From an uncultured Candidatus Saccharibacteria bacterium (lineage in GTDB: Bacteria > Patescibacteriota > Minisyncoccia > Phycocordibacterales > UBA12088), in assembly GCA_964567265.1 (NCBI GenBank), contig CAZMLK010000002.1:138813-202812 (forward strand): a stretch of 64,000 nt of DNA, read 5' to 3'. Below are positions 1 to 64,000 of this stretch, piece after piece. The first letter of the stretch is position 1. Each line of letters opens with the position of its first letter. The notes beneath the pieces were generated by a model, which worked only from the letters and a program-made list of their open reading frames with translations, ran no database searches and was not told the origin of the DNA. The position numbers were made by a program, and so were the translations under genes.

Positions 1-141
1 TGTGCTGAGGACATCGCGAAGCGCCTCAAGCACTCGCCAGGCTACTTGCCGGAAGGCATCCTCCTCGAGGATATCGTAAAACCGTCTCCGCATGCGGAGA
101 CGATCCTCAAGAATTTTTTGAGGACAGTCGCGAGCGATTAA
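1..141 (+). CDS. C-terminal fragment (46 codons) of a gene entering from the left, product unknown
   Basis: Frame 1 is open from position 1 to TAA at 139-141; too short to classify. Confidence 0.2.
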   Translation, partial: CAEDIAKRLKHSPGYLPEGILLEDIVKPSPHAETILKNFLRTVASD

Positions 142-1328
142 CGGCTCAAGACGTCGACCAGCGTTTTCGTAAGTTTTGGTGCAACGGCGGTGTTGAACGT
201 GCGCGCATAGGCAGCGAGATTGCTTTTAAGCAGGCTGTCGAGTGTGATGCCTGCGTTCTCGGAAAGATCCCGGTTCACATGCGCGAGCGTGATCGCGCGG
301 AGGTCGCGATCTTCCGTTTTTTCCGCGTCGGTGCTCGTGACGACGAGGCCGATCGCATCTCCGTTCGCATTGACCACGGTGCCGCCCGACGAGCCCTTCT
401 GCGCGATCACGGTGCCGCCGACCGACATGAGGTCGGCAGTGCCTTTCTGGAGATCGAACGTGTACATCTTCTTGACCGTCGAAATTGCCGAGGCGCTGTA
501 CAAATCTTTTTGGATCGTGATGCCTCCCAAGAATCCGGCAGGGTAGCCGGCGACGAGCACATTCGCGCCTTCGGCAGGCTCGTTGATTTCTGGATGGATG
601 AAGGGAACGGGGAAGGAGACGACGAGGTTCGGATCGGTGCGTCCTGTGATGCGGAGAAGCGCGTAATCATGCTCGCCGGTGCCGGTCGGATTCTGCTCGA
701 TGAGCGTCTCCTTGTTGTTCGCGATCCACTCCGGCGAGATGTACAGGAGCTCGAGCGTGTACATGTTGCGCGCGGGGCTGCCGGTCCGCGCCACGCACTC
801 GACGTAATTCGGCATGCCGTAATCCTTGAGGAGGAGATACTGGGCGACGTGCGCATTCGTGAGGATCACGCCCTCCGGGCCTATGACGAGTCCGCTCCCA
901 GAAATGGGATTCAGTGACCCGCCGCTTTTCGTCGTGCAGAGGATGTTCACGATGGCGTTCCGGACGGATGCGTTCACGTTCGTAAACGATGACGGGACAG
1001 GAGCGGTTTGAATCGGCGGCAGGAACGGTACCGTGATGGTCGTTGTTTCGGCCGGTTTTGTTTCCGTCTTTGGTTTTGTCTCTGGAAGCGCTTTTGGAAT
1101 CGGTGTCGCTTTCGTGACCTTCTTCGGAGTCGTCGTTGCTCGAATGGTCGATGACGCCACCTCCCCCACTCTTTCAGTGAGAGCGGTCACGATTGTGCTC
1201 GTTCCGGTCTGTGAAGTGCTCGTGGCCATGTTCTCGATCGGAGCCATCGGCCCAAACAAGACCATGGTCAGGGTTGTTACGACTGCCGTGAACGATGCAA
1301 GAAGTTGTAAGAGGAACGACGTAAACAT
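138..1328 (-). CDS. membrane-anchored trypsin-like (S1/HtrA-type) serine protease
   Basis: N-terminal TM helix, Thr/Pro-rich linker, then GSGLVIGPEGVILTNAHV and GSSGG motifs typical of chymotrypsin-fold S1C peptidases; no PDZ seen. Confidence 0.75.
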   Translation of the reverse strand: MFTSFLLQLLASFTAVVTTLTMVLFGPMAPIENMATSTSQTGTSTIVTALTERVGEVASSTIRATTTPKKVTKATPIPKALPETKPKTETKPAETTTITVPFLPPIQTAPVPSSFTNVNASVRNAIVNILCTTKSGGSLNPISGSGLVIGPEGVILTNAHVAQYLLLKDYGMPNYVECVARTGSPARNMYTLELLYISPEWIANNKETLIEQNPTGTGEHDYALLRITGRTDPNLVVSFPVPFIHPEINEPAEGANVLVAGYPAGFLGGITIQKDLYSASAISTVKKMYTFDLQKGTADLMSVGGTVIAQKGSSGGTVVNANGDAIGLVVTSTDAEKTEDRDLRAITLAHVNRDLSENAGITLDSLLKSNLAAYARTFNTAVAPKLTKTLVDVLSR

Positions 1329-1470
1329 GGACCCAGTATACCAAAGCCGGCGGGTTGCTTCCGCTTGCCGGTCATCTATGGTACAAACAGTGCACCTCTA
1401 GGTCGGAGGAGGGGTCCCTATTCGCCCGCTGTGCCCGAGCTTGTTCGGGACAGTTCTAACCACACACACC

Positions 1471-1608
1471 ATGTCTGATGTCACCACCACTCCTGCGGAT
1501 GTTGCCGCAGAGGAAGTAGCAGTCGCCCCTGAGGCGGAAGTTGCTGCTGAGGTTGAAGCGGAGGCCCCTGAGGCTGTCGTTGCCGAGGAGGCACCGGCTG
1601 CTGAGTAA
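1471..1608 (+). CDS. 45-aa highly acidic Ala/Glu/Val-rich small protein (MSDVTTTPADVAAEEVAVAPEAEVAAEVEAEAPEAVVAEEAPAAE)
   Basis: ATG at 1471, TAA at 1606-1608, high GC3, followed 15 nt later by a strong GC hairpin terminator; below the 60-aa cutoff of the ORF track. Confidence 0.3.
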   Translation: MSDVTTTPADVAAEEVAVAPEAEVAAEVEAEAPEAVVAEEAPAAE

Positions 1609-1622
1609 GCCGACCGACACTC

Positions 1623-1664
1623 AAAACGGAAGCGCCCCGCGATTTCGCGGGGCGCTTCCGTTTT
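1623..1664 (+). terminator. intrinsic terminator (aaaacggaagcgccccgcga-tttc-gcggggcgcttccgtttt)
   Basis: 16-bp GC-rich perfect stem followed by TTTT. Confidence 0.6.
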
Positions 1665-1713
1665 GGTCAGATTTTGCTAGGATAGCAAAGCGGTCGGGCA
1701 GAGACCCCAATTC

Positions 1714-1784
1714 GCGGGATTAGTTTAATGGTAGAACATCAGTTTTCCAAACTGAGAGCAGGAGTTCGATTCTCCTATCCCGCA
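1714..1784 (+). tRNA. tRNA-Gly (anticodon UCC)
   Basis: Cloverleaf GCGGGAT acceptor / TTTAATGGTAGAAC D-arm / anticodon stem CAGTT-TTTCCAA-AACTG (UCC) / GGAGTTCGATTCTCC T-arm / ATCCCGC + discriminator A; CCA not encoded. Confidence 0.85.
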
Positions 1785-2035
1785 CAGAAAGAGCGAAGCG
1801 ATTGAGGGGCAGGATAGGGAGCCGCCTTCGCGCCTCCCGTAGGAGAATCGAAGACCTTTTCGATGCTTCTGAGCGACTCTGTCGCGAGGAAACCGAAAAG
1901 GTGTACTGGTCCTGTAAGGACCGATCGGGCAGAGCGTTTCAAGCAAGACAAAATGTTTAGCACCTGTGACCGATTCTCCTATTTCTGGTATGCAGTACCA
2001 TATATAAACACCTGTAACGTTATTCCTGTTTACAC

Positions 2036-2068
2036 AAAGCCGCCGGTCGCGAAGCGACCGGCGGCTTT
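2036..2068 (-). terminator. hairpin aaagccgccggtcgcgaagcgaccggcggcttt downstream of minus-strand ORF 2087-2434
   Basis: 12-bp GC stem flanked by A-run/T-run (bidirectional geometry). Confidence 0.5.
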
Positions 2069-2086
2069 GCTTTGTACCCCACCTAT

Positions 2087-2434
2087 CTACACTCCCTTTC
2101 CTCCGTCACCTTCAGTCGCAGGCCGGACCTGGATGGGACTCGGCACGCCGTCCGACGGAAGCTCCGTTTCGAGGACGCCGTGTCGTTCCTCATACTCTTT
2201 CATGTTTTTCTGGAGCAAGAGGAGGAACCGCTTCGCATGTTTCGGTGACAAGATGTAGGGCGCGATGTGGTCGCCCGAACGGAGGACGAAATAGACTTCC
2301 TCGCCGGATGGTGGCAAGAGAAGTGCGATGTTGTCGCAGTAGATCCGTTCAGGTTCCATATGTTTTTCTGGCGGCATGCTGTGTGTGCTTATCGAATACC
2401 TGTTCTGTATGCGCCCATTTTGAAACGATGTCAA
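2087..2434 (-). CDS. hypothetical small protein
   Basis: ORF followed by its own hairpin terminator; protein-like composition (YCDNIALLLPPSGEEVYFVLRSGDHIAPYIL); true start may be the internal Met (MEPERIY). Confidence 0.4.
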   Translation of the reverse strand: MTSFQNGRIQNRYSISTHSMPPEKHMEPERIYCDNIALLLPPSGEEVYFVLRSGDHIAPYILSPKHAKRFLLLLQKNMKEYEERHGVLETELPSDGVPSPIQVRPATEGDGGKGV

Positions 2435-2488
2435 CGGAGGATTCGTATGCTAGGATACCCCCAGCCATAGAAAGAAAGGAGTCACCCT

Positions 2489-3172
2489 ATGAGTACGGCC
2501 GAAAGACAGACCGCGTTGATTGTAGGAGGTACTTCCGGCATAGGTTTCGAGCTCGCCTTGAAGCTCGTCGGAACTCACGATGTCATCGTGACGGGACGTC
2601 ATAACCCAAACCGGCAGGATCTCGAATATCTCCCTCTGAATCTGGATGGACTGCAGGTGAATGCAGACATTGCAAAAGTCTGTGCCACTCTTCCGAAGAT
2701 AGACTGTTTCATATATGCCGCTGGGTATCAGCAACCTCAGACAATTGCCGGACTTACAGAGCGAGACATTGATTCGATGACGAGCGTCGGCTTCACCGCC
2801 TGCGCAAAAATTATTGCACGGATACTACGCGAGCAGGACCACTTGCCGGGGCTCATACTGATCAGTTCTTCTGCACAGTGGAAGCCGCTCGAGCGACATA
2901 TTCTGTATCGGGTCACGAAGCATGCGCTCGGGTATCTTGGTGAGTGCCTCTCACTCGATCCCGCTATCAGCAAGGTCCTGGTGTTCGGACCTGGTGGGGT
3001 GAACGGTACGGGATTCCGCAAAGACCACGTACCTGGATACATGGACGCGTCGGTAGTGGCAGATGCAATACTATATGCGTTCAATGAGGACATCCCCGGT
3101 GCTCCATTCAAGTACCGTGAAGTAGAGATGCCCCATGATACCGGCATTCCGCGCACACATCAGTGCCGTTAA
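2489..3172 (+). CDS. short-chain dehydrogenase/reductase (SDR) family oxidoreductase
   Basis: N-terminal Rossmann motif ALIVGGTSGIGFELALKL (TGxxxGxG), catalytic YRVTK (YxxxK) region. Confidence 0.8.
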   Translation: MSTAERQTALIVGGTSGIGFELALKLVGTHDVIVTGRHNPNRQDLEYLPLNLDGLQVNADIAKVCATLPKIDCFIYAAGYQQPQTIAGLTERDIDSMTSVGFTACAKIIARILREQDHLPGLILISSSAQWKPLERHILYRVTKHALGYLGECLSLDPAISKVLVFGPGGVNGTGFRKDHVPGYMDASVVADAILYAFNEDIPGAPFKYREVEMPHDTGIPRTHQCR

Positions 3173-3259
3173 GATCTCGCGCACACCTCTCTCTGGGCAA
3201 CCAGCGAGAGGTGCTTTTTTGATACTCGCCAAAATTTTTGGGAAGCGTAGACTGAATGC

Positions 3260-4429
3260 ATGCAACCGCTCGCTGCAAAGATCAGGCCGGAATCACTCGA
3301 CGACTATGTAGGGCAGGATCATTTGGTCGGGGCAGGGAAGCCGCTCCGGATCGCGATCGAGAACCAGCACCGCTTCTCATTCATCCTGTGGGGCCCGCCC
3401 GGTTCCGGAAAGACGACGCTCGCGCGCATCTATGCACGTGCGCTTGATGCACACCTCCATGAGCTCTCTGCTGTCTCTGCCGGCAAGGAAGATATCCGTC
3501 AGCTCTTGAAAGAAGATACGGGCGGCAAGCCGCGCGTGCTTTTCCTCGATGAGATCCATCGGTTCAATAAAGCGCAGCAGGATTTTCTCTTGCCGTATGT
3601 CGAGTCGGGCGAGATCACCTTGATCGGCGCAACGACCGAGAATCCGAGTTTTGAAATCATCCCTGCGCTCCTTTCGCGGGCGCGCGTGTTCGTGCTCTAC
3701 GCGGTCTCGCCGGACGGCATGCGCCGCATACTGCATCGTGCCGGATACGACATCCCCGACGAAGCGCTCGACTGGCTCGTGGAGATGGCGAATGGTGATG
3801 CGCGCGCCGCGCTCTCCGTTCTTGGAAATGCGAAGGAGCTCTACGGCGACATCACGCTGTCGTCGCTGAAGGAATCGCTGCAGTCCACCTTCCTCCGGTA
3901 CGACAAGAAGGGTGAGGAACACTACGATACCGTGAGCGCGTTCATAAAAAGCATGCGCGCCTCGCAACCCGACGCCGCGCTCTACTATCTGTCGCGCATG
4001 CTCCAGGGCGGCGAGGACCCGAAGTTCATCGCGAGGCGCATGGTCATCTTCGCGTCCGAAGACATCGGGCTCGCCCAGCCGACCGCACTCGTCGTCGCAA
4101 ACGAAGTCTTCCGCGCGTGCGAGATCATCGGCCTTCCGGAATGTGCGATCAATCTCGCGCACGGCGTCGCGTATCTCGCGCTCGCCAAGAAGGACCGGTC
4201 GGCATACGATGCGCTCCGCGAAGCGGAAGCAGATGCGAAGAAGCACGGCAATCTCCCGATTCCGCTTCCGCTCAGGAATGCGCCGACCAAGCTCATGAAA
4301 GACCTCAAGTATGGAAAGGGGTACGAGATGTACAGTGCCGAATCATTCCTGCCTGAAAAATTAAAAGGAAAGAAATATCTGAAGGACGGCGTTCCGAAAT
4401 CAAAGAAGAAGCCGGATGCTGACATATGA
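3260..4429 (+). CDS. rarA: replication-associated recombination protein A (AAA+ ATPase RarA/MgsA)
   Basis: Walker [17 protein letters not shown], Walker [17 protein letters not shown], MgsA C-terminal helical domains. Confidence 0.9.
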
Positions 4430-4480
4430 ACAAGCGGCCCGCCTGGAAGGCGGGCCGCTTGTTTCGAAAAGAGATGGATG

Positions 4481-4753
4481 CTATTTGACAGCGTCCTTGA
4501 GGGCCTTTGCAGCGCGGAACTTCGGTACGCGCATCGAGGGAACCTTGATGGATTCACCGGTGCGCGGATTGCGGCCGGTGCGTGCCGGACGGACCTTCGT
4601 TGAGAAGATGCCGAGTCCTGCGATCGAGACTTCGTCGCCTGCCTTCAGGGTCTTCACGATTGATTCGATGACCATTTCGACTGCGCGCTCAGCATCCGCT
4701 TTCGTGGTGCCGATGACGCCCTGTACTTTTTCTGCGAGATCTTGTTTGTTCAT
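4481..4753 (-). CDS. hup: DNA-binding protein HU
   Basis: 90 aa, MNKQDLAEKV...GLGIFSTKVRPARTGRNPRTGESIKVPSMRVPKFRAAKALKDAV, canonical HU/IHF fold signature. Confidence 0.9.
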   Translation of the reverse strand: MNKQDLAEKVQGVIGTTKADAERAVEMVIESIVKTLKAGDEVSIAGLGIFSTKVRPARTGRNPRTGESIKVPSMRVPKFRAAKALKDAVK

Positions 4754-4983
4754 TGCATTTTTCTTAAAAAAGAATAAACCGTCGACCCAACCTGCACTCT
4801 TCTTGGCGGTGTGCCGGTACGGGGTGCCTTGAGGCAGTGCCCGACCCTAAAAGAATTATATAGTAGGCCATTTTTCACGCAATACATAGCCGTTTGCCGG
4901 GAAATTCATACTGCGCCTGTCAAATCGGAGCCGGCATAGCGGCGCTTGTGCCCCCTTTGACTCTCAAGGTATGCTTATTTCCT

Positions 4984-5541
4984 ATGAAACTTGGAATCTC
5001 AGGGGCAAAAGGCAGTTTTTCAGAGGAGGCGGCTGGTGAATACTGTAGAAAAGAAGGGATCGGGGACGCAGAGATCCAATACCTGGTGAGTGTCGAGAAT
5101 GTGCTCGAATCGGTAGAAAATGGCTCTATAGAGCTGGGAATTTTCCCTATCGAGAACTCGAACGGGGGCATCGTCATCGAAGCAGTCTACGCCATGGCCA
5201 AACACCGCTTCTCAGTCCTCAAGATGTTCGAGATCGACGTCCACCACATGCTCCTTGCGCTTCCGGGTACCAATCCCGACCAGATCACCCTCATTACTTC
5301 CCACGATCAGGCCTTGAAGCAGTGCCGGATGTACTTGAAACGGAAATGGCCGAGTGTGGATATCCAACCCTATCCGGACACCGCGAAGGCCGCAAAAGAC
5401 CTTTCCGAAGGAAATCTGCCGAAAACGGCCGCGGTCATCGCCCCCAAGTCTTGCGCTGCACTCTACAAACTCGACATTCTTGAAGAAAGCATCCAGGATC
5501 TCAAATTCAACTTCACGACGTTCGTCGCGGCGGCTAAATAG
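4984..5541 (+). CDS. prephenate dehydratase (PDT) domain protein, no ACT domain
   Basis: MKLGISGAKGSFSEEAA...ITSHDQALKQCRMYL resembles the PheA PDT domain; ORF-track start at 4894 trimmed to the ATG at 4984. Confidence 0.55.
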   Translation: MKLGISGAKGSFSEEAAGEYCRKEGIGDAEIQYLVSVENVLESVENGSIELGIFPIENSNGGIVIEAVYAMAKHRFSVLKMFEIDVHHMLLALPGTNPDQITLITSHDQALKQCRMYLKRKWPSVDIQPYPDTAKAAKDLSEGNLPKTAAVIAPKSCAALYKLDILEESIQDLKFNFTTFVAAAK

Positions 5542-5587
5542 TGTGTGTTTCTCATAAAAAAGTCGCGGGCGCCCAGGGCGCCCGCTT

Positions 5588-6037
5588 CTACTTTTTCGTC
5601 TTGTTGAACCTGAGAGTAGTTGGCGTCATTCTGCCTCTGACGTAGATGTCCATCTCTGCGTACTCTAAAACATGAGGGTCAGCGTTCGTCATATCCATGT
5701 GGATCGCGCACATGCGTGTGAATATCCCAGTCTCCTCGAGGTGTGTGATCACGATCACGTGGGGAAGTGGGAGCACCTTCTCTCGAAATAGGACTGTCGA
5801 TTCAGCCCAATTTGTGTCTATACGCCAGAGTTTGCGTATGTCCAACCCCCCAAAGACCCTGGAAACGATTTCGGCGGTCTCAATACCGCGACCCCATTCG
5901 GAGCAGATGATGACCGGATTTGTTTCGAGAAAGAATCGACGTGCGAATCGTGCTGAAAACAGTATCTCGTTCCTGCCGTATGGAGTGACCGCGTCATCCC
6001 AGTCCTGACCATGCCGCAGGATAGCAGCGATTTCCAT
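5588..6037 (-). CDS. histidine phosphatase (phosphoglycerate mutase-like) family protein
   Basis: N-terminal IAAILRHGQ (RHG catalytic signature) and later ITHLEETG; start trimmed to MEIAAIL. Confidence 0.55.
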   Translation of the reverse strand: MEIAAILRHGQDWDDAVTPYGRNEILFSARFARRFFLETNPVIICSEWGRGIETAEIVSRVFGGLDIRKLWRIDTNWAESTVLFREKVLPLPHVIVITHLEETGIFTRMCAIHMDMTNADPHVLEYAEMDIYVRGRMTPTTLRFNKTKK

Positions 6038-6154
6038 GTGCCTGTCCTCCTTGGTGCTCGGACAAAGATGCCATTTCATGCGAAGGAAGTCAATTCATTG
6101 ACAACATACAAAGCCCCGCCAGCGCAAAGCGCTGGCGGGGCTTTGGTACGGTCA

Positions 6155-7684
6155 CTATCTTGCCATCTCGAGCACGCGCTGTTCGCGGATGACCAAGACG
6201 CGGATTTCTCCTGGGTATTTGAGCTCCTGTTCAATCTTGAGCGCGATATTGCGCGCGAGATCGCGTGCTTCAAGGTCAGAGATCGCATCAGGACGTACAA
6301 ACACGCGGATTTCGCGGCCCGCCTGGATCGCATACGCTTTATCGATCCCATTGAATGAGTTCGCGATCGCTTCGAGGTCAGCAAGGCGCTTGATGTAGTT
6401 CTCGACGGAATCGCGGCGCGCGCCCGGGCGCCCGCCCGAAATCGCGTCCGCAACCTGCACGATCACCGATTCGATGGTGTCATACGGATATTCCTCGTGA
6501 TGGGCGCGCATCGCGTGGATGATGGCCTCGCTCGCGCCGAATTTCTGGAGGATGCGGATGCCGATCTCGACATGCGAGCCCTGGACCTCATGGTCGACCG
6601 CCTTCCCGAGATCATGGACGAGCGCGCCTGCCCGCGCGACCGCTGGGTCAGCGCCGAGCTCTGAGGCCAGCATGCCTGAGATGTGCGCCATTTCAACCGA
6701 GTGCTGGAGGACATTCTGGCCGTAGCTGGTACGGAAGTAGAGGCGGCCGAGGACCGCGAGAATGCGCGGGTCGAGGTTGAGGACTCCGGCTTCGTACGCT
6801 GCCTGCTCGCCTTTTTCCTTGATAATGCGGCCAATCTCTTCTTCAGCTTTCCGTACCATCTCCTCGATCTTCGCAGGCTGGATGCGTCCATCGAGTATGA
6901 GGTTCTCGAGCGCGATCCGCGCGATCTGCCGGCGGACCGGGTCGAAGGATGAAAGGGTGATGGTACCTGGGGTATCGTCGATGATGACTTCGACGCCGGT
7001 CGCACGCTCGAAGGCCTTGATGTTGCGGCCCTCCTTGCCGATGATCTTTCCCTTGATCTCATCGTTCGGGATGGTGATGGTGGTCGTGAGCACGTCCGAA
7101 TTCACTGAATTCCCGAGCCGGTGGATGATCGAGGTCAGGATTTCCTGCGCCTTCTTTTCCAACTTCTCCCGTCCGACGCCTTCGAGCTTGCGCATGCGGA
7201 TGCCGAGGTCTTCCTCTTCCTCGCGCTCGATGCGCTTCATGAGCTCGTTCTTCGCTTCTTCGGTCGTGAGCTTCGCAACGCGCTCAAGTGCTGCATGCTG
7301 CTCCTCTTCCGCCTTCGCGATCTTCTCGCGGATGACCTTGATCTCCTCGATCTTCGATTTCACATGCTCGACTTCGCGCGTCACATCATTCTGGCGCTGC
7401 TCGAGGGTCTCCTCCTTCTTGATGAGGCGCTGCTCGCTCTTCTTGATCTCGTCTTCCTTTTCTTTCAATTCCGCGAGCTTCGCCTTCGCGGCGATCTCGC
7501 CCTTCCGCTCGCCTTCGTCGGTCAGCCGCTTCGCCTCCTCCTTGGCTTCGAGCATCATCTTCTTGATCTCGAGCTCGACCGAACCCTTCTTCCCGAGGGA
7601 GACGATCAGGCGGAGGAAGTAGCCGAACCCTATGCCGAAGAGGCCAGCGAGGCCGAGGAGCATCAGTATTAATTTTAGGGACAT
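6155..7684 (-). CDS. rny: ribonuclease Y
   Basis: N-terminal TM, long coiled coil, KH domain (IGKEGRNIKAFERATGVEVIIDD), HD domain (HSVEMAHISGMLA...LVHDLGK). Confidence 0.9.
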   Translation of the reverse strand: MSLKLILMLLGLAGLFGIGFGYFLRLIVSLGKKGSVELEIKKMMLEAKEEAKRLTDEGERKGEIAAKAKLAELKEKEDEIKKSEQRLIKKEETLEQRQNDVTREVEHVKSKIEEIKVIREKIAKAEEEQHAALERVAKLTTEEAKNELMKRIEREEEEDLGIRMRKLEGVGREKLEKKAQEILTSIIHRLGNSVNSDVLTTTITIPNDEIKGKIIGKEGRNIKAFERATGVEVIIDDTPGTITLSSFDPVRRQIARIALENLILDGRIQPAKIEEMVRKAEEEIGRIIKEKGEQAAYEAGVLNLDPRILAVLGRLYFRTSYGQNVLQHSVEMAHISGMLASELGADPAVARAGALVHDLGKAVDHEVQGSHVEIGIRILQKFGASEAIIHAMRAHHEEYPYDTIESVIVQVADAISGGRPGARRDSVENYIKRLADLEAIANSFNGIDKAYAIQAGREIRVFVRPDAISDLEARDLARNIALKIEQELKYPGEIRVLVIREQRVLEMAR

Positions 7685-7950
7685 AGTGCGTCAGAACTTG
7701 CCGACACAGAGCATCCACTTTCAAACGTATCGCAAAATTTCCACGCGCGGTGAAGCAAGAAAAACCATATGTGGAGCGTTCATTTGAAGCATAGGCTAGA
7801 GGTAAGCAAGTTTGAGATTACAATATTTCAAATAAGGACAGCATCCTCGTTGGCGGTCAGGAGAGAGGGAGTCCGGGTGATACCGGCCGTCCATCACTTC
7901 GTCGGAGACATCAAGGATACATTCACACTGTACCAGTTTTTCCGGCTTTT

Positions 7951-7996
7951 TCAACAAACCCCCGCCCATAGCCTCGAGGGCTAAGGGCGGGGGTTT
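7951..7996 (-). terminator. clpP terminator hairpin (cccccgccc...gggcggggg with nested palindromic loop)
   Basis: 9-bp GC stem, T-run on minus strand; sits 25 nt downstream of the clpP stop. Confidence 0.5.
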
Positions 7997-8019
7997 CGGC
8001 GACTCCCTGAAAGGAAACC

Positions 8020-8607
8020 CTATTTCTTCGACTTGTGGATCTCGTCGATGATGCCGTATTTCTTTGCCTCGTCCGCGTCCATGAAGTAGTCACGGTCGAC
8101 GTCCTTCTCGATCTTCGAGAGCGGCTGGCCGGTAGCCTTCGAAAGCATCTTGTTGAGGCGGTCCTTGGTCTTCAGGATCTGCTTCGCGGTGATCTCGATG
8201 TCAGTCGCCTGGCCCTGCGCGCCGCCCCATGGCTGGTGGATCATGATTTCGGCGTTCGGGAGCGCGTAGCGCTTGCCCTTGGCACCGCCGGCAAGGAGGA
8301 TGGCCCCGCCTGAAGCCGCGATGCCGACGCAAACCGTCGCGACATCCGGTTTCACGTAGTTCATGGTGTCGAGCATGGCCAGGGTCGCGGTCACCGAGCC
8401 GCCCGGAGAGTTGATATAGAGGAAGATGTCTTTCTTCGCATCCTCGCTCTCAAGGAAGAGAAGTTGGGCGATCACGAGGTTGGCGGTCGTATCCTCAATC
8501 GGGCCGCCCATGAAGATGATGCGGTCGCGGAGCAGGCGGGAGTAAATGTCGTATGCGCGCTCGCCAAATGGCGACTTCTCGATGACGGTGGGTACCAGAT
8601 AGCTCAT
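8020..8607 (-). CDS. clpP: ATP-dependent Clp protease proteolytic subunit
   Basis: [26 protein letters not shown]...[14 protein letters not shown]...MIHQP, full ClpP signature. Confidence 0.92.
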
Positions 8608-8732
8608 ATATTGAATGATTAGGTGGCTAGTCGTGTCGTTCGTGTGGGCAGTGTATCAAATTCCGCTAATTTCGGGAATCCAAAAGAAGAATGCCCGGGC
8701 GCTGACGCGCCGGGGCACACATGCCGACATAT

Positions 8733-9392
8733 TTAGAATTCCGCCGTTCTCACCGAGCTCCGGGGACCAATGCTCGGAACCTCCTCGATCGTAGAGTACA
8801 GACAATCGATGCGGCGGATTACTTCCGCAGTGCCGACTGCCCACTGGTGAGTGACCCACCCGTCTCCTTCCCAAATCTGCATATTGCTTCCGAAGAAAGT
8901 GGGGAGGATGCGCATGTACAAAAGTGGGAGACGAGCATGATCGTGCTCTTCAGCGTACGGATTCCGCGTCCGTAGATCAAGGAAGACCACGATGCCTTCG
9001 GCGACCACCCACTTTCCGTCCACGCGCGTGTGGACCGGAGAACCCTCGATTTCCCAGGACACCGTTTGCCCGCGCTGCCTTATGCGCACGCTTGCTCGCC
9101 GCTCGAGGTTGTCGAGCGAGGCTAAGAGCGTTCCTTTGAGAATTTCAGCAGACCGGGTGGCGGTTCTCTTGAGAAGCCAGAATTTGAACCGATTTTGTAC
9201 CTGCTGTATGCCTCCGAATCGTATAGCCGCACCAATGGCCGTGGAAAATATCCCGAGAAAAAAAGCATAGTACGAGAATATGCCCCCTCCGTAGCCGATT
9301 CCGTCCCGATAGAGGGGAAAGCCGAGCAGCACGGCACCAAGAAATAAGGGTCCATAGCCAAAATCTCGTGTTTGCATCGGAAAGTCCTCCAA
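8733..9392 (-). CDS. hypothetical membrane protein
   Basis: Two N-terminal TM helices (GPLFLGAVLLGFPLY, YYAFFLGIFSTAIGAAI) then soluble domain; no recognisable motif. Confidence 0.45.
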   Translation of the reverse strand: MEDFPMQTRDFGYGPLFLGAVLLGFPLYRDGIGYGGGIFSYYAFFLGIFSTAIGAAIRFGGIQQVQNRFKFWLLKRTATRSAEILKGTLLASLDNLERRASVRIRQRGQTVSWEIEGSPVHTRVDGKWVVAEGIVVFLDLRTRNPYAEEHDHARLPLLYMRILPTFFGSNMQIWEGDGWVTHQWAVGTAEVIRRIDCLYSTIEEVPSIGPRSSVRTAEF

Positions 9393-9473
9393 CCACCGCC
9401 CCCAATAGCGGGGCCGATATCTGGTCTGAGGTGACTATACCTTCAGCGCCATTAATTTCAATAGGCAAGCTAC

Positions 9474-9504
9474 TTGACTCTGACGTTGCGTGATAGTTTA
9501 TGCT
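9474..9504 (+). promoter_or_regulatory. MerR-type promoter TTGACT-N19-TATGCT upstream of the merR/tipA-like gene
   Basis: -35 TTGACT (9474-9479), 19-nt spacer, -10 TATGCT (9499-9504); the 19-bp spacer is the hallmark of MerR-regulated promoters. Confidence 0.35.
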
Positions 9505-9561
9505 CTGGTAGGGTGAGGTCGTCACTCAATATAGGAGTATCAGCCGGAGTCTCGCATCGAC

Positions 9562-10320
9562 ATGTACTACACCGTCCAACAACTTGCTACGCTCGCGAAT
9601 ATCAGCGTGCGCACGCTCCATCACTACGATGCGATCGGGCTTTTGCGGCCCTCGCGCGAGGAGAAGAACGGCTACCGCCGCTATGGGGAGGCAGAACTCC
9701 TTCGGCTCCAGCAGATACTCTTCTTCCGAGAGCTCGATTTTCCGCTTCCGGAGATAAAAGTAATCCTTGCTTCACCCACCTTCGACATGCGGGCAGCGCT
9801 CCGGGACCAGCGGAATCTCATCGAGATCAAGAGGAAACGTCTCACCGACCTCATGCAGACGATCGACGAGACGATTACCAGACTCAATACCAACAGCAAT
9901 ATGGACGACAAGAAACTCTATGACGGGTTCGATACCGGGGAGCAGGATCAATATGCGGACGAGGTGAAAGCGCGCTGGGGCAACACCGAAGCATACAAGC
10001 AGTCCAAGGAACGGACCAAGAACTGGACCAAGGCCGACTACGATCGGCTGAAGCAGGATGCTGACACCTGGATGAAAGCATTCGTGCTTGAGGTGCCGAA
10101 AGGCGCGAAGAGCCCGGAGGTGCAGAAGATGATCGCCGAGCATTACAACGCGCTCCGCAAATTCTACGAGCCGAACCTCAAGATGTACCGCGGCCTCGCC
10201 GACATGTACGTCGATGATCCGCGTTTCAGTGCCTACTATGAGAAGTACATGCCCGGGCTCGCGCTCTTCATGCAGGAGGCGATGCATTTCTACGCGGATA
10301 CTGAGGAGGCGAAGCAATAA
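9562..10320 (+). CDS. MerR-family transcriptional regulator with TipAS-like C-terminal domain (TipA/Mta-like)
   Basis: MYYTVQQLATLANISVRTLHHYDAIGLL HTH, coiled-coil dimerisation, C-terminal TipAS-type domain. Confidence 0.85.
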   Translation: MYYTVQQLATLANISVRTLHHYDAIGLLRPSREEKNGYRRYGEAELLRLQQILFFRELDFPLPEIKVILASPTFDMRAALRDQRNLIEIKRKRLTDLMQTIDETITRLNTNSNMDDKKLYDGFDTGEQDQYADEVKARWGNTEAYKQSKERTKNWTKADYDRLKQDADTWMKAFVLEVPKGAKSPEVQKMIAEHYNALRKFYEPNLKMYRGLADMYVDDPRFSAYYEKYMPGLALFMQEAMHFYADTEEAKQ

Positions 10321-10383
10321 GCCGAAGACCCCGGCAAAACAAAAAGCCCTTCAGGGCTTTTTGTTTTGCCGGGGTCTTCGGCT
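10321..10383. terminator. long perfect inverted repeat (29-bp arms) forming a bidirectional terminator between the convergent merR-like and SET genes
   Basis: gccgaagaccccggcaaaacaaaaagccc-ttca-gggctttttgttttgccggggtcttcggc. Confidence 0.6.
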
Positions 10384-10774
10384 ACCGATAGTACGCCGCC
10401 TTCTCGTCTTCCGGCTCTTCGAGCGAGTTGTAGTCGATCAGGATTTCCTCGTCAGCCGCGATGTCGCGTGCAGCGAAATAGAGGAAGTCCGTATGGATCG
10501 CATTCGGCTCTTTCGAATGGTTCAGATACCAGCCGATCTGCATCTTGCCGAAATCCATCGGGCAGTGGAGCTCATTACCTTCGATGATGCAGTGCTGGAT
10601 GAATGATTCCGGGATATCGCTCCGCTTCAAGATGCGTACTTCCTCGCCCGCGTCGGCATGATCGCCGAAGAGTCGGAGCGGAGCGCCCTTTGCGATTGCA
10701 TGGGTCGCGAAGACGCCGACGCCGTGAGCGCCGGGCCTGAGGACGAATGAGAATTCAGTGGTCGTTGTTTCCAT
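10382..10774 (-). CDS. SET-domain protein (putative protein-lysine methyltransferase)
   Basis: GWYLNHSKEPN matches the NHSCxPN SET motif; EEILIDY matches the EELxxDY post-SET motif; 130 aa. Confidence 0.65.
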   Translation of the reverse strand: METTTTEFSFVLRPGAHGVGVFATHAIAKGAPLRLFGDHADAGEEVRILKRSDIPESFIQHCIIEGNELHCPMDFGKMQIGWYLNHSKEPNAIHTDFLYFAARDIAADEEILIDYNSLEEPEDEKAAYYR

Positions 10775-10843
10775 GAGGTCAGTATATACAATCCCCCGCC
10801 GTTTTTGCTTCGCAAAAACGGCGGGGGATTGTATTTCCTCTAA

Positions 10844-11410
10844 CTATCGAATCCCGCTGTCACACGAGATATGCGCCTCGGTCGCTTGTCCTGCGGTGAC
10901 GGTTATCATCACATCCATGCAACTCGGAAGCACTTCAGCAGCTATGGGGTGGAGCGTGTATGCGCCTGGGGCGAGCGATACCATGAACCTGCCGGACTTG
11001 TCGCTTTTCACGGTCCCTGCGAGTACCATCGACTCCTGCCGATATATCTCAATTGTGGTGGAGTACGGCCGCGGCGCGCAGCCTGGCTCCGGCGGCACCC
11101 TCTCGACAGGGCATGTCGGCGAGACATCGACAAGACCGGTCACATCGCCCTTGGCGACGGTGCTGCCGATGCGGCCGGTAGTGCCTGCGGAGGTGCCAGG
11201 GCACTCAGCAAAGCTGCAGTTCGGGCCCGTGCGTCCAACGGAGCTTCCATCGGGGCATATCTTCGCATCAGCATCGCAGACCTGGCCGCCGATTACGTCC
11301 GGTCCGGGTGCCATCGCGTGACGGACGCTCGCACCATAGAGGGCGAAGATGCCGACACAGAAGAGAAGGAGTCCCGATACGATGATGCCGAATAAATGCT
11401 TGTGGTTCAT
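10844..11410 (-). CDS. secreted/anchored protein with N-terminal Cys4 module (C-x6-C-x12-C-x4-C) and C-terminal beta-sandwich (carboxypeptidase-regulatory/Cna-B-like) region; paralog B
   Basis: Signal-anchor LFGIIVSGLLLFCVGIFALYGA; motif CDADAKICPDGSSVGRTGPNCSFAECPG; later GTVKSDKSGRFMVSLAPGAYTL. Confidence 0.65.
   Translation of the reverse strand: MNHKHLFGIIVSGLLLFCVGIFALYGASVRHAMAPGPDVIGGQVCDADAKICPDGSSVGRTGPNCSFAECPGTSAGTTGRIGSTVAKGDVTGLVDVSPTCPVERVPPEPGCAPRPYSTTIEIYRQESMVLAGTVKSDKSGRFMVSLAPGAYTLHPIAAEVLPSCMDVMITVTAGQATEAHISCDSGIR
11196..11290. repeat. nucleotide-level repeat copy 1 (encodes the Cys4 module of paralog B)
   Basis: 32-nt exact identity (cactcagcaaagctgcagttcgggcccgtgcg, 11202-11233) with 11453-11484, about 80% identity over roughly 95 nt; third diverged copy at 18086-18180. 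Confidence 0.7.
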
Positions 11411-11682
11411 TGGATTTCGATTGATCCTTCAACGGCGGCGCCAGCTCCCGGACACTCAGCAAAGCTGCAGTTCGGGCCCGTGCGGCTTACATAACTTCCA
11501 TCCGGGCACTGCTTCGCGTCCTGTGTACAGATCTGACCGCCCGTGAATTCCTCGGGACCATTTCCTATCCCGCGATTTACCTTTGCCGCATAGAGCGCGA
11601 GGACGCCGACCCCGAAGAGAAGGAGGCCGACCACGATCATGATAAAGAGTGAATGAGGCTTCATGCGGGTCATACGATTCAA
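11407..11682 (-). CDS. small (91 aa) secreted/anchored Cys4-module protein; paralog A
   Basis: Signal-anchor then CTQDAKQCPDGSYVSRTGPNCSFAECPG; 4-nt overlap (ATGA) with the downstream paralog B. Confidence 0.6.
   Translation of the reverse strand: MNRMTRMKPHSLFIMIVVGLLLFGVGVLALYAAKVNRGIGNGPEEFTGGQICTQDAKQCPDGSYVSRTGPNCSFAECPGAGAAVEGSIEIQ
11447..11541. repeat. nucleotide-level repeat copy 2 (Cys4 module of paralog A)
   Basis: See copy 1. Confidence 0.7.
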
Positions 11683-11684
11683 GA

Positions 11685-12074
11685 TTACGAAATAAGGGTA
11701 CTAAAATATCCCTGCGAGAAATATGCACCTGCGAGGCCGACAATGACCGCGACGACGAAGTACGCGAAACTCTTGAGAGTCCGGACCGACGACAGCTGCC
11801 TGACGACCATGCCCCCCAAGGGAGCAAGGATGATGTACGGGGCCGCCATTGTCGCGAATCCGTATGCCGCCATCTGTCCGCCATTATAGCCTGAGAGCTT
11901 GATAATTTCCCCGGCCAGCTTCGATCCATACTCGAGGACCTCCTTCGGGCCGAAGAAGAGCATGAGACCGGCAACGAATCCGAACGCGATATTGATAATG
12001 ATGCTGAGCAGGTTAGTTTCATCCGGAGACGCGAACGCATTCGGCATCATGGGGTTCATCTGGAACGGGTCCAT
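11685..12074 (-). CDS. small hypothetical membrane protein (3 predicted TM helices)
   Basis: Hydrophobic segments IINIAFGFVAGLMLFF, AAYGFATMAAPYIILAPLGGMVV, YFVVAVIVGLAGAYF. Confidence 0.5.
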   Translation of the reverse strand: MDPFQMNPMMPNAFASPDETNLLSIIINIAFGFVAGLMLFFGPKEVLEYGSKLAGEIIKLSGYNGGQMAAYGFATMAAPYIILAPLGGMVVRQLSSVRTLKSFAYFVVAVIVGLAGAYFSQGYFSTLIS

Positions 12075-12175
12075 ATAGGTAGAGTATATTGGCGAACCAC
12101 TGTTTCAGGAACAGGCGTTATGCACCGAGAGGGGGAGCATTGCATGCGCACCCGTTCGGCATATACTGTCGGCAT

Positions 12176-12526
12176 ATGGAAACAAACACACAGATGGTGC
12201 CGCACAACATGGTGACGACAGGCTTCGAGCTCCCGGAGCACAAGGTCATTAAGAACCTCGGGATGACGCGGGGGATTGTCGTCCGCTCGCGCTCGATCAT
12301 CGGCTCGATCGGTGCCGGCCTCCAGACCATCCTCGGCGGAGACATCACCCTCTTTACCAGTCTCTGCGAGAAGACGCGCGAGGATGCGTACAATCTCATG
12401 CTCCAGCATGCTGCTGCAATGGGCGCGAACGCGGTCATCGCGGCCCGCTATGACGCCACCGAGCTCGGCGGCGGCATCACCGAAGTCCTCGCGTACGGCA
12501 CGGCAGTTGTTGTGGAGTCGAAATAG
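12176..12526 (+). CDS. YbjQ/UPF0145 family protein
   Basis: [86 protein letters not shown] is the typical YbjQ fold sequence; start trimmed to METNT. Confidence 0.75.
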
Positions 12527-12539
12527 TTTCCGTACGTTT

Positions 12540-12583
12540 GAAACGGCAGAAGCCCGCGCGTGAGCACGGGCTTCTGCCGTTTC
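12540..12583. terminator. hairpin gaaacggcagaagcccg...cgggcttctgccgtttc after ybjQ
   Basis: 17-bp stem. Confidence 0.5.
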
Positions 12584-12602
12584 AACACATCCAAAATAGA
12601 AA

Positions 12603-12628
12603 GCCCCGGATGCGTGCGCATCCGGGGC
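12603..12628 (-). terminator. hairpin gccccggatgcgtgcgcatccggggc with T-run on the minus strand, downstream of ORF 12646-13326
   Basis: 10-bp GC stem, preceded on the plus strand by aaaataga. Confidence 0.5.
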
Positions 12629-12645
12629 CACTTCACGATCTCGAT

Positions 12646-13326
12646 TCAGCTTCCAGTGCGGACGGTTCTCCCGCCATCGATCACTTGAAGTTGAGTGGAA
12701 CTATTCGGCGCGAGTAGTTGGTTATAGAGACTCTCCAGAGCCGCAATCGCCTTCGGGTAGGTGGGATACTCGCTCCAGCTCTTCCCGTCCCAGATCCACC
12801 ACGTACGTCTTTCCGAAATGGTGCTCGAGTTAAGCGGGAGCACTTGCACCCGGATCAATTCCTGCGCCCTCTGAAGAGGATCGCCGTTGCTGTTTCCGGG
12901 GTCCGGCACCTTGTAGGTGAGGGAGATACGGAACTCTTCACCTTGGAGCCACTGCCTGGTACTGCTCCGGCGGTCGAGTAGTGCGACGGGGATGCCGACG
13001 CACTTCAAGTGGATTGATGTCGAATGGGGGAAGTTGGCCTCCCATCGTTTCTCGACTCCCCTGGAGAAATCGACCAAGGCTTCCTCAAGAAGTACCGCGG
13101 TCCGTTTCGCCGCATATGATCGTTTGAAATACCCGAAGGTGTTTCGGAACATCCGGGCCCACTTGGGGTACGTGGCACTAGCGAGCGACATGCCAGCCAA
13201 TGTCCAGGTGTGCCAAGTAAAGCCACCTGACCAGGTCCACTTGGCGGTAGAGGCGAAGAGAAACCCAAGCAGGATTGAACCCATGATGTAGGCATTCTGC
13301 TCAACCCAGTCACGCAGAGCGTCCAT
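12646..13326 (-). CDS. hypothetical protein with N-terminal TM/signal
   Basis: ILLGFLFASTA hydrophobic start, Trp-rich; no recognisable motif. Confidence 0.5.
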   Translation of the reverse strand: MDALRDWVEQNAYIMGSILLGFLFASTAKWTWSGGFTWHTWTLAGMSLASATYPKWARMFRNTFGYFKRSYAAKRTAVLLEEALVDFSRGVEKRWEANFPHSTSIHLKCVGIPVALLDRRSSTRQWLQGEEFRISLTYKVPDPGNSNGDPLQRAQELIRVQVLPLNSSTISERRTWWIWDGKSWSEYPTYPKAIAALESLYNQLLAPNSSTQLQVIDGGRTVRTGS

Positions 13327-13385
13327 TCACATTCCTCCAGTCGGGCCGACCTCACCACGAGGTGGCGTCTGAATCTGTCAGGATT

Positions 13386-13410
13386 TTGACATATTCCTAA
13401 GAAATGTCAA
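13386..13410. promoter_or_regulatory. perfect palindrome TTGACAT-N11-ATGTCAA in the promoter region of ORF 12646-13326
   Basis: 7-bp inverted half-sites, each containing a TTGACA -35-like hexamer. Confidence 0.3.
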
Positions 13411-13422
13411 ATAGTCGGAGCT

Positions 13423-13944
13423 TTACGGCACGTAGATTTCCTCGATCTTCGTCACGATGTTCCCTTGGACCGTGAGGTGGTAGGGAAGGGTGTTCCAGTG
13501 GAGGGACTTGTCGTCGATGAGCTTGGCGAATGCCGCAATGTCGATCTCGTGCGGAGCGACACCCTTGGTCTCCATGTCCAAGGTCTGCATGATGACTTTC
13601 GCAGACGGGCTGGTCTCATAGAGAAGCGGGGTCGAGGTCGACGGGTTGTCGATGAAGTAGTCATTCGGGAGGCATTCATCGCGTGTTTCCTCGGTACAGA
13701 CGCCGGCCCGGATCGCCGCATCCTCGCCCGCCTTGCCCGAAAGCCACTCGGCTTCATCAAACGCGATCCGGACATCCTTCGAGGTATCAACGTAGCGGAT
13801 GAATCCGAGCGTCGTGGTCGCGCTCTCAGTGTCCTCAGGAGTCGGCACCTCAGCCTGCTGCTTGAGAGTGTTCGCATACCAAAACCCAGCTCCAGCGATG
13901 CAGAGGATGAAAAGCGAAGCAGATAGAAAAAAGCGTTTAGACAT
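13423..13944 (-). CDS. hypothetical secreted protein
   Basis: Signal peptide MSKRFFLSASLFILCIAGAGFWYA; the ATG sits inside the terminator hairpin of the upstream gene; ORF-track TTG start at 13950 is also possible. Confidence 0.5.
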   Translation of the reverse strand: MSKRFFLSASLFILCIAGAGFWYANTLKQQAEVPTPEDTESATTTLGFIRYVDTSKDVRIAFDEAEWLSGKAGEDAAIRAGVCTEETRDECLPNDYFIDNPSTSTPLLYETSPSAKVIMQTLDMETKGVAPHEIDIAAFAKLIDDKSLHWNTLPYHLTVQGNIVTKIEEIYVP

Positions 13945-13964
13945 GTACAAAGTCTAAACGCTTT
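13930..13964 (-). terminator. 13-bp perfect hairpin aaagcgtttagac-atgtacaaa-gtctaaacgcttt followed by T6 on the minus strand
   Basis: Terminates ORF 13986-14624; its loop and left arm overlap the start codon of ORF 13423-13944. Confidence 0.55.
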
Positions 13965-13985
13965 TCCAAAGACTGGCTATAGATT

Positions 13986-14624
13986 CTAATCAAGCAATTT
14001 GAAGCTTTTCCAGATCCGATCAAGATCTGCCATCGGAATTCCGCGTGTCGTTATGCGGTAAAAATATCCTTTCCAAATGAAAAGTGTTGTGCGCTCCTCA
14101 TCTTGCTCAGCCACGGTATGTACGGGATCTTTGGACATGTCGAACTTCCTCGTCAACGCAGGAACGCCAGAAACGGTCGTCTGCCCGATAAGATAATTTT
14201 CTTCATTGCCAACCCAGTGGTGGTATTCATCCGACAGTGATCCAGTCGCTGCTTGGGAGTTTACGGTAAGGATCCTCTCCTTCCCGGTCATATCATTTGC
14301 AATGAGCGCATAGGATGTATATTGATTCGGGTCGCCTTCGCCTACTAACATGCCGGAGGGGCGAAATTCCATATCGGAAGGCGCGTCAACGGAAAAGTGA
14401 AGAAAGTCATTTTTGTAGCGAACCCATTCACTAGAGAGCTGGGTGGATGACCCAGTGAATGATGTCGGAAGTTCATCTGCGCGTAATGTCCGACTTCCTT
14501 GCATACTCACACTCTGTGGAGCCTTACCAGAGTTCATTTTTGCAGCGAAATAAATAATACCCCCTGCGATAACGAGGGCCCCGAGAAAAATAAATGTAGC
14601 GACGCTGAGGTTTGATTTTTTCAT
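13986..14624 (-). CDS. hypothetical N-terminally anchored protein (low-GC island gene 1)
   Basis: MKKSNLSVATFIFLGALVIAGGIIYFAA anchor; about 45% GC versus about 60% background. Confidence 0.5.
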   Translation of the reverse strand: MKKSNLSVATFIFLGALVIAGGIIYFAAKMNSGKAPQSVSMQGSRTLRADELPTSFTGSSTQLSSEWVRYKNDFLHFSVDAPSDMEFRPSGMLVGEGDPNQYTSYALIANDMTGKERILTVNSQAATGSLSDEYHHWVGNEENYLIGQTTVSGVPALTRKFDMSKDPVHTVAEQDEERTTLFIWKGYFYRITTRGIPMADLDRIWKSFKLLD

Positions 14625-14692
14625 GTGGATGCAATGATAGCAATAAGAAATTTTGGATTTAAAAAAAGTAGTTGCCCTATCTTACATGGAAC

Positions 14693-15553
14693 TTAATGCA
14701 ATTCGACATGTCCAAATGGTGATTTTTCCACTCTAACGCAAGGCAATGTCTGGGCAATTTCGTTGATCGTTTCCAATTGCGCTTGGCTCTTGGATGGGGG
14801 CCATGCTCCCTCAATCGACAATGCCCATTCACCCACATCCTCCAAAACATAAGTGTAAGTCACTATTTTTGCACCTCGTTTCTCGTGGATGATGATGGTT
14901 TGCGTCGTAACCTCTTTGATGGAGTCAACCAACTGCTGAACGACCTCACTGCGTGCATCTGGTGGAATTTCAAAAATAATGCTTGGCGCGTCAGCAGTTG
15001 TTGCTCGGTCGTAGTAGGAAGTCACTACTGCAATATTCCTTGAGTCAATTTTCTTACTGGTGATTGATTTCCAGATTGCAATAATTATTCCGTCTCGCAC
15101 TATTTCCCACATTGCTGAATCTATATCAGCTTGAATGTGAGCAATGGCCCAGTCTTTTATAGGAATGAGTATTGTTATGGCGTGGGAAGCGAAGTCCACC
15201 AGACCTATCATTTCTGCGCTCACCCCTCCTCCATATCCATGGGTATGCCAATTTAGCTCGTATTGATACTTCCCATCTATGTGTTCTTTGGCATGCTCAA
15301 CAGCCGCATCATCCACAATTGTCACCTCCAACCCCGTTTGTTTTGAGGTCAATTCAGAGACTAAGGGTGTAAGTAGGGAGTTCTCGATTTTTATGCGAAG
15401 TTTCAAGTCCCCGTTGCCAATAATGTTCTGGGCCGATTCTCTTGCCGCCTCAAGTTCTGCGTAATATTTTTGTGAAAAATCAAACACTCTAGCAGATTTT
15501 CGCTGTTCTAGGATACGGAGTAAAAAATTTTCGAGTTGTTCAAAAATTCGCAT
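14693..15553 (-). CDS. hypothetical cytoplasmic protein (low-GC island gene 2), contains NWHTHGYGGG motif
   Basis: 286 aa, no TM, no recognisable family; lower GC than surroundings. Confidence 0.5.
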   Translation of the reverse strand: MRIFEQLENFLLRILEQRKSARVFDFSQKYYAELEAARESAQNIIGNGDLKLRIKIENSLLTPLVSELTSKQTGLEVTIVDDAAVEHAKEHIDGKYQYELNWHTHGYGGGVSAEMIGLVDFASHAITILIPIKDWAIAHIQADIDSAMWEIVRDGIIIAIWKSITSKKIDSRNIAVVTSYYDRATTADAPSIIFEIPPDARSEVVQQLVDSIKEVTTQTIIIHEKRGAKIVTYTYVLEDVGEWALSIEGAWPPSKSQAQLETINEIAQTLPCVRVEKSPFGHVELH

Positions 15554-15594
15554 ATATTCGTAAACAGGCCTCCTTGCGGAAGCCTGTTTCTTTT

Positions 15595-16746
15595 CTACTC
15601 TTCTTTTTTGTCAGCTTTGCCTTCGAGGATTTCAAACACTTTCTCGTTACGCATGATGGTTTCGACGTACATGCGGACCGAGTCGGGGTTTGCTTCCTTG
15701 TAGTGCTCGAGGACGTGGTTCACGTCGCGGGCGACCTTGTCCTCAGGGAGGAGGATGGTCTCCTTCTCGCTGATCGCGTTCAGGATGAGCTGGAGCTTGG
15801 CGCGCTTCTCGGCTTCTGGCTCCCATTCCTTGCGGATGTCCTCAGGCGATTTGCCGAGGTGCTGGAAGTAGGTTTCCGGCTCGACGCCCATGCGCTCGAT
15901 CTCGGAGCGGAACTCGCCCATCATCTTGTCGAGCTCTGAGTCCTTGAGGATCTTCGGGAGGGCGATCGTTGCTTTCTCGACGAGCGCTTCGACGATGGCG
16001 AGGCGACGCTTCTCCTTTTCCTTCATTTCTTTCTCGGATTTGATGTTCTCACCAATCTTGGTGCGGAACTCGGCGACGGTGCCGAATGAGCCGAGCTTCT
16101 GGACGAACGCGTCGTCGAGCGCAGGAAGGTCCTCGTCCTTGATGTCGCTGCCGTCGTGCGCGCCGTGTTCGCCGGCTTCGTGACCTTCTTCGTCCTCATG
16201 CGCGTGATGCTGCTCGTAGTGCGCCATGCGGCGGCGGATGGCGAGAATGGCCTCATCCACTTCTGCTTCGGTTGGGTCGGCGACCGTGCTCTCCATCTTC
16301 TTCACGATCTTCTCGGAGATTGCCTTGTAGTCGGGGAGCTCGAAGGTCGGGACGACCGCCGTTTTCGCGACGAAGGAGACGGGGTTGCCGCGCGCGAGCT
16401 TGGTGATCGAGATATGCGGCCGGCCGATCACATCGAGCTCGTTGTCGATGATGATCGCGGGATACACGTCGGCGAGCGCTCGCTCGGCCATTTCTTCCAT
16501 GATCGCCATCTCGCCCACCTGCTTCACGAGCACCTCCTCAGGAACATGTCCTTTGCGGAAGCCGTCGATCTCTACCCGCTCGCTGACATACTTCACGGCC
16601 GCCTTCCGGTAGCTGTTGATGACTTCGACCGGGATATCGCCGCGGATTTCAAGCTCTGACTGCTCGAGCTTGATGATCTCGAGGTTGGTATATGGCTGAT
16701 TTCCTGGCTTCTTTACTTCGTTTGTTTCCTCGTGTGAGTCTTGCAT
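15595..16746 (-). CDS. tig: trigger factor lacking the PPIase domain (His/Glu-rich linker instead)
   Basis: Ribosome-binding signature GFRKGHVP in the N-domain, TF C-terminal chaperone domain; middle region HYEQHHAHEDEEGHEAGEHGAHDGSD replaces the FKBP domain. Confidence 0.8.
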   Translation of the reverse strand: MQDSHEETNEVKKPGNQPYTNLEIIKLEQSELEIRGDIPVEVINSYRKAAVKYVSERVEIDGFRKGHVPEEVLVKQVGEMAIMEEMAERALADVYPAIIIDNELDVIGRPHISITKLARGNPVSFVAKTAVVPTFELPDYKAISEKIVKKMESTVADPTEAEVDEAILAIRRRMAHYEQHHAHEDEEGHEAGEHGAHDGSDIKDEDLPALDDAFVQKLGSFGTVAEFRTKIGENIKSEKEMKEKEKRRLAIVEALVEKATIALPKILKDSELDKMMGEFRSEIERMGVEPETYFQHLGKSPEDIRKEWEPEAEKRAKLQLILNAISEKETILLPEDKVARDVNHVLEHYKEANPDSVRMYVETIMRNEKVFEILEGKADKKEE

Positions 16747-16828
16747 AGGCCCGACTATAGCAGAAAAACCACGCGCCCGTCCATGTGTGGACGGGCGCGT
16801 GGTTTTCGTCTATTTCAGGTCGTGGACA

Positions 16829-17269
16829 CTAGTTCCCGGACGTAGTATTGACTCCCTGCATGTCGCCATCGAGCGATTCGACATTGGTTGCGTTCAAGTC
16901 TGCTTCGATCGATGAGGTCTCGTCTGACGAGCTCTGCGTTTGAAGGGCTTTCACTGCCGGATCCTCTGAAGCGCCATTGCTGGTGCTGGTCGGCGGCGTC
17001 TGCGCCTTCTGATCTGGGACCGCACTGTTCTGCTCGTCGGAGAGCATCTGCTGGTTGAGGCGCATGCCCCAATAGTAGAGGCCTCCGATCGCGACCAGTG
17101 CGACGATGATGATCGCGCCGATCATCTGGCCGACGCTCGAGGAACCTTTCGGTGCCTCTGGAGGGGCGGCAGGCGGGACCATCATGTTCGGCACGCTGGT
17201 CGCCGGGGCAGGGGTTGGCGCTGCGGGAGCCGGAGCTACTCCTGGGGCGGAAGGCGTTTGTTCGTCCAT
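16829..17269 (-). CDS. hypothetical membrane protein with Pro/Ala-rich N-terminus
   Basis: APAPAAPTPAPATS low complexity, one TM (IGAIIIVALVAIGGLYYW), Ser/Thr-rich tail. Confidence 0.45.
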   Translation of the reverse strand: MDEQTPSAPGVAPAPAAPTPAPATSVPNMMVPPAAPPEAPKGSSSVGQMIGAIIIVALVAIGGLYYWGMRLNQQMLSDEQNSAVPDQKAQTPPTSTSNGASEDPAVKALQTQSSSDETSSIEADLNATNVESLDGDMQGVNTTSGN

Positions 17270-17295
17270 AGCGGATGTTTTACGGATTTTTAATA

Positions 17296-18285
17296 CTATT
17301 CACCGGCATGCTCACCCTCATTGCTCTCCCTAGTCGTCGTCGCGGTCGGAGCTTTTTTCTTCGGTTCGAACGTTTTGAGGAGTCGGACGGCAGCTTCGAG
17401 CTCGCTCTGCGCTGTCTTCAGGTTCCCCTTGATGCTCTCGACAAGGTCGCGCACCTTCGAGAACTCGCCTTCAGGATCATCGGATGCAATCACGGTGGCG
17501 AAAGTCGTCTTGATGTTCCCGATGCTCGACTGTGCTGCCGCAAGCGCTGCGCGGGCAGTGATGACATGGGACTTCGCTTCCCCGACATCCTTGCCGTCGG
17601 CTTCAAGCTTCGCGATCCGTGAATCGATACGGTCTGCGATCTTGAGGAGGCGGCCGTACGCGACATCGAGGCGCGCGGCGACATGGCTCACTTCATCGGC
17701 AACCTTCGCCTTTATGCGCTCCCTTGTCGACGACGCGATCTTCTGCCACATCTCCTGGCGCTTCTCGCGAAGCTCATCGAGCGGTCCGCCGTTCCCCTTC
17801 ATCTGGCCAGGGAATACTGCTGGCCGCGTGCCGGTCGCCATGCCCGGCTTGGTCGTTGAGGCCATGCGCATGCGCATCTCCTTCTCGCGCATTTCCATCA
17901 TATTTGAAGCCGTCGTTGATGCTTGGATCTTCTTCAACATCTCTGGGGTCGGCTTCTGGAGCGGACGATTCGTCGTTGACCCTTCTGATCCCCTTGCCGG
18001 CGGCATCGGAGGCGGGGGTACGTCGCCCTCAACATGGTCTCCGCCAGTCCGTGCTCCCGTCGGAGGCTTCGCGGTGGCCGCTCCCGGACACTTCGCGAAT
18101 TCGCAGTGCGGGCCGGTGCGTCCGACGGCGCTGCCGTCTGGACACATCTTCGCTTCCGCGGTACAGATTACGCCGGCACTCGCGTCGGCGTCCGCCGTCT
18201 CGTCAGCAAGCGCGAACGATACGCCGAACAAAAAAACAAATCCAATGGACAGGAAAGTACTGCCCAGTACGCGCATTCTCGTCAT
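17296..18285 (-). CDS. secreted Cys4-module protein with long coiled-coil/Met-rich C-terminal region; paralog C
   Basis: Signal peptide, then CTAEAKMCPDGSAVGRTGPHCEFAKCPG, then Pro-rich spacer and alpha-helical heptad region. Confidence 0.6.
   Translation of the reverse strand: MTRMRVLGSTFLSIGFVFLFGVSFALADETADADASAGVICTAEAKMCPDGSAVGRTGPHCEFAKCPGAATAKPPTGARTGGDHVEGDVPPPPMPPARGSEGSTTNRPLQKPTPEMLKKIQASTTASNMMEMREKEMRMRMASTTKPGMATGTRPAVFPGQMKGNGGPLDELREKRQEMWQKIASSTRERIKAKVADEVSHVAARLDVAYGRLLKIADRIDSRIAKLEADGKDVGEAKSHVITARAALAAAQSSIGNIKTTFATVIASDDPEGEFSKVRDLVESIKGNLKTAQSELEAAVRLLKTFEPKKKAPTATTTRESNEGEHAGE
18086..18180. repeat. nucleotide-level repeat copy 3 (Cys4 module of paralog C), more diverged
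   Basis: gcagtgcgggccggtgcgtccgacggcgctgccgtctggacacatcttcgc aligns with copies 1 and 2. Confidence 0.55.
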
Positions 18286-18414
18286 AGCTATTACCTTAGT
18301 AGTAAGAATCTTCTCAGAGATTGAAAAGATCGGGAACCAGTGGTGTTGTATGTAGTATACAAACGAGCGCTCGCATATGCGAGCGCTCGTTTGTTGATAA
18401 CTCAGGGGTTTCGC

Positions 18415-18939
18415 CTACTTCGCGAACTTCTCGTTGTAAAGCTCGAGGCTCTTCTCGAAGTCCTTCTTTGCGTCAGCGGCGCCGCGGAAGCCCTTTACCT
18501 CCACTTCCTTGTTCTGGAGCTTCTTGTAGGTCGAGAAGAAGTGCTCGATTTCCTTGAGGGTGTGCTTGTTGATGTCGGAAAGGTCCTTCACATCGCTCCA
18601 CCGTGGGTCTTTGACCGGCACGGCGATTATCTTGTTGTCGGATTCGCCGTCATCCACCATGTCCATGACTGCGACTGGCCGGACGCGGACCAGGATGCCG
18701 GGCGCGAGCGGGTAGGTCGTGAGGACGAGCGCGTCGAGCGCATCCTCGTCGTACCAGTACGACTGCGGAATGAAGCCATAATCGAACGGATAGTCCTGGG
18801 AAGTATGCATCGCGCGGTCGAGGGCGATCAAGCCCGTTTCCTTGTCGATCTCGTACTTGTTCTTCGAGCCCTTCGGGATCTCGATGATGACATTCATCTC
18901 GTCAGCCGTTCCCGGCTTCACATCGTGCCAATAGTTCAT
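18415..18939 (-). CDS. ppa: inorganic pyrophosphatase (family I)
   Basis: YPFDYGFIPQSY..DGDALDALVL..., 174 aa. Confidence 0.9.
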   Translation of the reverse strand: MNYWHDVKPGTADEMNVIIEIPKGSKNKYEIDKETGLIALDRAMHTSQDYPFDYGFIPQSYWYDEDALDALVLTTYPLAPGILVRVRPVAVMDMVDDGESDNKIIAVPVKDPRWSDVKDLSDINKHTLKEIEHFFSTYKKLQNKEVEVKGFRGAADAKKDFEKSLELYNEKFAK

Positions 18940-19002
18940 AGTTCTAGTCTTTAAGTGCTTAGTCTGTAGTCTATAACCAGTCCTTTGGAGGAGAAAGGGG
19001 GA

Positions 19003-20193
19003 TTACTCCTCGGTTTTCTCTGCTGCTGCCTCCTCAGTCGCGGCTTCTGCCGGCGCTTCCGGGGCGGCTTCCTCTTCCGAAGCTTCATCTGCGGCTACGG
19101 TCGGCGCTTTTGCGGAGTGGATGTCGATCTTCCAGCCGGTCAGCTTTGCGGCGAGGCGGACATTCTGTCCGGCCTTGCCGATCGCGAGAGACTGCTGGTC
19201 TTCCGCGACCTCGACGAGCGCGCGGTGCGCGCCGTCGTCGATGACGACATTCATGACCTTTGCAGGGGAGAGTGCGTCCTCGACGAACTGCTTCTGGTTC
19301 TCAGACCACTCGATGATGTCGATCTTCTCGCCACCGAGCTCGCTCATGACGGTCGAGACGCGCACTCCGCGCTGGCCGACGAGGGAACCGACTGGGTCGA
19401 TGTGGGTATCGGTCGACGCGACGGCGATCTTGGAGCGGCTTCCCGGCTCGCGGGCGATCGCCTTCACGACGACGGTGCCGGAAACGAGCTCAGGCGCCTC
19501 GAATTCGAAGAGCTTCTCGAGGAATTTCGGGTGTGAGCGTGAAAGGCGGAGGAAGACGCCGCGTGGTCCTTCCTCGACATTGTAGAGGTAAGCGCGGAGG
19601 CGCTCTCCCTGGCGGAATCGCTCGCCGGGGATCTGTTCGTCATACGGGAGGATGCCGGTCGCGCGGCCAAGGTCGATGTAGATGTTGCCGCGCTCGATGC
19701 GCTGGACCGAACCGCTCACGATATCGCCTTCGCGCTCGCCGAATTCGTTGAGCACGGAGACCTTTTCCGCTTCGCGGATCTTCTGGATGATGACCTGCTT
19801 GGCAGTCTGGGCGGCGATGCGTCCAAAATCATCCTGCGGCTCGAGCGGGAAGACGATCTCGTCGTCGAGCTCGGCGCCTTTCTTGATGCGGCGTGCATCC
19901 TCGAGGAGGATGTGGTGTTCCGGGTTGAAGCGGACGCGCTCGTCGTCTTCCGGAGCGTCTTCCTCGTCCATGCGGACCTGGGTATCATCAACGACCAGCT
20001 TTACCTGGTAGAACTCGGTCGAACCGGTGCCAATGTCGAACTTGGCACGCACGATCTGGCCGCGCTTGCCGAATTCCTTGCGGTACGCGGTCGCGAGCGA
20101 CTGCTCGATCGCCTCGATGACTTTCGCGCGGGGGATGCCGCGCTCTTCCTCGAGCTGGTCGAGGACGGAATTGATTACTTTGAGATCAAACAT
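19003..20193 (-). CDS. nusA: transcription termination/antitermination factor NusA
   Basis: NusA N-domain, S1 and tandem KH domains (IDPVGSLVGQRGVRVSTV...), acidic C-terminal tail. Confidence 0.9.
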   Translation of the reverse strand: MFDLKVINSVLDQLEEERGIPRAKVIEAIEQSLATAYRKEFGKRGQIVRAKFDIGTGSTEFYQVKLVVDDTQVRMDEEDAPEDDERVRFNPEHHILLEDARRIKKGAELDDEIVFPLEPQDDFGRIAAQTAKQVIIQKIREAEKVSVLNEFGEREGDIVSGSVQRIERGNIYIDLGRATGILPYDEQIPGERFRQGERLRAYLYNVEEGPRGVFLRLSRSHPKFLEKLFEFEAPELVSGTVVVKAIAREPGSRSKIAVASTDTHIDPVGSLVGQRGVRVSTVMSELGGEKIDIIEWSENQKQFVEDALSPAKVMNVVIDDGAHRALVEVAEDQQSLAIGKAGQNVRLAAKLTGWKIDIHSAKAPTVAADEASEEEAAPEAPAEAATEEAAAEKTEE

Positions 20194-20362
20194 GGTTGTG
20201 TTGGTTATGAATTGGGTGGGCTCTTAAAAAAACGTGCCCGCCAAAGGCGGACAGGTCAGATAGCAAAACTATAGGCTTGCATCCGGCTTCTGTCAAGTCT
20301 GTCTGTGTTCCCCGATATCCGCATTGTAAGCCTGCTGTACACAAAAGAGAATCAACACCCTT

Positions 20363-20371
20363 TGCTATACT
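20363..20371 (+). promoter_or_regulatory. possible extended -10 element TGcTATACT upstream of pilB
   Basis: TGnTATACT 23 nt before the GTG start. Confidence 0.25.
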
Positions 20372-20393
20372 AATGAACGAATAGAAACTTGCT

Positions 20394-22145
20394 GTGTACG
20401 TTAATACAGAACAACTGAAGGAGTTTGTCCTCGATTCGGGCCTGGTGTCCCGGAAAGACTTTGAGGCTGCGGAAAAGGCGGCTGAAGAGAAGGGGGTGAC
20501 GGTCGAGCAGGCGCTCATGAATGCGGGCAAGGCGAGCGAGGACGACATCCGCCGTGTCCAAGCCTACGTGCTCGGGATCCCGTTCATCAACCTCAAGAAG
20601 CAGAAGATCGATTTCGATATCCTCTCCCTGATCCCCGAGCCGATCGCCCGGAAGCACAACATCGTCGCCTTCAAGAAGGCGGAAGGGGCGCTCGAGGTCG
20701 CGATGCTCGACATCGACAACCTCCAGGCGATCGAGTTCGTGAAGAAGAAGGTGGGTCTCAAGATCTTGCCACGCCTCACCGACGCGGATTCCATCAAGGA
20801 ACTCCTCCTGCAGTACCAGAAGACACTCAAGGACGAATTCGGCGACCTCATCAAGAAAGAATCTGCAACACTCGACGTGCTGCCGGAAGGGGAGGACGCG
20901 TCCGTCTCCGAGAAGGACCTCAAGAAGATCGCGGAGGACCTGCCGGTGGTGCGCATCGTGAATTCGCTCCTCAAGCATGCGATCATCCAGGACGCATCCG
21001 ACATCCACATCGAGCCCATGGAGAACGAGGTGCTGGTGCGGTACCGCATCGACGGCCTCCTCCATGACGCGATGACGCTTCCGAAGAACGCAGGCGCGTC
21101 GATCACCGCGCGCATCAAGGTGCTTTCGAACCTGAAATTGGATGAGAAGCGCCTCCCGCAGGACGGCCGCTTCAAGATGCGCATCGACAACGACAAGGTG
21201 TCATTCCGCGTCTCGATCCTCCCGACGTATTTCGGCGAGAAGACCGTGATGCGCCTCCTTCGCGAGTCGGGCGGCGGCTTCACACTCGAAAGTCTCGGCT
21301 TCCACGGCGAAGGACTGGAACGCATCCATGCAGCGACCAAGCTCGCCACCGGCATGATCCTCACGACCGGACCGACCGGAAGCGGCAAGACGACGACGCT
21401 CTATACCGTGCTTGATATCTTGAATACGCCGGATGTGAACATTTCTACTATCGAGGACCCGATCGAGTACCAGATGGCGCGTGTCAACCAGACGCAGGTC
21501 AAGCCGGAGATCGGATTCACGTTCACGAACGGCCTCCGCTCGCTGGTGCGCCAGGACCCGGACATCATCATGGTGGGAGAAATTCGCGACGGAGAGACGG
21601 CGTCGCTCGCCATCAATGCGTCTTTGACCGGCCACTTGGTGCTTTCGACGCTCCACACCAACAGCGCTACGGGAACCATGCCGCGCCTCATCGACATGGG
21701 CTGCGAGCCGTTCCTGATCGTTTCCACCTTGAATGTGGTCATTGGCCAGCGCCTCGTGCGCAAGCTGACCGGGGGGAAGGAGGAATACAATCTCTCGTCC
21801 GCGGAAATCAAATCATTGTCCGAGCATGCCGATCTCGACCTAGTCTTGAAGACATTGAAGGATGAGAGCATCGTCCCCAAGAACGCCACCTTCGACAAGA
21901 TCCCGTTCTACAGGCCGGTCGCCTCTCCCGAAGCAGGGGATGGCTACAAGGGTCGTATCGGCATCCACGAGGTGTTCAAGATGACGCCGACCATCCGCGA
22001 GATGGTGATGCAGGGAAAGACCGCGGCTGATATCGAGGTGCAGGCGAAGAAAGAAGGTATGCTCACGATGCTCGAGGACGGCATCTTCAAGGCTGTCGAG
22101 GGCGTGACGACGATCGAGGAGGTCTTGCGCGTCGTCAGCGAATAA
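20394..22145 (+). CDS. pilB: type IV pilus assembly ATPase PilB (GspE family)
   Basis: GSPII_E N-domain, Walker A GPTGSGKTTTLYTVL, Asp box, His box, tetracysteine-less variant. Confidence 0.9.
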   Translation: MYVNTEQLKEFVLDSGLVSRKDFEAAEKAAEEKGVTVEQALMNAGKASEDDIRRVQAYVLGIPFINLKKQKIDFDILSLIPEPIARKHNIVAFKKAEGALEVAMLDIDNLQAIEFVKKKVGLKILPRLTDADSIKELLLQYQKTLKDEFGDLIKKESATLDVLPEGEDASVSEKDLKKIAEDLPVVRIVNSLLKHAIIQDASDIHIEPMENEVLVRYRIDGLLHDAMTLPKNAGASITARIKVLSNLKLDEKRLPQDGRFKMRIDNDKVSFRVSILPTYFGEKTVMRLLRESGGGFTLESLGFHGEGLERIHAATKLATGMILTTGPTGSGKTTTLYTVLDILNTPDVNISTIEDPIEYQMARVNQTQVKPEIGFTFTNGLRSLVRQDPDIIMVGEIRDGETASLAINASLTGHLVLSTLHTNSATGTMPRLIDMGCEPFLIVSTLNVVIGQRLVRKLTGGKEEYNLSSAEIKSLSEHADLDLVLKTLKDESIVPKNATFDKIPFYRPVASPEAGDGYKGRIGIHEVFKMTPTIREMVMQGKTAADIEVQAKKEGMLTMLEDGIFKAVEGVTTIEEVLRVVSE

Positions 22146-22346
22146 CTCACCATACTAAAAAGATTCGCCGCGGGCCCCTTTGGGGCCCGCGGCGTTTCGC
22201 TACGATACAGGTTCTTCCATATCGAACTCTATCTGGCGCACGGGGATACTAGTGCCCGGTATTCGCTCGCAAGCAGCGAAGAAGTCGCGATTATCCGCAT
22301 TTCTCGCGTAGCGAGAAATGCGGATTGCTCTTACAATTGAAATGCA

Positions 22347-23567
22347 ATGGCGATCTTTACGTACAAGGCGACGAACAAGGAAGGGGAAGAGTATGAAGGG
22401 ACCGCGACCGTCGCCGACCGATTCGAGCTCTACTCGCATATCCAGAAGGAAGGCGGCACGATCATTTCCTATGCCGAGGGTAGTGCGGGCGGCGGTTTCA
22501 CGCTCGATGCGCTCATTAGCAAGATTTTCGGCCGCGTGAAGGAAACGGACAAGATCGTTCTTACAAGGAATCTCTCCGCGATGCTTACGGCAGGACTCTC
22601 GCTCACGCGCGCGATGGCCGTGATGAACCGCCAGACCAAGAACAAGAAGCTCAAAACCATCCTTGGGATGGTCGAGGGCTCGATCGAGAAGGGCGGCACC
22701 TTCCATGAGGCGCTGATCCCGTACCCGAACGTATTCAGTCCGCTCATGGTCGCCATGGTGAAGGCGGGCGAGGAAGGCGGCCGCCTCGCGGAATCGCTCT
22801 CGACGATCTCGAACCAGCTCGACCGCTCGTACAACCTCAAGAAGAAGATCCGCGGCGCGCTCATCTATCCCTCGATCGTCATCTTCGCGCTCGTGGTCGT
22901 CGGCATCCTGATGCTCATCTTCATCGTGCCGACCTTGACGAAGACCTTCACCGAGCTCCATGTTGAGCTCCCGGCCAGCACGAAGTTCGTCATCGCGTCG
23001 AGCAATTTCCTCACGCACCATACAGCCACCGCCGTCGCGATCGCCCTCCTCATCGCGGGCGGGGTCTGGATGGCGCTGCGGACCAAGAACGGCCGGCGCA
23101 CGTTCGAGTGGCTCCTTCTCCGCATCCCGATCATCGGCACGCTGGTCCGCGAGACGAATGCCGCCCGCACTGCGCGCACGCTCTCCTCGCTGCTTTCGTC
23201 GGGCGTCGAGATCGTCCGCTCGCTCGAGATCACCGTCGAGGTGGTGCAGAACTCGTACTACAAGGAAGTGATCGTCGAGGCGGGGGAGCGCATCCAGAAA
23301 GGACTCCCGCTCTTCGAGGTGTTCAACAAGTACGAGTCGTTGTACCCGCCCTTGGTCGCGGAACTGATCGCGGTCGGCGAGGAGACTGGAAAGCTCCCGG
23401 ACATGCTGCTCCAGATCGCGGATTTCTACGAGCGCGAAGTCGAGCAGAAGACGAAGGATATGTCGACCATCATCGAGCCGTTCCTCATGATCATCGTGGG
23501 CTCGGTCGTCGGCTTCTTCGCGGTCTCGATGATCACGCCGATCTACTCCATCACGGAGAATATTTAA
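22347..23567 (+). CDS. pilC: type IV pilus inner-membrane platform protein PilC (GspF family)
   Basis: Two T2SSF repeats, three TM segments. Confidence 0.9.
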   Translation: MAIFTYKATNKEGEEYEGTATVADRFELYSHIQKEGGTIISYAEGSAGGGFTLDALISKIFGRVKETDKIVLTRNLSAMLTAGLSLTRAMAVMNRQTKNKKLKTILGMVEGSIEKGGTFHEALIPYPNVFSPLMVAMVKAGEEGGRLAESLSTISNQLDRSYNLKKKIRGALIYPSIVIFALVVVGILMLIFIVPTLTKTFTELHVELPASTKFVIASSNFLTHHTATAVAIALLIAGGVWMALRTKNGRRTFEWLLLRIPIIGTLVRETNAARTARTLSSLLSSGVEIVRSLEITVEVVQNSYYKEVIVEAGERIQKGLPLFEVFNKYESLYPPLVAELIAVGEETGKLPDMLLQIADFYEREVEQKTKDMSTIIEPFLMIIVGSVVGFFAVSMITPIYSITENI

Positions 23568-23596
23568 TGCAGGCGTAATCCTGGCATTCTGCCGCA

Positions 23597-25357
23597 ATGA
23601 CTTTTCGCACCACACATTCGGCCGCGCGCGGCTTCTCACTCATCGATACCATCATCGGCATCGCGCTCATGACCATCGTCTTCTTCGCGCTCTTCGGCGC
23701 GTTCCGCTTCAGCTTGATCCTACTCGGCATCGCGAAGGCAAAGATCAGCGCGATCGCGCTCGCGAACGAGCAGATGGAATACATCCGCTCCATCGATTAC
23801 GACTCGGTCGGTACCGTGTCCGGCATCCCGGCAGGCGCGATCCCTCAGATAGAGAATTTCACCTACAACAATATCGCCTACACGCGGCGCGTGCTGGTGC
23901 AGTACGAGGATGCGCCGCAGGACGGGCTCGGCGCCGCCGACTCGAACAGTCTCACCGCCGACTACAAGCGCATCAAGGTCACGGTCTCGTGGACGGCGCG
24001 CGGCCGCGCGTTCGAGTACTCGCTCATCTCGACCATGGTGCCGCGCGGCGTCGAGAGCGTCGCGGGCGGCGGTACGCTCCGCATTTATGCGCTCTCAGCG
24101 CTCGGCGCGCCGCTCGATGATGCGACCGTACGAATCCAGAACCCGTCAACAACGCCCGCGATCGACGTCACGGTGAATACGAACAGCGCCGGCAAGGTCG
24201 AATTTCCGGGCGGCACGCCGGCCGCGAGCGGCTACCAGATCACCGTCTCGAAGAGCGGATACAGCACGGCGAAGACGTATTCGGTCACGGCCGCGAACCC
24301 GAGCCCAAGCCCTGGCCATCTCACGGTGGTCGCCGGCGGCACCACGAGCTCGACCTTCTCGATCGATCAGACGGCGACGAATACCATCCGCACCTTCATC
24401 CCGCTCCAGGCAGGCAGCTTCTCGGATTCGTTCCCGAACAGCGCGCAGACATCGCTCCTCGCCTCGACGACGGTTGCGGGAGGCGAGGTGGATCTCGTGA
24501 TTGATCCAGATACCAGCGATTATGCGCCGCAGGGGGAGGTGCGCTCGACGACTGTGAATCCGTCATACCTGTACTCGTGGGAATCGTTCTCCTGGACCGA
24601 CGACCGGCCAGCGGGCACGGATATCCGTTATCGCGTGTACTACGATACCGGTTCTGGATACGCGCTCGTGCCGGATAGCGCCCTGCCGGGAAATGCGCTC
24701 GGCGCGACGACTTCACCGATTGTGCTCACGACGCTTGCAACGACCACCTATCCGCGCCTCCGGCTCTCGGCAACACTTGCGGCCTCTGTGGGATCAACTA
24801 CGCCGAGCGTCCATGACTGGGATCTCTCATACAAAGGCGGCCCGACGCCGCTTCCGAATATCGCATTCACGCTCCAGGGTGCGAAGACTATCGGCACCAA
24901 TGGCGTCGGCACGCCTATATATAAGTACTCGCAGAGCCTGAATACGGGCGCGAGCTCCGTGGTTGCGGTTCCCGGCCTCGAGTGGGACAACTACACCATC
25001 ACGCTTTCAGGCGGCACCTATGACATCGCGGAATCCTGCAAGCCGCAGCCGGTCGGCGTGACGCCCGGGAGCATGATCACGACTGATCTCACACTTGCGG
25101 CGCATACCACGAACTCGCTCCTGGTCGCGGTCCGTGACAATGCCGGCGCACTCGCTTCTGGCGCGACGGTGCGCCTCTATGGCGGCGCGACCGACATCAC
25201 GAAGACAAGTTCCGAATGCGGGCAGGCCTTCTTCAGCAGCCTCTCTTCAAGCCTTCCGTACACGCTCGAGGTGTCGAAGTCTGGCTTCCAGACGACCACC
25301 ATCACGCCGGTCAATGTGGGCGGGAACCAGAGTATGAGCGCGACCATCAATCCGTAA
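23597..25357 (+). CDS. large prepilin-like (pseudopilin/minor pilin) protein
   Basis: Leader MTFRTTHSAARG then FSLIDTIIGIALMTIVFFALF (class III signal-like, D at +5), 586 aa Thr/Ser-rich beta-type body. Confidence 0.55.
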   Translation: MTFRTTHSAARGFSLIDTIIGIALMTIVFFALFGAFRFSLILLGIAKAKISAIALANEQMEYIRSIDYDSVGTVSGIPAGAIPQIENFTYNNIAYTRRVLVQYEDAPQDGLGAADSNSLTADYKRIKVTVSWTARGRAFEYSLISTMVPRGVESVAGGGTLRIYALSALGAPLDDATVRIQNPSTTPAIDVTVNTNSAGKVEFPGGTPAASGYQITVSKSGYSTAKTYSVTAANPSPSPGHLTVVAGGTTSSTFSIDQTATNTIRTFIPLQAGSFSDSFPNSAQTSLLASTTVAGGEVDLVIDPDTSDYAPQGEVRSTTVNPSYLYSWESFSWTDDRPAGTDIRYRVYYDTGSGYALVPDSALPGNALGATTSPIVLTTLATTTYPRLRLSATLAASVGSTTPSVHDWDLSYKGGPTPLPNIAFTLQGAKTIGTNGVGTPIYKYSQSLNTGASSVVAVPGLEWDNYTITLSGGTYDIAESCKPQPVGVTPGSMITTDLTLAAHTTNSLLVAVRDNAGALASGATVRLYGGATDITKTSSECGQAFFSSLSSSLPYTLEVSKSGFQTTTITPVNVGGNQSMSATINP

Positions 25358-25364
25358 GAGCGAT

Positions 25365-25988
25365 ATGAACCCTTTTTTCAAACATGAGGATACCGGCGGG
25401 GTGCGCGGCATGACGCTCATCGAGATGCTCGTCGTGATCGCGGTCGGTACCGCCGCGTCTCTCGTCCTCAGCGCGAACATCATCTATCTCTACAAGATCA
25501 ACCAGATCAGCTACGAGCAGGGCTTCGCCCTCGAGAGCGCGCGCCGCGGCATCGAGCTTTTGGTGCGCGATATCCGCGAGGCGACCTATTCCGACGACGG
25601 CTCGTTCCCGATCGTCGCCATGAGCCCGTACTCCTTGATCGTCTACAGCGACACCGACCGCGATTCGAGCGTCGAGCGCATACGCTATTTCATTTCAGGA
25701 ACCAACCTGAAGCGCGGTATTGTAGATGCGACGGGCACGCCGCTCACGTATCCGACTGCAAATGAGAAGGTGACGCTCGTTTCCGACTACGTGCGCAATT
25801 CCGAGCAGAGCATTCCTTCGTTCACGTACTACAACGCGGCAGGGGCGGAGATCACCGATTTCACCGATGTCTCCGACGTGACCTTCGTGAAAGTGAATCT
25901 CATCGTCAACATCAGCCCGACGCACCTGCCTGACGAATTCCTACTCCGCTCGAGCGCGGCGGTGAGAAACCTTCGCCCAAACCCTTAA
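25365..25988 (+). CDS. type IV pilin-like protein (PilW/GspJ-like pseudopilin)
   Basis: Canonical prepilin signal MNPFFKHEDTGGVRG|MTLIEMLVVIAVGTAA. Confidence 0.7.
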   Translation: MNPFFKHEDTGGVRGMTLIEMLVVIAVGTAASLVLSANIIYLYKINQISYEQGFALESARRGIELLVRDIREATYSDDGSFPIVAMSPYSLIVYSDTDRDSSVERIRYFISGTNLKRGIVDATGTPLTYPTANEKVTLVSDYVRNSEQSIPSFTYYNAAGAEITDFTDVSDVTFVKVNLIVNISPTHLPDEFLLRSSAAVRNLRPNP

Positions 25989-25993
25989 CAGGT

Positions 25994-27421
25994 ATGCACT
26001 TCTTCCCAAAAGCAGGACGCGAGAAGGGGAGTCTCATCCTCCTCACCTTGGTATTCGCGGGCATCTTCACCATGATCGTCGCGTCCTTGGCATCATTCCT
26101 CATCGTCCAGCAGAAGGTGGAGCGCGGGAAGGAAGCGCGCGAGCAGGCGATCCAGATCGCAGAAGGCGGGCTCGACTATTACAAATGGTTCCTCGCGCAT
26201 TACCCGAACGACCTCAAGGACGGCACAGGCGTCGCAGGACCGTATGTTCACGACTATACCGATCCGGAGGGCGGCTCGATCGGCAAGTTCTCGCTCTCGG
26301 TGTCAGGAAATTCTCAGTGCGGGTCGGTCGCGTCTATCGACATCACTTCGACCGGCTGGACCAATGACCGGGCCGAGCTGAAGCGTACGGTCTACGGACG
26401 CTATGCGCGGCCATCAGTCGCGGAATTCTCACATATATTGAACAGCAGTGTCTGGGCCGGAAGCGACCGTGAGATCTACGGGCCCTACCACTCGAACGGC
26501 GGCATCCGCATGGATGGCACCAACTATTCGAAGGTCACGAGCGCCGTCTCGACCTGGTCGTGCACCGCGAGCTTCGGCTGCTCGCCGACGGCGACCAAGA
26601 ACGGCGTATTCGGGAGCGGGCCGAACGCGAGCCTTTGGCAGTTCCCGGTCGCGCCGGTCGATTTCAACGGGCTCACGGTGGACCTGGTCGCGATGAAGAA
26701 TCTCGCGCAGACCCAGGGCGGCGTCTATTATCCGCCGGCAGGAAAGGGATATCACATCATCTTCAACGCGAATGGCACCATGACGGTGTACCGCGTGAAT
26801 AACACTTCCACGGTCTGGAGCTATTCCACTGAGGATGGGTGGGTACAAGACCCGCAGATCATCACGAACCAGACAAATCTCGGGACCATTGCCGTTCCGG
26901 CGAACTGCAAGGTCATCTTCGTCGAGGACAATCTGTGGCTTGAAGGGATCGTTTCTGGGAAAGTTGCGATCGCTGCCGCGAACGTGATCAACGCGACCAT
27001 CTCGCCGCGCATCCTCCTTTCGGGAAATATCACGTACGTGACCGGCGGCACGACGGATGGCCTTACCGCGATCGCCGAGGATTCCGTGTTGATCCCGCTC
27101 CAATCGCCGACGAACATGGAGCTCCACGGCGTATTCATTGCCCAGAATGGACGGTTCGCGCGCGACCACTATGTGACCTCGGGTACCAACCAAGTGCCGA
27201 GCGCCTACGATTCCTACGTGCAGCAGAATGACCTCATCATGTACGGCACCATCGTCTCGAATGGCCGCGTCGGGACCCAGTGGACCTGCGGCGGCACCTT
27301 CTGCTCCGGCTATGCGAACCGTGAGAATTACTACGACCGCAATCTCGCGACCTCGCCGCCGCCCCTTACCCCGCACACGAGCGAGGACTACCGGTTTATC
27401 GAGTGGCGGGAGAATGACTAA
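25994..27421 (+). CDS. PilX-like minor pilin/pilus tip-associated protein
   Basis: N-terminal GSLILLTLVFAGIFTMIVASLASFLIV hydrophobic helix as in PilX_N, large Thr/Gly/Asn-rich body. Confidence 0.5.
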   Translation: MHFFPKAGREKGSLILLTLVFAGIFTMIVASLASFLIVQQKVERGKEAREQAIQIAEGGLDYYKWFLAHYPNDLKDGTGVAGPYVHDYTDPEGGSIGKFSLSVSGNSQCGSVASIDITSTGWTNDRAELKRTVYGRYARPSVAEFSHILNSSVWAGSDREIYGPYHSNGGIRMDGTNYSKVTSAVSTWSCTASFGCSPTATKNGVFGSGPNASLWQFPVAPVDFNGLTVDLVAMKNLAQTQGGVYYPPAGKGYHIIFNANGTMTVYRVNNTSTVWSYSTEDGWVQDPQIITNQTNLGTIAVPANCKVIFVEDNLWLEGIVSGKVAIAAANVINATISPRILLSGNITYVTGGTTDGLTAIAEDSVLIPLQSPTNMELHGVFIAQNGRFARDHYVTSGTNQVPSAYDSYVQQNDLIMYGTIVSNGRVGTQWTCGGTFCSGYANRENYYDRNLATSPPPLTPHTSEDYRFIEWREND

Positions 27422-27440
27422 GAGTGCGCGCTGCCTCGCA

Positions 27441-27477
27441 AGGCCAGCCGGACCCTTCGGGTCCGGCTGGCCTTTTC
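27441..27477 (+). terminator. intrinsic terminator aggccagccggaccc-ttc-gggtccggctggcct + TTTT
   Basis: 15-bp GC stem followed by a T-run. Confidence 0.6.
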
Positions 27478-27499
27478 TAAACATGGTATTATAGGCCGG

Positions 27500-28270
27500 A
27501 TGAAAAAGCCGAAACGGATCGTCGCCGCCAACTGGAAAATGAACCCGGACACCCTGTTCCGGGCCAAGAAGATATTCGAGCCCTTGAAGCGGAACGCCTC
27601 CAAACTCCGGAATGTGAATCTCCTCCTCCTGCCGCCCTTCCCGTACCTGGCACCGCTCCGCGAATCCTACAAAGGGAAGAGTGTCGCGTTCGGGGCGCAG
27701 GACGTCTTCCCTGAGCTCCGCGGTTCGTTTACCGGCGAAGTCTCGCCGCTCATGCTCCAGAGCGTCGGTGCGTCTCATATATTGGTAGGCCATTCCGAGC
27801 GCCGGGCGCTCGGCGATACCGACGAGAAGGTCCACAAGAAGCTCCGCGGCGCGCTTGATAACAAGTTCGCAGTCATTCTTTGCATTGGGGAACATGAGCG
27901 CGACCATGGCGGCCACTATCTCGGCTTCCTGCGCGACCAGATCGTGGCTGCCCTCAAAGGTGTCACCGTGAAAGAATTGAAGGACATCACGATCGCGTAC
28001 GAGCCGATCTTCGCGATCGGCAAATCCGCCGACAACGCGATGAAGCCGTTCGAGATCCACGAGACCGTCCTCTTCATCCGTCGCGTCCTCACCGAGATCT
28101 ATGATCGGGACAGCGCGTTCCGCCTTCCGATTCTGTATGGTGGTTCTGTCGAGGTGTCGAATGCTGAAGGGATTCTCCGCGACGGGGAAGTGCAAGGATT
28201 TCTCGTCGGCCACGCGTCGCTCGTCCCGGACGAATTCCTGGAAATCCTCCGCATCGCGGACCGAACATGA
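27500..28270 (+). CDS. tpiA: triosephosphate isomerase
   Basis: IVAANWKMN, LVGHSERR, AYEPIFAIG(T) motifs. Confidence 0.92.
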   Translation: MKKPKRIVAANWKMNPDTLFRAKKIFEPLKRNASKLRNVNLLLLPPFPYLAPLRESYKGKSVAFGAQDVFPELRGSFTGEVSPLMLQSVGASHILVGHSERRALGDTDEKVHKKLRGALDNKFAVILCIGEHERDHGGHYLGFLRDQIVAALKGVTVKELKDITIAYEPIFAIGKSADNAMKPFEIHETVLFIRRVLTEIYDRDSAFRLPILYGGSVEVSNAEGILRDGEVQGFLVGHASLVPDEFLEILRIADRT

Positions 28271-29409
28271 ATCTTCCAACACTTGAAAGTCTGGGTGATC
28301 TCTCCGGCAAGCGTGTCCTCCTGCGTACGTCTTTGAATGTGCCCCTCGATGAAGGCGATGTCCGCAACGACTACCGGCTCCAGAAAGCACTTCCGACCAT
28401 CGACTATTTGAGAAACGCCGGGGCGAAAGTGCTGATCCTCGCGCACCTCGGCCGCGACGGCAACTCGCTCCTCCCGATTTTCGAGGCGCTCACAAAGACG
28501 CACCCGATGCTGTTCGCCCATGATTTTGAGAGCGATGAGACGAAAGTGCGGGTCGGTGGCATGAAGAATGGCGACGTGCTCCTCTTCGAGAATGTCCGCC
28601 GCGACCCCCGTGAGGAAGCGAACGATCCCGCATTTGCGGCGATGCTCGCGCACTTCGGCGATGCGTACGTGAACGACGCCTTCGCGGATTCGCATCGCGC
28701 GCATGCGTCGATCGTCGGCATCCCCCCGCTCCTTCCGTCTGCTGCAGGACTCCTCATGATCGAGGAAGTGCAGCATCTTTCGCGCGCGCTCAGCCCCGTC
28801 CACCCATCCCTCTTCATCCTCGGAGGCGCCAAGTTCGAGACGAAACGGCCGCTCCTCGAGAAATGCCTCCCGCTGTATGACCATGTCTTCACCGGCGGCG
28901 CGATCGCGAACGATTTCTTCAAGGCAATGGGCTACGAAACGGGTACCTCGCTCGTGTCTCCGAACATCGCGGGCGCCTTCGACACCTTGCGCGCGCATGG
29001 CAATCTTCTCCTCCCGCTCGACGTCACCGTCACGAAAGATGGAGCCGCACGCACCGCGACTCCGGAGACCGTGGCGCGCGATGAGATGATCGTCGATGCC
29101 GGCCCGGCGACCTTGGAAGCCCTAACCCATCACATTAACGAAGGGAAGTTCATCCTCTGGAACGGCCCCTTAGGGAACTACGAGCTCGGATTCAATACCA
29201 ACACCGAAGCGGTGGCGCACGCGATTGCAGGATCGAGCGCGACCTCGATCGTCGGCGGCGGCGACACCGTCGCAGCGATCGCGAAACTCGGCCTCTCTGA
29301 CAAATTCACCTTCCTCTCGACCGGTGGCGGCGCGATGCTCGACTTCCTCGCGACGGGTACGTCACCCGCGATCGATGCGCTCCTTGCTCCAAAAACTTCT
29401 GCCGCCTAG
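28267..29409 (+). CDS. pgk: phosphoglycerate kinase
   Basis: RVLLRTSLNVP, ILAHLGR N-domain motifs, full-length 380 aa; 4-nt overlap with tpiA. Confidence 0.92.
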   Translation: MNLPTLESLGDLSGKRVLLRTSLNVPLDEGDVRNDYRLQKALPTIDYLRNAGAKVLILAHLGRDGNSLLPIFEALTKTHPMLFAHDFESDETKVRVGGMKNGDVLLFENVRRDPREEANDPAFAAMLAHFGDAYVNDAFADSHRAHASIVGIPPLLPSAAGLLMIEEVQHLSRALSPVHPSLFILGGAKFETKRPLLEKCLPLYDHVFTGGAIANDFFKAMGYETGTSLVSPNIAGAFDTLRAHGNLLLPLDVTVTKDGAARTATPETVARDEMIVDAGPATLEALTHHINEGKFILWNGPLGNYELGFNTNTEAVAHAIAGSSATSIVGGGDTVAAIAKLGLSDKFTFLSTGGGAMLDFLATGTSPAIDALLAPKTSAA

Positions 29410-29430
29410 TCATTTTCCATACCAAGCAAT

Positions 29431-29991
29431 ATGTTTCTCGATATCGGCGTCGGCATCCTGGTCGCTCTCTTCGTCGGAAAAGTGTTCGCGCTCCCGGTAA
29501 GTGCAGCGCTTGTACTCGTCGGCATCTTATTCTCGCTCCTCGTTGACGCTGATTTCATCATCCACAAGCTGAATCCGCACATCATCGGCAAGGACCACCA
29601 GCACCGCGACCTCTTCCACTACCCACTCCTCTACATCTCGATCGGCGCCGTCCTTCTCTCGGTGATCGCGAGTCCGGCGATCGTCCTCATCTTCGTACTC
29701 TCTTCCTTCCTCCACTTCGTCCACGACAGCATCGGGATCGGCTGGGGCGTGCAGTGGCTGTACCCATTCGACACCCGGCACTTCTCATTCCTGTACATCT
29801 ACCAGCCGCGCCACAAGGAGCCGCACCCGAAACAGCTCGTCTATATCTGGAAGCATGAGGAGATCAATGAGATCAACCACAAGTTCGGCGATCCGGAGTG
29901 GGTCAAGAATGTCTACTTCAAGCTCCATCCGTATGCGCTCGTCGAATTCCTCGTGTTCGTCGTGGCGCTCATCGCGCTTTTGTCCTCATAA
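29431..29991 (+). CDS. membrane protein, possibly membrane-bound metal-dependent hydrolase (YdjM/DUF457-like)
   Basis: Four or five TM helices with conserved His (HKLNPHIIGKDHQHRDLFHYP, HFVHDSIG). Confidence 0.45.
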   Translation: MFLDIGVGILVALFVGKVFALPVSAALVLVGILFSLLVDADFIIHKLNPHIIGKDHQHRDLFHYPLLYISIGAVLLSVIASPAIVLIFVLSSFLHFVHDSIGIGWGVQWLYPFDTRHFSFLYIYQPRHKEPHPKQLVYIWKHEEINEINHKFGDPEWVKNVYFKLHPYALVEFLVFVVALIALLSS

Positions 29992-30217
29992 TTTTTTCAT
30001 CGGCGTTTTGCTTTCATACGCGTAGGGTGTACCAAATCCCTAAGGATGCTTCCCATGTATCCAACACGGGAGAGCGCTGGCAAGCTTTTGAGCATAGGAG
30101 GTCTGCGAAATCGGTCGCTGCATGACCGCCGAGTGTTAAGGCCGACACACGGACTCGAAAGAAGCGTCAGCGCTTCTTCTTGCCTCACTCCGGAAAACAG
30201 AAGATACTGGGCGGTAC

Positions 30218-30706
30218 ATGCAAGATCCTCATCCAACGGTCGCAAAGATAGAAGCGCTCCTCACGGAGCGCGGCGTCGCGTATGAGAAGTTTGAGCACGA
30301 GCCGGTTCGCACGAGCGAGGAGGCGGCTGCGATCCGTCCCGGCTTCACGCTTCAGGAAGGGGCGAAGGCACTCATCATCCGCGTGAAGAAGGGCGGCGAG
30401 AAGTCGTTCGCGATGGTCGTCGTCCCCGGCGACAAGAAGTTCGACTCCGGGAAGGTGAAAGCGATCCTCAGCGCCTCGGACATCCGCTTCGCGACTCCTG
30501 AAGAAGTCGGAGCCATCACTGACGGCGTCCAGCCTGGCGGAGTGCCTCCGTTCGGGAATCTCTGGAATCTCCCGGTTCTCGCTGACGAATCACTGTTCAA
30601 GAACGACCGCATCATCTTCAATGCGGGCGACCGCGGCGTTTCGATCACCATTCCGTCCGAAGTGTATCGAGCAGTCGTCGCGCCCAGAACGGCAGATATT
30701 TGCTAA
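30218..30706 (+). CDS. YbaK/ProX-type aminoacyl-tRNA deacylase (Cys-tRNA(Pro)/Ala-tRNA(Pro) editing)
   Basis: Conserved GGVPPFG and KALIIRVKK motifs of the YbaK domain. Confidence 0.7.
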   Translation: MQDPHPTVAKIEALLTERGVAYEKFEHEPVRTSEEAAAIRPGFTLQEGAKALIIRVKKGGEKSFAMVVVPGDKKFDSGKVKAILSASDIRFATPEEVGAITDGVQPGGVPPFGNLWNLPVLADESLFKNDRIIFNAGDRGVSITIPSEVYRAVVAPRTADIC

Positions 30707-30720
30707 CCAGACAACAATCC

Positions 30721-31287
30721 ATGAATAAAAATCAGGTCATCGCGTTCGCAGTTTTTGCTGTCTTCCTCAATCTTGGCGTATTTTTCCTTTTGAATAGGTC
30801 AGAAGAGGTGGTTCCAACTCCGAATCCGGAGAACAACCCACCTGTAACATCGGCAACGACCACGTCGCCGATCGGAACAACGTCTGTGAAGATCGCGCTT
30901 CTCGATACCACCGGGAACGGAACCGGCAAATCACGAGGCTGCGACACGGTGACCGTGGTCACGCGTACCGTGGCGACTACAACCGCGCCCCTCACTGCAG
31001 CGCTCAAGGAATTGTTCGCATACCCCGAAGGAATGCAGCCAAGCACAACGTACAATTTCATTGCCCGGACGAAGGGAACACTCAAATTCGATCATGCGAC
31101 CGTAGAGAATGGAGCCGCGAATATCTATCTCACGGGCTCGCTCTCAGGTCTCGCAGGCGTCTGCGATGACCCGCGTGCCGCCATCCAGCTCGAAGAAACC
31201 GCGCTCCAGTTTCCAACCGTCGAGAAAGTGCAGCTCTATCTGAACGGAACGGCGACCACGCTCACACCGAACGAAAAAGGGGAATAG
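30721..31287 (+). CDS. GerMN-domain protein with N-terminal anchor
   Basis: IALLDTTG..GCDTVTVVTR..LKELFAYP..GTLKFDHATVENGAANIYLTGSL..LYLNG pattern typical of GerMN/Gmad2; start trimmed to MNKNQ. Confidence 0.5.
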   Translation: MNKNQVIAFAVFAVFLNLGVFFLLNRSEEVVPTPNPENNPPVTSATTTSPIGTTSVKIALLDTTGNGTGKSRGCDTVTVVTRTVATTTAPLTAALKELFAYPEGMQPSTTYNFIARTKGTLKFDHATVENGAANIYLTGSLSGLAGVCDDPRAAIQLEETALQFPTVEKVQLYLNGTATTLTPNEKGE

Positions 31288-31342
31288 GCGCCGTAGGAGG
31301 GATCCACACTTTGAAGATTATCGCTTTTGTTATACTTACCGC

Positions 31343-31795
31343 ATGCAAAAGATACACCTTACAACGTTTATCAATGCCCCGCGGGAGAAGGTTTGGAACA
31401 CGATGCTTGAGGATGCGACGTACCGGGAATGGACGAGCGTGTTTAGCCCGGGCGGGTATTACAAAGGTAGCTGGGAAACGGGCTCGAAAATACTTTTTGT
31501 CGGCACTGACCCGGTAACCGGACTCGAGGGCGGCATGGTGAGCCGCATTGCGGAAAATCGGTTACACGAATTTGTCTCGATTGAGCATCTGGGTATTGTT
31601 GCAAACGGTGTCGAGGACACCACCAGCGAGTTGGCAAAAAAGTGGACCCCTGCATTTGAAAACTATACCTTCGCCCACAAAGACGGCGGTACGGAGCTGA
31701 CCATCGACATGGATATTACAGAGGAAGAGAAAGAACCGATGGAAGAGATGTGGAAGAAAGGACTCGAGAAGCTCAAAGAGATTTCGGAACAATAG
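31343..31795 (+). CDS. SRPBCC (Bet v1-like/AHSA1-type) domain protein
   Basis: FINAPREKVWNTMLEDATYREWTSVF resembles AHSA1/polyketide-cyclase SRPBCC. Confidence 0.6.
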   Translation: MQKIHLTTFINAPREKVWNTMLEDATYREWTSVFSPGGYYKGSWETGSKILFVGTDPVTGLEGGMVSRIAENRLHEFVSIEHLGIVANGVEDTTSELAKKWTPAFENYTFAHKDGGTELTIDMDITEEEKEPMEEMWKKGLEKLKEISEQ

Positions 31796-31863
31796 CGGAC
31801 AAAGCAAGAAAACGCCTAGGCGTTTTCTTGCTTTGTAATCGAGTTATTCTCAGCAGCATTCAG

Positions 31864-32274
31864 CTATTCGAATGCGTGGCGGATTTGCTCGGCAAGTTGT
31901 TCGAGTTCAACATCGTCGGCCATCGCGCCGGGGTGCGGATCGAGTGGCTCGCCTGCGGGGACAGGGTAGAGGCGGATGTGGGTATGGGGCACCTGGAATC
32001 CTTCGATGACGACGCAGACGCGCTTCGGCTTGAAAGCGGCGTCGAGCGCCTTTGCGATCTTCTTTGATACTTCGAAAAGATGTGAGTATAGGGGATCGGG
32101 GATGTCGAAGATATAGTCTATCTGTTCCTTCGGGATCACCAGCACCTGACCCTTCGTGGAAGGGAACTTGTCCATGAGGACGATGACGGACTCATCCTCG
32201 AAGACACGGACGCCGGGGATTTCGCCCTTGATGATCTTGGTGAAAATGGATGGCTCGGGGGTGTTTTCCATCGC
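31864..32274 (-). CDS. HIT (histidine triad) family hydrolase
   Basis: GFQVPHTHIRLYP contains the HxHxHxx histidine triad; start trimmed to MENTPEPSIF. Confidence 0.8.
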   Translation of the reverse strand, partial: AMENTPEPSIFTKIIKGEIPGVRVFEDESVIVLMDKFPSTKGQVLVIPKEQIDYIFDIPDPLYSHLFEVSKKIAKALDAAFKPKRVCVVIEGFQVPHTHIRLYPVPAGEPLDPHPGAMADDVELEQLAEQIRHAFE

Positions 32275-32701
32275 TCCAGTATACCGAGTTTTAGAGAGTG
32301 GAAAAGAAAACCGGCGCGCCACACTGAGGTGGCGCGCCGAGTTCAGGGAGCGACTGCATCCGAGGGTTGGACTTTGAACGCTGCTTGGAGTGCTTCAAAG
32401 AGATGGGCACTTTTCCGCTCTTCGCGGAGGATTCCCATTACGTATTCGATGTACCGCACCGGCACTCGGATTCCTTGGGTCCCATAGAGCGTGAATTGAA
32501 AAAGACGCGTGTCCATCAGCTCGAGGAGAAGATAGACCAGCTGCTTCCGCTCTGCGGGGTCAATGACCAGAAGGTCGACTTCTTGCCCGACGATGACGAC
32601 TTGGTTCTGCACGTTCTGCATGAGTGGTCTCCAGTTGCTGGCTTCATACTAGCGGAAGCGCGCATTTCTGCAAGGATTTATATTTCAGGTACAATACCCC
32701 G

Positions 32702-34399
32702 ATGAGTTACACCGTCCGCGAGGCAGTTCCTGAAAGCGTGAGTACCGAACTCTCCGCGTACGACCCCTTGCTGCAATCCCTCCTCTACGGACGCGGTATC
32801 GAGACGGCAACTGATGCCGCTTTCTTCCTCAATCCCGACTACGAGCTCCATACCCATGATCCGTACCTCTTCCTCGACATGGAGAAAGCGGTTCAGCGTA
32901 TCGTGACTGCAATTAAAAAAGACGAGCGTATCGTCATTTGGAGCGACTATGACACCGACGGCATCCCGGGCGCGGTCATCCTCCATGACTTCTTCAAGAA
33001 GATCGGCTATGACAATTTCGAGAATTACATCCCGCACCGGACGCTCGAAGGCTTCGGGCTCAATATCGCGGGCATCGAGGAACTCAAAGAGCGCGGCGCG
33101 AACGTAATCATCTCGATCGACTGCGGCATCACCGATGTCGCTCCGGTCGCCCGCGCCCGCGTGCTCGGCATCGACGTCATCATCACCGACCACCACCTTC
33201 CGCATGGCGTGATCCCGGATGCCTTCGCGATCGTGAACCCGAAGCAGGAAGCGTGCGCGTATCCGGAGAAGATGCTCTGCGGTGCGGGCGTCGTCTACAA
33301 GCTGGTGCAAGGGCTCGTGAAGAGCGGCGCATTTGATGTGCCCGTCGGCTGGGAAAAATGGCTTCTCGATATGGCTGGCCTCGCGACGCTCTCCGACATG
33401 GTGCCGCTCCGGGGCGAGAACCGCGTCTTCGCACGCTACGGCATGCAGGTGCTTCGGAAGTCACGTCGGCCAGGACTCCAGACCTTGCTTCGGAAACTCA
33501 AGATCGACCAGCGGACCCTCTCAGAAGACGACATCGGATTCATGATCGCGCCGCGCATCAATGCGGCGTCGCGCATGGGCGTGCCGCAGGATGCGTTCCG
33601 CCTGCTCGCGACGAGCGATACAGGCGAAGCAAGTGTCCTCGCCGCGCACCTCGACCAGATCAACAACGAGCGGAAAGGCCATGTTGCTGCGATGGTGAAG
33701 GAAGCGAAGCATCGACTTGAGGAACTCGGCGAGCCGCGTGCGGTCATTGTGCTCGGGAGCATCGATTGGAAGCCTTCCTTGCTTGGGTTGGTCGCGAACA
33801 CGCTCGTCGAAGCCTACGGCCGGCCGGTGTTCCTTTGGGGCCGCGAGACGGGTACCGTCATCAAGGGCTCATGCCGCTCAGATGGTTCGGTGAACTTGGT
33901 CACGCTCATGGACGGCGCACGCGAGATATTCATCGACGCGGGCGGCCATGCGTTCTCCGGCGGATTCTCGATCACCTCGGAAATGCTGCATCTTCTTGAA
34001 GATCGGCTCGTCGAGGCATATCCGAAAGCCCGCGACGCAGACGGCGGGCTCCAGGTACTCCGCGCGGATGCGGAGGTGACGCTCGGCATCGTGAACGAGA
34101 AGACCTGCAAGGTCTTGGATCAGCTTGCGCCGTTTGGGGAAGGGAATCCGAAGCCGATCTTTCTGTTCAAGGGTTCGCGCATTGCGTCCATGCGACAGTT
34201 CGGGAAGGAGGCGAATCATTTGGAATTGATGCTTGAGGACGGCGGCCCCGCGAAAAAGGCGATCGCCTTTTTCGCGGGGCCCGCGAGCTTCGCGAAGCCC
34301 GCCGAAAAAGGAACGGTTGCCGACATCCTCGGCACCATTGAGCGCTCCAGTTTCGGCGGCAAGACCGAGGTCCGGCTCCGACTTCTTGGCATCTTTTGA
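32702..34399 (+). CDS. recJ: single-stranded-DNA-specific exonuclease RecJ
   Basis: DHH motifs (IWSDYDTDGIPG, ITDHHLPHG), DHHA1 domain, C-terminal OB fold; start trimmed to MSYTVREAV. Confidence 0.85.
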   Translation: MSYTVREAVPESVSTELSAYDPLLQSLLYGRGIETATDAAFFLNPDYELHTHDPYLFLDMEKAVQRIVTAIKKDERIVIWSDYDTDGIPGAVILHDFFKKIGYDNFENYIPHRTLEGFGLNIAGIEELKERGANVIISIDCGITDVAPVARARVLGIDVIITDHHLPHGVIPDAFAIVNPKQEACAYPEKMLCGAGVVYKLVQGLVKSGAFDVPVGWEKWLLDMAGLATLSDMVPLRGENRVFARYGMQVLRKSRRPGLQTLLRKLKIDQRTLSEDDIGFMIAPRINAASRMGVPQDAFRLLATSDTGEASVLAAHLDQINNERKGHVAAMVKEAKHRLEELGEPRAVIVLGSIDWKPSLLGLVANTLVEAYGRPVFLWGRETGTVIKGSCRSDGSVNLVTLMDGAREIFIDAGGHAFSGGFSITSEMLHLLEDRLVEAYPKARDADGGLQVLRADAEVTLGIVNEKTCKVLDQLAPFGEGNPKPIFLFKGSRIASMRQFGKEANHLELMLEDGGPAKKAIAFFAGPASFAKPAEKGTVADILGTIERSSFGGKTEVRLRLLGIF

Positions 34400-34969
34400 A
34401 ATATTCTCGGACTCTGTTCTGTAAGAAAGGGGAGAGGAGTGCGTCACCCCAAATAGGACCACTCTATAAATGGCTAAGTTGAGCCATAACTGGGAGCTAC
34501 ACAATGCTTGCCACCGTTCTTTCTCGAATCGTCGCCGTTACTGGTTTGACCACGAAAAGTCCCCCCACCACCACTGATTTCACTATGAGCATCAAATCTC
34601 ATGTGGGAGCGCCTTTCGACGCCAAACTCATTGAACGCCGCCGCAATCGCCGACCGCGCATAGGAAGCACTCGCCACCTCATCGCCGTCTGGTGTCATGA
34701 GACGAAGCAGCAGTACCGCATCATCGTCCGCCGTTCGTTGATCGAAAAATTGGCTCGCGGCAAGTCGGTCATCGCCAACGTCTATCATCCTGATCTTGGA
34801 CGTGCAGGCGCGCTTCCCGCCGAGCTTATACTCCGCTTCAACCACGCCGAGCCCGGTCTCGGCGCGACTACCGCGCAGCTCTTACATCTGCTTCACTAAC
34901 CTGAAGCATTCCCACATCCCGTGGCCGCATCCTGCGGCCACGGGATTCCTTTTTGCTATACTGCTCAGC

Positions 34970-35404
34970 ATGGAATCACCAAAACAGACAATCACGGTCT
35001 ACACTGACGGCGGCGCGAGAGGAAATCCGGGTCCCTCCGGCATCGGCGTCTTCATCGTCGGTGCAGACGGGAAGCCGCTCAAGGCCGTTTCAAAATATCT
35101 CGGCAAGCAGACCAACAACTTCGCTGAATACGAGGGCGTTGCGCTCGGACTCGAGACCTTGAAGAAAATGTTCGGTACAAAAACGAAGTCGATCCACGTT
35201 TCCGTGAAGCTCGACAGCGAGCTCATAAAGAAGCAGCTTACGAACGAATACCAAATCAAAGAAGAGACGCTCTGGCCGCAGTACATCAAGGTGCACAACC
35301 TCATCGTCTCCTCGTTCCCGCACATCTCATTCACCCATATCCCGCGCGCGGAGAACGCGAAAGCAGATGCGCTCGCGAACGAAGCGATGGACAGGGCTGC
35401 GTAG
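34970..35404 (+). CDS. rnhA: ribonuclease HI
   Basis: TVYTDGGARGNPGPSGIGV..NNFAEYEGVALGLE..ENAKADALANEAMD (DEDD catalytic residues); start trimmed to MESPKQ. Confidence 0.8.
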   Translation: MESPKQTITVYTDGGARGNPGPSGIGVFIVGADGKPLKAVSKYLGKQTNNFAEYEGVALGLETLKKMFGTKTKSIHVSVKLDSELIKKQLTNEYQIKEETLWPQYIKVHNLIVSSFPHISFTHIPRAENAKADALANEAMDRAA

Positions 35405-35419
35405 GAAAGCAACGCAGGA

Positions 35420-36925
35420 ATGCACACGCCGCCGGGCATACTTGCCCGGCGGCTTTGTATAATGATTCCCATGTTTCTCTATCCACTCATCGGTGGATTC
35501 GCAACAGGCGTCCTCCTCCGGTCCTTCCTCGTGATCGGGCTTCCGGGAGTCGGTTTCGGTGCCGTGATCGCGGCTGCACTCCTCGCGCTCGGTTTCCGCC
35601 GGGGCGAGCGATCGCTCACCCTCGCGGCGATTGTCTGTTTCGGTATCGTGCTCGGCATCTGCCGCTACACGCTTGCAGAGGATGCGCTCCCGTACGCGCT
35701 CGTCGATTCTCTTGGCGAAGGGCGCATGGTCGGGGCGGGCGTCATTGTCGCCGACCCGGATCTCCGCGAAGGGAACACCAAGCTCACCATCGATCTCGAT
35801 ACCATGAACAGCGCGACGACGACGCTCCGCATCCTCGCAACCGTGGATCGTTTCCCTCGCTTTGCATACGGGGATCGTGTGCAGTTGAATGGCATCCTCA
35901 AAAAACCCACAGCATTTTCCGGCGACACGGAGCGCGTCTTCGATTATCCCGCATGGCTCAAGAAAGATGGCATTGTCGCCGTCATGTCATATCCGCGCAT
36001 CGAACGCATCGAGGACGGAGGAGGCAACATCATTTTTCGATACCTGTTCCGCATCAAGCACGCCTTCCTCTCGAATATCGAGGAGCGCATTCCGGAACCG
36101 GAATCGGGACTCCTCGCGGGGCTCTTGGTTGGCTCGAAGCAGTCCTTGGGGAAGGAGCTCCAGGATACGTTCCGCGTCGCGGGTGTCATCCATATCGTCG
36201 TCCTCTCAGGCTACAACGTGACCATTGTCGCGGAAGCCATCATGCGGGCGCTCGCATTCCTGCCGCGCATGCTCTCCTATGCCGCAGGAGGGGTAAGTAT
36301 CATCCTCTTCGCGATCATGGCGGGCGGCTCGGCGACGGTGGTCCGTGCGAGCATCATGGCGGTCCTTGTCCTCATCGCGCGTGCGACGGGACGCACCAAT
36401 GATCTCCTTCGCGCGCTCCTTGTGACCGGCTTCGTGATGCTGATCCACAACCCCTTCATCTTGGCGTTCGATCCCTCGTTCCAACTCTCGTTCCTCGCGA
36501 CCTTCGGCCTCATATTGATCGCCCCGAAGCTTGAGACGCGGGTCACGTGGATTCCGGCAAGATTCGGCATTCGCGAGATTGTCGTCGCGACGCTCTCGAC
36601 GCAGCTCATCGTCTTGCCGCTCCTCCTCTGGATGACCGGTATCTTCTCGGTCGTCGCGCTTCCGGCGAACCTCCTTATCCTCGGCGCGGTGCCGCCCGCG
36701 ATGCTGTTCGGCTTCCTCGCCGGAATGCTCGGGTTCGTGAGTACCTGGCTCGCGCTCCCGTTTGCGCTCATCGCGGATGCGATCCTCCGTTACCAGCTTT
36801 TCGTCGTCCACGTGCTTGCTGGGCTTCCGTTCGCGGCCTTCACGCTCCCTGCCTTTCCGTTCTCAGTATCGCTGGTTGCGTACGTGCTCTTGGCGCTCGT
36901 CTATGTGCGCGTGTCGAAAAAATAA
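35420..36925 (+). CDS. comEC: ComEC/Rec2 DNA-uptake channel protein (N-terminal OB/DUF4131 plus competence membrane domain; no MBL domain in this ORF)
   Basis: AGVIHIVVLSGYNVTIVAEAIM matches the competence-domain signature (HxxxxSGxN), many TM segments; start may be 35420 or 35462. Confidence 0.7.
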   Translation: MHTPPGILARRLCIMIPMFLYPLIGGFATGVLLRSFLVIGLPGVGFGAVIAAALLALGFRRGERSLTLAAIVCFGIVLGICRYTLAEDALPYALVDSLGEGRMVGAGVIVADPDLREGNTKLTIDLDTMNSATTTLRILATVDRFPRFAYGDRVQLNGILKKPTAFSGDTERVFDYPAWLKKDGIVAVMSYPRIERIEDGGGNIIFRYLFRIKHAFLSNIEERIPEPESGLLAGLLVGSKQSLGKELQDTFRVAGVIHIVVLSGYNVTIVAEAIMRALAFLPRMLSYAAGGVSIILFAIMAGGSATVVRASIMAVLVLIARATGRTNDLLRALLVTGFVMLIHNPFILAFDPSFQLSFLATFGLILIAPKLETRVTWIPARFGIREIVVATLSTQLIVLPLLLWMTGIFSVVALPANLLILGAVPPAMLFGFLAGMLGFVSTWLALPFALIADAILRYQLFVVHVLAGLPFAAFTLPAFPFSVSLVAYVLLALVYVRVSKK

Positions 36926-36963
36926 GAACGGCCGCGCGAAGCGCGGCCGTTCTTATTTTTTTT
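36917..36963. terminator. bidirectional terminator aaaaaataagaacggccgcgcgaagcgcggccgttcttatttttttt between comEC and sodA
   Basis: 17-bp stem flanked by A6/T8 runs. Confidence 0.65.
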
Positions 36964-36971
36964 AGAAAGTA

Positions 36972-37556
36972 TTACGCAATCTTCTCGAACCTTGCGGCGA
37001 TCGTCTCCATATTGAGCGCCGCGAGATACGCGTCGACATACTTCATCTTGTCGCCAGGAAGATAGTCGACCATATAGGCGTGCTCCCACACATCGAGGGC
37101 GACGACGACGGGAAGCGTGGCGAGCTGACCCTCGTCGTGATTGGTAACCCAGTTCATGTGGAGGCACTTCGCGATCGGATCGTAATTGAGGAGCGCCCAG
37201 CCGCTGCCGCGCGCGACGATCTTCTTGAATGACTCCTTCCAGGCATCCACCGATCCGTATTCGGCGATGAGGAGGTTCGAGAGCGGGCTTGCGGGTAGTA
37301 CTTTCGGGCCGCCTTCCAAATCCCCGAAATAGTATTCGTGGAGGCGCATGCCGTTGAACTCGAATCCGAGCCGGCGGCGGAGTTCCTGCATCAGGTGGCC
37401 GTTCTTCGCGGCATCCGCTCCGAGTTCCTTGAGTTCGTCATCGATCAGGTTCACGTGCTTCACGTAGCCCTGGTACAGCTTCACATGTTCCTCGATCTGC
37501 TTTGCGGAGACGCCGGGCACTTCGGGAAGTGTGAATATTTTGGCTTCGTATTTCAT
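36972..37556 (-). CDS. sodA: Fe/Mn superoxide dismutase
   Basis: DVWEHAYY-type motif (DVWEHAYMVDY), HVNL...H metal ligands. Confidence 0.9.
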   Translation of the reverse strand: MKYEAKIFTLPEVPGVSAKQIEEHVKLYQGYVKHVNLIDDELKELGADAAKNGHLMQELRRRLGFEFNGMRLHEYYFGDLEGGPKVLPASPLSNLLIAEYGSVDAWKESFKKIVARGSGWALLNYDPIAKCLHMNWVTNHDEGQLATLPVVVALDVWEHAYMVDYLPGDKMKYVDAYLAALNMETIAARFEKIA

Positions 37557-37598
37557 GGACGGGTTTGGTTAGCTGGTCTCGAAAAGTATACACCAAAG

Positions 37599-37628
37599 AA
37601 AAAAGCCAGGGTCCGGGTGGACCCTGGC
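37599..37628 (-). repeat. hairpin repeat copy 1 (gccagggtccgggtggaccctggc preceded by A6), reads as an intrinsic terminator on the minus strand
   Basis: 24/24 identity with 37814-37837 except one loop base; flanking similarity extends to ...gggaggc. Confidence 0.6.
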
Positions 37629-37745
37629 AAGTAAGATCAGGGAGGCTAAACGTCTGGGAGGAGATAAGCACGCGGCAATGCGTGTGCCCCAAGTCATGTG
37701 AATGACCAGGTGGGCTTGAAGCCCAGGAACCGCAAGTCCACTGAC
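37600..37745 (-). ncRNA. candidate small RNA (about 140 nt) with its own promoter TTGACA-N17-TACAAA (37749-37777, minus strand) and terminator (copy-1 hairpin)
   Basis: No protein-like ORF; internal hairpins (GACAC...GUGUC; CACGC...GCGUG); bracketed by promoter and terminator; class unknown. Confidence 0.3.
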
Positions 37746-37807
37746 ACCTTTGTACCAGTGTCTTGGAATGCTGTCAATGCCGCGTGAGTGAGGGGTGCGG
37801 GGGAAAT

Positions 37808-37837
37808 GAAAAAGCCAGGGTCCGGAGGGACCCTGGC
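37808..37837 (-). repeat. hairpin repeat copy 2 (gccagggtccggagggaccctggc)
   Basis: See copy 1. Confidence 0.6.
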
Positions 37838-37981
37838 AGTCAGTCGAGGAACTGGGAGGCACGATTACCATAGCAGTCTTCATGATATTTTGTCAATTAA
37901 CCAGGCGTTTTTACAGGTAATCCACATGACAGGCCAAGCGATTCCTAGAGCGGAAACGGGGCCATGGTACCATTTCCAGAT

Positions 37982-38185
37982 ATGCGTACCGCCCTTTTCT
38001 TCATTACTATCCTTGCGGTCGTCGTCGGCGCCTTTCTCTATCTGAACCGGACGCCGTGCGAGGGGAAGTGCCCTGAATCAGCGGGCAAGGAATACTGCCG
38101 AAGCCTCGACAAACGCCGCAAGAATACAGAATTCAACCTCTCATATGGCGACCGTGTCCGCATGGTCATAAACGGCTGCTACTAG
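37982..38185 (+). CDS. possible 67-aa small membrane protein with Cys-rich tail (MRTALFFITILAVVVGAFLYLNRTPCEGKCPESAGKEYC...)
   Basis: One clear TM helix, ends 6 nt before the ComEC-MBL gene. Confidence 0.3.
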   Translation: MRTALFFITILAVVVGAFLYLNRTPCEGKCPESAGKEYCRSLDKRRKNTEFNLSYGDRVRMVINGCY

Positions 38186-38191
38186 GCTTTC

Positions 38192-39049
38192 ATGACATTC
38201 TCTCCGCTCCGGATTCGGATCGGCACACTCGCGCTCCTCGCCGGCGTGACCATTTTCATCTGGTACCTCGCGCTCCAGGCGACGTCCTCTCAGCTCACGG
38301 TCGCATTCCTCGATATCGGACAAGGAGATGCGATTTATATCGAGGGGCCGAACGGGAATCAGATTCTCATCGACGGCGGTGCGGACACCAAGGTGCTTGC
38401 CCGCCTCGGGGAGGTGATGCCGCTCGGCGACCGCTCGATCGATGTCGTCATCGGGACGCATCCAGACAAGGATCATATCGGCGGACTGCCTGACGTCTTG
38501 AAACGCTACGATGTTTCCTATGTATTCGAGCCCGGCATGGCGAATGATACGGCCGCATGGGACGCGTTCCTTCAGGCGATCGCGGACGAACACGCCGGGC
38601 ACATCATCGCGCGCCGGGGAATGGAGATCGATCTCGGACAGGGTGTCATGCTTTCGATATTGTTCCCGGACAAGCAGATCGCCGGCAAGGAGACGAACGC
38701 GGCTTCGATCGTCGCGAAGCTCTCGTATGGCGCCGTCGGCGTGATGCTGACTGGCGATGCGCCGCAGTCAGTCGAAGATCATCTTGTTACCTTGGATGGC
38801 GGGAATCTGAAAAGCGACATCCTCAAGGCAGGGCACCATGGATCGAAAACCTCAAGCGCTCCGCAGTTTCTCGATGCGGTCCGCCCGGCGTACGGGATCA
38901 TTTCCGCAGGGAAGGGAAATTCCTATGGCCATCCGCACAAGGAGGTCGTGAGCGCGCTCACGGAACGGAATGTGCGCACTCTGAGCACCATCGACAGGGG
39001 GACCATCATCTTTACTTCGGATGGGACGGCCGTCGCCTTACAGGAGTAG
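38192..39049 (+). CDS. ComEC-type metallo-beta-lactamase domain protein (stand-alone C-terminal nuclease domain of ComEC/Rec2)
   Basis: Signal/TM then VAFLDIGQGDAIYIE...VVIGTHPDKDHIGG...KAGHHGSKTSS (HxHxDH and later His of the ComEC MBL fold). Confidence 0.75.
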   Translation: MTFSPLRIRIGTLALLAGVTIFIWYLALQATSSQLTVAFLDIGQGDAIYIEGPNGNQILIDGGADTKVLARLGEVMPLGDRSIDVVIGTHPDKDHIGGLPDVLKRYDVSYVFEPGMANDTAAWDAFLQAIADEHAGHIIARRGMEIDLGQGVMLSILFPDKQIAGKETNAASIVAKLSYGAVGVMLTGDAPQSVEDHLVTLDGGNLKSDILKAGHHGSKTSSAPQFLDAVRPAYGIISAGKGNSYGHPHKEVVSALTERNVRTLSTIDRGTIIFTSDGTAVALQE

Positions 39050-39055
39050 GGCTCC

Positions 39056-39105
39056 AAAACAAAACCCCGCCGCAAGCACTCGTGCTTGCGGCGGGGTTTT
39101 GTTTT
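39056..39105. terminator. bidirectional terminator aaaacaaaaccccgccgcaagcactcgtgcttgcggcggggttttgtttt
   Basis: 16-bp GC stem with AAAACAAAA/TTTTGTTTT arms. Confidence 0.65.
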
Positions 39106-39108
39106 GGC

Positions 39109-39351
39109 CTAGATAACCCCTGCGTCCTTGAGCGCCTTGAACGGGCCCTTCTTGGTGATGGTCCGGAGACCCTTCGTGGAGACGGTGATCGTCACAAACT
39201 TCTTGAGTTCAGGGACGTAGAAGCGCTTCTTCATAAGGTTGGAGTGGCGCGTGACCTTTCCAGTCGGGTTGAACTGGGTAGCGCGAACACGGTTGGAGTA
39301 GCGGCCTCCGACCTGGGTTCCTTTATTGGTGATTGCGCAGACACGTGCCAT
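39109..39351 (-). CDS. rpmB: 50S ribosomal protein L28
   Basis: MARVCAITNKGTQVGGRYSNRVRATQ...; start trimmed to MARVC (80 aa). Confidence 0.8.
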   Translation of the reverse strand: MARVCAITNKGTQVGGRYSNRVRATQFNPTGKVTRHSNLMKKRFYVPELKKFVTITVSTKGLRTITKKGPFKALKDAGVI

Positions 39352-39457
39352 AGCCAGAAGACTGTACCACAGCCCTAAAAAAGAGACAAATCGAGAGGGT
39401 GGTCGGCAATCCTCTTCGATTCGGGGCAAAGGGGTTTCGTGCTACAAATAGTGGTGC

Positions 39458-40087
39458 ATGGATCCGTTCGTCATATTCCATCTCCTGGTGCTCATCCTCT
39501 CCATCGTCATCCACGAGGTGTCGCACGGCTATGCCGCGCTCGCGCTTGGGGACGCGACAGCCAAGTATCAGGGCCGCCTGACCCTGAATCCGTTGAAGCA
39601 CATTGACCCGGTCGGCTCTGTCGCTATCCCCGCCATTCTCATCCTCACGCATTCTTCCTTCCTCTTTGGATGGGCGAAGCCAGTACCCTATAATCCATAT
39701 AATCTCCGCAATCAGCGCTGGGGCGAGGCCTTTGTTGCTGCTGCCGGCCCCCTGGTAAACCTCACGATCGCGCTCTGTTTCGGGCTCCTCATCAAGTTCG
39801 GGGGAGGGGCACTCTCTTCGTCATTTGTGGATCTCGCCGCCCAGATCGTCTACATCAACCTCCTTCTCGGGATCTTCAACCTCATGCCGATCCCGCCCAT
39901 GGATGGGTCAAAGATCCTTCGCGCCGCGCTTCCATTCCGCCTGGCATTGTCCTTCCAGCGCCTCGAGGATCGCCTGTTCATGTTCGGCCCGGTCGCGGGA
40001 TTCATCCTCGTCTTCCTGGTCGTCTCCTTCCTCTGGCCGATCTTTTCGCCTCTCGTCGGTGCCCTATTCACCCTGCTTGTCGGGTAG
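39458..40087 (+). CDS. site-2 protease family (M50) zinc metalloprotease
   Basis: HEVSHGY (HExxH) in TM1, second ligand region [14 protein letters not shown] (LDG motif). Confidence 0.8.
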
Positions 40088-40200
40088 ATTGCGACTCTCT
40101 GGCATTTGCCTGCAACAAAGCGTCTTGCCTTTTTAGAGCGCACATAGTAGAGTATTCGGCGTGGGCATTTGGCCCTTTTCTTTTATCGAAGCCAGGCGAA

Positions 40201-40614
40201 ATGACAACAATCAACCAGCTCATCCGCAAGAATCGCAAGACCCCGGTCAGGAAATCCAAGACCGTGGTGCTTCGCCGTGGTTTCAACACTCTCGAGAACC
40301 GTCCAACCTTCTACCCATCGCCTTTCAAACGCGGTGTCTGTACGAAGGTCACGACCAAGACTCCTCGTAAGCCGAACTCAGCTATCCGTAAGATCGCCCG
40401 CGTCCGCCTCACGAACGGCATGGAAGTGACTGCATACATCCCGGGTATGGGCCACAACCTCCAGGAGCACTCTGTGGTGCTTCTCCGCGGCGGCCGCGTT
40501 AAGGACATTGGCGTCCGCTACACTGTGGTTCGTGGCAAGCTCGATGCAACCGGCGTTGCCAACCGTAAGACCTCACGCTCAAGCTATGGCGCAAAGCGTG
40601 CTAAGAAAGCATAA
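40201..40614 (+). CDS. rpsL: 30S ribosomal protein S12 (with about 13-aa insertion near the N-terminus)
   Basis: [60 protein letters not shown]. Confidence 0.92.
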
Positions 40615-40619
40615 TCACC

Positions 40620-41087
40620 ATGCGACGCCCACTCAAGAAAAAACTGACCGTAGCTCCGGATGTCATCTACCAGTCTGAAAAGGTAGCGAAATTCGTAAAC
40701 TCGATCATGCAGGACGGCAAGAAGGTTGCTGCCCGCAAGATCGTGTACGGCGCGCTCGACATCATCAAGGAAACGGATGGACTCGATCCTCTCGAAGTCT
40801 TCGAGACGGCGCTCCGCAATGTCGGTCCGTCTGTCGAAGTCCGCTCACGCCGCGTCGGCGGTGCCAACTACCAGGTGCCCCGCGAAGTCCGTCCTGAGCG
40901 CCGTTCAGCACTCGCGATGCGCTGGATCATCACCGCGGTCCGCGCAAAGAAGGGCGTGAAGACCGCAAAGTCCCTGGCCGAAGAACTCATCGCCGCATCG
41001 AAGAACGAAGGAACGGCCGTGAAGAAGAAGGAGGATACGCACAAGATGGCAGAATCGAACCGCGCGTTCGCTCACTTCGCCTGGTAA
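40620..41087 (+). CDS. rpsG: 30S ribosomal protein S7
   Basis: Full-length uS7, ...[24 protein letters not shown]... Confidence 0.92.
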
Positions 41088-41095
41088 TTTCACAA

Positions 41096-41141
41096 AATCA
41101 AAACAAAACCACGCCGGCTCCGCCGGCGGGGTTTTGTTTTG
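41096..41141. terminator. bidirectional terminator aaaacaaaaccacgccggctccgccggcggggttttgtttt after rpsG
   Basis: GC stem with conserved AAAACAAAA/TTTTGTTTT arms. Confidence 0.55.
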
Positions 41142-41154
41142 AGACGCCAATCAA

Positions 41155-41994
41155 TTACTCTGCCTCCGCATGCACCTCGTGGATGCGCTCGACGTCATCA
41201 TGGAGCCGTGAGAGCCGCGGCCCGATCCGATCGACGAGCTCGCTTCCAAATACCACAAAGGGGACGAGATCCTTGCTCTGGAACAGTGTTCCGTTCTCGA
41301 TCACGTACATGCGCTTGTCGCGCATCTCGATCGAGTAGGCGCTCCCGCGATCGATGAGGAATTCCATGATCTCCGGCGTGAGGATTTCGAGTGCCTCGAT
41401 CTCCAGATCTTCAGCGACGTACAGGTTGAACCGCTTCGCGAATCCCGCATCCAGGGTCAGCGATTTGTGATAGGTGTCTGCAAGCGCCTCTCCCTCAAAA
41501 AACCGATTTTCCTCGAGGATGAGATCAGGCAGGGGACCACTGAAATCGAAGCAGCAGACGGTATAGAAATGGCTCTGGCTGTTCTTCCCGCTCCCGGTGG
41601 TGTACTGGAAATGGAACAGCTCGAAGGCAGTCGCCCCGTATTCACCGCTCACCACGTTCGCGATTGCACGGGAGTGACCCTTCTTAAAGAGCATGCTCGC
41701 GTAGGAATCGTCGAGGTCAGAGTACGACGCGTACTCAAAGCCGCACGCGTCGGCAAAACGGCGCATGGACTCTGCCTGGTACCGGCTCGCCCGGTAGCTC
41801 GCGTAGAGGAAGAGGGGAAGGAGGACTCCGTACAGGAACACGTTCAGCGGCTGGCCAAGCCCGAACAGCGAAAGGAAGAGTGCAATGACTCCGAGCACGA
41901 TCCCGATAAGCGCGATCTTCCGGAGTTCTCCGACCACCATGGCACGTGTCATATTCGCGGGGAATGATGCGCCGGGTTTGGGGCCGATTGGCAT
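41155..41994 (-). CDS. hypothetical membrane protein (inserted between rpsG and fusA)
   Basis: Two N-terminal TM helices, then soluble domain (YTTGSGKNSQSHFYTVCCFDFSGPLP); no family recognised. Confidence 0.5.
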   Translation of the reverse strand: MPIGPKPGASFPANMTRAMVVGELRKIALIGIVLGVIALFLSLFGLGQPLNVFLYGVLLPLFLYASYRASRYQAESMRRFADACGFEYASYSDLDDSYASMLFKKGHSRAIANVVSGEYGATAFELFHFQYTTGSGKNSQSHFYTVCCFDFSGPLPDLILEENRFFEGEALADTYHKSLTLDAGFAKRFNLYVAEDLEIEALEILTPEIMEFLIDRGSAYSIEMRDKRMYVIENGTLFQSKDLVPFVVFGSELVDRIGPRLSRLHDDVERIHEVHAEAE

Positions 41995-42040
41995 AGATAG
42001 CGTCAGTATAGGCTAATTGCGGATTTGGTAAATAAAGAAA

Positions 42041-42068
42041 GCGCCGGCCCGAATTTTCGGGCCGGCGC
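42041..42068 (-). terminator. hairpin gcgccggcccgaattttcgggccggcgc plus T-run on the minus strand
   Basis: Located 6 nt downstream of the stop of ORF 42074-42544. Confidence 0.5.
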
Positions 42069-42073
42069 GGCGG

Positions 42074-42544
42074 CTAGCAGGTGCCAGAACAGATGTACAT
42101 GGCCATAAGTCTGTGGGACGTGCGCAAGGCGCGCTCACCGATTGCTGTCCCAGGATAGCGCTCGGAAAGATCCTTATAATACTTTGCCAGCTTCCAGAGC
42201 GACCTTCGCGCTTCTCCAAGGTGAACATAGAGGTCGATCTCAGGGAGACCGGCGTCGCCATTTCTCCCGTGTGGATCCCTCCAGGTTGTCGTTCTCAGGT
42301 GGATCGGTTTCGGCATCCCCCCGCGCCAAAAATAGAAATCGATGCGACGGCGGAGCAGGCTTTGGAGTGGACTTACGATGACCACTGTTTCCGGGGGTGC
42401 CGCCACCTTCGCGAGGAGGTCTTTGCAGAGAGCGATTCCCAAGCCGTCCATTTTGTCTAAGGATGCGGACTGGGCCCTCCATGTAATCAAATCGAGCTTG
42501 GGGCGATGATATCCCCTGAGGGAGGTGGTTGAGTTCGATGACAC
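42074..42544 (-). CDS. hypothetical protein
   Basis: ORF with its own terminator; no motif recognised. Confidence 0.4.
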   Translation of the reverse strand: MSSNSTTSLRGYHRPKLDLITWRAQSASLDKMDGLGIALCKDLLAKVAAPPETVVIVSPLQSLLRRRIDFYFWRGGMPKPIHLRTTTWRDPHGRNGDAGLPEIDLYVHLGEARRSLWKLAKYYKDLSERYPGTAIGERALRTSHRLMAMYICSGTC

Positions 42545-42605
42545 GCATGCGGCCTTCTCCTGATGCTCTGAGGTCTGTGAAGCAATCTCTCACAGCTCCT
42601 CTATA

Positions 42606-42634
42606 TTGTCTATTTCCCGAATTTGATTTATAGT
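42606..42634 (+). promoter_or_regulatory. candidate fusA promoter TTGTCT-N17-TATAGT
   Basis: 65 nt upstream of fusA. Confidence 0.35.
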
Positions 42635-42699
42635 CCTCCTACAAGCGCAAAGCGCCTTTTTGTTTCTTATAAGCCGCCGCCTCATCATTTAGCACCACT

Positions 42700-44853
42700 A
42701 TGGAAGGAAGAGATTATCCGCTCGAGAGAGTACGAAACTTCGGGATCATCGCCCACATCGACGCCGGAAAGACCACCACGTCCGAGCGTATTCTGTATTA
42801 CACCGGCGAATCCCATAAGATCGGCGAGGTGCACGAGGGCGAGACGGTCACCGACTGGATGGAACAGGAGCGCGAGCGCGGCATCACCATCACTGCAGCG
42901 GCCATCACCTGCTTCTGGACCAAGACGGATGAGGATCCAGCAGACAAGGCCAAGAAGCAGCGCTTCAACATCATCGACACCCCGGGACACATCGACTTCA
43001 CCGTCGAGGTGAAGCGCTCACTCCGTGTGCTCGACGGCGCGGTCGTCGTCTTCGACGGCGTTGCCGGCGTCGAACCGCAGTCTGAGACCAACTGGCGCTA
43101 CGCAGACGAGGCAAAGGTGCCGCGTATCTGCTTCATCAACAAGCTCGACCGCACCGGCGCATCATTCGAGCGCTCGTACCAATCCATCCTCGACCGCCTC
43201 AACAAGAAGGCGGTCCGCATGCAGCTCCCGATTGGCGACGAGGATGCCTTCTCAGGCGTCATCGACCTCCTCAAGATGAAGGCATTCACCTTCACCGGCG
43301 AGCTCGGCAAGATCGTCGTCGAAGGCGAGATCCCTGCAAACATGATGGCCGAAGCGGAGAAGTACCGCGCAGAACTCATCGAGCGCATCGTCGAACACGA
43401 TGACGAGCTCATGAGCGGCTACCTCGAAGGGAAGATCCCGACGATGGAAGAACTCAAGAAGACGCTCCGGAAGGCAGTGATCGCGAACGATATCTTCCCG
43501 GTCTACACCGGCTCAGCGCTCAAGAACAAGGGCGTCCAGCTCGTCCTCGACGCGGTCGTCGACTATCTCCCGTCTCCCTTGGACATGCCGCCGGTCACAG
43601 GCATCAACCCGAACAACGGCGAGGCGATCGAGCGCCATGCGGATGATTCCGAGCCGTTCTCAGCGCTCGCCTTCAAGCTCCAGGCAGACCCGTTCGTGGG
43701 CCAGCTCACCTTCTTCCGTGTCTACTCAGGTACGATCGAAGCGGGTTCATATATCTACAATTCAACCACCGGCGACAAGGAGCGCCTCGGCCGCATCGTC
43801 CGCCTCCAGGCGAACGACCGCGAAGAAGTAAAGAAGGTCTACGCCGGCGAGATCGCCGCAGCCGTCGGGCTCAAGAACACCCGTACCTCGCACACGCTCT
43901 GCGACGAGAATGATCCGATCATCCTCGAAGAGATCGTCTTCCCGGAGCCAGTCGTGTCGCTTCGCATCGAACCGAAGACAAAGGCTGACCAGGAGAAAAT
44001 GGGCATCGCGCTCAAGAAGCTTTCCGATGAGGATCCAACCTTCCGCGTCACCTCTGATGCTGAGACCATGGAAACCATCATCGCGGGCATGGGCGAGCTC
44101 CATCTCGAGATCCTCGTCGACCGCATGAAGCGCGAATTCAACGTCGAAGCGAATGTCGGCAAGCCGCAGGTCGCGTACCGCGAGACCATCCAGCGCGAAG
44201 CCGAGGCAGAACACAAGTACATAAAGCAGACCGGCGGTCGCGGCCAGTACGGTCACGTGAAGATCCGCGTGAAGCCGATGGAAGCATGGCCGGAAGACAA
44301 GAAGATGCCAAACAACGTGAAGCGCGAAGATCACTTCGAGTGGATCAACAACATCAAGGGAGGCGTCATTCCGCAGGAATACATCCCGGCTGTCGAGAAG
44401 GGCGTGAAGGAAGCAATGGAGCGCGGTATCGTCGCCGGCTACAAGCTCGAGGATGTCTCATGCGAACTCTACGATGGCTCGTACCACGATGTGGACTCAT
44501 CCGAAATTGCCTTCAAGATCGCAGGATCCCAGGCGTTCCAGGAGGCAGCCAAGAAGGCGGGCGCCGTCATCCTCGAACCGATCATGCGCGTCGAAGTCGT
44601 CATCCCGGAGAAATTCATGGGCGACATCAACGGCAACCTTTCCTCGAAGCGCGGTCAGATCGAAGGCATGGAAGATCGCGGCATGCTCCGCGTCGTGAAG
44701 GCCAAGGTCCCGCTCTCCGAAATGTTCGGATACACGACGGCGCTTCGCTCCATGACGGAGGGTCGCGGTTCCATGACCATGGAATTCGACCACTACGAAG
44801 TGGTTCCGAAGAACGTCTCCGACACCATCGTCGCGGCACGCGGAGGGAAGTAA
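42700..44853 (+). CDS. fusA: elongation factor G
   Basis: [11 protein letters not shown]1, DTPGHIDF G3, full five-domain EF-G, 717 aa. Confidence 0.95.
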
Positions 44854-44870
44854 CTCTGAATCAAACAACA

Positions 44871-44907
44871 CAAAGCCGGCGCGAGCTTTGCTCGCGCCGG
44901 CTTTGTT
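44871..44907 (+). terminator. terminator aaagccggcgcgagctttgctcgcgccggcttt + TGTTTT
   Basis: 13-bp GC stem after the fusA stop. Confidence 0.6.
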
Positions 44908-44971
44908 TTCACCCTCCATACAAAAAACACCCCGGAAATTGGCTGAAAGCCAATTTCCGGGGTGCAAAGAC

Positions 44972-45406
44972 TCAAGCAATAATCCGCTTCCGCACCCTCT
45001 CAAAGTAGAGAAGAGAGGCGAGGAAAGTGGCGATGGTGGGGAGCATTGTTGCACCGATTATAAATCCAATCGGATCCTGTATTGCTTCTGTCCGAGTAGC
45101 CACGTTTACCCAGCTCAGGTGAAGCATTATGGATCCCACCGCAGCCACCAGCAAACTTAAGGCGATCTGCAGGAGAAAGGAGTCGCCCTCAACGACATAG
45201 TCAGCGATGACCAATGACGCGAAGACCAAGATCGTCACAATGAGGACTGTCGAGATAGCCCCTCCGCCGAGCTGCCACCCGGGCCGGTCCAAGACCACGG
45301 CCATGGTTTCTGGGGCACTGTTTCTGAGAAAGAGCACCAGCATCGTCAAGCAGGTGAGTATGCTGGCGATTAACGAGCGCACAAAAGCACCTCTCATTTT
45401 CGGCAT
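44972..45406 (-). CDS. hypothetical 4-TM membrane protein (inserted between fusA and tuf)
   Basis: Four hydrophobic helices; no motif recognised. Confidence 0.45.
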   Translation of the reverse strand: MPKMRGAFVRSLIASILTCLTMLVLFLRNSAPETMAVVLDRPGWQLGGGAISTVLIVTILVFASLVIADYVVEGDSFLLQIALSLLVAAVGSIMLHLSWVNVATRTEAIQDPIGFIIGATMLPTIATFLASLLYFERVRKRIIA

Positions 45407-45506
45407 CCTTCCGTCGGTTCAGTACTCGTGCCAGCATGCCGGCGTCTCCGCGACGAATCAAGCCGTCCTCCGGGAGGGTACCGAAGCCTTCACCCCTGCC
45501 CGTTTA

Positions 45507-45535
45507 TTGACGTACCCCTTGCTTTCCGCTATTAT
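45507..45535 (+). promoter_or_regulatory. tuf promoter TTGACG-N17-TATTAT
   Basis: Near-consensus sigma-70 promoter 175 nt upstream of tuf; purine-rich leader. Confidence 0.45.
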
Positions 45536-45709
45536 CTCGCTACCGCAGTTGTTGCGTCCTTTTTTGTCATTGGACCTTGTCATTTGGAGGGCCTTGGGAG
45601 AAAGGGAGGTAGAAAAGGTGGTAGGTGTTCATTATAAATCGCTACCGTCTCGAATTGAGCCCTGGTTCTCGCGCGCTCATACGGGACAGTAGCCAAACAA
45701 GAAAATCAT

Positions 45710-46909
45710 ATGGCAGGTACATTCGATCGCTCGAAGCCCCATGTCAACGTCGGCACCATCGGCCACGTCGACCACGGCAAGACGACCCTCACAGCCGGCA
45801 TCCTCCACGTGCTCCACATGGCGGGGAATGGCTTTGGCGCATCCGAGAAGGGTGTTGACCAGATTGACAACGCGCCTGAAGAAAAGGCACGTGGTATTAC
45901 GATTTCGCTCTCGCACTCTGAGTACGAGACCCCGAACCGTCACTACGCGCACATCGACGCGCCAGGTCACGCTGACTACATCAAGAACATGATCACGGGC
46001 GCAGCCCAGATGGACGGTGCGATCCTCGTGGTCGCAGCGACCGACGGCATGATGCCCCAGACGCGCGAACACGTCCTCCTTGCAAAGCAGGTTGGCGTGC
46101 CTCGCATGATCGTCTTCATCAACAAGGTGGACATGGTCGAAGACCAGGACCTCGTTGACCTCGTCGAAGAGGAAATCCGCGACCTTCTCACGAAGCAGGG
46201 TTTTGATGGCGCAAACGCACCGATCATTCGCGGTTCAGGCCTCAAGGCCCTCGAATCGAAGTCGGTTGACGATCCGTACGCTCAGAAGATCATCGAACTC
46301 GCAAAGGCACTCGATGAATACATCCCGATGCCGGTTCGCGAGACTGAGAAGCCGTTCCTCATGCCGATCGAAGACATCTTCTCGATCGAAGGACGCGGTA
46401 CCGTCGTTACCGGACGCATCGAGCGCGGCCAGGTGAAGGTGGGCGAGGATGTTGAAATCATTGGCCTCCAGCCAACCGCGAAGACGACCATCACGGGTAT
46501 CGAAATGTTCAACAAGCAGCTTGATAGCGGTATGGCAGGCGACAACGCCGGCATCCTCCTCCGCGGAACCAAGAAGGAAGACGTGCACCGCGGACAGGTC
46601 CTCGCAAAGACGGGATCAGTTACGCCGCACACTGAATTCGAGGCAGAAGCATACATCCTCAAGAAGGAGGAAGGAGGCCGCCACACGCCGTTCTTCACCG
46701 GTTACAAGCCGCAGTTCTATGTCCGCACCACGGACGTGACGGGCGACGTGACCCTCCCAGAAGGTGTTGAAATGGTCATGCCAGGCGACACCACGAAGTT
46801 CAAGGTGAAGCTCGTCGCACCAATCGCGCTCGAAGAGCAGACCCGTTTCGCCATCCGCGAGGGCGGCAAGACGGTCGGTGCAGGCGTCGTCACCAAGGTG
46901 ATCGCCTAA
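45710..46909 (+). CDS. tuf: elongation factor Tu
   Basis: [22 protein letters not shown]; 399 aa. Confidence 0.95.
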
Positions 46910-46958
46910 CCCACAAAGTACTTACCAAAACCACTACTAGGACCTTTGACAACACGAT

Positions 46959-47339
46959 ATGGCAACGAAAGAAACTACAGAAGCTCCGAAGCGCGCCAAG
47001 CGCGCGGCGAAAGCTGTCAAAGGAGTTGAAGCCGTCTCCAAGCTCCGCATTCGCGTGCGCGCCTATGAGCACAAGCTCCTCGACGCATCCGTAAAGCAGA
47101 TCATGGACACCGCGCTTCGCTTCGATGCCACCATCGTCGGTCCGATCCCGCTTCCGACGGAAATCAAGAAGTACACGGTGAACCGCGCCGCATTCGTCTA
47201 CAAAGACGCGCGAGAACAATTTGAAATGCGAGTGCACAAGCGCCTCATCGACATCCTGAATCCGTCCGCGAAAGTCATCGAGTCCCTGACCAACCTCACC
47301 CTCCCATCCGGCGTCAACATCGACGTCAAGATGGTTTAG
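46959..47339 (+). CDS. rpsJ: 30S ribosomal protein S10 (with about 25-aa basic N-terminal extension)
   Basis: KLRIRVRAYEHKLLDASVKQIMDTA...RLIDILNPSAKVIESLTNLTLPSGVNIDVKMV. Confidence 0.9.
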   Translation: MATKETTEAPKRAKRAAKAVKGVEAVSKLRIRVRAYEHKLLDASVKQIMDTALRFDATIVGPIPLPTEIKKYTVNRAAFVYKDAREQFEMRVHKRLIDILNPSAKVIESLTNLTLPSGVNIDVKMV

Positions 47340-47384
47340 GTAAAAGGAGTCAAACAAAAAATCCCCTCACGGGGATTTTTTGTT
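47319..47384 (+). repeat. direct repeat, left copy (last 21 nt of rpsJ + stop + terminator)
   Basis: atcgacgtcaagatggtttaggtaaaaggagtcaaacaaaaaatcccctcacggggattttttgtt. Confidence 0.75.
47352..47384 (+). terminator. rpsJ terminator aaacaaaaaatcccc-tcac-ggggattttttgtt
   Basis: Hairpin 13 nt after the rpsJ stop; this is the part duplicated at 48221-48270. Confidence 0.55.
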
Positions 47385-47426
47385 ACACTATGGAGGATTT
47401 CTTTTACATACTAACCGTTCAATCTC

Positions 47427-48131
47427 ATGTCAGAAGGATTCCACGAGGCGAGTGCAGAAAAATCACCCAAGGAGGCATTTACAGAAAAATTCCTTGATCA
47501 GCCTTACGGGAACCTGACAGAAGAACAGCAGGCGATGCTTCGTACGCATGTTGAGGGGCGGGAGGGTCCATGGACAACGGTGCCGAACATATTCGATGTA
47601 ACTTGGGATGATGAAGCGAAACGGATTGTCATCGAGCTGTCTGAGGGAGGAAGCCAAACGTTTATATACGACCCCTTCGTGCCGAAGGTGCCACAAGCTG
47701 CACCACCTGTAGAATCAAGAGGAGACTCCGAGCCGAGTGGCGCAGTAAAAGTCGGGGAAGAACCCGTCTCAGTTGTGACTCAGAGCAACGAGGCGTTGCG
47801 CACCGTGATCCCTGGCGGGGAATGGATCGATTTGTCTGGGAAAAAGATCGTAACCGATCAGGCTGGCTTGTATTCAGGCAAAGAACTGGTCATGAAAACG
47901 GGTGCCGCGAACACGATGAATTTTGTCGGCAAATATAATTTCCACGAGGGAACGATGATCGTTGGAGGGCCCGATGGCTCACTGCACGCGGCTCCGTACT
48001 CGGCAGAGAGAGAGGAGGCGCTCAAAAGCGCAGGGTACAAGCAAGAGTTCGAGCTGGTGCCGAGTTTAACAGGTCATCAAAGGTTCGAAGACGAGGAGAC
48101 CCAGAGGGTATTTGAAGCGCTAAAAAACTAG
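47427..48131 (+). CDS. hypothetical soluble protein (island gene a)
   Basis: 234 aa, no TM, no recognisable motif; lies between the two direct repeats. Confidence 0.5.
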   Translation: MSEGFHEASAEKSPKEAFTEKFLDQPYGNLTEEQQAMLRTHVEGREGPWTTVPNIFDVTWDDEAKRIVIELSEGGSQTFIYDPFVPKVPQAAPPVESRGDSEPSGAVKVGEEPVSVVTQSNEALRTVIPGGEWIDLSGKKIVTDQAGLYSGKELVMKTGAANTMNFVGKYNFHEGTMIVGGPDGSLHAAPYSAEREEALKSAGYKQEFELVPSLTGHQRFEDEETQRVFEALKN

Positions 48132-48191
48132 CTTCACTCTTCCTAGAAGTCAGGCGCTTCACGTGCGGGTGTTCTGTGTCACGGTACCGGA

Positions 48192-48270
48192 ATCGACGTC
48201 AAGATGGTCTAGGCGAAGGAGTCAAACAAAGAATCCCCCCAAGATAATTTCTCTAGGGGATTTTTTGTTT
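48192..48270 (+). repeat. direct repeat, right copy (degenerate rpsJ 3' end ...GIDVKMV* + terminator-like hairpin with enlarged loop)
   Basis: atcgacgtcaagatggtctaggcgaaggagtcaaacaaagaatcccc[ccaagataatttctcta]ggggattttttgtttttt; about 85% identity to the left copy outside the loop insertion. Confidence 0.75.
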
Positions 48271-48401
48271 TTTAAGAAAATAGAGATTCCGCAGAAAGGG
48301 AGGATCGGATCAAATAGAGACATTGACAAATCTATTATATGTGGTATATAATACCGCCAGATAAAGTCCTTCAATCATCGCGCTTCGGACGGAGAAAACC
48401 C

Positions 48402-48866
48402 ATGCGCCTTTCCTTGATTCTGGCCTTCGTACTCGGTCTCCAGAGCGGTTTTGTCGGCAATTCTGCTCACGCAGAGATTGCGACACCCGCCGATCTGCCC
48501 GCAGACTATGCTACCTGGCAAACGTTGCATGAACTCTCTTGTGAACCGCTGTCGATCAAAGTGTATTCGACAATCACGCCGGATGCCGAGATGGAGCTTC
48601 TGACCTACACCCTCGGCAAGAATCTGGTCGCGTACTCGATGTCATCATCCACAAATGCTGGCAAGGTAATCACCGACCATGGCCTCTACAAAGGGGAATG
48701 GAAATCGGTCGATGGCACCGATGCCAATAAGGAGAAATCGGAGCGTCTCGTGAATGCCGCCCTTCTCGATAACGGTGGACAGCCTGCTCTCGTTGCGTTC
48801 GGCCAGTGTAAGCAGGAGCTTGTGCGTAAAATCATAAAGGCTTTCTTTGCACCACTTGGCAGGTAA
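48402..48866 (+). CDS. hypothetical secreted protein (island gene b)
   Basis: Signal peptide MRLSLILAFVLGLQSGFVGNSAHA; start trimmed from ORF-track 48339. Confidence 0.45.
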   Translation: MRLSLILAFVLGLQSGFVGNSAHAEIATPADLPADYATWQTLHELSCEPLSIKVYSTITPDAEMELLTYTLGKNLVAYSMSSSTNAGKVITDHGLYKGEWKSVDGTDANKEKSERLVNAALLDNGGQPALVAFGQCKQELVRKIIKAFFAPLGR

Positions 48867-48912
48867 AACGGAGCCCATTGCATCAGTGTGTGTTCCTCGC
48901 CGTTGATACCCG

Positions 48913-48950
48913 CCCCCAGTCCACGCATGGACTGGGGGCTTCATTTTTTT
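48913..48950 (+). terminator. terminator cccccagtcca-cgc-atggactggggg + TTCATTTTTTT
   Basis: 11-bp stem followed by T7. Confidence 0.55.
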
Positions 48951-49155
48951 GCCTCATGGGGATTTTTTGATTTTTGTTGAAAATAGAAAAAGCCGAAATG
49001 CGCTGTTTCGGCTTTCTTCCTCGTGCATGAGGGTCACGGGTTCGGTGGTTAGTATAGTCTGCCACGAACAGGCATTGGTACAGCTTCTCATTGGACGTAG
49101 CGTTGCTAAAGCAAAAGAAAATCGCTGCGGGCCCGATGGTCCGCAGCGACATCCG

Positions 49156-49803
49156 TCATGCGCTCTGAGGGAATGAGGGCGTCAGAGTGGTGCGACGTCC
49201 CCAGAGATACATACAGAGGAGGATAAGTCCCGAAACGACGAGCAGGATCCCGCCAATTGCAGGGATGAGCCATGCTTGGCGCGTTCCGTCCGAATAGAAA
49301 TCGAACGTGAGATTTTCTCGGTCAACGCGCACTTTCCCCACGTAGGTGAAAAAAGTGTAGTCAGGAAGTGGCACTGCCGCGCTGATGTAGGTCGATAGGC
49401 CGTTCTCCAGCCTGACCAATGCGGTATATTCGACCACCCCATGGAGACCTTTGCCGTCCATGCTCCCGTCGTCCCGCCACCCATTCTGGATTACCACGAA
49501 TGTTGGAACGCTATTCCCCGTTCGTTGCTGAAAATCCTGCATTGGCAATTCTGCCGAAGGCGTACCGTTCTCGAAGGAAAGCACGCTGAGGGTCGTTGAA
49601 TTGTTCGGCTTCCACAACTCGACGTGTATCGGATCAGGCATAGGACTTGCAGTCCATCCAATCAGCATCCATGCACCGAGGGCAAAAATGCCCAGAGGCC
49701 ATCGATAGGTTTTCCACGCACATTTCAGTATCTTTCGAAACGGCTTTCTCTTCGAATTACCAGTCATCTTCCATGCTCCATGGATAGAGTGAACCCACGC
49801 CAC
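49156..49803 (-). CDS. hypothetical membrane protein (island gene c; TM at each end, extracytoplasmic middle)
   Basis: LGIFALGAWMLIGW and AIGGILLVVSGLILLCMYLW helices; hairpin aagccgaaatgcgctgtttcggctt downstream. Confidence 0.45.
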   Translation of the reverse strand: MAWVHSIHGAWKMTGNSKRKPFRKILKCAWKTYRWPLGIFALGAWMLIGWTASPMPDPIHVELWKPNNSTTLSVLSFENGTPSAELPMQDFQQRTGNSVPTFVVIQNGWRDDGSMDGKGLHGVVEYTALVRLENGLSTYISAAVPLPDYTFFTYVGKVRVDRENLTFDFYSDGTRQAWLIPAIGGILLVVSGLILLCMYLWGRRTTLTPSFPQSA

Positions 49804-49915
49804 CGTACCATCCGATCTTCAAAATGTAAATAAATATCTTCGCCCTCTGTGCGTAGACCGAGGGCTCCGTCGTTCCATGGTTCCTGAAAGCCGTTTGGTG
49901 CTATGCTACGGAGTC

Positions 49916-50377
49916 ATGAAGCAGAAGCTGAAAGCGCTATTCAAGTTCGCCTCCCCGGCCATCCTGCTGGTATTCCGGACGTACTACTTCATCTTCCGCC
50001 CGAAGGGGGAGAGCGTGAAGTGCGTGATCCGGAACGGTGGCAACATCCTCCTCATCCGCAATTCGTACGGCGCGAAGTTCTGGACGCTTCCCGGTGGCGG
50101 CGTGAAGTCGAGCGAGACCCTGGAACAGGCGGCCGTCCGCGAAGCACATGAGGAAGTCGGCATCGAGATCCGCGAGCAGGACCTCACCAAGCACGGCAAG
50201 GTGCGCTACCTCCTCGACTTCCGCCGCTCCACGGTCTGGGTGTTCAGCGTCACGGTGCCGTCTCCCGCATTCCACCTTCATGGCGTCGAGATCGAGGAAG
50301 CGAAGTGGTTTCCCGAGAACGCAATCCCCGGCATGCGCTCGCATCTCCTGGAACGTTTCCTCGATTTGGCGAAATAA
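49916..50377 (+). CDS. Nudix hydrolase (island gene d)
   Basis: Nudix box GGGVKSSETLEQAAVREAHEEVGI (Gx5Ex7REUxEExGU); start trimmed to MKQKLK. Confidence 0.75.
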   Translation: MKQKLKALFKFASPAILLVFRTYYFIFRPKGESVKCVIRNGGNILLIRNSYGAKFWTLPGGGVKSSETLEQAAVREAHEEVGIEIREQDLTKHGKVRYLLDFRRSTVWVFSVTVPSPAFHLHGVEIEEAKWFPENAIPGMRSHLLERFLDLAK

Positions 50378-50433
50378 CCGACCGATTTTAGAGTCGGTAT
50401 TGACTATGAAATTAAATTCGTCATGCTGGCACA

Positions 50434-51069
50434 ATGACTAGGTCCACAGAGGAATCACTTGAAATCATCTCAAACCAATTTGTCGTGAAGCGTCGGTTTA
50501 CCACGGGTACATTCAACCTTATATTGGGTGCGGTACTAGGCGCCACTTTGACTTTTTTAGTAGGAGCTATTAATTCTTACATCTCCAACCAAACCTTACG
50601 TCAAGCGGTTGCAAAGAGCATCTACATTGAAATTGAGCATAATAAAATTTTTTTAAATAGCTCTGTATCTGATTTAAACAGCGCAGTTTTAGATTGGAAA
50701 GGCAACAAAGGAAATAAATTAAATATGCAAGTATTCGCCCTGCATAGAGAAGACTTCTACCAAATTTATCTCCAAGATTTAACTCTATTAGATAAAAACA
50801 CTCTAGATGAAACCTACGAATTTTACGGAAGACTTAGGACCATTGATTACCTAACAAAATTAATCACTGATGATTTTGATCTCTATTACAGAAATGAAAA
50901 TCTAATTTCTAGAGCTGATATCTTGTCCCGACTAATGGAATTACAGCAGGATGTGGATGAGGCGCTTCGGAATGCTGACAAAATCCAAAGAGATTTAATT
51001 ACTAAATATGATGTTAACAGTGTTCAGAGTTCCTGTAATCCAACCAATTGTCTAACAAACTCTTGGTAA
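50434..51069 (+). CDS. hypothetical protein with N-terminal TM, very low GC (about 38%) (island gene e)
   Basis: Asn/Ile/Leu/Tyr-rich, AT-rich codons, in strong contrast to the about 60% GC host. Confidence 0.5.
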   Translation: MTRSTEESLEIISNQFVVKRRFTTGTFNLILGAVLGATLTFLVGAINSYISNQTLRQAVAKSIYIEIEHNKIFLNSSVSDLNSAVLDWKGNKGNKLNMQVFALHREDFYQIYLQDLTLLDKNTLDETYEFYGRLRTIDYLTKLITDDFDLYYRNENLISRADILSRLMELQQDVDEALRNADKIQRDLITKYDVNSVQSSCNPTNCLTNSW

Positions 51070-51075
51070 AGAGAG

Positions 51076-51104
51076 TTGCATCCTTTCAGACCTTCCTGTA
51101 TAGT
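51076..51104 (+). promoter_or_regulatory. candidate rplC-operon promoter TTGCAT-N17-TATAGT
   Basis: 145-nt leader follows with nested hairpins (gtccatt...aatggac enclosing gtccc-aata-gggac). Confidence 0.4.
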
Positions 51105-51249
51105 CCATTTACTCTCGTTCTGAGAGATTCTATGTCCCAATAGGGACCAATGGACTGAAATCCGCAAGGGATTCGTCCTTGGCGGTATTTTTAATACCAA
51201 AAACGATCAAAAGACGGTAGAAATCTTCAAAAAACCTATAAAACTCAAC

Positions 51250-51861
51250 GTGAAATTCATCCTCGGCACAAAAGAAGAAATGACGCAGGTCTTCGATGAG
51301 AAGGGCGTCGTCCACGCAGGAACCATCCTCAATGCAGGTCCTTTGACCGTCACCAAGGTCCTCACCAAGGACTCTGACGGATATGAGGCAGTCCAGGTCG
51401 GATACGGCGTCCGCAAGGAAAAGCATGCATCGAAGCCAGTCATGGGCCAGACCAAGGCGTTCGGTATCTTCCGGACCCTCAAGGAGTTCCGCGATGTCGA
51501 GGGCATGACCGCAGGCGACAAGATCGATGTCTCGGTCTTTGCCCCAGGCGACACCATCCAGGTCTCAGCGATCTCGAAGGGTAAGGGCTTCCAGGGCGTC
51601 GTGAAGCGTCATGGTTTCCATGGCGGTCCGCGTTCGCACGGCCAGAAGCACTCCGAGCGCTCCCCGGGTTCTATCGGCGGCGGCGCGCGTGCCGGAGGCC
51701 GTGTCGCGAAGGGCATGAAAATGGGTGGCCGCATGGGTACTGACCGCGTCACGGTCAAGAATCTCAAGGTGCTCGTTGTCGATGCTGCCGCGAACACCAT
51801 CATCGTGTCAGGAGCCGTTCCGGGTCGTCGCGGAACGCTCGTTGAAGTAGTTTCAAAATAA
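51250..51861 (+). CDS. rplC: 50S ribosomal protein L3 (GTG start)
   Basis: MKFILGTKEEMTQVFDEKG... Confidence 0.9.
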   Translation: MKFILGTKEEMTQVFDEKGVVHAGTILNAGPLTVTKVLTKDSDGYEAVQVGYGVRKEKHASKPVMGQTKAFGIFRTLKEFRDVEGMTAGDKIDVSVFAPGDTIQVSAISKGKGFQGVVKRHGFHGGPRSHGQKHSERSPGSIGGGARAGGRVAKGMKMGGRMGTDRVTVKNLKVLVVDAAANTIIVSGAVPGRRGTLVEVVSK

Positions 51862-51865
51862 AATC

Positions 51866-52642
51866 ATGGAAGCGACAATTTACAGCATGGACGGAAAGAA
51901 GACGGGCGCTCTCACGCTCCCGGAGAGCCTCTTCGCGCTTCCGTGGAACGCAGACCTCGTGCACCAGGTGACCGTCTCTGAGGCGGCAAACCTCCGCACG
52001 CCGGTTGCAGACACCAAGGGACGCGGCGAAGTACGCGGCGGCGGCAAGAAGCCGTGGCAGCAGAAGGGTACGGGCCGCGCACGCGCAGGTTCCCGTCGTT
52101 CACCAATCTGGAAGGGAGGTGGTGTTTCTCATGGTCCAAAGGCTGAGAAGGTCTTCGCACAGAAGATCAACAAGAAGATGAAGTCGAAGGCGCTCTTCAC
52201 CGTCCTCTCGAAGAAGTTCAAGGATGGCGAGGTTCTCTTCGTCGACCAGCTTTCATTCTCAGCACCAAAGGCGAAGCTCGCCAAGGAGACGCTGTTTGCA
52301 CTCGCAAAGGTCTCTGGTTTCGAGAAGCTCGCAACCAAGCGGAAGAATGCAGCACTCATCGGCCTCGGTACGCATGATTTGAATGCAAAGAAGAGCTTCC
52401 GCAACTTCGGCAATGTCGAACTCGGCGAGATCCGCAACTGGACCGCGTCTGACCTCCTCAAGTACAAGTTCCTCATCGTCGGGACTCCGGACGCGTCGAT
52501 CGCGCTCCTCCAGTCACGTGCAGAGGGTGGTGCCGCACCGGCAGCAGCTGTGGTTGCACCGAAGAAGTACGCTCCGAAGAAGGTTGCGGCAAAGAAGCCG
52601 GCAGCCAAGAAAGCGGTAAAGCCTGCAAAGGCCGCAAAATAA
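51866..52642 (+). CDS. rplD: 50S ribosomal protein L4 with Lys/Ala-rich C-terminal tail
   Basis: uL4 core plus about 45-aa tail AAPAAAVVAPKKYAPKKVAAKKPAAKKAVKPAKAAK. Confidence 0.9.
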   Translation: MEATIYSMDGKKTGALTLPESLFALPWNADLVHQVTVSEAANLRTPVADTKGRGEVRGGGKKPWQQKGTGRARAGSRRSPIWKGGGVSHGPKAEKVFAQKINKKMKSKALFTVLSKKFKDGEVLFVDQLSFSAPKAKLAKETLFALAKVSGFEKLATKRKNAALIGLGTHDLNAKKSFRNFGNVELGEIRNWTASDLLKYKFLIVGTPDASIALLQSRAEGGAAPAAAVVAPKKYAPKKVAAKKPAAKKAVKPAKAAK

Positions 52643-52646
52643 ACAT

Positions 52647-52994
52647 ATGGCACTCTTCAGCAAGAAAAAGGAATCAGGAGCAGCACCGAAAACGACAACC
52701 GGCACCATTCGTGATATCGGCAGCGCGATCATCCGCCCGCACATCACGGAGAAGGCGGCTATCCAGACCGGCAACGATGTCTATGTCTTCGAGGTGACCT
52801 CGAAGGCGACCAAGATGGAGATCGCGAAGGCAATCGTCGCCCTCTACAAGGTCGTTCCGGTGAAGGTCAACATCGTCACCAAGTCGCCACGCCGCGTCGC
52901 ATCACGCACGCGCCGCGGGATCATGGGCACAAAGACGGGCATGAAGAAGGCCTACGTCTACCTGAAGAAGGGCGACAAGATCGAATTTGTATAA
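52647..52994 (+). CDS. rplW: 50S ribosomal protein L23
   Basis: IIRPHITEKA...YVFEVTSKATKMEIAKAI. Confidence 0.9.
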   Translation: MALFSKKKESGAAPKTTTGTIRDIGSAIIRPHITEKAAIQTGNDVYVFEVTSKATKMEIAKAIVALYKVVPVKVNIVTKSPRRVASRTRRGIMGTKTGMKKAYVYLKKGDKIEFV

Positions 52995-53841
52995 ACATAT
53001 GAAGACCTACAAGCCAACAACACCGTCGCGCCGCCACATCTCGAATCCGAACTACAAGGAGCTTTTGTCTGCGACGACTCCGCACAAGGCGCTCACGAAG
53101 GGACGGAAGCGGAACATGGGCCGCAACAAGGACGGACGCATCACCACCCGCCACAAGGGAGGAGGCAGCAAGCGCCGTTTCCGCGATGTGGATTTCCTCT
53201 ACTCCAAGAAGGACATCGTCGCGAAGATCGAGAGCATCGAATACGATCCGAACCGTACTGGCTTCATCGCGCTCGCGCTCTATGCTGACGGAACCCGCTC
53301 GTACGTCCTCGCACCGAAGTCTCTCAAGGCCGGCTCAACCTTCCTCGTTTCAGAGAAGGCCAAGATCCAGCCGGGGAACCGCCTCCCGCTCGCGAATATC
53401 CCGGTTGGTACCTTTGTGTACAACCTCGAGATCAAGCCGGGAAATGGCTCGAAGATGGTCCGCTCAGCAGGAAACTACGCTGAGGTCATTGCGCAGGACG
53501 GCATTTATGCCCTCGTGAAGATGCCATCGACCGAAGTTCGCAAGTTCCTCGGAAGCGCATGGGCATCGGTTGGTGAGGTCTCAAACGATGAGCACCACCT
53601 CGCGAATGTCGGAAAGGCAGGACGCTCACGCAACAAGGGTATCCGCCCAACGGTTCGCGGTACTGCCATGAACCCAGTCGACCACCCACACGGAGGCGGC
53701 GAAGGAAAGTCTGGACGCGGTCACCGCCGCGCACGCTCTCTCTGGGGCAAGCCGACCGGCAAGGGTCACAAGACTCGCACGCCGAAGAAGTACTCGAACC
53801 ACCTCGTCGTTTCTCGCCGCAAGGTTGGAAAGAAGAAATAA
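52987..53841 (+). CDS. rplB: 50S ribosomal protein L2
   Basis: NPVDHPHGGGEGKSGRG signature; 8-nt overlap with rplW. Confidence 0.95.
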   Translation: MYKHMKTYKPTTPSRRHISNPNYKELLSATTPHKALTKGRKRNMGRNKDGRITTRHKGGGSKRRFRDVDFLYSKKDIVAKIESIEYDPNRTGFIALALYADGTRSYVLAPKSLKAGSTFLVSEKAKIQPGNRLPLANIPVGTFVYNLEIKPGNGSKMVRSAGNYAEVIAQDGIYALVKMPSTEVRKFLGSAWASVGEVSNDEHHLANVGKAGRSRNKGIRPTVRGTAMNPVDHPHGGGEGKSGRGHRRARSLWGKPTGKGHKTRTPKKYSNHLVVSRRKVGKKK

Positions 53842-53859
53842 GATCAAGACACGGGAAGA

Positions 53860-53899
53860 AACAAAAGGGCCGCGCGAACGCGCGGCCCTTTTGTTTTTG
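53860..53899 (+). terminator. terminator aaacaaaagggccgcgcgaacgcgcggcccttttgttttt after rplB
   Basis: 13-bp GC stem plus TTTTGTTTTT. Confidence 0.65.
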
Positions 53900-53911
53900 A
53901 TTGGAAATGAT

Positions 53912-53957
53912 CATAAAAAGATGAAGCCGCCGGCGTGCGTACGTGCGCCGGCGGCTC
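53912..53957 (-). terminator. hairpin aagccgccggcg-tgcgtacgtg-cgccggcggctctt with T-run on the minus strand
   Basis: Downstream of minus-strand ORF 53981-54289. Confidence 0.45.
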
Positions 53958-53980
53958 TTCAATTACACCCGGAAGGGGAG

Positions 53981-54289
53981 CTATCTTTTGCCGTTCTCGG
54001 CCGATAGCAGAAACGCCGTCTTGTCGTTGCGGACGGGACGCGCAGTCATCCTGTTGCCTGTAAGGGCTGCTAGGAGACGCGCAATCTGCTGGAGCTGGCC
54101 TTCGTCGGCGATCGTCACATCAGAACGCATTCCATCCACCAAAAGGTAGATTTGATTATTGCCCCTCATGATGAGCAGGGTGCCGCCGGGAGCCGAGACA
54201 ACGTCCCCCTCTTGGGGTGCTGTGGATCCGAGCTCACCATTGCATCTCAGTTCACATGCCACAATTAGTACCTTCCTGCAGTTTTCCAA
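53981..54289 (-). CDS. hypothetical 102-aa protein (inserted between rplB and rpsS)
   Basis: ORF with its own terminator; LLIMRGNNQIYLLVDG; possibly a small alpha/beta regulatory (roadblock-like) fold, uncertain. Confidence 0.45.
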   Translation of the reverse strand: MENCRKVLIVACELRCNGELGSTAPQEGDVVSAPGGTLLIMRGNNQIYLLVDGMRSDVTIADEGQLQQIARLLAALTGNRMTARPVRNDKTAFLLSAENGKR

Positions 54290-54861
54290 GTGACATTAAG
54301 AAGCAATCTGACGATTTGTCAAATTTCTTCTTTAGGGAAGCCCTAAAAAGATACGCCCCCGAGCTGCTCTGCAGCTCGGGGTACGTGTGTTCAGTAGGGG
54401 AGGGTCATTTCTCCCTGACGCGGCATCTGTGGTTCAAGAGGGACGGAGGACTTGAGCTCCTTCAGCTTGCAAACAAGCCTGAACGCCCTACCTATTTCCT
54501 GCGCCATGCGGTACTTCTGCTTGCCCTTCAGCAATATCGGCGTTTCCAAATAGAAGCTTGCTTCTGCCCTGGACCAGAAACAACGTCGTACCCGTTTCCG
54601 GCCAAGTATCCTGATGGCAACCGCAATTGCCACGGCTTCGAAGTAAGGACGCTCGACAACATAAAGCCCTTTGCACCGGATGAGGAGAAACTCGCAATTG
54701 GTCGTGGCATCTCGGCACCCAAAGTCGCGAACGCTCACGCGCTTGGGGGAAAACGCCTTGGTCATCCACTTTCCTCCAGAAAAGGCGGTAAAGAACAGCC
54801 GATATTAAAAACTCTATACGCCAATCTGTCAAGGGTAAGGAAAGAGGAAAGCGCCTTTTGT

Positions 54862-54890
54862 TTGACAGAAACCCCCGTTTTGCGTACTAT
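54862..54890 (+). promoter_or_regulatory. rpsS-operon promoter TTGACA-N17-TACTAT
   Basis: Consensus -35, 17-nt spacer, near-consensus -10, 40 nt upstream of rpsS. Confidence 0.5.
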
Positions 54891-54929
54891 GCTTCCCAAG
54901 CTCTCTCGCGAGCTATTTTCTTTACAGAA

Positions 54930-55280
54930 ATGACACGATCACTCAAAAAAGGCCCATACGTCGACGAAAAGCTCCTCAAGAAGATCGAGGGGAAGAAGGC
55001 TGGCACCACCGGCCCGATTAAGACGTGGGCACGCCGCTCGCAGATCGCCCCAGAGATGGTCGGCTTCACGTTTGGCGTTCACAATGGCAAAGACCATGTC
55101 CCGGTCCTTGTGAGCGAAGAAATGGTCGGCCATCGCCTTGGAGAGTTCTCTCCGACAACCAAGTTCGTCCGCCACGGCGGTAAGATGCAGAAGGAGCTTG
55201 AATCCAAGCGCAAGGAGGCAGAAGTCGCAGCAGCAAAGGCCGCAAAGGCTCCCGCAGCCGCGCCTGCTAAGAAGAAATAA
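54930..55280 (+). CDS. rpsS: 30S ribosomal protein S19 with Ala/Lys-rich C-terminal tail
   Basis: [20 protein letters not shown]...[10 protein letters not shown]; tail [17 protein letters not shown]; start trimmed to ATG 54930. Confidence 0.9.
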
Positions 55281-55285
55281 GGCAT

Positions 55286-55720
55286 ATGAAGGCTTCCCTC
55301 AACAACTACCGCCAGGCACCTCGCAAGGTCCGCCTCATCACCGATTCCGTCAAAGGGAAGCGCGTTGAGGTCGCACTTGTCGAACTGACCCATGCCCAGA
55401 AGAAGGGAGCCGACCAGATCAAGAAGCTCGTCGCCTCAGCCGTCGCGAACGCGAAGGTCCAGGACAGTGGCCTCAATGTCGCCGAGCTCGTCATCAAGAA
55501 CATCACCGTCGACCAGGGCGTCACTCTCCGCCGCTTCCGTCCGCGCGCCCGCGGACGCGCAGCGCCGATCAATCACGAATCCAGCCATGTCCGCGTGGTC
55601 CTGATGAAGGCAGCGGTCAAGGAAAAGGTCCGTGAGGTCTCTGGAAAGGAGGAGGCAGCAGCGCCAAAGGCAGCCAAGAAATCTGCCAAGATGGCTCCAA
55701 AGGCGGAGACCACCGAGTAA
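55286..55720 (+). CDS. rplV: 50S ribosomal protein L22
   Basis: uL22 core plus basic C-terminal extension. Confidence 0.9.
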   Translation: MKASLNNYRQAPRKVRLITDSVKGKRVEVALVELTHAQKKGADQIKKLVASAVANAKVQDSGLNVAELVIKNITVDQGVTLRRFRPRARGRAAPINHESSHVRVVLMKAAVKEKVREVSGKEEAAAPKAAKKSAKMAPKAETTE

Positions 55721-55741
55721 TTTTCCTATACACCAGACACC

Positions 55742-56515
55742 ATGACACACATTGTCCATCCATATGCACACCGCCTCGGAATCCTTCGCGAATGGAAGTC
55801 GCGCTGGTTTGCCGGCAATCCGAAGATGTTCGCGGAATATTTGAAGTGCGACACCATGCTCCGTGAGTACCTCACGAAGCGCCTTCGTACCATGTACATT
55901 GGCGGACTCGAGTTCGAACGGAATGGTAATACGCTCCGCATCATCATCAAGACATCCCGCCCGGGCATGATCATCGGACGCTCAGGCGAGGGTGCAACCA
56001 AGCTGAAGAGCGACATCGAGAAGGTCCTCTCGAAGCTCAAGCTCTCTGAGAAGCCGGAGCTCAAGATCGACGTCGAGGAAATCCGCAATCCGGAGGCAAA
56101 TGCTGCCATCGTCGCCTACATGGTCGCTGAAGGACTCGAGAAGCGCCTCCCATTCCGCCGCGTGATGAAGCAGACCATGGAGAAGGTTATGGCGAGCCGT
56201 GATGTGCTCGGCTGCCGCATCGTTCTCTCTGGCCGCCTCGGCGGTGCTGAAATGGGTCGCCGCGAAGAGCTCAAGAAGGGACGCATTCCTCTTCAGACCC
56301 TGCGCGCGGACATCGACTTCAAGCGTGAGAAAGCCTACCTTCCGTACGGCGTCGTCGGCGCGAAGGTGTGGATCTACCGCGGCGATGTCTTTGATGCATC
56401 TTCGAAGGACACCCAGGCCCCAAGCAATGACCGCCGCCCGTCATCATCTGACCGCCGCGATTCAGCTCCTCGGAGCGACCGCCCGCGTTCAAGCGCCCCA
56501 GTAAAGCGCTCATAA
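55742..56515 (+). CDS. rpsC: 30S ribosomal protein S3
   Basis: KH domain IIGRSGEGATKLKSDIEKV, uS3 C-domain, Ser/Arg/Asp-rich tail. Confidence 0.92.
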   Translation: MTHIVHPYAHRLGILREWKSRWFAGNPKMFAEYLKCDTMLREYLTKRLRTMYIGGLEFERNGNTLRIIIKTSRPGMIIGRSGEGATKLKSDIEKVLSKLKLSEKPELKIDVEEIRNPEANAAIVAYMVAEGLEKRLPFRRVMKQTMEKVMASRDVLGCRIVLSGRLGGAEMGRREELKKGRIPLQTLRADIDFKREKAYLPYGVVGAKVWIYRGDVFDASSKDTQAPSNDRRPSSSDRRDSAPRSDRPRSSAPVKRS

Positions 56516-56522
56516 AAACACC

Positions 56523-56948
56523 ATGCTTTTCCCAAAGAAAGTAAAATTCAGGAAGTGGCAGCGCCAGCGGAAGAACCCGCTCAAGGATACTTCGGCGTCC
56601 CGCGGCACCAAGCTCGCATTCGGCTCGTTCGGCATGAAGGCGATCACCCCTGCGCGCATACGCTCGAATCAGATCGAGGCTGCTCGCAAGGTCCTCGCCC
56701 GCCACATGGGCAAGACCGGCCGCACCTGGATCCGTATCTTCCCGGACCGCCCATGGACCCAGAAGGCCGCGGAAGTGGGCATGGGCAAGGGAAAGGGTGA
56801 TGTGCAGGGCTTCGAGTTCGAAGTCTGGCCAGGACGCCTTCTCTTCGAAATCGATGGCGTGCCCGAGAAGGTCGCCATGGAAGCCCTCATATCGGCATCG
56901 TCGAAACTGCCGGTGAAGACAAAGATTGTGCGTAGAACCGAAGCATAG
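56523..56948 (+). CDS. rplP: 50S ribosomal protein L16
   Basis: MLFPKKVKFRKWQRQR... Confidence 0.92.
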   Translation: MLFPKKVKFRKWQRQRKNPLKDTSASRGTKLAFGSFGMKAITPARIRSNQIEAARKVLARHMGKTGRTWIRIFPDRPWTQKAAEVGMGKGKGDVQGFEFEVWPGRLLFEIDGVPEKVAMEALISASSKLPVKTKIVRRTEA

Positions 56949-56952
56949 TAGT

Positions 56953-57138
56953 ATGGCCGACACTCAGAACAAAACAGTCGAAGAGCTCCAGAAGCTCCTG
57001 GCAGAGAAGCGCGAAGGCCTTCGAAGCTTCCGCTTCGGGATTACCGGCTCAGGAACGAGGAACGTCAAGGACGGACGGAACTCGAAGCGGGACATCGCAC
57101 GCATCCTGACCGAGCTCCGGAAGCGCGAGCAGGCATAA
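56953..57138 (+). CDS. rpmC: 50S ribosomal protein L29
   Basis: [28 protein letters not shown]; start trimmed to ATG 56953. Confidence 0.85.
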
Positions 57139-57158
57139 GACGGAAGAAACCAAACACC

Positions 57159-57419
57159 ATGGCAACCAAAACCACAACAGAACAGGTAGAAAAGGCGGGC
57201 AAGCGCTTCAGTGGCGTTGTCGTGTCGACCAAGATGAAGGACACGGTTGTGGTGTCTGTGGAGCGCTACGTGAAGCACCCGAAGTACCAGAAGTACATCA
57301 AGCGCGCGAAGAAGCTCCATGCGCATGATCCAGGGAACACCAAGGCGCTTGGCGACAAGGTGACCATCAAGGAGACTCGCCCGATTTCGAAGACGAAGAA
57401 TTTCATCGTCGTAAACTAA
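57159..57419 (+). CDS. rpsQ: 30S ribosomal protein S17
   Basis: [31 protein letters not shown]. Confidence 0.9.
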
Positions 57420-57420
57420 T

Positions 57421-57792
57421 ATGATCCAGCCACAATCACTCGTGAAGATCGCAGATAACTCCGGCGCCAAGATCGGACGCGTCTTCAAGATTCTTGGCGG
57501 CTCGAAGAAGCGCTACGCGGAGATCGGCGAGATCGTGGTCTTTTCAGTACAGACGGCAGAGCCGCGCAAGATGGTCAAGAAGAAGGACATCCTTTATGGC
57601 CTCGTCGTCCGCCAGACCAAGCCGCTTCGCCGAAAGGATGGCTCGTACATTCGCTTCGACGAGAATGCGGTCGTCGTGATGGAAAAGGGAAAGCCAGAGC
57701 CACGCGCAGGACGCATTTTCGGCCCGATCCCACGCGAGATCGCAGAACTCGGCTACCAGACCATCGTGTCTCGGGCCCCGGAAATCGTGTAG
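57421..57792 (+). CDS. rplN: 50S ribosomal protein L14
   Basis: MIQPQSLVKIADNSGAK... Confidence 0.92.
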   Translation: MIQPQSLVKIADNSGAKIGRVFKILGGSKKRYAEIGEIVVFSVQTAEPRKMVKKKDILYGLVVRQTKPLRRKDGSYIRFDENAVVVMEKGKPEPRAGRIFGPIPREIAELGYQTIVSRAPEIV

Positions 57793-57808
57793 TCGATTCT
57801 ATAAATAT

Positions 57809-58117
57809 ATGAAGATCAAGAAAGGCGACAAAGTAATCGTTTCAACCGGCAAGGACAAGGGCAAGACAGGCTCTGTGCTCAAGGTCTTTCCTCGTGAGGA
57901 TCTCGTCCTCGTTGAAGGGGTGAATATTCGCAAGCGCCATCAGAAGGGCACCCGCACCGGACAGAAGGGCCAGATCGTCGAGAAGGCGATGCCGATCCAC
58001 ATTTCAAACGTGATGGTGAAGGACGACAAGACCGGCAAGGGAACCCGCGTCCAGTACAAGATGGAAGGAGACAAGAAAATCCGCGTCGCTCAGAAGAGCG
58101 CTGCTAAGATCGGCTAA
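57809..58117 (+). CDS. rplX: 50S ribosomal protein L24
   Basis: MKIKKGDKVIVSTGKDKGKTGSVLKV (KOW motif). Confidence 0.9.
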   Translation: MKIKKGDKVIVSTGKDKGKTGSVLKVFPREDLVLVEGVNIRKRHQKGTRTGQKGQIVEKAMPIHISNVMVKDDKTGKGTRVQYKMEGDKKIRVAQKSAAKIG

Positions 58118-58126
58118 TCTACCACT

Positions 58127-58660
58127 ATGGAAATGGTTCAGGAAAAACAGAATAGCGCCTTCGCAACCCTCAAGGGAGATTTCGGATACACGAACAAGAT
58201 GCAGTCACCGAAGCTCGTGAAGGTGGTCATCTCGGTCGGAACCGGCTCAAACAAGGATAAGGAGAAGATCAAGGTCATCGAGAACCGCCTGCCGAAGATT
58301 ACAGGCCAGAAGGCTGCACAGCGGACGGCGAAGAAGGCTATCGCCTCATTCAAGACACGCACCGGCATGGTGATCGGCTACCAGGTGACGCTCCGCGGCC
58401 AGCGCATGATGGACTTCCTCAACAAGCTCATCCACGTCGCCCTCCCGCGTACGCGCGACTTCCGCGGCCTCTCCGCAAAGTCTATCGATGACATGGGCAA
58501 CTACACCCTCGGCATCAAGGAGAACACCATTTTCCCAGAGACATCGGACGAAGACTTGAAGGATGTGTTTGGTCTCGCGATCACGATTGTGACGACTGCG
58601 AAGTCGAAGCCGGAAGCAGAAGCCTTCCTCCGCCACATCGGCATGCCGCTTCAGAAATAG
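58127..58660 (+). CDS. rplE: 50S ribosomal protein L5
   Basis: DFRGLSAKSIDDMGNYTLGIKENTIFPE. Confidence 0.92.
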   Translation: MEMVQEKQNSAFATLKGDFGYTNKMQSPKLVKVVISVGTGSNKDKEKIKVIENRLPKITGQKAAQRTAKKAIASFKTRTGMVIGYQVTLRGQRMMDFLNKLIHVALPRTRDFRGLSAKSIDDMGNYTLGIKENTIFPETSDEDLKDVFGLAITIVTTAKSKPEAEAFLRHIGMPLQK

Positions 58661-58677
58661 ACCCAGAAATTTTAAAG

Positions 58678-58720
58678 AAACAAAAGGCCCCCGGCGCTTC
58701 GCGCCGGGGGCCTTTTGTTT
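58678..58720 (+). terminator. terminator aaacaaaaggcccccggcgcttcgcgccgggggccttttgttt after rplE
   Basis: 16-bp GC stem, TTTTGTTT tract that runs directly into the next promoter's -35. Confidence 0.65.
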
Positions 58721-58747
58721 GACAAGCCGCCAAATCATCAGTACCAT
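58719..58747 (+). promoter_or_regulatory. promoter TTGACA-N17-TACCAT
   Basis: -35 overlaps the terminator U-tract; drives small ORF 58804-58986. Confidence 0.45.
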
Positions 58748-58803
58748 CGATTTTTGGAACGATAGCCGGGCAATTCCGCCCCTATCCATCCGGAGAGTTT
58801 CAG

Positions 58804-58986
58804 ATGCCGACCAAGGGTTCGCCGATGAAGCGGTTCCGTCCGAATCGGGGCCAGCAAACACCAGGACAGCGTGCTTCAGCGCTCCGAAAACTGCGGCAAC
58901 GAGGGCACAAAGTAGCAACCCGGACCATCGAGGACGCGAGACGCGCGGCATATGGCGCTCGAAAGGCAAATTTGACTGCCGACTGA
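58804..58986 (+). CDS. hypothetical 60-aa basic protein
   Basis: Own promoter and own terminator; Arg/Lys-rich (pI high); no motif. Confidence 0.35.
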   Translation: MPTKGSPMKRFRPNRGQQTPGQRASALRKLRQRGHKVATRTIEDARRAAYGARKANLTAD

Positions 58987-59012
58987 TCATTCACGCTAGG
59001 AGCTGGTAACGT

Positions 59013-59043
59013 ACACCGGCCGAGGTTCCCTCGGCCGGTGTTT
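59013..59043 (+). terminator. terminator acaccggccgagg-gttc-cctcggccggtgt + TTGCTTTT
   Basis: 13-bp stem. Confidence 0.55.
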
Positions 59044-59047
59044 GCTT

Positions 59048-59075
59048 TTGACAATGGCTGAGAAGGTCGTACTAT
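59048..59075 (+). promoter_or_regulatory. promoter TTGACA-N16-TACTAT
   Basis: Drives ORF 59109-59516. Confidence 0.45.
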
Positions 59076-59108
59076 CGTCAGTAGTGTGCTCTGTGCGGAG
59101 GGGATGAG

Positions 59109-59516
59109 ATGACACAGGTAAGCATGTTCGGGTTGCCGACGCTCGCAGTCGAGATCGTGGGTGACCATGTCCACAGCCTTACGCACTACTTGTTCGAGAC
59201 GAGTCGGATGGTCGGGGAGGATGGGGCCGTTTCCCATTACGCAGCAGTCGTGTACGCCAGGCTTCCGTTCGGATTAGATGCGGTGTATCGGAATGAGGGA
59301 GCTGCCAGCGTTCCAACCAGCAGGCTGATCGAATCCGGCTCCCGTGACCCCATTTTGGCGGCGGTACCAGGGCTTTTCAAGTATCAGGCCGATACGAAAG
59401 CATCCTGGGACGCATTTCTCCGGGAAAAGCTCCTGCCGTATGTGCCTGCCGGCAGAATTCTAGTCCTTTGGATCAGTGAAGACGGCGCCACTGAGACCTC
59501 GTTTGTCGTATCGTAG
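59109..59516 (+). CDS. hypothetical 135-aa protein
   Basis: Own promoter and terminator; no motif recognised. Confidence 0.45.
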   Translation: MTQVSMFGLPTLAVEIVGDHVHSLTHYLFETSRMVGEDGAVSHYAAVVYARLPFGLDAVYRNEGAASVPTSRLIESGSRDPILAAVPGLFKYQADTKASWDAFLREKLLPYVPAGRILVLWISEDGATETSFVVS

Positions 59517-59532
59517 CCGCCCCTTGAGACTA

Positions 59533-59570
59533 CGCCGCCGGCCAGGTTTCCTGGCCGGCGGCTCTCTTTT
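59533..59570 (+). terminator. terminator cgccgccggccagg-tttc-ctggccggcggc + TCTCTTTT
   Basis: 13-bp GC stem. Confidence 0.55.
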
Positions 59571-59580
59571 CCGCCTTTGT

Positions 59581-59609
59581 TTGACAATGTATATTCAGGC
59601 TGTTAGTAT
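59581..59609 (+). promoter_or_regulatory. promoter TTGACA-N17-TAGTAT for the rpsN-secY block
   Basis: 57 nt upstream of rpsN. Confidence 0.5.
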
Positions 59610-59666
59610 AGCCGGAAGCTCGTTTAGGGCTTTCTTTTTTAGTTAGGCCTCGAAGAAGCACGCCAC

Positions 59667-59852
59667 ATGGCAAAGACATCAGTAAAGGTCCGGGCAGCCC
59701 GGACACCGAAGTTCGCAAGCCGCGTCGTACGACGCTGTTTCCGTTGTGGCCGCAAGCATGCGTTCATGCGCGATTTCGGACTTTGCCGCATCTGCTTCCG
59801 CGAACAGGCTAACGAAGGAAATATCCCAGGAATCAAGAAATCATCATGGTAA
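59667..59852 (+). CDS. rpsZ: 30S ribosomal protein S14 type Z (zinc-binding)
   Basis: 61 aa, [21 protein letters not shown]4 zinc knuckle. Confidence 0.92.
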
Positions 59853-60241
59853 CCGACCCGGTAGCAGACCTGATCACGCAGATCAACAATGCGAGCCGCG
59901 CCAAGAAGGCGCTGGTGTCGGTTCCGTACTCTGCCCTCAAGTTCGCGATCGCGCTCAAGCTCGTCGAGACAGGGTACGTGAAGACTGCCGTGAAGCACGG
60001 CAAGAAGGCGCGCAAGAATCTCGACATCGAGCTCAGCTACGATGCTGCAGGTGTTCCTCGCATCGAAAAGATGATTCGCGTCTCGAAGCCAGGAAAGCGC
60101 GCATACAAGAAGGTCGCTGACATGCAGCCGGTCAAGGGTGGTATGGGGTCTCTTTTCCTCACCACGCCGAAAGGAATCCTCACGAATGACGAAGCCCGCA
60201 AGGAAAAAGTCGGCGGCGAAGCCCTCTTCACTGTTTGGTAA
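59846..60241 (+). CDS. rpsH: 30S ribosomal protein S8
   Basis: [21 protein letters not shown]... Confidence 0.92.
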
Positions 60242-60247
60242 AAACAT

Positions 60248-60793
60248 ATGAGCCGCGTAGGAAAACAACACATCCAAATCCCAGCACAGACAACCGTGAC
60301 CCTCGCGGACGGCGTGCTTTCGGTGAAGGGTCCACTGGGCGCGCTCTCGAAGCCGGTCAAGGATACGATCGTCATCACCATTGCTGAGAAGGAAGTCACC
60401 TTCATGCCGAAGGGCGGAGAAGAAGCAAAGAAGGCAGACCGCTCCCTCTGGGGCACCTACGCCTCGCACCTCGACAACATGATCGAGGGTGTCACGAAGG
60501 GATTCTCGAAGAAGCTCATCCTCGAAGGCATCGGCTACCGCGCCGAAGTGCAGGGCAGCACCATGGTGTTCGCGCTCGGCCTCTCGCATCCGGTCCGCCT
60601 CCCGATCCCGGAAGGCATCAAGGTCCTCGTCGAGAAGACGGCGATCACGATCTCAGGAATCAACAAGGAGCAGGTCGGCCAGTTCGCCGCGACCGTCCGC
60701 GACCTGAAGCCGCCAGAGCCGTACAAGGGCAAGGGCATGCGCTATGACGGAGAAATCATCCGCCGCAAGCAGGGCAAGAAGTCCACCGCATAG
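60248..60793 (+). CDS. rplF: 50S ribosomal protein L6
   Basis: MSRVGKQHIQIP..., two uL6 repeats. Confidence 0.92.
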   Translation: MSRVGKQHIQIPAQTTVTLADGVLSVKGPLGALSKPVKDTIVITIAEKEVTFMPKGGEEAKKADRSLWGTYASHLDNMIEGVTKGFSKKLILEGIGYRAEVQGSTMVFALGLSHPVRLPIPEGIKVLVEKTAITISGINKEQVGQFAATVRDLKPPEPYKGKGMRYDGEIIRRKQGKKSTA

Positions 60794-60827
60794 GCAACAC
60801 CTCCAACGCGTTTCAAACCAACCGACC

Positions 60828-61181
60828 ATGAACCACAAAGCAACGACAAAGAAAGAGAAGCGAGACATGCGCCACAACCGCATCCGGGCGCGTGTGTCTG
60901 GTACGGCTGACAAGCCGCGCCTCGCGCTCTACAAGTCGAACAAGGCGGTATACGTCCAGCTTATCGACGACACGGTCGGCAAGACCATCGCGGCGGCTTC
61001 AAGCATGAACGAGAAGAAGGGTACGATGACCGAGAAGGGAACCGCAGTCGGCGTCGCGATCGCGAAGGCTGCTGCTGAAAAGAAAATCACCACCGCAGTA
61101 TTCGATCGCGGCGGCTTCCTCTATACGGGAGTCGTAAAGGCGGTCGCTGACGGCGCGCGCGCCGGCGGACTCAACTTTTAA
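60828..61181 (+). CDS. rplR: 50S ribosomal protein L18
   Basis: RHNRIRARVSGTADKPRLALYKSNKAVYVQLIDD; start trimmed to ATG 60828. Confidence 0.85.
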   Translation: MNHKATTKKEKRDMRHNRIRARVSGTADKPRLALYKSNKAVYVQLIDDTVGKTIAAASSMNEKKGTMTEKGTAVGVAIAKAAAEKKITTAVFDRGGFLYTGVVKAVADGARAGGLNF

Positions 61182-61184
61182 TAT

Positions 61185-61817
61185 ATGGCAGAGGAACCCA
61201 TGACAACAGAAGACACACTCGTGACCCCGACAGAAACGGATGCGGTTCCGGCCGTGGACGGTGTTGCCGATGAAGTTGCCGCTCCTGAGGCTGCTCCCGC
61301 AGAAGCTGTACGCGCACCACGCGCTGCATTTTCGAAGAACCGCCGCGAGCCGAGCCGCTCACGCCGCACTCCGCGCGAGCGCGTCCGTCCTGAATTCGAT
61401 CAGAAGATGATCTCGATCCGTCGCGTTGCCCGAGTGGTCGCCGGAGGCCGCCGCTTCAGCTTCTCCGTCGCGCTCGTCGCGGGAGATCGCCGCGGACGCG
61501 TCGGTGTCGGACTCGGGAAGGCGGGCGATACGTCGCTCGCGATCGAGAAGGCGCTTCGCGCCGCAAAGAAGGCGATGATCACTGTTTCTCTCACTGAAAA
61601 CAAGTCTATTCCGCATGATGTCGACGCCAAGTATGCGAGCGCGCGCATCATGATGCGCCCGGCTCCAGGTCGCGGTCTCGTCGCCGGCAGTGCCGCTCGT
61701 ACGGTCCTTGAACTCGCAGGCATCACCGATGTCTCCGCAAAGATCCTCTCCGGCAGCAAGAACCGCCTCTCGAATGCGATGGTTGCGATCGAAGCGCTTA
61801 AGAAATTCAGCGCGTAA
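61185..61817 (+). CDS. rpsE: 30S ribosomal protein S5 with about 60-aa acidic/Ala-rich N-terminal extension
   Basis: uS5 dsRBD and C-domain (GRRFSFSVALVAGDRRGRVGVGLGKA). Confidence 0.9.
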   Translation: MAEEPMTTEDTLVTPTETDAVPAVDGVADEVAAPEAAPAEAVRAPRAAFSKNRREPSRSRRTPRERVRPEFDQKMISIRRVARVVAGGRRFSFSVALVAGDRRGRVGVGLGKAGDTSLAIEKALRAAKKAMITVSLTENKSIPHDVDAKYASARIMMRPAPGRGLVAGSAARTVLELAGITDVSAKILSGSKNRLSNAMVAIEALKKFSA

Positions 61818-61826
61818 CCTACTATC

Positions 61827-62276
61827 ATGCAAAGCAACACACTCAAGCGTCATACACCGAACGAGGGATCGCGCCGCGTTGGACGTGGCGGCAAGCGCGG
61901 AAAGACCTCGGGTCGCGGCGGCAAGGGCCAGACCGCGCGCGCAGGCTCACGCCTCCGCCCGGAAATGCGAGATACGATCAAGCGCCTTCCGAAGCTCCGC
62001 GGTCACGGCAAGAACCGTTCGCACACCGTGAAGAGCGAGATGGCGCGCATCGTCCCGGTGAATCTCCGCGTGCTTGAGACCCATGTCTCAGTCGGCGACA
62101 CCGTGAACCCGGCATACCTCGTCCAGAAGGGTATCGTGAATGCAGCCCGCGGCCGCGCGCCGAAGGTGAAGATCCTCGGTGTCGGCGAGCTCACGAAGAA
62201 GATCACGATCTCCGGATGCGCAGTCTCCGAGTCCGCGAAGGCGGCAGTCGAGAAGGCAGGCGGTACGGTACTCTAG
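61827..62276 (+). CDS. rplO: 50S ribosomal protein L15
   Basis: GRGGKRGKTSGRGGKGQTARAG... Confidence 0.92.
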   Translation: MQSNTLKRHTPNEGSRRVGRGGKRGKTSGRGGKGQTARAGSRLRPEMRDTIKRLPKLRGHGKNRSHTVKSEMARIVPVNLRVLETHVSVGDTVNPAYLVQKGIVNAARGRAPKVKILGVGELTKKITISGCAVSESAKAAVEKAGGTVL

Positions 62277-62298
62277 ACCAACACTCCCCAGAAACCCC

Positions 62299-63570
62299 AT
62301 GTCGGTTTTCATACAGAAACTCAAACTCATTTTCTCAGACCGGGTGCTCCGCTCCCGGGTTCTGTTCGTGGTCGCGATGCTCGGCCTTTTCCGCCTCTTG
62401 GCAGCCATCCCAGTTCCAGGCATTGATGCGGCGCAGCTGAAGGCCCTCCTCGAAGGCAACCAGTTCCTCGGCCTCCTCAATATTTTCTCGGGAGGCGGCC
62501 TTTCGACCCTCTCGATCATGATGCTCGGCGTCTCGCCGTACATCACCGCGTCGATCATCATGCAGCTCTCGACCATCATGGTCCCGCAGCTCAAATCGAT
62601 GTACCAGGAAGAAGGGGAAGCGGGCCGCGCGCGCTTTGCGCAGTACACACGCCTCCTCTCGGTCCCGATGGCGCTCCTCCAGGGCTTCGGCTATGCGGTC
62701 CTGCTTTCACGCCAGGGCGTCCTCGTCGGGCTTGATACCTTCGGCTTCGCGACGGTCATCATCGTCATGACTGCCGCTTCCGTCCTCCTCATGTGGATCG
62801 GCGAGCTGATCACTGAATTCGGCATCGGCAACGGCGTTTCCCTCATCATCTTCGCCGGTATCGTCGCGCACCTCCCGACCGTGGCTGGCCAGGCGCTCTT
62901 CAGCTTCGATGTCTCCCAGATACCGCTCTACATCGGCTTCCTCGTCGCCGCACTCCTTGTCGTGACTGCAGTCGTTGTCATTACCGAAGCAGAACGCCCG
63001 ATCCCGATCACCTACGCGAAGAGCGTCCGCGGCGCAAAGAGCTTCGGCGGCTCCTCGACGTACCTGCCGCTCCGCGTGAACCAGGCCGGCGTGATCCCGA
63101 TTATCTTCGCGCTCTCGATCCTCCTCTTCCCGCAGATGATCCTCAACCTCGCGATTCGATTCATGACCGGCCCCGCTGCGGGGTACGCCACGGAGGCGCT
63201 CCAGTTCCTCTCGAATCAGTACGTCTACGGCATCCTCTACTTCATCCTCGTCTTCTTCTTCACGTACTTCTACACCGCCGTCACCTTTGATCCGGATTCC
63301 ATCGCCAAGAACCTCCAGCAGACGGGCGCGTTTGTGCCGGGTGTCCGCCCAGGTGCTCCGACGTCCGAATACATTGCCAACATCCTGACCCGCATCACGC
63401 TCGTCGGCGCGGTCTTCCTCGGACTCATCGCGATCCTCCCGCTCGTCATGCAGGCCATCACCGGCCTCCAGTCGCTCGCTATCGGCGGCACGGCGCTCTT
63501 GATCGCGGTCTCCGTGATCCTCGACCTCGTTCGAAAGATTGACGCGCAAATCTCAATGCGCGAGTATTAG
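62299..63570 (+). CDS. secY: preprotein translocase subunit SecY
   Basis: 10 TM helices, AIPVPGID, GVSPYITASIIMQL motifs; start trimmed to MSVFIQKL. Confidence 0.92.
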   Translation: MSVFIQKLKLIFSDRVLRSRVLFVVAMLGLFRLLAAIPVPGIDAAQLKALLEGNQFLGLLNIFSGGGLSTLSIMMLGVSPYITASIIMQLSTIMVPQLKSMYQEEGEAGRARFAQYTRLLSVPMALLQGFGYAVLLSRQGVLVGLDTFGFATVIIVMTAASVLLMWIGELITEFGIGNGVSLIIFAGIVAHLPTVAGQALFSFDVSQIPLYIGFLVAALLVVTAVVVITEAERPIPITYAKSVRGAKSFGGSSTYLPLRVNQAGVIPIIFALSILLFPQMILNLAIRFMTGPAAGYATEALQFLSNQYVYGILYFILVFFFTYFYTAVTFDPDSIAKNLQQTGAFVPGVRPGAPTSEYIANILTRITLVGAVFLGLIAILPLVMQAITGLQSLAIGGTALLIAVSVILDLVRKIDAQISMREY

Positions 63571-63584
63571 AAGAATGGATACCA

Positions 63585-64000
63585 ACACTATCGTTTTCAT
63601 GGGGCGGCCCGGTTCTGGCAAGGGCACGCAGGCAAAGCGCATTGCTGCGCATTTCGGCTACGACTACTTCGGCACGGGCGCGCTCTTCCGCGAACTCAAG
63701 GCGGAAGACTCCATGCTCGGGCGTAAAGTCGCCTCGACCATCGATGAGGGACACCTCATGCCCCATTGGTTCGCGTCCCATCTCGTCGTCGACAAGCTTG
63801 TCACGACGCCGCTTGAGACCGGCATCGTCTTCGATGGTTCCAACCGAACGCTCGCGGAAGCGGAACTCTTCTTCGAGGTCGCGACCTGGCTCGGGCGTCC
63901 GTACCGCGTCATCTGCCTCGCGGTAAGCGAGGAGACGATCGCGAAGCGGATCCAGATCCGTGGAGAGCAAAGCGGCCGCCCAGAGGACGCGCTCGCGATC
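63585..64000 (+). CDS. adk: adenylate kinase (N-terminal part; runs off the window)
   Basis: FMGRPGSGKGTQA P-loop; no stop before window end. Confidence 0.85.

Follow-up and report, generated by a model that had tools for sequence, protein, structure and literature searches.

A four-cysteine module shared by exported proteins of CPR bacteria and by thousands of protein clusters

Results and discussion

Three genes with a common module

The window analyzed in this report is a 64-kb stretch of DNA. Three of its ORFs, all on the minus strand, lie where the first-pass annotation had placed them, begin with an N-terminal hydrophobic segment, as it had reported, and carry a small cysteine-rich module. 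A regular-expression scan of the 64 kb in six frames for C-x6-C-x12-C-x4-C with CPDG finds exactly three matches, one in each of these ORFs. The three genes (A, B and C), their module copies and other relevant features are as follows.

138-1328: gene for a secreted trypsin-like protease (window ORF scan)
10787..10833, no strand assigned: perfect GC-rich hairpin of 20 bp shortly after the A stop codon, called on the plus strand
10844..11410, minus strand: gene A, 188 aa, with signal-anchor, module, flexible linker and predicted CnaB/transthyretin-like beta-sandwich (ORF, AF2)
11201..11278, minus strand: module copy in A, CDADAKICPDGSSVGRTGPNCSFAEC (regex scan)
11407..11682, minus strand: gene B, 91 aa from a TTG start, with signal-anchor, one module and a 14-residue tail (ORF)
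11452..11529, minus strand: module copy in B, CTQDAKQCPDGSYVSRTGPNCSFAEC (regex scan)
11685..12074, minus strand: gene of 129 aa with three hydrophobic stretches by eye, no Pfam match and GC3 of 0.72 (ORF)
16765..16806, no strand assigned: 19-bp hairpin downstream of the ORF at 16829-17269
16829..17269, minus strand: Pro/Ala-rich gene of 146 aa with a single hydrophobic stretch; its start is 27 nt past the C stop codon (ORF)
17296..18285, minus strand: gene C, 329 aa, with signal peptide, module, Pro-rich linker and helix-favoring tail (ORF, composition)
18088..18165, minus strand: module copy in C, CTAEAKMCPDGSAVGRTGPHCEFAKC (regex scan and profile match)

The 28-aa pattern originally proposed, C-[TD]-x-[DE]-A-K-x-C-P-D-G-S-x-V-x-R-T-G-P-[NH]-C-[SE]-F-A-[EK]-C-P-G, fits all three copies. 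The module does follow the signal or anchor, as was also claimed, but a distance of at most 15 residues is slightly optimistic, because some 15-19 residues separate the hydrophobic segment from the first cysteine.

A module HMM was built exclusively from instances outside the window and scored against 1,239 six-frame window segments. The three ORFs are matched at E = 3.3e-19 (B), 2.8e-17 and 4.5e-17, and the best other segment reaches only 0.024. Such a gap places the family relation far beyond chance.

The module consensus is C-[TP]-x-[DE]-A-K-x-C-P-D-G-[ST]-x-V-[GS]-R-x-G-P-x-C-E-F-x-x-C-P. As a working definition of the family, we use C-x6-C-x12/13-C-x3/4-C, together with D/E4, D10-G11, V14, R16, P19 and F23, and a location outside the cytoplasm; all three window copies fall within it. 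Cysteine spacing is 6/12-13/4 in more than 90% of 717 module instances. Outside the cysteines, the near-invariant positions are D/E4, K6, D10, G11, V14, R16, P19 and F23. When modeled in isolation by AF2, the module is a small beta-hairpin (pLDDT 85.5) composed of strands only, with no helix, and in the model of full-length A, it is a separate bead flanked by two low-confidence linkers. The shared element is an autonomous mini-domain of about 26-30 residues, located outside the cytoplasm.

Organization of genes A and B

The stop codon of B and the start codon of A overlap as ATGA, in agreement with the tandem arrangement first noticed. The two proteins are 58.5% identical over 82 aa, anchor included, and a 32-nt DNA stretch is identical between their module copies. 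A and B are true tandem paralogues. In the public record, B starts at the ATG at 11673, 9 nt downstream of the TTG, and has 88 aa (identical protein, P0001); another protein, P0002, is 68% identical to B. The stop codon of the 129-aa gene ends 2 nt ahead of the TTG start of B, and, purely because of this spacing, we consider that the 129-aa gene is probably co-transcribed with B and A. The hairpin at 10787..10833 is likely the terminator of the B-A unit. Since it is palindromic, it should be able to act on the minus strand also.

We found 344 homologues of A, and an alignment of 28 sequences reveals an invariant C-terminus (...CD[ST]GIR) and a sandwich domain with four further conserved cysteines, that is, two extra pairs. 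The AF2 model of full-length A (pLDDT 85.4) has a helix at residues 3-27, module strands at 49-67 and the sandwich at 88-188. This last region is all-beta, as expected of a seven-strand prealbumin-like sandwich, with pLDDT mostly 88-98 for residues 91-188. Foldseek matches the tail of A with probability 1.0 to CnaB2 (8bdw, E 4.5e-5), to the transthyretin-like domain of carboxypeptidase D (E 2.3e-3), and to the Gram-positive pilins GBS52 and SpaA and SdrD B domains. At the sequence level, A matches CarboxypepD_reg (PF13620) weakly (E 0.0045), and its 17.7 bits, like the 25.6 bits of the homologue P0229, are under the gathering threshold of 32.3 bits; PF13620 is recorded on many members of the A family. 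The A sandwich differs from CarboxypepD_reg in this sub-threshold score, in its two extra cysteine pairs and in its invariant C-terminal end. On the strength of the structural model, we assign the C-terminal part of A to the CnaB/transthyretin-like beta-sandwiches, a likeness that applies to this domain of A only. Two of the sandwich cysteines, C164 and C183, are lost jointly in 4 of the 28 sequences and never singly, which indicates that disulfides form outside the cytoplasm in these organisms.

Gene C and its conserved gene order

C resembles A and B only in its N-terminal ~84 aa (43%). Its signal peptide is likely cleaved at ALA|DE. The tail is rich in helix-favoring residues, and over 159 aa it shares 27% identity with the L001 gene at the same syntenic position. 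The first-pass annotation had described the three tails as a short one, a beta-sandwich-like domain and a long coiled coil. The short tail of B is as described and the sandwich of A is upheld by AF2 and Foldseek, but the coiled coil of C finds no such backing, as NCBIfam coiled-coil-type families match it below threshold only.

The 146-aa gene is 31.6% identical over 76 aa to L001 4589-4873, which occupies the same place beside a C-like gene. The hairpin at 16765..16806 is likely the terminator of a unit comprising C and the 146-aa gene. The order nusA-ppa-C-small TM protein-tig recurs in two other Parcubacteria lineages (Zambryskibacteria and Nomurabacteria loci), and C therefore looks like a core envelope gene and not like a variable effector.

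Distribution and naming of the module family

The module was initially reported as a three-member family. This count is correct for the window, but greatly understates the family, to which at least 9,495 protein clusters belong: that number of 50%-identity clusters match at E<=1e-3, and 5,747 cluster representatives match at E<=1e-10. GTDB species genomes contain at least 593 confirmed module sites. A CPR-lineage label is carried by 62 of the best 80 module loci, and the closest named relatives are proteins from Kaiserbacteria and Parcubacteria. Beyond CPR, we found the module in Micavibrio, in Labilithrix, in a diatom and a foraminiferan, and on pRX1, a plasmid of Methylocapsa polymorpha RX1, where it is encoded by an unannotated ORF near 85.7 kb. 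Proteins may have up to 11 tandem copies, and the diatom and foraminiferan proteins carry their modules as tandem arrays behind N-terminal signal peptides read by eye. The module had no match in a phage collection.

This distribution bears on the suggestion that the module is a host-contact handle specific to episymbionts. The module is also present in a diatom, a foraminiferan and, among others, Myxococcota- and Micavibrio-labeled genomes, and we found nothing linking it to host contact. Given this spread, the conserved gene order around C and the lack of a conserved partner gene, the host-contact reading is unsupported.

Two findings had been named in advance as counting against a new module, namely a match to a well-described domain and cysteines that vary among homologues. 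No match to the module is found at E<=10 in Pfam-A (2025 copy) or NCBIfam 20.0, even for proteins with 10-11 copies, and sequence, profile and fold comparisons with the PDB all lack a significant match. Of 683 instances, 681 retain all four cysteines. For these libraries, the initial impression that the module is not a named domain thus stands. Two entries newer than the Pfam-A copy scanned, PF27023 ('6BHPP') and PF27300 ('YdcA'), have precomputed matches labeled 'faint' on proteins with three to five modules, none of them with E<=0.001. Both entries seemed candidate names for the module; on 'faint' matches neither name is adopted here, and a distant link to either is possible. Literature searches with the motif strings, PF27023, PF27300, '6BHPP' and CPR cysteine-rich domains returned nothing relevant, and the four-Cys domain described in the Lipocone paper (PMC12419801) is a different one. 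As things stand, the module makes a solid new domain family, one that no model in the scanned libraries covers, but not a new mechanism.

Architectures and cellular location

Among 84 GTDB module ORFs, 63 have one N-terminal hydrophobic segment, with the module starting a median of ~12 residues after it. Another 17 are fusions to TspO_MBR, in which the module directly follows TM5, and the distribution of K+R in these fusions places the post-TM5 tail outside according to the positive-inside rule. Every bacterial architecture examined locates the module outside the cytoplasm. Proteins that consist of an anchor and the module only are also common (37 proteins of 32-74 aa), and protein B has this same layout, as do many proteins of 58-74 aa.

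Partner domains are mostly unrelated to protease inhibition (TspO, PsbP_2, PG_binding_1, Hint and beta-sandwiches). In a Pfam scan of the best 148 module proteins, protease inhibitors nonetheless form the largest functional class of partners, with four unrelated families represented: Pacifastin (6), Kazal (3), Kunitz (2) and Antistasin (2). The module is one widely shuffled domain that has been joined to unrelated tails.

A probable disulfide knot beside the membrane

The first reading left open whether the cysteines form a disulfide or a zinc knot. A disulfide knot is favored, to judge from the retention of the cysteines, the absence of CxxC knuckles and the location outside the cytoplasm. 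Among the 683 instances, no natural variant lacks a pair of cysteines in a way that would reveal the pairing, the 44 'CCCx' cases being C-x3-C spacing variants only.

A tetrahedral Zn or Fe site suited to anoxic habitats could be built from four invariant cysteines within 26 residues. CPR bacteria are often anaerobic, and no disulfide-forming enzyme is encoded among the 33 window ORFs scanned, which are well under half of the ORFs in the window. However, zinc ribbons and knuckles have paired CxxC or CPxC motifs and are usually cytoplasmic, whereas the module has spacing 6/12/4 with neither type of knuckle and is outside. Disulfides are the rule in secreted eukaryotic proteins, and the tandem arrays behind signal peptides in the diatom and foraminiferan fit this rule. 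The joint loss of C164 and C183 points the same way for the domain adjacent to the module in A. We therefore regard a metal site as very unlikely.

Our preferred explanation, to which we give somewhat better than even chances, is that the module is an exported two-disulfide beta-hairpin knot that acts as a membrane-proximal base and probable docking surface. The N-terminal signal or anchor segment would insert or export the protein, and, once outside the membrane, the module would fold before anything else, into a small hairpin with two disulfide staples, probably C1-C3 and C2-C4. The result would be a compact, rigid base that resists proteases and stands 10-20 residues away from the membrane. 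A flexible linker on this base would bear a variable ectodomain, which is absent in B, is the predicted CnaB/transthyretin-like sandwich in A, and is the helix-favoring tail in C.

EGF-type stalk repeats offer a partial parallel. They are similar in size, occur as tandem arrays in eukaryotic surface proteins and are combined with many unrelated partner domains. In contrast to them, the CPR module is typically single-copy, is fixed beside the membrane and is near-invariant outside the cysteines, and no sequence or fold match links the two (hhalign 1.1%, Foldseek E>5).

A role purely as a spacer is insufficient, because it explains neither the near-invariant non-Cys positions nor the module-only proteins. 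Since anchor-plus-module proteins are common, and since phyla and even kingdoms share these residues with unusually little change, we propose a likely second role for the disulfide knot. It would probably be a shared docking surface that recognizes an ion or an unchanging component of the envelope. A role in surface anchoring or docking is possible.

Inhibitor-like and ligand-binding alternatives

Another explanation makes the module a small inhibitor knot of the canonical (Laskowski-like) type, tethered at the cell surface and directed at serine proteases. It would shield the stalk near the membrane, or the cell as a whole, against the cell's own proteases or foreign ones. The inhibitor families that lead the functional partner classes are consistent with this, as mixed-inhibitor proteins are well known, and a secreted trypsin-like protease is encoded in the window (138-1328). 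Kazal domains (PF00050/PF07648) are the closest analogy. Like the module, presumably, they are small, secreted and disulfide-rich; both start with 'C-T/P-x-E/D' and continue with a 'C-x-[SD]-[DG]-G' turn and a beta-hairpin; and the two occur together in proteins such as P0087. The start of the module, C-[TP]-x-[DE], also resembles Kazal P3-P2-P1-P1', for example CTLE in OMTKY3 (sequence confirmed), and the would-be P1 is among the most variable positions (Q 27%, M 23%, E 10%, A 9%, L 7%).

However, Kazal domains have six cysteines paired 1-5, 2-4 and 3-6 plus a C-terminal alpha-helix, whereas the module has four cysteines, lacks such a helix and is more conserved outside the cysteines. Indeed, contact residues of canonical inhibitors usually vary far more than the remainder of the module does. 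Kazal Pfam models have no match at E<=10 on A, B or C or on the module regions of eight multi-repeat proteins. The PDB profile search (E<=10) and the fold search both lack Kazal chains, and hhalign gives 0.2% to Kazal and 0.1% to Kunitz. We rejected a mini-Kazal identity, which C-T-x-E and the inhibitor partners had suggested and which Pfam, PDB profiles and hhalign do not support. With most partner domains not being inhibitors, we view an inhibitor function as quite improbable.

Alternatively, the module may be a handle by which diverse surface proteins are tethered to the wall or membrane. Its ligand would be an invariant chemical of the envelope, either the headgroup of a lipid or a glycan moiety (of peptidoglycan or another polymer), or else a cation, for example Ca2+. 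Its charged and polar non-Cys residues are near-invariant over CPR, Proteobacteria and eukaryotes, which is easier to explain if the partner is a ligand that does not evolve than if it is a protein that co-evolves. The stand-alone anchor-plus-module proteins and the co-occurrence with PG_binding_1 agree with such a role. Some diatom proteins made almost wholly of modules are named 'chitinase', but this name is machine-assigned and unverified, and the proteins show no glycoside hydrolase domain. An aromatic platform of the kind typical of small carbohydrate-binding knots is missing as well, F23 being the sole conserved aromatic residue.

Calcium binding is hinted at by LDL-receptor class A domains, with which the first 14-17 residues of the module align as C-x2-[DE]-x3-C-x-D-G-x2-[VI]-x-R, and which weakly resemble its first 14 columns (E 0.55; hhalign P 0.012). 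These domains are the best PDB sequence match of the module, but not a significant one (E 0.55-2.6; hhalign 3.7%), and we rejected a relationship on these values. Also, LDL-A domains have six cysteines and an acidic D-x-S-D-E calcium cluster, whereas the module has four and, by our own reading, no SDE in its consensus. Overall, we consider ligand binding unlikely, if somewhat less so than inhibition.

A broader proposal is that the module is a previously unrecognized cross-kingdom unit, either a new family of membrane-tethered protease-inhibitor knots or a universal docking handle with which dozens of mutually unrelated CPR surface proteins, TspO included, would attach to a single invariant component of the envelope. 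We think this rather doubtful; if true, the module would organize the poorly understood CPR cell surface.

Uses of the family and genomic surroundings of module genes

Small exported proteins that defy annotation abound in CPR/Patescibacteria genomes, and the envelope biology of these bacteria is largely uncharted. With the module family defined, thousands of 'hypothetical' proteins would gain an annotation. The module usually keeps one fixed position in CPR, being the first fold beyond the membrane, and in many lineages it is fused to TspO. It would also serve as a simple marker of extracytoplasmic topology. As a small, easily expressed target, it lends itself to structural and binding studies, which could bring to light an element common to the surfaces of CPR bacteria.

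Across the 80 loci surveyed, no neighbor (oxidoreductase, peptidase or sortase-like) is conserved beside module genes, and none points to a docking partner. The commonest neighbor cluster, present at 7 of these 80 loci, is transketolase-like by eye.

Three copies of a four-cysteine module

Three minus-strand genes of the window, A (10844-11410, 188 aa), B (11407-11682, 91 aa) and C (17296-18285, 329 aa), had been proposed from sequence alone as a family of secreted proteins, and open reading frames of exactly these extents are present. They are ordinary members of a large family whose shared element is a module of about 26-30 residues. A six-frame scan of the whole window for C-x6-C-x12-C-x4-C returned exactly three instances, each including CPDG:

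11201-11278, minus strand: module copy in A
11452-11529, minus strand: module copy in B
18088-18165, minus strand: module copy in C

All three fit the 28-residue pattern of the first-pass annotation letter for letter. A profile built without the window's instances recovers the three ORFs (E 3.3e-19, 2.8e-17 and 4.5e-17), and the best other score among 1,239 six-frame segments of the window was 0.024. At the DNA level, identity across the three copies is 84% per column with synonymous differences, and the A and B copies share a run of 32 identical nt. With 58.5% identity across 82 residues, anchor included, A and B are true tandem paralogues, and the reported ATGA overlap of the B stop with the A start is seen in the sequence. 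The likeness of C to A and B is limited to about 84 N-terminal residues. GC3 of the three genes (0.61-0.70) matches the coding sequence of this genome. The first cysteine lies about 15-19 residues past the hydrophobic segment (translations read by eye), so the earlier figure of within 15 was slightly too small.

Anatomy of the module and comparison with named families

The consensus of 480 unique instances is C-[TP]-x-[DE]-A-K-x-C-P-D-G-[ST]-x-V-[GS]-R-x-G-P-x-C-E-F-x-x-C-P, with conservation of at least 92% at the four cysteines, D/E4, D10, G11, S/T12, V14, R16, P19 and F23. The cysteine spacing is 6/12-13/4 in more than 90% of 717 instances. When the motif was anchored on non-cysteine residues, all four cysteines were kept in 681 of 683 instances; 44 apparent exceptions are C-x3-C spacing variants. 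An AF2 model from a 34-sequence alignment (pLDDT 85.5) has a small beta-hairpin and a third short strand. Positions 3, 7, 13, 15 and 17 are variable and 14 and 16 are not, a pattern compatible with a hairpin whose one face varies while the other is conserved.

The suspicion that the module is not a named domain was borne out in the Pfam-A, NCBIfam and PDB copies searched: Pfam-A (24,736 models, 2025 copy) and NCBIfam 20.0 gave no match on it at E<=10, and the tandem regions of proteins with 10-11 copies were also without a Pfam match. Local hhalign comparisons gave 3.7% for LDL-A and 1.1% for EGF. Two models of a newer Pfam release, PF27023 "6BHPP" and PF27300 "YdcA", have precomputed matches on a few proteins with 3-5 modules, including Myxococcota-like lipoproteins; all are faint, no single match reaching E 0.001, and literature searches found no mention of either model. 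We class the module as a new family among the small, disulfide-rich extracellular modules, themselves a known kind.

Family size and distribution

When 1.84 billion cluster representatives were searched with a profile, 9,495 proteins passed E<=1e-3; the count falls to 5,747 at E<=1e-10 and to 148 at E<=1e-30. A single protein may have up to 11 copies. With a single peptide pattern and one genome per species, GTDB yielded at least 598 matching stretches, at least 593 of them confirmed. By record title, and some MAG labels may be unreliable, 62 of the best 80 GTDB loci are from CPR/Patescibacteria (Parcubacteria classes, Saccharibacteria and Microgenomates-type), 8 are an unspecified "bacterium" and the remaining 10 bear other labels (Micavibrio, Labilithrix, Alpha- and Gammaproteobacteria MAGs, Syntrophobacteraceae and one Methanosarcinales MAG). 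No module copy was found in phage records.

The top multi-copy matches are eukaryotic, from the diatom Seminavis robusta (CAB9514042, CAB9523274, CAB9509094, CAB9508380) and the foraminiferan Rosalina. Database proteins P0045, P0047, P0050 and P0061 (S. robusta) and P0076 (Rosalina sp.) carry 7-11 tandem modules, and signal peptides are apparent by eye in these tandem-module proteins. Some eukaryotic members have been machine-named "chitinase", "PKD" or "receptor-like protein kinase"; the four scanned had no Pfam match above threshold. CEGDCD-type motifs in P0045 may be akin to the ACR domains of diatom frustulins.

One cultured bacterium, the methanotroph Methylocapsa polymorpha RX1, has a single copy in an unannotated ORF of plasmid pRX1 (NZ_CP136863.1, about 85.1-86.0 kb; locus L087). 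This ORF is absent from the PLSDB gene table and adjoins another unlisted ORF with a putative YkuD-type L,D-transpeptidase motif, SSGCIRM, noted by eye.

The family is real, very large and widely distributed. It is useful for annotation and for CPR envelope biology, and is not yet a new mechanism.

Position relative to the membrane

Topology was assessed in 84 module-bearing ORFs from the best 80 GTDB loci. A single N-terminal hydrophobic segment is present in 63 of the 84, at a median of about 12 residues before the module and within 26 residues in 53 of these 63. In 17 of the 84 the module directly follows TM5 of a five-TM TspO_MBR domain (Pfam-confirmed, best E 2.4e-54; loci L003, L009, L020, L031, L034, L036, L037, L042, L049, L060, L065, L068, L074 and others). 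Some of these fusions have an additional C-terminal domain, which in L034 is a beta-sandwich as in A. In 13 full-length fusions, K+R residues are abundant in the N-terminus and in loops 2 and 4, and few in loops 1 and 3 and in the tail that leads to the module; the positive-inside rule therefore places the module outside. Cleavable signal peptides are apparent by eye in C and in the proteins of L001 (Zambryskibacteria), L002 (Nomurabacteria) and L046, where the module would sit at the mature N-terminus.

Many CPR module proteins (L011, L014, L017, L030, P0006, P0015, P0033) start with QKGF(A/S)xILI..., similar to the class III signal of type IV prepilins; Glu at +5 is not apparent. These proteins may be pilin-like substrates.

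The evidence supports an autonomous mini-domain outside the cytoplasm. We favour two disulfides rather than a metal site, because the module lacks CxxC knuckles, forms tandem arrays in seemingly secreted diatom and foraminiferan proteins, takes an extracytoplasmic position in every bacterial architecture examined, and neighbours a domain with paired cysteine loss (see protein A). Four near-invariant cysteines had also prompted the idea of a zinc knot, which these same observations leave very improbable. Among 33 window ORFs scanned, well under half of the total, none encodes a disulfide-forming enzyme.

Partner domains and possible roles

Partners in the GTDB set are TspO (17), PsbP_2 (13), PG_binding_1 (4), Hint_2 (4), CarboxypepD_reg (4) and Pacifastin-like (3), along with PKD, Gmad2, Kre9_KNH, SNase, TIG and Kazal. 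The multi-copy set has Pacifastin (6), PG_binding_1 (4), Kazal (3), Kunitz (2) and Antistasin (2), as well as PKD, Ricin_B, Hint, META and SIMPL, and most of its proteins have no other Pfam domain. Given this company, the module could itself be a protease-inhibitor knot, a reading that we hold to be rather improbable; local hhalign gave 0.2% against Kazal and 0.1% against Kunitz. An anchor and the module alone make up 37 B-like proteins of 32-74 aa. Across the 80 loci we found no conserved neighbour gene, the most frequent neighbour cluster occurring in 7.

The fixed place as first fold, the flexible linker and the unrelated ectodomains suggest that the module would act as a rigid, protease-resistant base, the first fold beyond the membrane. 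The stand-alone forms and the unusually invariant charged surface residues suggest that it may also bind something invariant. That it is instead a handle for glycans, lipids or cations seems unlikely to us.

A second small Cys motif, GCIGSAGYSWCE(E/Q)KQKCLRxWEExC, stands beside the module in P0015 and P0022; P0014 and P0023 have DUF333 (PF03891) in its place. Several tiny Cys modules seem to be shuffled among CPR exported proteins. Myxococcota-like lipoproteins (P0236, P0245, P0261, P0262, P0307, P0008) share an N-terminal Cys-rich domain (…GNGQTCSW…DGCNDCSC…GIMCT.RAC; sub-threshold Pacifastin_I matches) that is followed by 2-5 modules and in some cases by a Kunitz domain.

Proteins A and B

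B is the minimal form, anchor plus module. Its public record starts at an ATG 9 nt downstream (88 aa), and a relative 68% identical occurs on an independent contig. Features around the B-A unit are:

11685-12074, minus strand: 129-aa gene directly adjoining B, with which it may share a transcript
10787-10833: perfect GC-rich hairpin of 19-20 bp, a candidate terminator that probably ends the B-A unit
10382-10774: bacterial SET-domain protein, immediately downstream of A

The A family is well defined and has 344 matches, the closest named one a Kaiserbacteria hypothetical protein (45% identity). In an alignment of A with 27 homologues, a variable linker separates the module from a domain with conserved GPTCPVE, C111 and PRC motif. 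The invariant ...CD[ST]GIR, at the extreme end of all 28 sequences, might serve as a signal for sorting or processing. In the AF2 model of A (pLDDT 85.4), residues 3-27 form a helix, the module contributes strands at 49-51, 57-61 and 66-67, and residues 88-188 fold as an all-beta domain; the linkers at 30-40 and 76-80 are of low confidence. Foldseek upheld the beta-sandwich-like tail described earlier: the domain matches CnaB2 (E 4.5e-5), the Gram-positive pilins GBS52 and SpaA, SdrD B domains and the transthyretin-like domain of carboxypeptidase D. Its second cysteine pair, C164 and C183, is lost jointly in 4 of 28 sequences and never singly, the signature of a disulfide pair and evidence that disulfides are made outside the cytoplasm in these organisms. 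With uncharged 23-24-residue segments and no good signal-peptidase site, A and B probably have type II anchors.

Protein C and its gene order

C has an apparent signal peptide, by eye cleaved between ALA and DE, and a Pro-rich linker. Its tail, described earlier as a long coiled coil, is rich in helix-favouring residues, and coiled-coil-type matches were sub-threshold only. The order nusA, pyrophosphatase, module gene, small TM protein, trigger factor (window 15595-20193) recurs in L001 (582-6042) and, without the small TM gene, in L002 (1946-6126). The pyrophosphatase is soluble in the window and L002, and by eye a membrane H+-PPase in L001, whose module protein resembles C past the module. 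C behaves like a conserved core gene. An episymbiont's host-contact handle, as first suggested, finds no support: the module extends beyond CPR, and C resembles a core gene.

16765-16806: perfect GC-rich hairpin of 19-20 bp, a candidate terminator that probably ends the unit of C and a 146-aa gene

This hairpin and that at 10787-10833 sit between genes that converge or adjoin each other, and their palindromic sequence could allow termination in either direction. In all, 17 terminator-like sites were counted in the region, where shuffled sequence would give 7.4.

Surroundings in the window

Nearby genes encode a TipAS/MerR regulator, SET-domain protein, YbjQ protein, trigger factor, pyrophosphatase and NusA; a further six ORFs nearby have no Pfam match, most of them being small and several having a hydrophobic segment at the N-terminus. 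A ribosomal-protein/EF-G/EF-Tu block lies elsewhere in the window (translations, by eye). Other features are:

138-1328: trypsin-like serine protease with a hydrophobic N-terminal segment, secreted
20394-25988: type IV pilus cluster (T2SSE/MshEN ATPase, 586-aa protein, N_methyl pilin)
35420-36925: ComEC
13986-14624: island ORF, GC3 0.49, no Pfam match
14693-15553: island ORF, GC3 0.43, no Pfam match

The 586-aa pilus-cluster protein has a pilin-like N-terminus by eye and ends in CarboxypepD_reg repeats, the fold class of A's tail. The low-GC island (13986-15553; GC 0.474 in 14001-16000 against 0.55-0.61 elsewhere) lies between trigger factor and the small ORFs with hydrophobic N-terminal segments, and may have been horizontally acquired.

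Follow-up and report, generated by a model that had tools for sequence, protein, structure and literature searches.

Gene conversion and concerted evolution are known from several sets of bacterial paralogs, including the tufA/tufB genes, the rRNA operons and the pilE/pilS genes of Neisseria, in which short tracts are exchanged. In systems of the pilE/pilS or vlsE type, one expression locus is accompanied by several silent, promoterless partial cassettes. A tract of 32 nt is short and lies near the lower limit for RecA-type exchange. As for the protein motifs relevant here, zinc ribbons and fingers are built from two CxxC (or CPxC) knuckles and usually belong to cytoplasmic proteins, Pacifastin_I (PF05375) is characterised by a six-Cys pattern, and the CarboxypepD_reg/transthyretin-like fold is a seven-stranded beta-sandwich.

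The locus described here lies in a 64-kb stretch of DNA, which was analysed as a whole and is called the window below. It contains two adjacent genes, A and B, that share a perfect 32-nt tract within a Cys4 module. With moderate confidence, this tract is interpreted as a short gene-conversion tract that formed in the lineage of the window, on top of an old partial duplication.

Genes A and B and their neighbours

A and B are small surface proteins of a bacterium of the candidate-phyla-radiation (CPR) type, encoded by co-oriented and probably translationally coupled tandem paralogs. Gene A (10844..11410, minus strand) encodes 188 amino acids; it consists of an N-terminal membrane anchor (helix 3-32), a linker, a Cys4 module (residues 45-71) and a C-terminal beta-sandwich (residues 88-184). 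Gene B (11407..11673, minus strand) encodes 88 amino acids if translation starts at the ATG at 11673, or 85 if it starts at the ATG at 11664, and has a membrane anchor and a linker, followed by the Cys4 module and a tail of 12 residues. A third module-containing gene, C (17296..18285, minus strand; 329 amino acids), carries a signal peptide and the Cys4 module ahead of a long low-complexity/helical region. In all three proteins, an N-terminal hydrophobic anchor or signal segment is followed by the pattern C-x6-CPDGSxVxRxGPxCxFxxCP.

The stop codon of B (TGA) overlaps the start codon of A (ATG) in the tetranucleotide ATGA at 11407-11410, which suggests translational coupling; in L001, the contig that carries orthologues of both genes (B' and A'; see below), the two are 11 nt apart rather than overlapping. 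Upstream of B and co-oriented with it lies a gene for a 129-amino-acid membrane protein (11685..12074, minus strand), which is syntenic in L001 and has no Pfam hit. A hairpin with 28-nt arms (93% complementary) is located at 10781..10839, between the stop of gene A (10844) and the start of a SET gene (10774). The hairpin is terminator-like and probably marks the end of a transcription unit, and the membrane-protein gene, B and A probably constitute a single such unit. The locus is flanked by ordinary neighbours, namely genes for a SET-domain protein, a TipAS/MerR regulator and a YbjQ-family protein. Other structured elements were seen in the window as well. A perfect inverted repeat (10320-10383, with 31-nt arms and a 2-nt spacer) is situated between the convergent TipAS/MerR (ending at 10320) and SET-domain (ending at 10382) genes and is probably a bidirectional terminator. 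A GC-rich, hairpin-containing 35-nt element is found at 37595-37629 and 37804-37838 (209 nt apart, 89% identity), with a weaker copy at 8683-8717.

The C-terminal domain of A (residues 88-184) was modelled by AF2 as a beta-sandwich with a pLDDT above 90. Foldseek matched this domain to the GBS52 pilin, CnaB2 and the transthyretin-like domain of carboxypeptidase D, with E values of 3e-5 to 3e-3 and TM scores of approximately 0.3-0.4 when normalised to the full-length query. In Pfam, A scored 17.7 bits against CarboxypepD_reg, under the curated cut-off of 32.3. The members of the A family (170-190 amino acids; Kaiserbacteria/Patescibacteria) share the invariant motifs CPVE..PP.P.C and, at the C-terminus, CD[ST]GIR. 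A CnaB/pilin/transthyretin-like sandwich at the C-terminus fits the role of A as a surface protein.

Origin of gene B

On the sequence-only reading, A and B resemble each other in the module and are otherwise unrelated. On the 5' side, this is wrong: residues 1-85 of B align with residues 1-82 of A, anchor included, and because only about 12 residues follow the module in B, B aligns to A over its full length. With the module excluded, the anchor and linker of the two proteins are identical at 22/45 residues (49%; E 2e-11). The 5' 135 nt of the genes, which encode the anchor and linker, are likewise homologous; aligned at an offset of 254, they have 70/111 nt in common.

The single close relative that a protein search with B brought up (68% identity) lies on L001, which belongs to the independent assembly GCA_020050275.1. 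The gene order on this contig (membrane-protein gene, B', A') is the same as in the window. The pair of membrane-protein neighbours was used to calibrate the divergence between the window and L001: the proteins are 83% identical, and 54.5% of their same-residue codons are identical. The latter value indicates that the two genomes are far apart. More distant orthologues of A (approx. 45% identity), some of which carry the label Kaiserbacteria or Patescibacteria, retain the anchor, the module and the beta-sandwich, and the architecture of A is widespread. In two genome contexts of such distant orthologues (L002 and L004), no B gene is adjacent and the anchors are dissimilar to that of A. The homology over the whole length of B, the synteny in L001 and the lack of B at L002 and L004 together indicate that B is clade-specific and derives from a partial duplication, which took in the 5' end of A and pre-dates the split between the window and L001. 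Judged by sequence, then, B is an old and not a recent partial duplicate, comprising the start codon, anchor, linker and module. The B' ORF is intact and 25/26 of its module residues match those of B; from this sequence conservation, B appears to be functional rather than decaying. Proteins composed only of an anchor and a module are common elsewhere.

The same data bear on two further explanations for the likeness of A and B. The first, which had been the main reading of the sequence alone, is that two genes with nothing else in common came to share the module only recently, through its duplication or shuffling as a cassette. In its favour, the module occurs beside Kunitz, Hint, PG_binding_1, META and CarboxypepD_reg-like domains and in up to 10-11 tandem copies, and adjacent repeats are near-identical in DNA in some other genomes (e.g., 74/78 nt in L127). 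For A and B themselves, however, this explanation is very unlikely: they share the whole N-terminal region, the pair is older than the L001 split, A and B have diverged by 40% in the 5' half of the module (with orthology grouping at 8 informative sites vs 1), and dS is saturated outside the tract. A recent duplication had also been proposed, and this fails on the presence of the B-A pair in L001 and on the synonymous sites outside the tract, which have diverged to saturation level. Nor was the event confined to the module as an N-terminal cassette, as the duplicated unit in this pair included the start codon, anchor and linker in addition to the module. What survives of the shuffling proposal concerns a deep evolutionary scale, on which the module is found with many unrelated neighbour domains and in up to 10-11 tandem copies; such promiscuity belongs to a separate time-scale and rests on evidence separate from that of the A/B pair.

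The second explanation is an artefact of metagenome assembly, which would have created a false tandem duplication or merged strain variants into a chimera. The window is apparently metagenome-assembled, and identical proteins are recorded only once. Nevertheless, an artefact is extremely improbable, given that the independent assembly has the same B-A order with diverged sequence and that the copies differ at 69/219 aligned sites (31%), meaning that they are not collapsed or duplicated reads.

The shared 32-nt tract

The tract occupies 11202..11233 (minus strand) in A, where it runs, in the numbering of A, from codon 60 to codon 69 (R T G P N C S F A E) and on through the first two bases of Cys70, and 11453..11484 (minus strand) in B, in direct orientation and 251 nt from the A copy. 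The exact match had been noticed from the sequence and is indeed present; no exact direct repeat in the 64-kb window is longer. No further copies with <=3 mismatches were found within the window, and shuffled sequences gave no match. Mismatches at 11201 and 11234 delimit the tract, which spans just the 3' 40% of the module.

The module itself is located at 11198..11278 in A (CDADAKICPDGSSVGRTGPNCSFAECP), at 11449..11529 in B (CTQDAKQCPDGSYVSRTGPNCSFAECP) and at 18085..18165 in C (CTAEAKMCPDGSAVGRTGPHCEFAKCP), on the minus strand in each case. The identity between the A and B copies, previously put at roughly 80% over about 95 nt, is 73/95 (77%) for 11196-11290 vs 11447-11541, and the ungapped core alone reaches 61/74 (82%). 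The third copy, described as more diverged, is real: at 18085-18165, it is identical to A at 67/95 nt (70.5%), and its longest exact DNA match is 8 nt to A and 6 nt to B. Beyond the module, gene C has no relation to A or B. Since the proteins B and C both start with MTRM (11664-11673 and 18274-18285), a 5' cassette shared by these two genes was considered; it was rejected because the two genes have unrelated DNA both at the start and upstream of it, and the common start is probably a coincidence.

Whether the proteins alone could account for the tract was assessed with codon usage taken from 68 long ORFs of the window, by simulating synonymous codons for the two fixed protein sequences. At the 47 same-residue positions, 27 codons are identical vs 18.7 expected under saturation (P 0.008). 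The excess resides entirely in one run of ten codons, R-T-G-P-N-C-S-F-A-E, in which 10/10 are identical, among them the rare codons GCT (12% usage), AGC (20%) and TTT (24%). Outside the run, 17/37 same-residue codons are identical vs approx. 14.8 expected, which equals saturation. Conditional on both proteins, the probability of a longest exact match of at least 32 nt is 1.5e-4 under saturation; when a uniform codon identity of 46%, 54.5% or 57.4% is assumed, it becomes 0.001, 0.005 or 0.009, respectively. In an empirical control, 127 module copies from 111 loci of other genomes gave 7,979 between-genome pairs, with 37% codon identity at identical residues. On average, the longest exact match in these pairs measured 8.2 nt; the 99.9th percentile was 23 nt, and 32 nt or more were reached with a frequency of 1.25e-4 (1/7,979). 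As between-genome pairs almost never reach 32 nt, the tract exceeds what protein conservation would lead one to expect. In estimates of dS by NG86, A-B had the lowest value of six pairs (0.93), and the orthologues were saturated. The low A-B value is mostly put down to the strong codon bias of the window, because codon identity outside the run is at expectation. A wider conversion over the whole N-terminal region, to which this lowest dS might point, was rejected on the same ground, codon identity outside the run being that predicted from codon bias.

The comparison with L001 rests on a codon alignment of A, A', B and B', i.e., on a single outgroup locus in which A' is truncated. In codons 61-70 (30 nt), A and B do not differ (0), whereas A-A' differ at 7 sites, B-B' at 3 and A-B' at 3. 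The picture is different in the 45 nt immediately upstream, with 18 differences for A-B, 7 for A-A', 10 for B-B' and 18 for A-B'. Outside the run, parsimony-informative sites group the sequences by orthology in 19 cases, by paralogy in 7 and across in 3; inside it, the corresponding numbers are 0, 2 and 0, from only 2 sites. The edge codons differ between A and B (codon 60, GGA vs AGC; codon 71, TGC vs TGT) and group by orthology (GGA/GGA vs AGC/AGT and TGC/TGC vs TGT/TGT). Owing to this grouping of the flanking codons, the exchanged segment can be limited to at most 32-33 nt. The tract is thus identical between the paralogs at synonymous as well as other sites and is bounded by synonymously diverged flanks, which is the pattern by which gene conversion is recognised. 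Collection scans for additional relatives yielded none: A-specific peptide patterns matched nothing in genome and metagenome contigs, and a degenerate DNA pattern for the clade-specific variant GPNCSFAECP matched one unrelated protein in metagenomes.

It is also conceivable that no conversion took place and that the run consists by chance of retained or coincident codons, at a place where 13 consecutive residues are invariant, with purifying selection and codon bias contributing. A Sawyer-type permutation on the 120 polymorphic sites of the four sequences was borderline for A-B (p = 0.055; longest run, 8 sites) and gave a similar result for A-A'. In addition, 6/10 tract codons are the preferred codon of the genome, codon identity shows no excess outside the run, and three of the ten codons of the run (AAC, AGC and TTT) do not vary among the four sequences, so that part of the run may be a retained ancestral state. 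These observations notwithstanding, a chance run is considered rather unlikely. Conditioned on the proteins, the 32-nt match has a probability of 1.5e-4 to 0.009; over the same 30 nt, orthologues that split later show 7 and 3 differences; the rare codon GCT is common to both paralogs; and only one of the 7,979 between-genome module pairs attains this length.

Another possibility is that the 32-nt sequence has been kept for a function at the nucleotide level, such as an mRNA structure, the target of a regulatory RNA or a protein-binding site. The exact identity, which extends to rare codons, would agree with such a role, as would the two 6-bp palindromes in the tract, GGGCCC and CTGCAG. The palindromes, however, result directly from the codons for T-G-P and N-C-S. 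Moreover, the tract is not kept in L001 (3 and 7 substitutions, all but two of them synonymous), the third copy in the same genome (in C) differs, and an Rfam scan of 9000-20000 matched no family. A nucleotide-level function is accordingly judged to have little likelihood.

Gene conversion within the lineage of the window remains the preferred reading, and the earlier proposal of ongoing or recent conversion is moderately supported in that the tract is perfect, its edges differ and the paralogs are identical where the orthologues differ by 7 and 3 nt. The following course of events may be envisaged. In an ancestor common to the lineage of the window and the organism of L001, a tandem duplication that took in only the 5' end of A would have given rise to B. 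The copies would then have diverged to saturation at synonymous sites. Across the module, nucleotide identity is held at approx. 75% by strong purifying selection on the peptide, as is shown by comparison with thousands of unrelated copies. Finally, in a non-reciprocal gene conversion, no more than 32-33 nt of the 3' part of one paralog's module would have been replaced by those of the other. This exchange is placed in the lineage of the window, after the split from L001. That B was the donor is mildly favoured, as the tract in A differs from B at 0 sites and from B' at 3, but from A' at 7. The direction is only weakly indicated, since two of the five sites in the tract at which A' alone differs stem from a derived Thr-to-Ser change in A'. 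Homogenisation of paralogs, as proposed here, is an ordinary phenomenon; it would imply that tandem genes for surface proteins recombine with each other in a reduced, uncultured lineage. In-frame deletions or B::A fusions could also arise through the 32-nt direct repeat.

The Cys4 module and known systems

The module, of about 27 amino acids, has the consensus C-x6-CPDGSxVxRxGPxCxFxxC and the spacing C-x6-C-x12-C-x4-C. A 35-position profile made from the three copies in the window was searched against cluster representatives (50% identity) and matched 8,670 representative proteins at E <= 1e-3 and 3,212 at E <= 1e-10, with up to 10-11 copies each. A degenerate DNA pattern for the module was found in at least 120 species genomes; among the matches listed, most are Patescibacteria (Paceibacterota, Saccharibacteria, Kaiserbacteria and others), DPANN archaea are present too (Nano-, Micr-, Woese- and Aenigmatarchaeota), and a minority are MAGs labelled Proteobacteria, Myxococcota or others. 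Pfam-A and NCBIfam scans of A, B, C and multi-copy proteins, even those with ten copies, returned no model for the module. A sequence search of the PDB with the module gave no match, Foldseek with a 37-amino-acid model of it nothing significant, and literature searches on the CPDGS motif or on cysteine-rich surface proteins of Patescibacteria nothing relevant. The precomputed tags PF27300 (YdcA) and PF27023 (6BHPP), attached to some module hits, were dismissed as faint and leave the module unexplained. What is worth recording is a very large Cys4 module family of CPR/DPANN surface proteins that is absent from the libraries searched.

An N-terminal hydrophobic segment was present in 212/246 module proteins examined, and the first module starts at a median residue of 47. 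Among the domains that accompany the module are Kunitz, pacifastin-like, Hint, PG_binding_1, META and CarboxypepD_reg-like domains. By its sequence context, the module is almost certainly extracytoplasmic and displayed just outside the membrane. AlphaFold models of the module contain three short strands, with a moderate confidence (pLDDT 70-88). The C-x6-C/C-x4-C spacing and the extracytoplasmic location speak for two disulfides and against a zinc site, and the module, as modelled, is presumably a three-strand mini-domain stapled by two disulfides. Close similarity in DNA between copies was also seen elsewhere: in L127, the module copies at 2056-2133 and 2161-2238 match at 74/78 nt, with a 39-nt exact match, and in L038 those at 1431 and 2869 share a 26-nt exact match. 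Duplication or homogenisation of adjacent module copies may be recurrent in the family.

Tentatively, a broader view can be formulated, in which the module is an undescribed and very abundant extracytoplasmic mini-domain, typical of the ultra-small episymbiotic Patescibacteria/CPR and DPANN and spanning the boundary between bacteria and archaea; it would be used as a single knob (as in B) or in 10-11 tandem copies, and neighbouring copies would be kept alike by short-tract recombination. If this is true, the module could be a key surface module, for attachment, redox or metal handling, that has been missed by curation. It is among the most conserved and widespread short motifs in predicted CPR/DPANN surface proteins. 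Defining the module family would allow thousands of 'hypothetical' proteins to be better annotated and would provide an experimental handle on the episymbiont cell surface.

Several described systems resemble parts of this locus. The modelled beta-sandwich of A resembles the CarboxypepD_reg/CnaB/transthyretin-like domains in fold, and differs from them in its sub-cut-off Pfam score and in its own invariant motifs. For the module, a Cys4 zinc ribbon was considered and rejected on account of the C-x6-C ... C-x4-C spacing, the anchor or signal that precedes the module in 212/246 proteins, and the lack of a zinc-ribbon Pfam hit. Like pacifastin (PF05375), Kunitz (PF00014) and EGF-like domains, the module is short, Cys-rich, extracytoplasmic, found in tandem and joined to secreted domains, and some proteins combine it with Kunitz and pacifastin-like segments. 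Unlike these domains, it has four Cys in the arrangement C-x6-C-x12-C-x4-C and is without a Pfam, NCBIfam or PDB relative. Pacifastin_I itself was discarded as an identity for the module: it scored 16-20 bits, vs a cut-off of 27.9, and did so on an upstream segment (CN.C.C...G..C) of some multi-domain proteins rather than on the module. The Pfam scan gave no Pacifastin_I hits in A, B or C.

With regard to the tract, programmed cassette variation was rejected as a model, as just three copies of the module occur in the window, all of them part of complete ORFs that have a start codon and an anchor of their own, and the search allowing <=3 mismatches revealed no additional copies of the tract there. 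Unlike pilE/pilS, A and B are without a bank of silent cassettes or a sign of programmed variation. They also differ from tufA/tufB, the rRNA operons and pilE/pilS in that the tract is just 32 nt long and only two copies, both expressed, take part, and from established cases of paralog conversion in that the evidence comes from one outgroup. In other respects, the locus resembles converted bacterial paralogs: the A/B tract is identical at the nucleotide level between diverged flanks, A and B are closer to each other within it than to their orthologues, and the repeats are direct and close together (251 nt).

Follow-up and report, generated by a model that had tools for sequence, protein, structure and literature searches.

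What fills the interval between the trigger factor gene (tig) and the next backbone gene in the genome of this uncultured member of the Patescibacteria (CPR), and by which route did it arrive there? A reading of the sequence alone had proposed that two genes, here termed orfB and orfA, form a low-GC island that is bounded by perfect hairpins. The region is best explained as a strain-variable accessory-gene slot, a hotspot of horizontal transfer (probability roughly 0.8), which, with the same confidence, starts at the final base of the putative tig terminator and ends within the 5′ part of the backbone gene that follows. The term window refers to the whole stretch of 64,000 nucleotides that was analyzed.

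Unrelated AT-rich genes in the slot of close strains

The GC content is 44.5% across positions 13951-15594 and 56.8% across the whole window, and no other stretch of 1670 bp in the 64 kb is as low (mean of such stretches 0.567, sd 0.031). A sliding GC plot is accordingly non-uniform. The low values extend over orfA (0.473), orfB (0.438), and the 68-bp spacer between them (0.324), compared to 0.564 in the left gene (g13423) and 0.581 in tig. At third codon positions the two genes reach 0.488 (orfA) and 0.425 (orfB) versus 0.69-0.84 across five neighboring genes. That the two genes are AT-richer than their flanks was thus correctly noticed (0.445 versus 0.568); the estimate of about 45% for the genes holds, but the flanks, put at about 60%, measure about 57%.

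The limits of the variable low-GC segment (13909..15561, no strand assigned; GC of about 0.44 versus 0.57) are set by comparison with close strains. In L036 and L037, two blocks are collinear with the window (15562-18391 at 93.3% identity and 11455-13908 at 88.4%), and the sequence that separates them is unrelated. L038 is collinear down to 15562. The breakpoints against close strains lie at 15562, 15592, and 13908, the first of which, seen with L036 and L038, is the base of the tig terminator hairpin. The AT-rich genes that close strains have in the slot are unrelated to one another, the flanks are 88-95% identical, and the breakpoints are sharp. The tig DNA is 88.5-95% identical among them (95% to L001, 93% to L036). 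Tig is conserved as a flank in L001, L036, and L038, and g13423, g12646, ybjQ, and g11685 are conserved in L036 (88%).

The gene content of the tig-g13423 interval differs in all four compared strains. The window and L002 hold orfB and orfA. L001 holds an unrelated gene of 194 aa together with an orfA allele at 54% identity. L036 and L037 have a lone 354-aa gene with a GC content of 0.42 versus 0.56-0.59, and L038 continues with yet another sequence 3′ of the tig hairpin. Only these four variants were recovered, and the L001 and L038 contigs are short and do not span the entire slot; none of the four is empty. The presence of foreign DNA between tig and g13423 is therefore supported, as close strains hold other cargo there, and conservation of the two genes at the locus, which had been named as the finding that would speak against an island, is not seen across the close strains. 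An assembly artefact was dismissed because the independent Logan assembly L002 reproduces both junctions; the same arrangement is found in a 242-kb NCBI contig. JGI metagenomes contained no close tig relatives (best 46%), and an exact look-up of g13423 returned the same contig alone.

The flanks are tig (15595..16746, minus strand; TIGR00115 at 1.3e-58, Trigger_N, Trigger_C) on the upstream side and g13423 (13423..13944, minus strand), which encodes an N-anchored protein of 173 aa, on the downstream side. Across the wider lineage, ppa, g17296-like and g16829-like genes, and tig form a conserved gene order. In seven more distant relatives clpP directly follows tig, with RNase Y next in L005, L011, L014, and L015 and a differing continuation in L006, L007, and L012. 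Tig thus adjoins clpP and not the 13423 gene in these relatives, which answers the synteny question that the sequence-only reading had raised. In the window, clpP (8020..8607, minus strand; 83% identical to ClpP of L003) and rny lie about 7 kb from tig, with lineage-specific genes in between. L003, the closest catalogued genome, has a low-GC gene immediately after tig (0.366 versus 0.49).

Hairpins at the edges of the segment

The left hairpin is the predicted terminator of orfA (13923..13967, minus strand), with an AT-rich stem of 14-16 bp, a 9-nt loop, and a U6 tract. Its arms (13929-13942 and 13952-13965) form 14 perfect pairs, or 16 if two G·U pairs are included, and fold at -22.9 kcal/mol (z = -6.33; none of 200 shuffles was as stable). 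On the minus strand the 16-pair stem is followed by U6, as in an intrinsic (Rho-independent) terminator. The early description of a perfect, terminator-like hairpin holds in kind, with 14 pairs and not 13. The start codon of g13423 had been placed in its loop; of the ATG at 13944-13942, the A and T do lie in the loop, but the 3′ arm begins with the G. In L001 the hairpin differs in the loop and at the basal stem pair only, and in L036 it is absent. Its 3′ arm and U tract encode the first residues of g13423, MSKRFF, so the import would have rewritten the N terminus of this protein. The first 12 codons of g13423 lie within the variable segment; the protein begins with MSKRFFLSASLF here and with MFLRNTVPLILL in the L036 homolog, and the two are near-identical from ILCIAGAG on.

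The right hairpin (15562..15589, minus strand) is the putative tig terminator and part of the backbone. It begins 5 nt past the tig stop codon, and its arms (15562-15573 and 15578-15589) form 12 pairs around a GCAA loop, with a fold of -20.9 kcal/mol (z = -6.25). One pair is G·U in the minus-strand RNA, where alone it can form; the plus strand would have A·C. A perfect hairpin shared with tig had been described at this edge; the hairpin is present and corresponds to the predicted tig terminator, but the G·U pair makes it imperfect. L036 and L038 carry it unchanged, and L001 has a different hairpin in its place. On its 3′ side the window continues with UUU and then ACGAAUAU, L038 with UUUCUUUUC, and L036 with UUUUC.

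Both structures are, to judge by their match to consensus features (the basis of all terminator and promoter calls here), ordinary transcription terminators and not island-end repeats. Their role as bounds of the island falls away, as the right one is the conserved putative tig terminator and the left one belongs to the orfA module. Neither has a second copy within the window, most genes here are followed by a hairpin (35 perfect hairpins across the 64 kb), none separates orfB from orfA (fold z = +0.62), and an Rfam search over 13300-16900 returned nothing.

Two probable cargo modules

The cargo of the window probably consists of two independent modules. The view of the island as a single two-gene unit was abandoned, since L001 has orfA but not orfB, and six other loci have orfB relatives but not orfA.

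The first module, orfB (14693..15553, minus strand), encodes 286 aa and had been called soluble; no hydrophobic segment comparable to that of orfA was seen. It starts 8 nt past the tig hairpin, too close for a promoter to fit between the terminator and the gene. As the U tract at the tig terminator is also lost, orfB is most likely expressed by read-through from tig, as far as the sequence indicates. When all 1.84 billion representative proteins were scored, 16 distant matches were recovered (17 matches in total). The statement that neither protein belongs to a known family therefore stands as far as family and PDB matches go, but orfB does have distant relatives. Searches against Pfam and NCBIfam stayed below threshold (best FANCI_S2, 12 bits), PADLOC-DB 2.0 gave only a nonsignificant match to PDC-S26 (E 0.016, 12 bits), no Pfam family is common to any two of the 15 alignment members, and a profile search of a word-indexed database with the alignment returned two members only. 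An AlphaFold2 prediction from the single sequence was unusable (pLDDT 35). The 15-sequence alignment gave a usable, confident model of a two-domain α/β protein, which has no match to a known fold.

In each of the six genomes that were examined, the orfB-family gene is richer in AT than the DNA around it, and the neighbors vary from locus to locus. One relative adjoins ProRS (L028), another rplJ-rplL (L039), and a third sits 2.7 kb upstream of tig (L040); none of the relatives has an orfA-like neighbor. OrfB may belong to a mobile, Patescibacteria-associated family. Some relatives lie beside genes for an Mrr-like nuclease, a Fic protein, a nucleotidyltransferase, or Bro-N, which hints at a role in conflict or defence, although such a role is rather doubtful. 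Three further leads on this family were not upheld. NWHTHGYGGG, considered as a nucleotide-binding loop, corresponds in the alignment to a Gly-rich stretch that varies among members, has low confidence, and lies between the two modeled domains; W-x3-H-x3-D-x-D, considered as a catalytic motif, has its His and Asp replaced in P0006 and P0004 and is a lead only; and the neighbors of the L041 relative, considered as tandem paralogs, gave no HMM match.

The second module comprises orfA (13986..14624, minus strand; 212 aa) and the AT-rich spacer upstream of it (14625..14692, minus strand; 68 bp, 32% GC). It has its own promoter-like box in addition to the strong predicted terminator. The promoter scan located a TTTAAA-18-TATCAT site with a TG in front at 14663-14634, and L001 shares the ~22 nt that directly precede the orfA ATG, with the -10-like box among them. 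The translation starts with KK and a 23-residue hydrophobic segment, in line with the N-terminal anchor that had been noticed, and an extracytoplasmic domain is predicted to follow. The one known homolog is the L001 allele (P0003; 54% identity in a gapless alignment). Between the two alleles synonymous sites are saturated (pS 0.76), dN is 0.37, dN/dS is below 1, and pN drops to 0.066 at the C terminus. Tig differs between the same two strains by a dS of 0.27 and a dN of 0.004. This disparity argues for replacement by an ancient, divergent allele and not for fast local evolution. OrfA may be a membrane-anchored extracytoplasmic protein with old divergent alleles under purifying selection, a pattern that looks like that of a polymorphic cell-surface component. 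No Pfam or NCBIfam match exceeded the threshold (best AsqO_C, 16 bits at a cut-off of 27), and PADLOC-DB 2.0 gave no match. A possible paralogy between orfA and g13423 was ruled out (E 1.5).

When all cargo proteins are taken together (orfA, orfB, the 354-aa protein of L036, the 194-aa protein of L001, and a 180-aa protein of L003), nothing reached the threshold in Pfam, NCBIfam, PADLOC, PHROGs, or PDB sequences, and PHROGs gave no hit for orfA and orfB. Neither orfA nor the 354-aa gene has relatives among viral contigs. The alternative cargos had no matches in PADLOC-DB 2.0 beyond a nonsignificant hit of the L001 orfA allele to CARF_HEPN (12 bits, E 0.021).

Proposed exchange of the cargo and its meaning

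The cargo would stem from lower-GC donors, probably other Patescibacteria, and its exchange would rely on homologous recombination in the conserved flanks and not on a site-specific element. An improbable alternative is site-specific capture, in which an enzyme with its gene at another locus (a recombinase or a transposase) would insert cargo where the tig hairpin ends on its 3′ side, in the manner of integron attI/attC systems or hairpin-targeting insertion sequences. It would account for three unrelated cargos (window, L036, and L038) that diverge at one nucleotide (15561/15562) after ...GGCCTGTTT, for cargo genes that are co-oriented with tig, and for an orfB without space for its own promoter. 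The L001 junction, however, lies elsewhere (15592) with the hairpin itself replaced, and the distal junctions vary between the orfA stop (against L001) and 13908 inside g13423 (against L036). No repeats were found at the cargo ends, no direct repeats flank the slot, and neither hairpin is duplicated; recombinase, transposase, and phage Pfam domains are absent from the genes examined from clpP to ppa (8.0-18.9 kb). The orfB relatives at other loci are not behind hairpins, with only a 6-nt gap to the upstream gene in L028, and flank-mediated replacement would likewise place a shared boundary where a selected terminator ends. An extended version, in which the hairpin base is a dedicated landing site where Patescibacteria capture promoterless genes, just behind the terminator of a strongly expressed housekeeping gene, through a trans-encoded, hairpin-directed mechanism, with the orfB family as one traveling cargo and possibly a new defence or conflict protein of undescribed fold, is a similarly long shot. 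It cites the junction nucleotide common to three unrelated cargos and the orfB relatives beside ProRS, beside rplJ-rplL, and near tig.

Acquisition of orfB and orfA together as one functional system (for example for defence, or as a toxin with its immunity protein) is very unlikely. The genes are adjacent, co-stranded, and both AT-rich, and the pairing of a cytoplasmic with a membrane-anchored protein recalls some two-component conflict systems. The unrelated 194-aa partner of orfA in L001 largely refutes such a pair, against which also speak the orfB relatives that lack an orfA-like neighbor, the 68-bp spacer with a promoter-like box conserved in L001, and the lack of significant PADLOC matches. 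Native genes that only evolve fast or have an odd composition, or a chimeric assembly, are a highly improbable explanation. The proteins are rich in Ile, Lys, and Asn, which does lower the GC content at codon positions 1-2, but GC3 is low as well; non-homologous replacements with base-sharp breakpoints and the synonymous saturation of orfA beside a tig dS of 0.27 do not fit native genes, and the arrangement shared by L002 and the 242-kb contig does not fit a chimera.

Exchange through the flanks has a precedent in a well-established class of hotspots, which lack mobile-element genes and recombine at the core genes on either side (PMC5635113). The slot shares with the hotspots of Oliveira, Touchon, Cury & Rocha 2017 (PMC5635113) a fixed interval with fast cargo turnover in close strains, the lack of integrases and transposases, and exchange that is inferred to proceed via flanking homology. 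It differs in that those hotspots are defined statistically from many genomes, compared to four variants here, and in that a small-genome Patescibacteria host carries one or two unannotated genes in the slot. As in the defence-island hotspots of E. coli (PMC10121019), one position receives different small accessory modules per strain, and some orfB relatives lie by Mrr-like, Fic, and nucleotidyltransferase genes; unlike in E. coli, no cargo here falls into a known defence family, and a defence role is a guess. Integron cassettes are similar as short co-oriented AT-rich genes with an adjacent hairpin, a recurrent junction, and at least one gene without promoter room. In contrast to integrons, there is no intI among the genes examined (8.0-18.9 kb), and the slot hairpins are terminators, whereas attC sites are imperfect with conserved core sites; a GTTRRRY core was not found in either hairpin by reading the sequence. 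There is also a single hairpin at each end and not one after each cassette, and the distal junctions are variable. The slot shares the compositional anomaly and strain specificity with classical genomic islands. It spans only 1.65 kb, however, and lacks an integrase, direct repeats, and a nearby tRNA, the sole tRNA of the window being at 1714-1785.

The slot is an ordinary horizontal-transfer hotspot with dark-matter cargo and no new kind of genetic element. Its analysis defines a small unannotated orfB family, with a confident model that lacks a known fold match, and, in orfA, a locus for a putative polymorphic surface protein. A fixed site for the turnover of strain-specific foreign genes persists even in a Patescibacteria genome that is small and streamlined, and in episymbiotic organisms such a slot is a plausible place in which to search for surface and conflict functions.

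Composition and content of the slot next to tig

The trigger-factor gene tig (15595-16746, minus strand; TIGR00115 at 1.3e-58) is followed by the genes orfB (14693-15553, 286 aa) and orfA (13986-14624, 212 aa), both of which are present as ORFs, on the minus strand, and then by g13423 (13423-13944, minus strand, 173 aa). The low GC content assigned to this gene pair by the sequence-only reading is borne out by calculation (44.5% in 13951-15594 versus 56.8% in the whole window). GC is not uniform along the 64 kb, and among 1670-bp windows the minimum starts at 13901 (mean 0.567, sd 0.031). The values are 47.3% for orfA, 43.8% for orfB, and 32.4% for the 68-bp spacer between them, with 56.4% for g13423 and 58.1% for tig on the flanks. 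Amino-acid composition alone does not account for the low GC, because third codon positions are affected most (GC3 of 0.488 in orfA and 0.425 in orfB versus 0.69-0.84 in five neighboring genes). A second low-GC patch (~41%) extends across 50.5-51.5 kb. It harbors a 211-aa ORF (50434-51069, plus strand) that has a single hydrophobic segment and matches no Pfam family. The ORF is located between a NUDIX-like gene (49877-50377, assigned from the sequence by eye) and rplC (51250-51861) and may be another single-gene insertion adjoining a housekeeping operon.

At 90% clustering, orfB is a singleton. The one homolog of orfA, P0003 (54% identity), is located on L001, a Logan contig of a close strain (SRR14932526). 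The 3′ half of tig on L001 is 95.1% identical to the window in DNA and 99% in protein, and the two sequences are unrelated from 3 bases past the tig stop. L001 continues with its own hairpin, a 194-aa gene, an orfA allele, the left hairpin of the window, and the g13423 start; beyond the orfA stop, where the left hairpin and the g13423 start are held in common, 74/81 bases are identical. The contigs L036/L037 (SRR31757429/30) were reached through the 90% tig cluster and share two blocks with the window, 15562-18391 at 93.3% and 11455-13908 at 88.4%. A single unrelated 354-aa gene of 42% GC takes the place between these blocks. In L038 (GCA_020050275.1), similarity to the window (88.5%) extends as far as 15562 and gives way there to a further, different AT-rich sequence. 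Four strains thus have four different contents, and the two genes are not conserved at this locus. The comparison delimits the island to 13909-15561, nearly the interval first proposed. The distal junction between the window and L036 falls within the 5′ coding end of g13423, of which the first 12 codons (13909-13944 in the window, 3993-4028 in L036) differ (MSKRFFLSASLF versus MFLRNTVPLILL) and the remainder is near-identical. The arrangement is not chimeric, as the independent assembly L002 has it across both junctions.

Hairpins and proposed exchange of cargo

The two hairpins that had been taken as perfect and as bounding the gene pair both exist, yet they appear to be ordinary terminators, one of them that of tig. 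The left hairpin (arms 13929-13942 and 13952-13965, minus strand) forms 14 perfect pairs rather than 13, or 16 including two G.U pairs, around a 9-nt loop. Its U6 tail on the minus strand (−22.9 kcal/mol, z = −6.3) agrees with the proposed double use as terminator; the ATG of g13423 (13944-13942), previously placed in the loop, spans the loop and the 3′ arm, and this arm together with the U tract constitutes codons 1-6 of g13423 (M-S-K-R-F-F). The right hairpin (arms 15562-15573 and 15578-15589, minus strand, 12 pairs, GCAA loop, z = −6.25) begins 5 nt past the tig stop and is built for the tig transcript, since one pair is G.U on the minus but A.C on the plus strand. At a perfect stem of at least 10 bp and a loop of 3-10 nt, 35 such hairpins (stems 10-30 bp) occur in the 64 kb and practically none in shuffled sequence. 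Around the tig locus they lie at gene ends (for example 16765-16806 upstream of tig, 12603-12628 after the gene g12646, and 10320-10383), so that hairpins at both ends of the gene pair are expected. The left and right hairpins are each unique in sequence, with no repeat-family copies; only its AT-rich stem sets the left one apart, which fits an arrival with the imported DNA. Another perfect hairpin is found at 39054-39107, and many of the 35 have a GC-rich stem between A and T runs and, from their sequence, look like bidirectional terminators. A 15-nt perfect inverted repeat (14130-14144 and 14702-14716; TTTGGACATGTCGAA and TTCGACATGTCCAAA, palindromic core GACATGTC) has one arm in orfA, encoding the conserved KFDMSK motif, and the other at the 3′ end of orfB (roughly estimated chance expectation ~0.003 for the 2.7-kb region).

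The data are best explained by a transfer hotspot that lacks mobile-element genes, a pattern known across bacteria (PMC5635113); its cargo would be swapped by recombination in the conserved flanking sequences. Neither a nearby tRNA nor flanking direct repeats were found, the genes examined between clpP and ppa contain no recombinase domain, and the junctions vary (15592 versus 15562 on one side, the orfA stop versus 13908 on the other), all of which argues against a self-mobile element. Three cargos start at the identical base after the tig hairpin. This does not follow automatically from recombination through the flanks and would fit an insertion directed by the hairpin at the tig terminator, a route that is considered very unlikely; under flank recombination, a common start would arise if selection on the shared flank reaches no further than the terminator.

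Two modules and their alternatives

The stretch is an island as proposed, but it consists of two independent modules rather than one two-gene unit. Comparison of the window with L001 gives a dS of 0.27 and a dN of 0.004 for tig, whereas orfA, in a gap-free alignment, has a saturated pS of 0.76 and a dN of 0.37. Its last 32 codons encode a nearly invariant protein segment (pN 0.066) with fully different synonymous sites. Nonsynonymous change below synonymous change and the near-invariant C terminus point to purifying selection on orfA. The saturation makes the two orfA alleles far older than the divergence of the backbone, which indicates allele replacement by transfer rather than rapid local evolution. 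About 22 nt 5′ of the orfA ATG are common to L001 and include a −10-like TATCAT/TACTAT box (promoter scan); the shared promoter-like box and terminator mark orfA as a module of its own. The N terminus, correctly described as anchored, comprises KK and 23 hydrophobic residues and reads as a signal anchor. orfA indeed matches no known family (best match AsqO_C, 16 bits, under the 27 cut-off), and a role in surface variation is a weak guess.

orfB does have relatives, as a search of all 1.84 billion representatives yielded 16 further, distant matches (E down to 7e-15, 22-34% identity). An alignment of 15 sequences (orfB and 14 of the 16 matches, leaving out two long multi-stretch ones) contains a Gly-rich stretch with an invariant G109, corresponding to the NWHTHGYGGG motif seen earlier, a hydrophobic stretch that follows it, a conserved W135-x3-H139-x3-D-x-D-x3-W149-x3-K/R segment, and the further conserved residues P190, F194, P197, and W243. 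The AlphaFold2 model from this alignment (pLDDT 79, pTM 0.76) takes on a long N-terminal helix and two α/β domains. Because confidence is low at 106-114, the Gly-rich stretch looks like a flexible linker.

The neighbors of orfB relatives are different at each of five loci (L027, L028, L039, L040, and L041), and none is orfA-like. The relative in L027 has an Mrr-like nuclease 23 bp downstream and NUDIX and Fic/RhuM genes nearby; that in L028 lies between a class II tRNA synthetase and a Ser-hydrolase plus Pol-beta nucleotidyltransferase, that in L039 upstream of rplJ-rplL, and that in L041 among unannotated genes. In L040 (2064-2981 and 5699-7012), an unrelated low-GC MAG, the relative is accompanied by a Bro-N gene and has tig-clpP-rny 2.7 kb downstream; the family here occurs near tig for a second time, which may be coincidence. 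In 6/6 genomes the orfB-family gene exceeds its surroundings in AT content, which characterizes it as a mobile accessory gene; a conflict or defense role is a weak guess and rather doubtful. orfB begins 8 nt after the tig hairpin, which is followed by UUUACGAAUAU in the window and UUUCUUUUC in L038, and read-through from tig would be the simplest route to its expression.

The 354-aa, 194-aa (L001), and 180-aa (L003, a more distant relative) cargo proteins are equally without annotation. The 194-aa protein (L001 741-1325) carries a twin-arginine-like signal (TRRNVL...AKA) and has no match in Pfam, PADLOC, or PDB; paired Cys (SCKEW) and His (PHTAIVV) residues, read from its sequence, are reminiscent of NlpC/P60-CHAP hydrolases. 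The 180-aa protein contains a putative HEPN-like R-x4-H motif (RNGVLH), likewise found by reading, and a sub-threshold DUF4145 match (E 0.035).

The tig-clpP interval in the lineage

Parcubacteria-type MAGs share the gene order ppa, g17296-like, g16829-like, tig. In seven more distant relatives tig is immediately followed by clpP, continuing with RNase Y and HU in L005, L011, L014, and L015 and differently in L006, L007, and L012. The window has clpP (8020-8607) and rny (6158-7648) 7 kb past tig. The intervening 8608-15594 (~7 kb) is filled with lineage-specific genes, including several for N-anchored proteins, YbjQ, a SET-domain protein, and a TipAS/MerR regulator; no recombinase was found among them. 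In L003, which is the nearest genome in the catalogue (65% identity in tig), the tig-clpP distance is 2.5 kb, and the gene directly after tig (7122-7664, 180 aa) has 36.6% GC versus about 49%. The additional genes in both genomes indicate that the interval gathers accessory genes in this lineage, and the slot adjoining tig holds its compositionally foreign ones. Within 8608-15594, only the 1.65 kb beside tig are still compositionally foreign.

Three N-anchored paralogs in the region (10844-11410, 11407-11682, and 17296-18285, all minus strand) share a Cys-rich motif (CPDGSxVGRTGPxCxFAxCPG) immediately after the anchor and have no Pfam match at threshold. The trigger factor (383 aa) comprises Trigger_N (22-167) and Trigger_C (223-363) only, connected by a His/Asp/Glu-rich linker (HYEQHHAHEDEEGHEAGEHGAHDGSD), and no PPIase domain was detected in it; several relatives are shorter still (319-321 aa).

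The interpretation as an island was right in substance and wrong in two details, the single unit and the bounding hairpins. The phenomenon itself is of a known kind. New are the occurrence of such a slot in a genome of the Patescibacteria, the small and unannotated orfB protein family, whose confidently modeled fold seems unmatched, and, in orfA, a polymorphic allele pair of a predicted surface protein.
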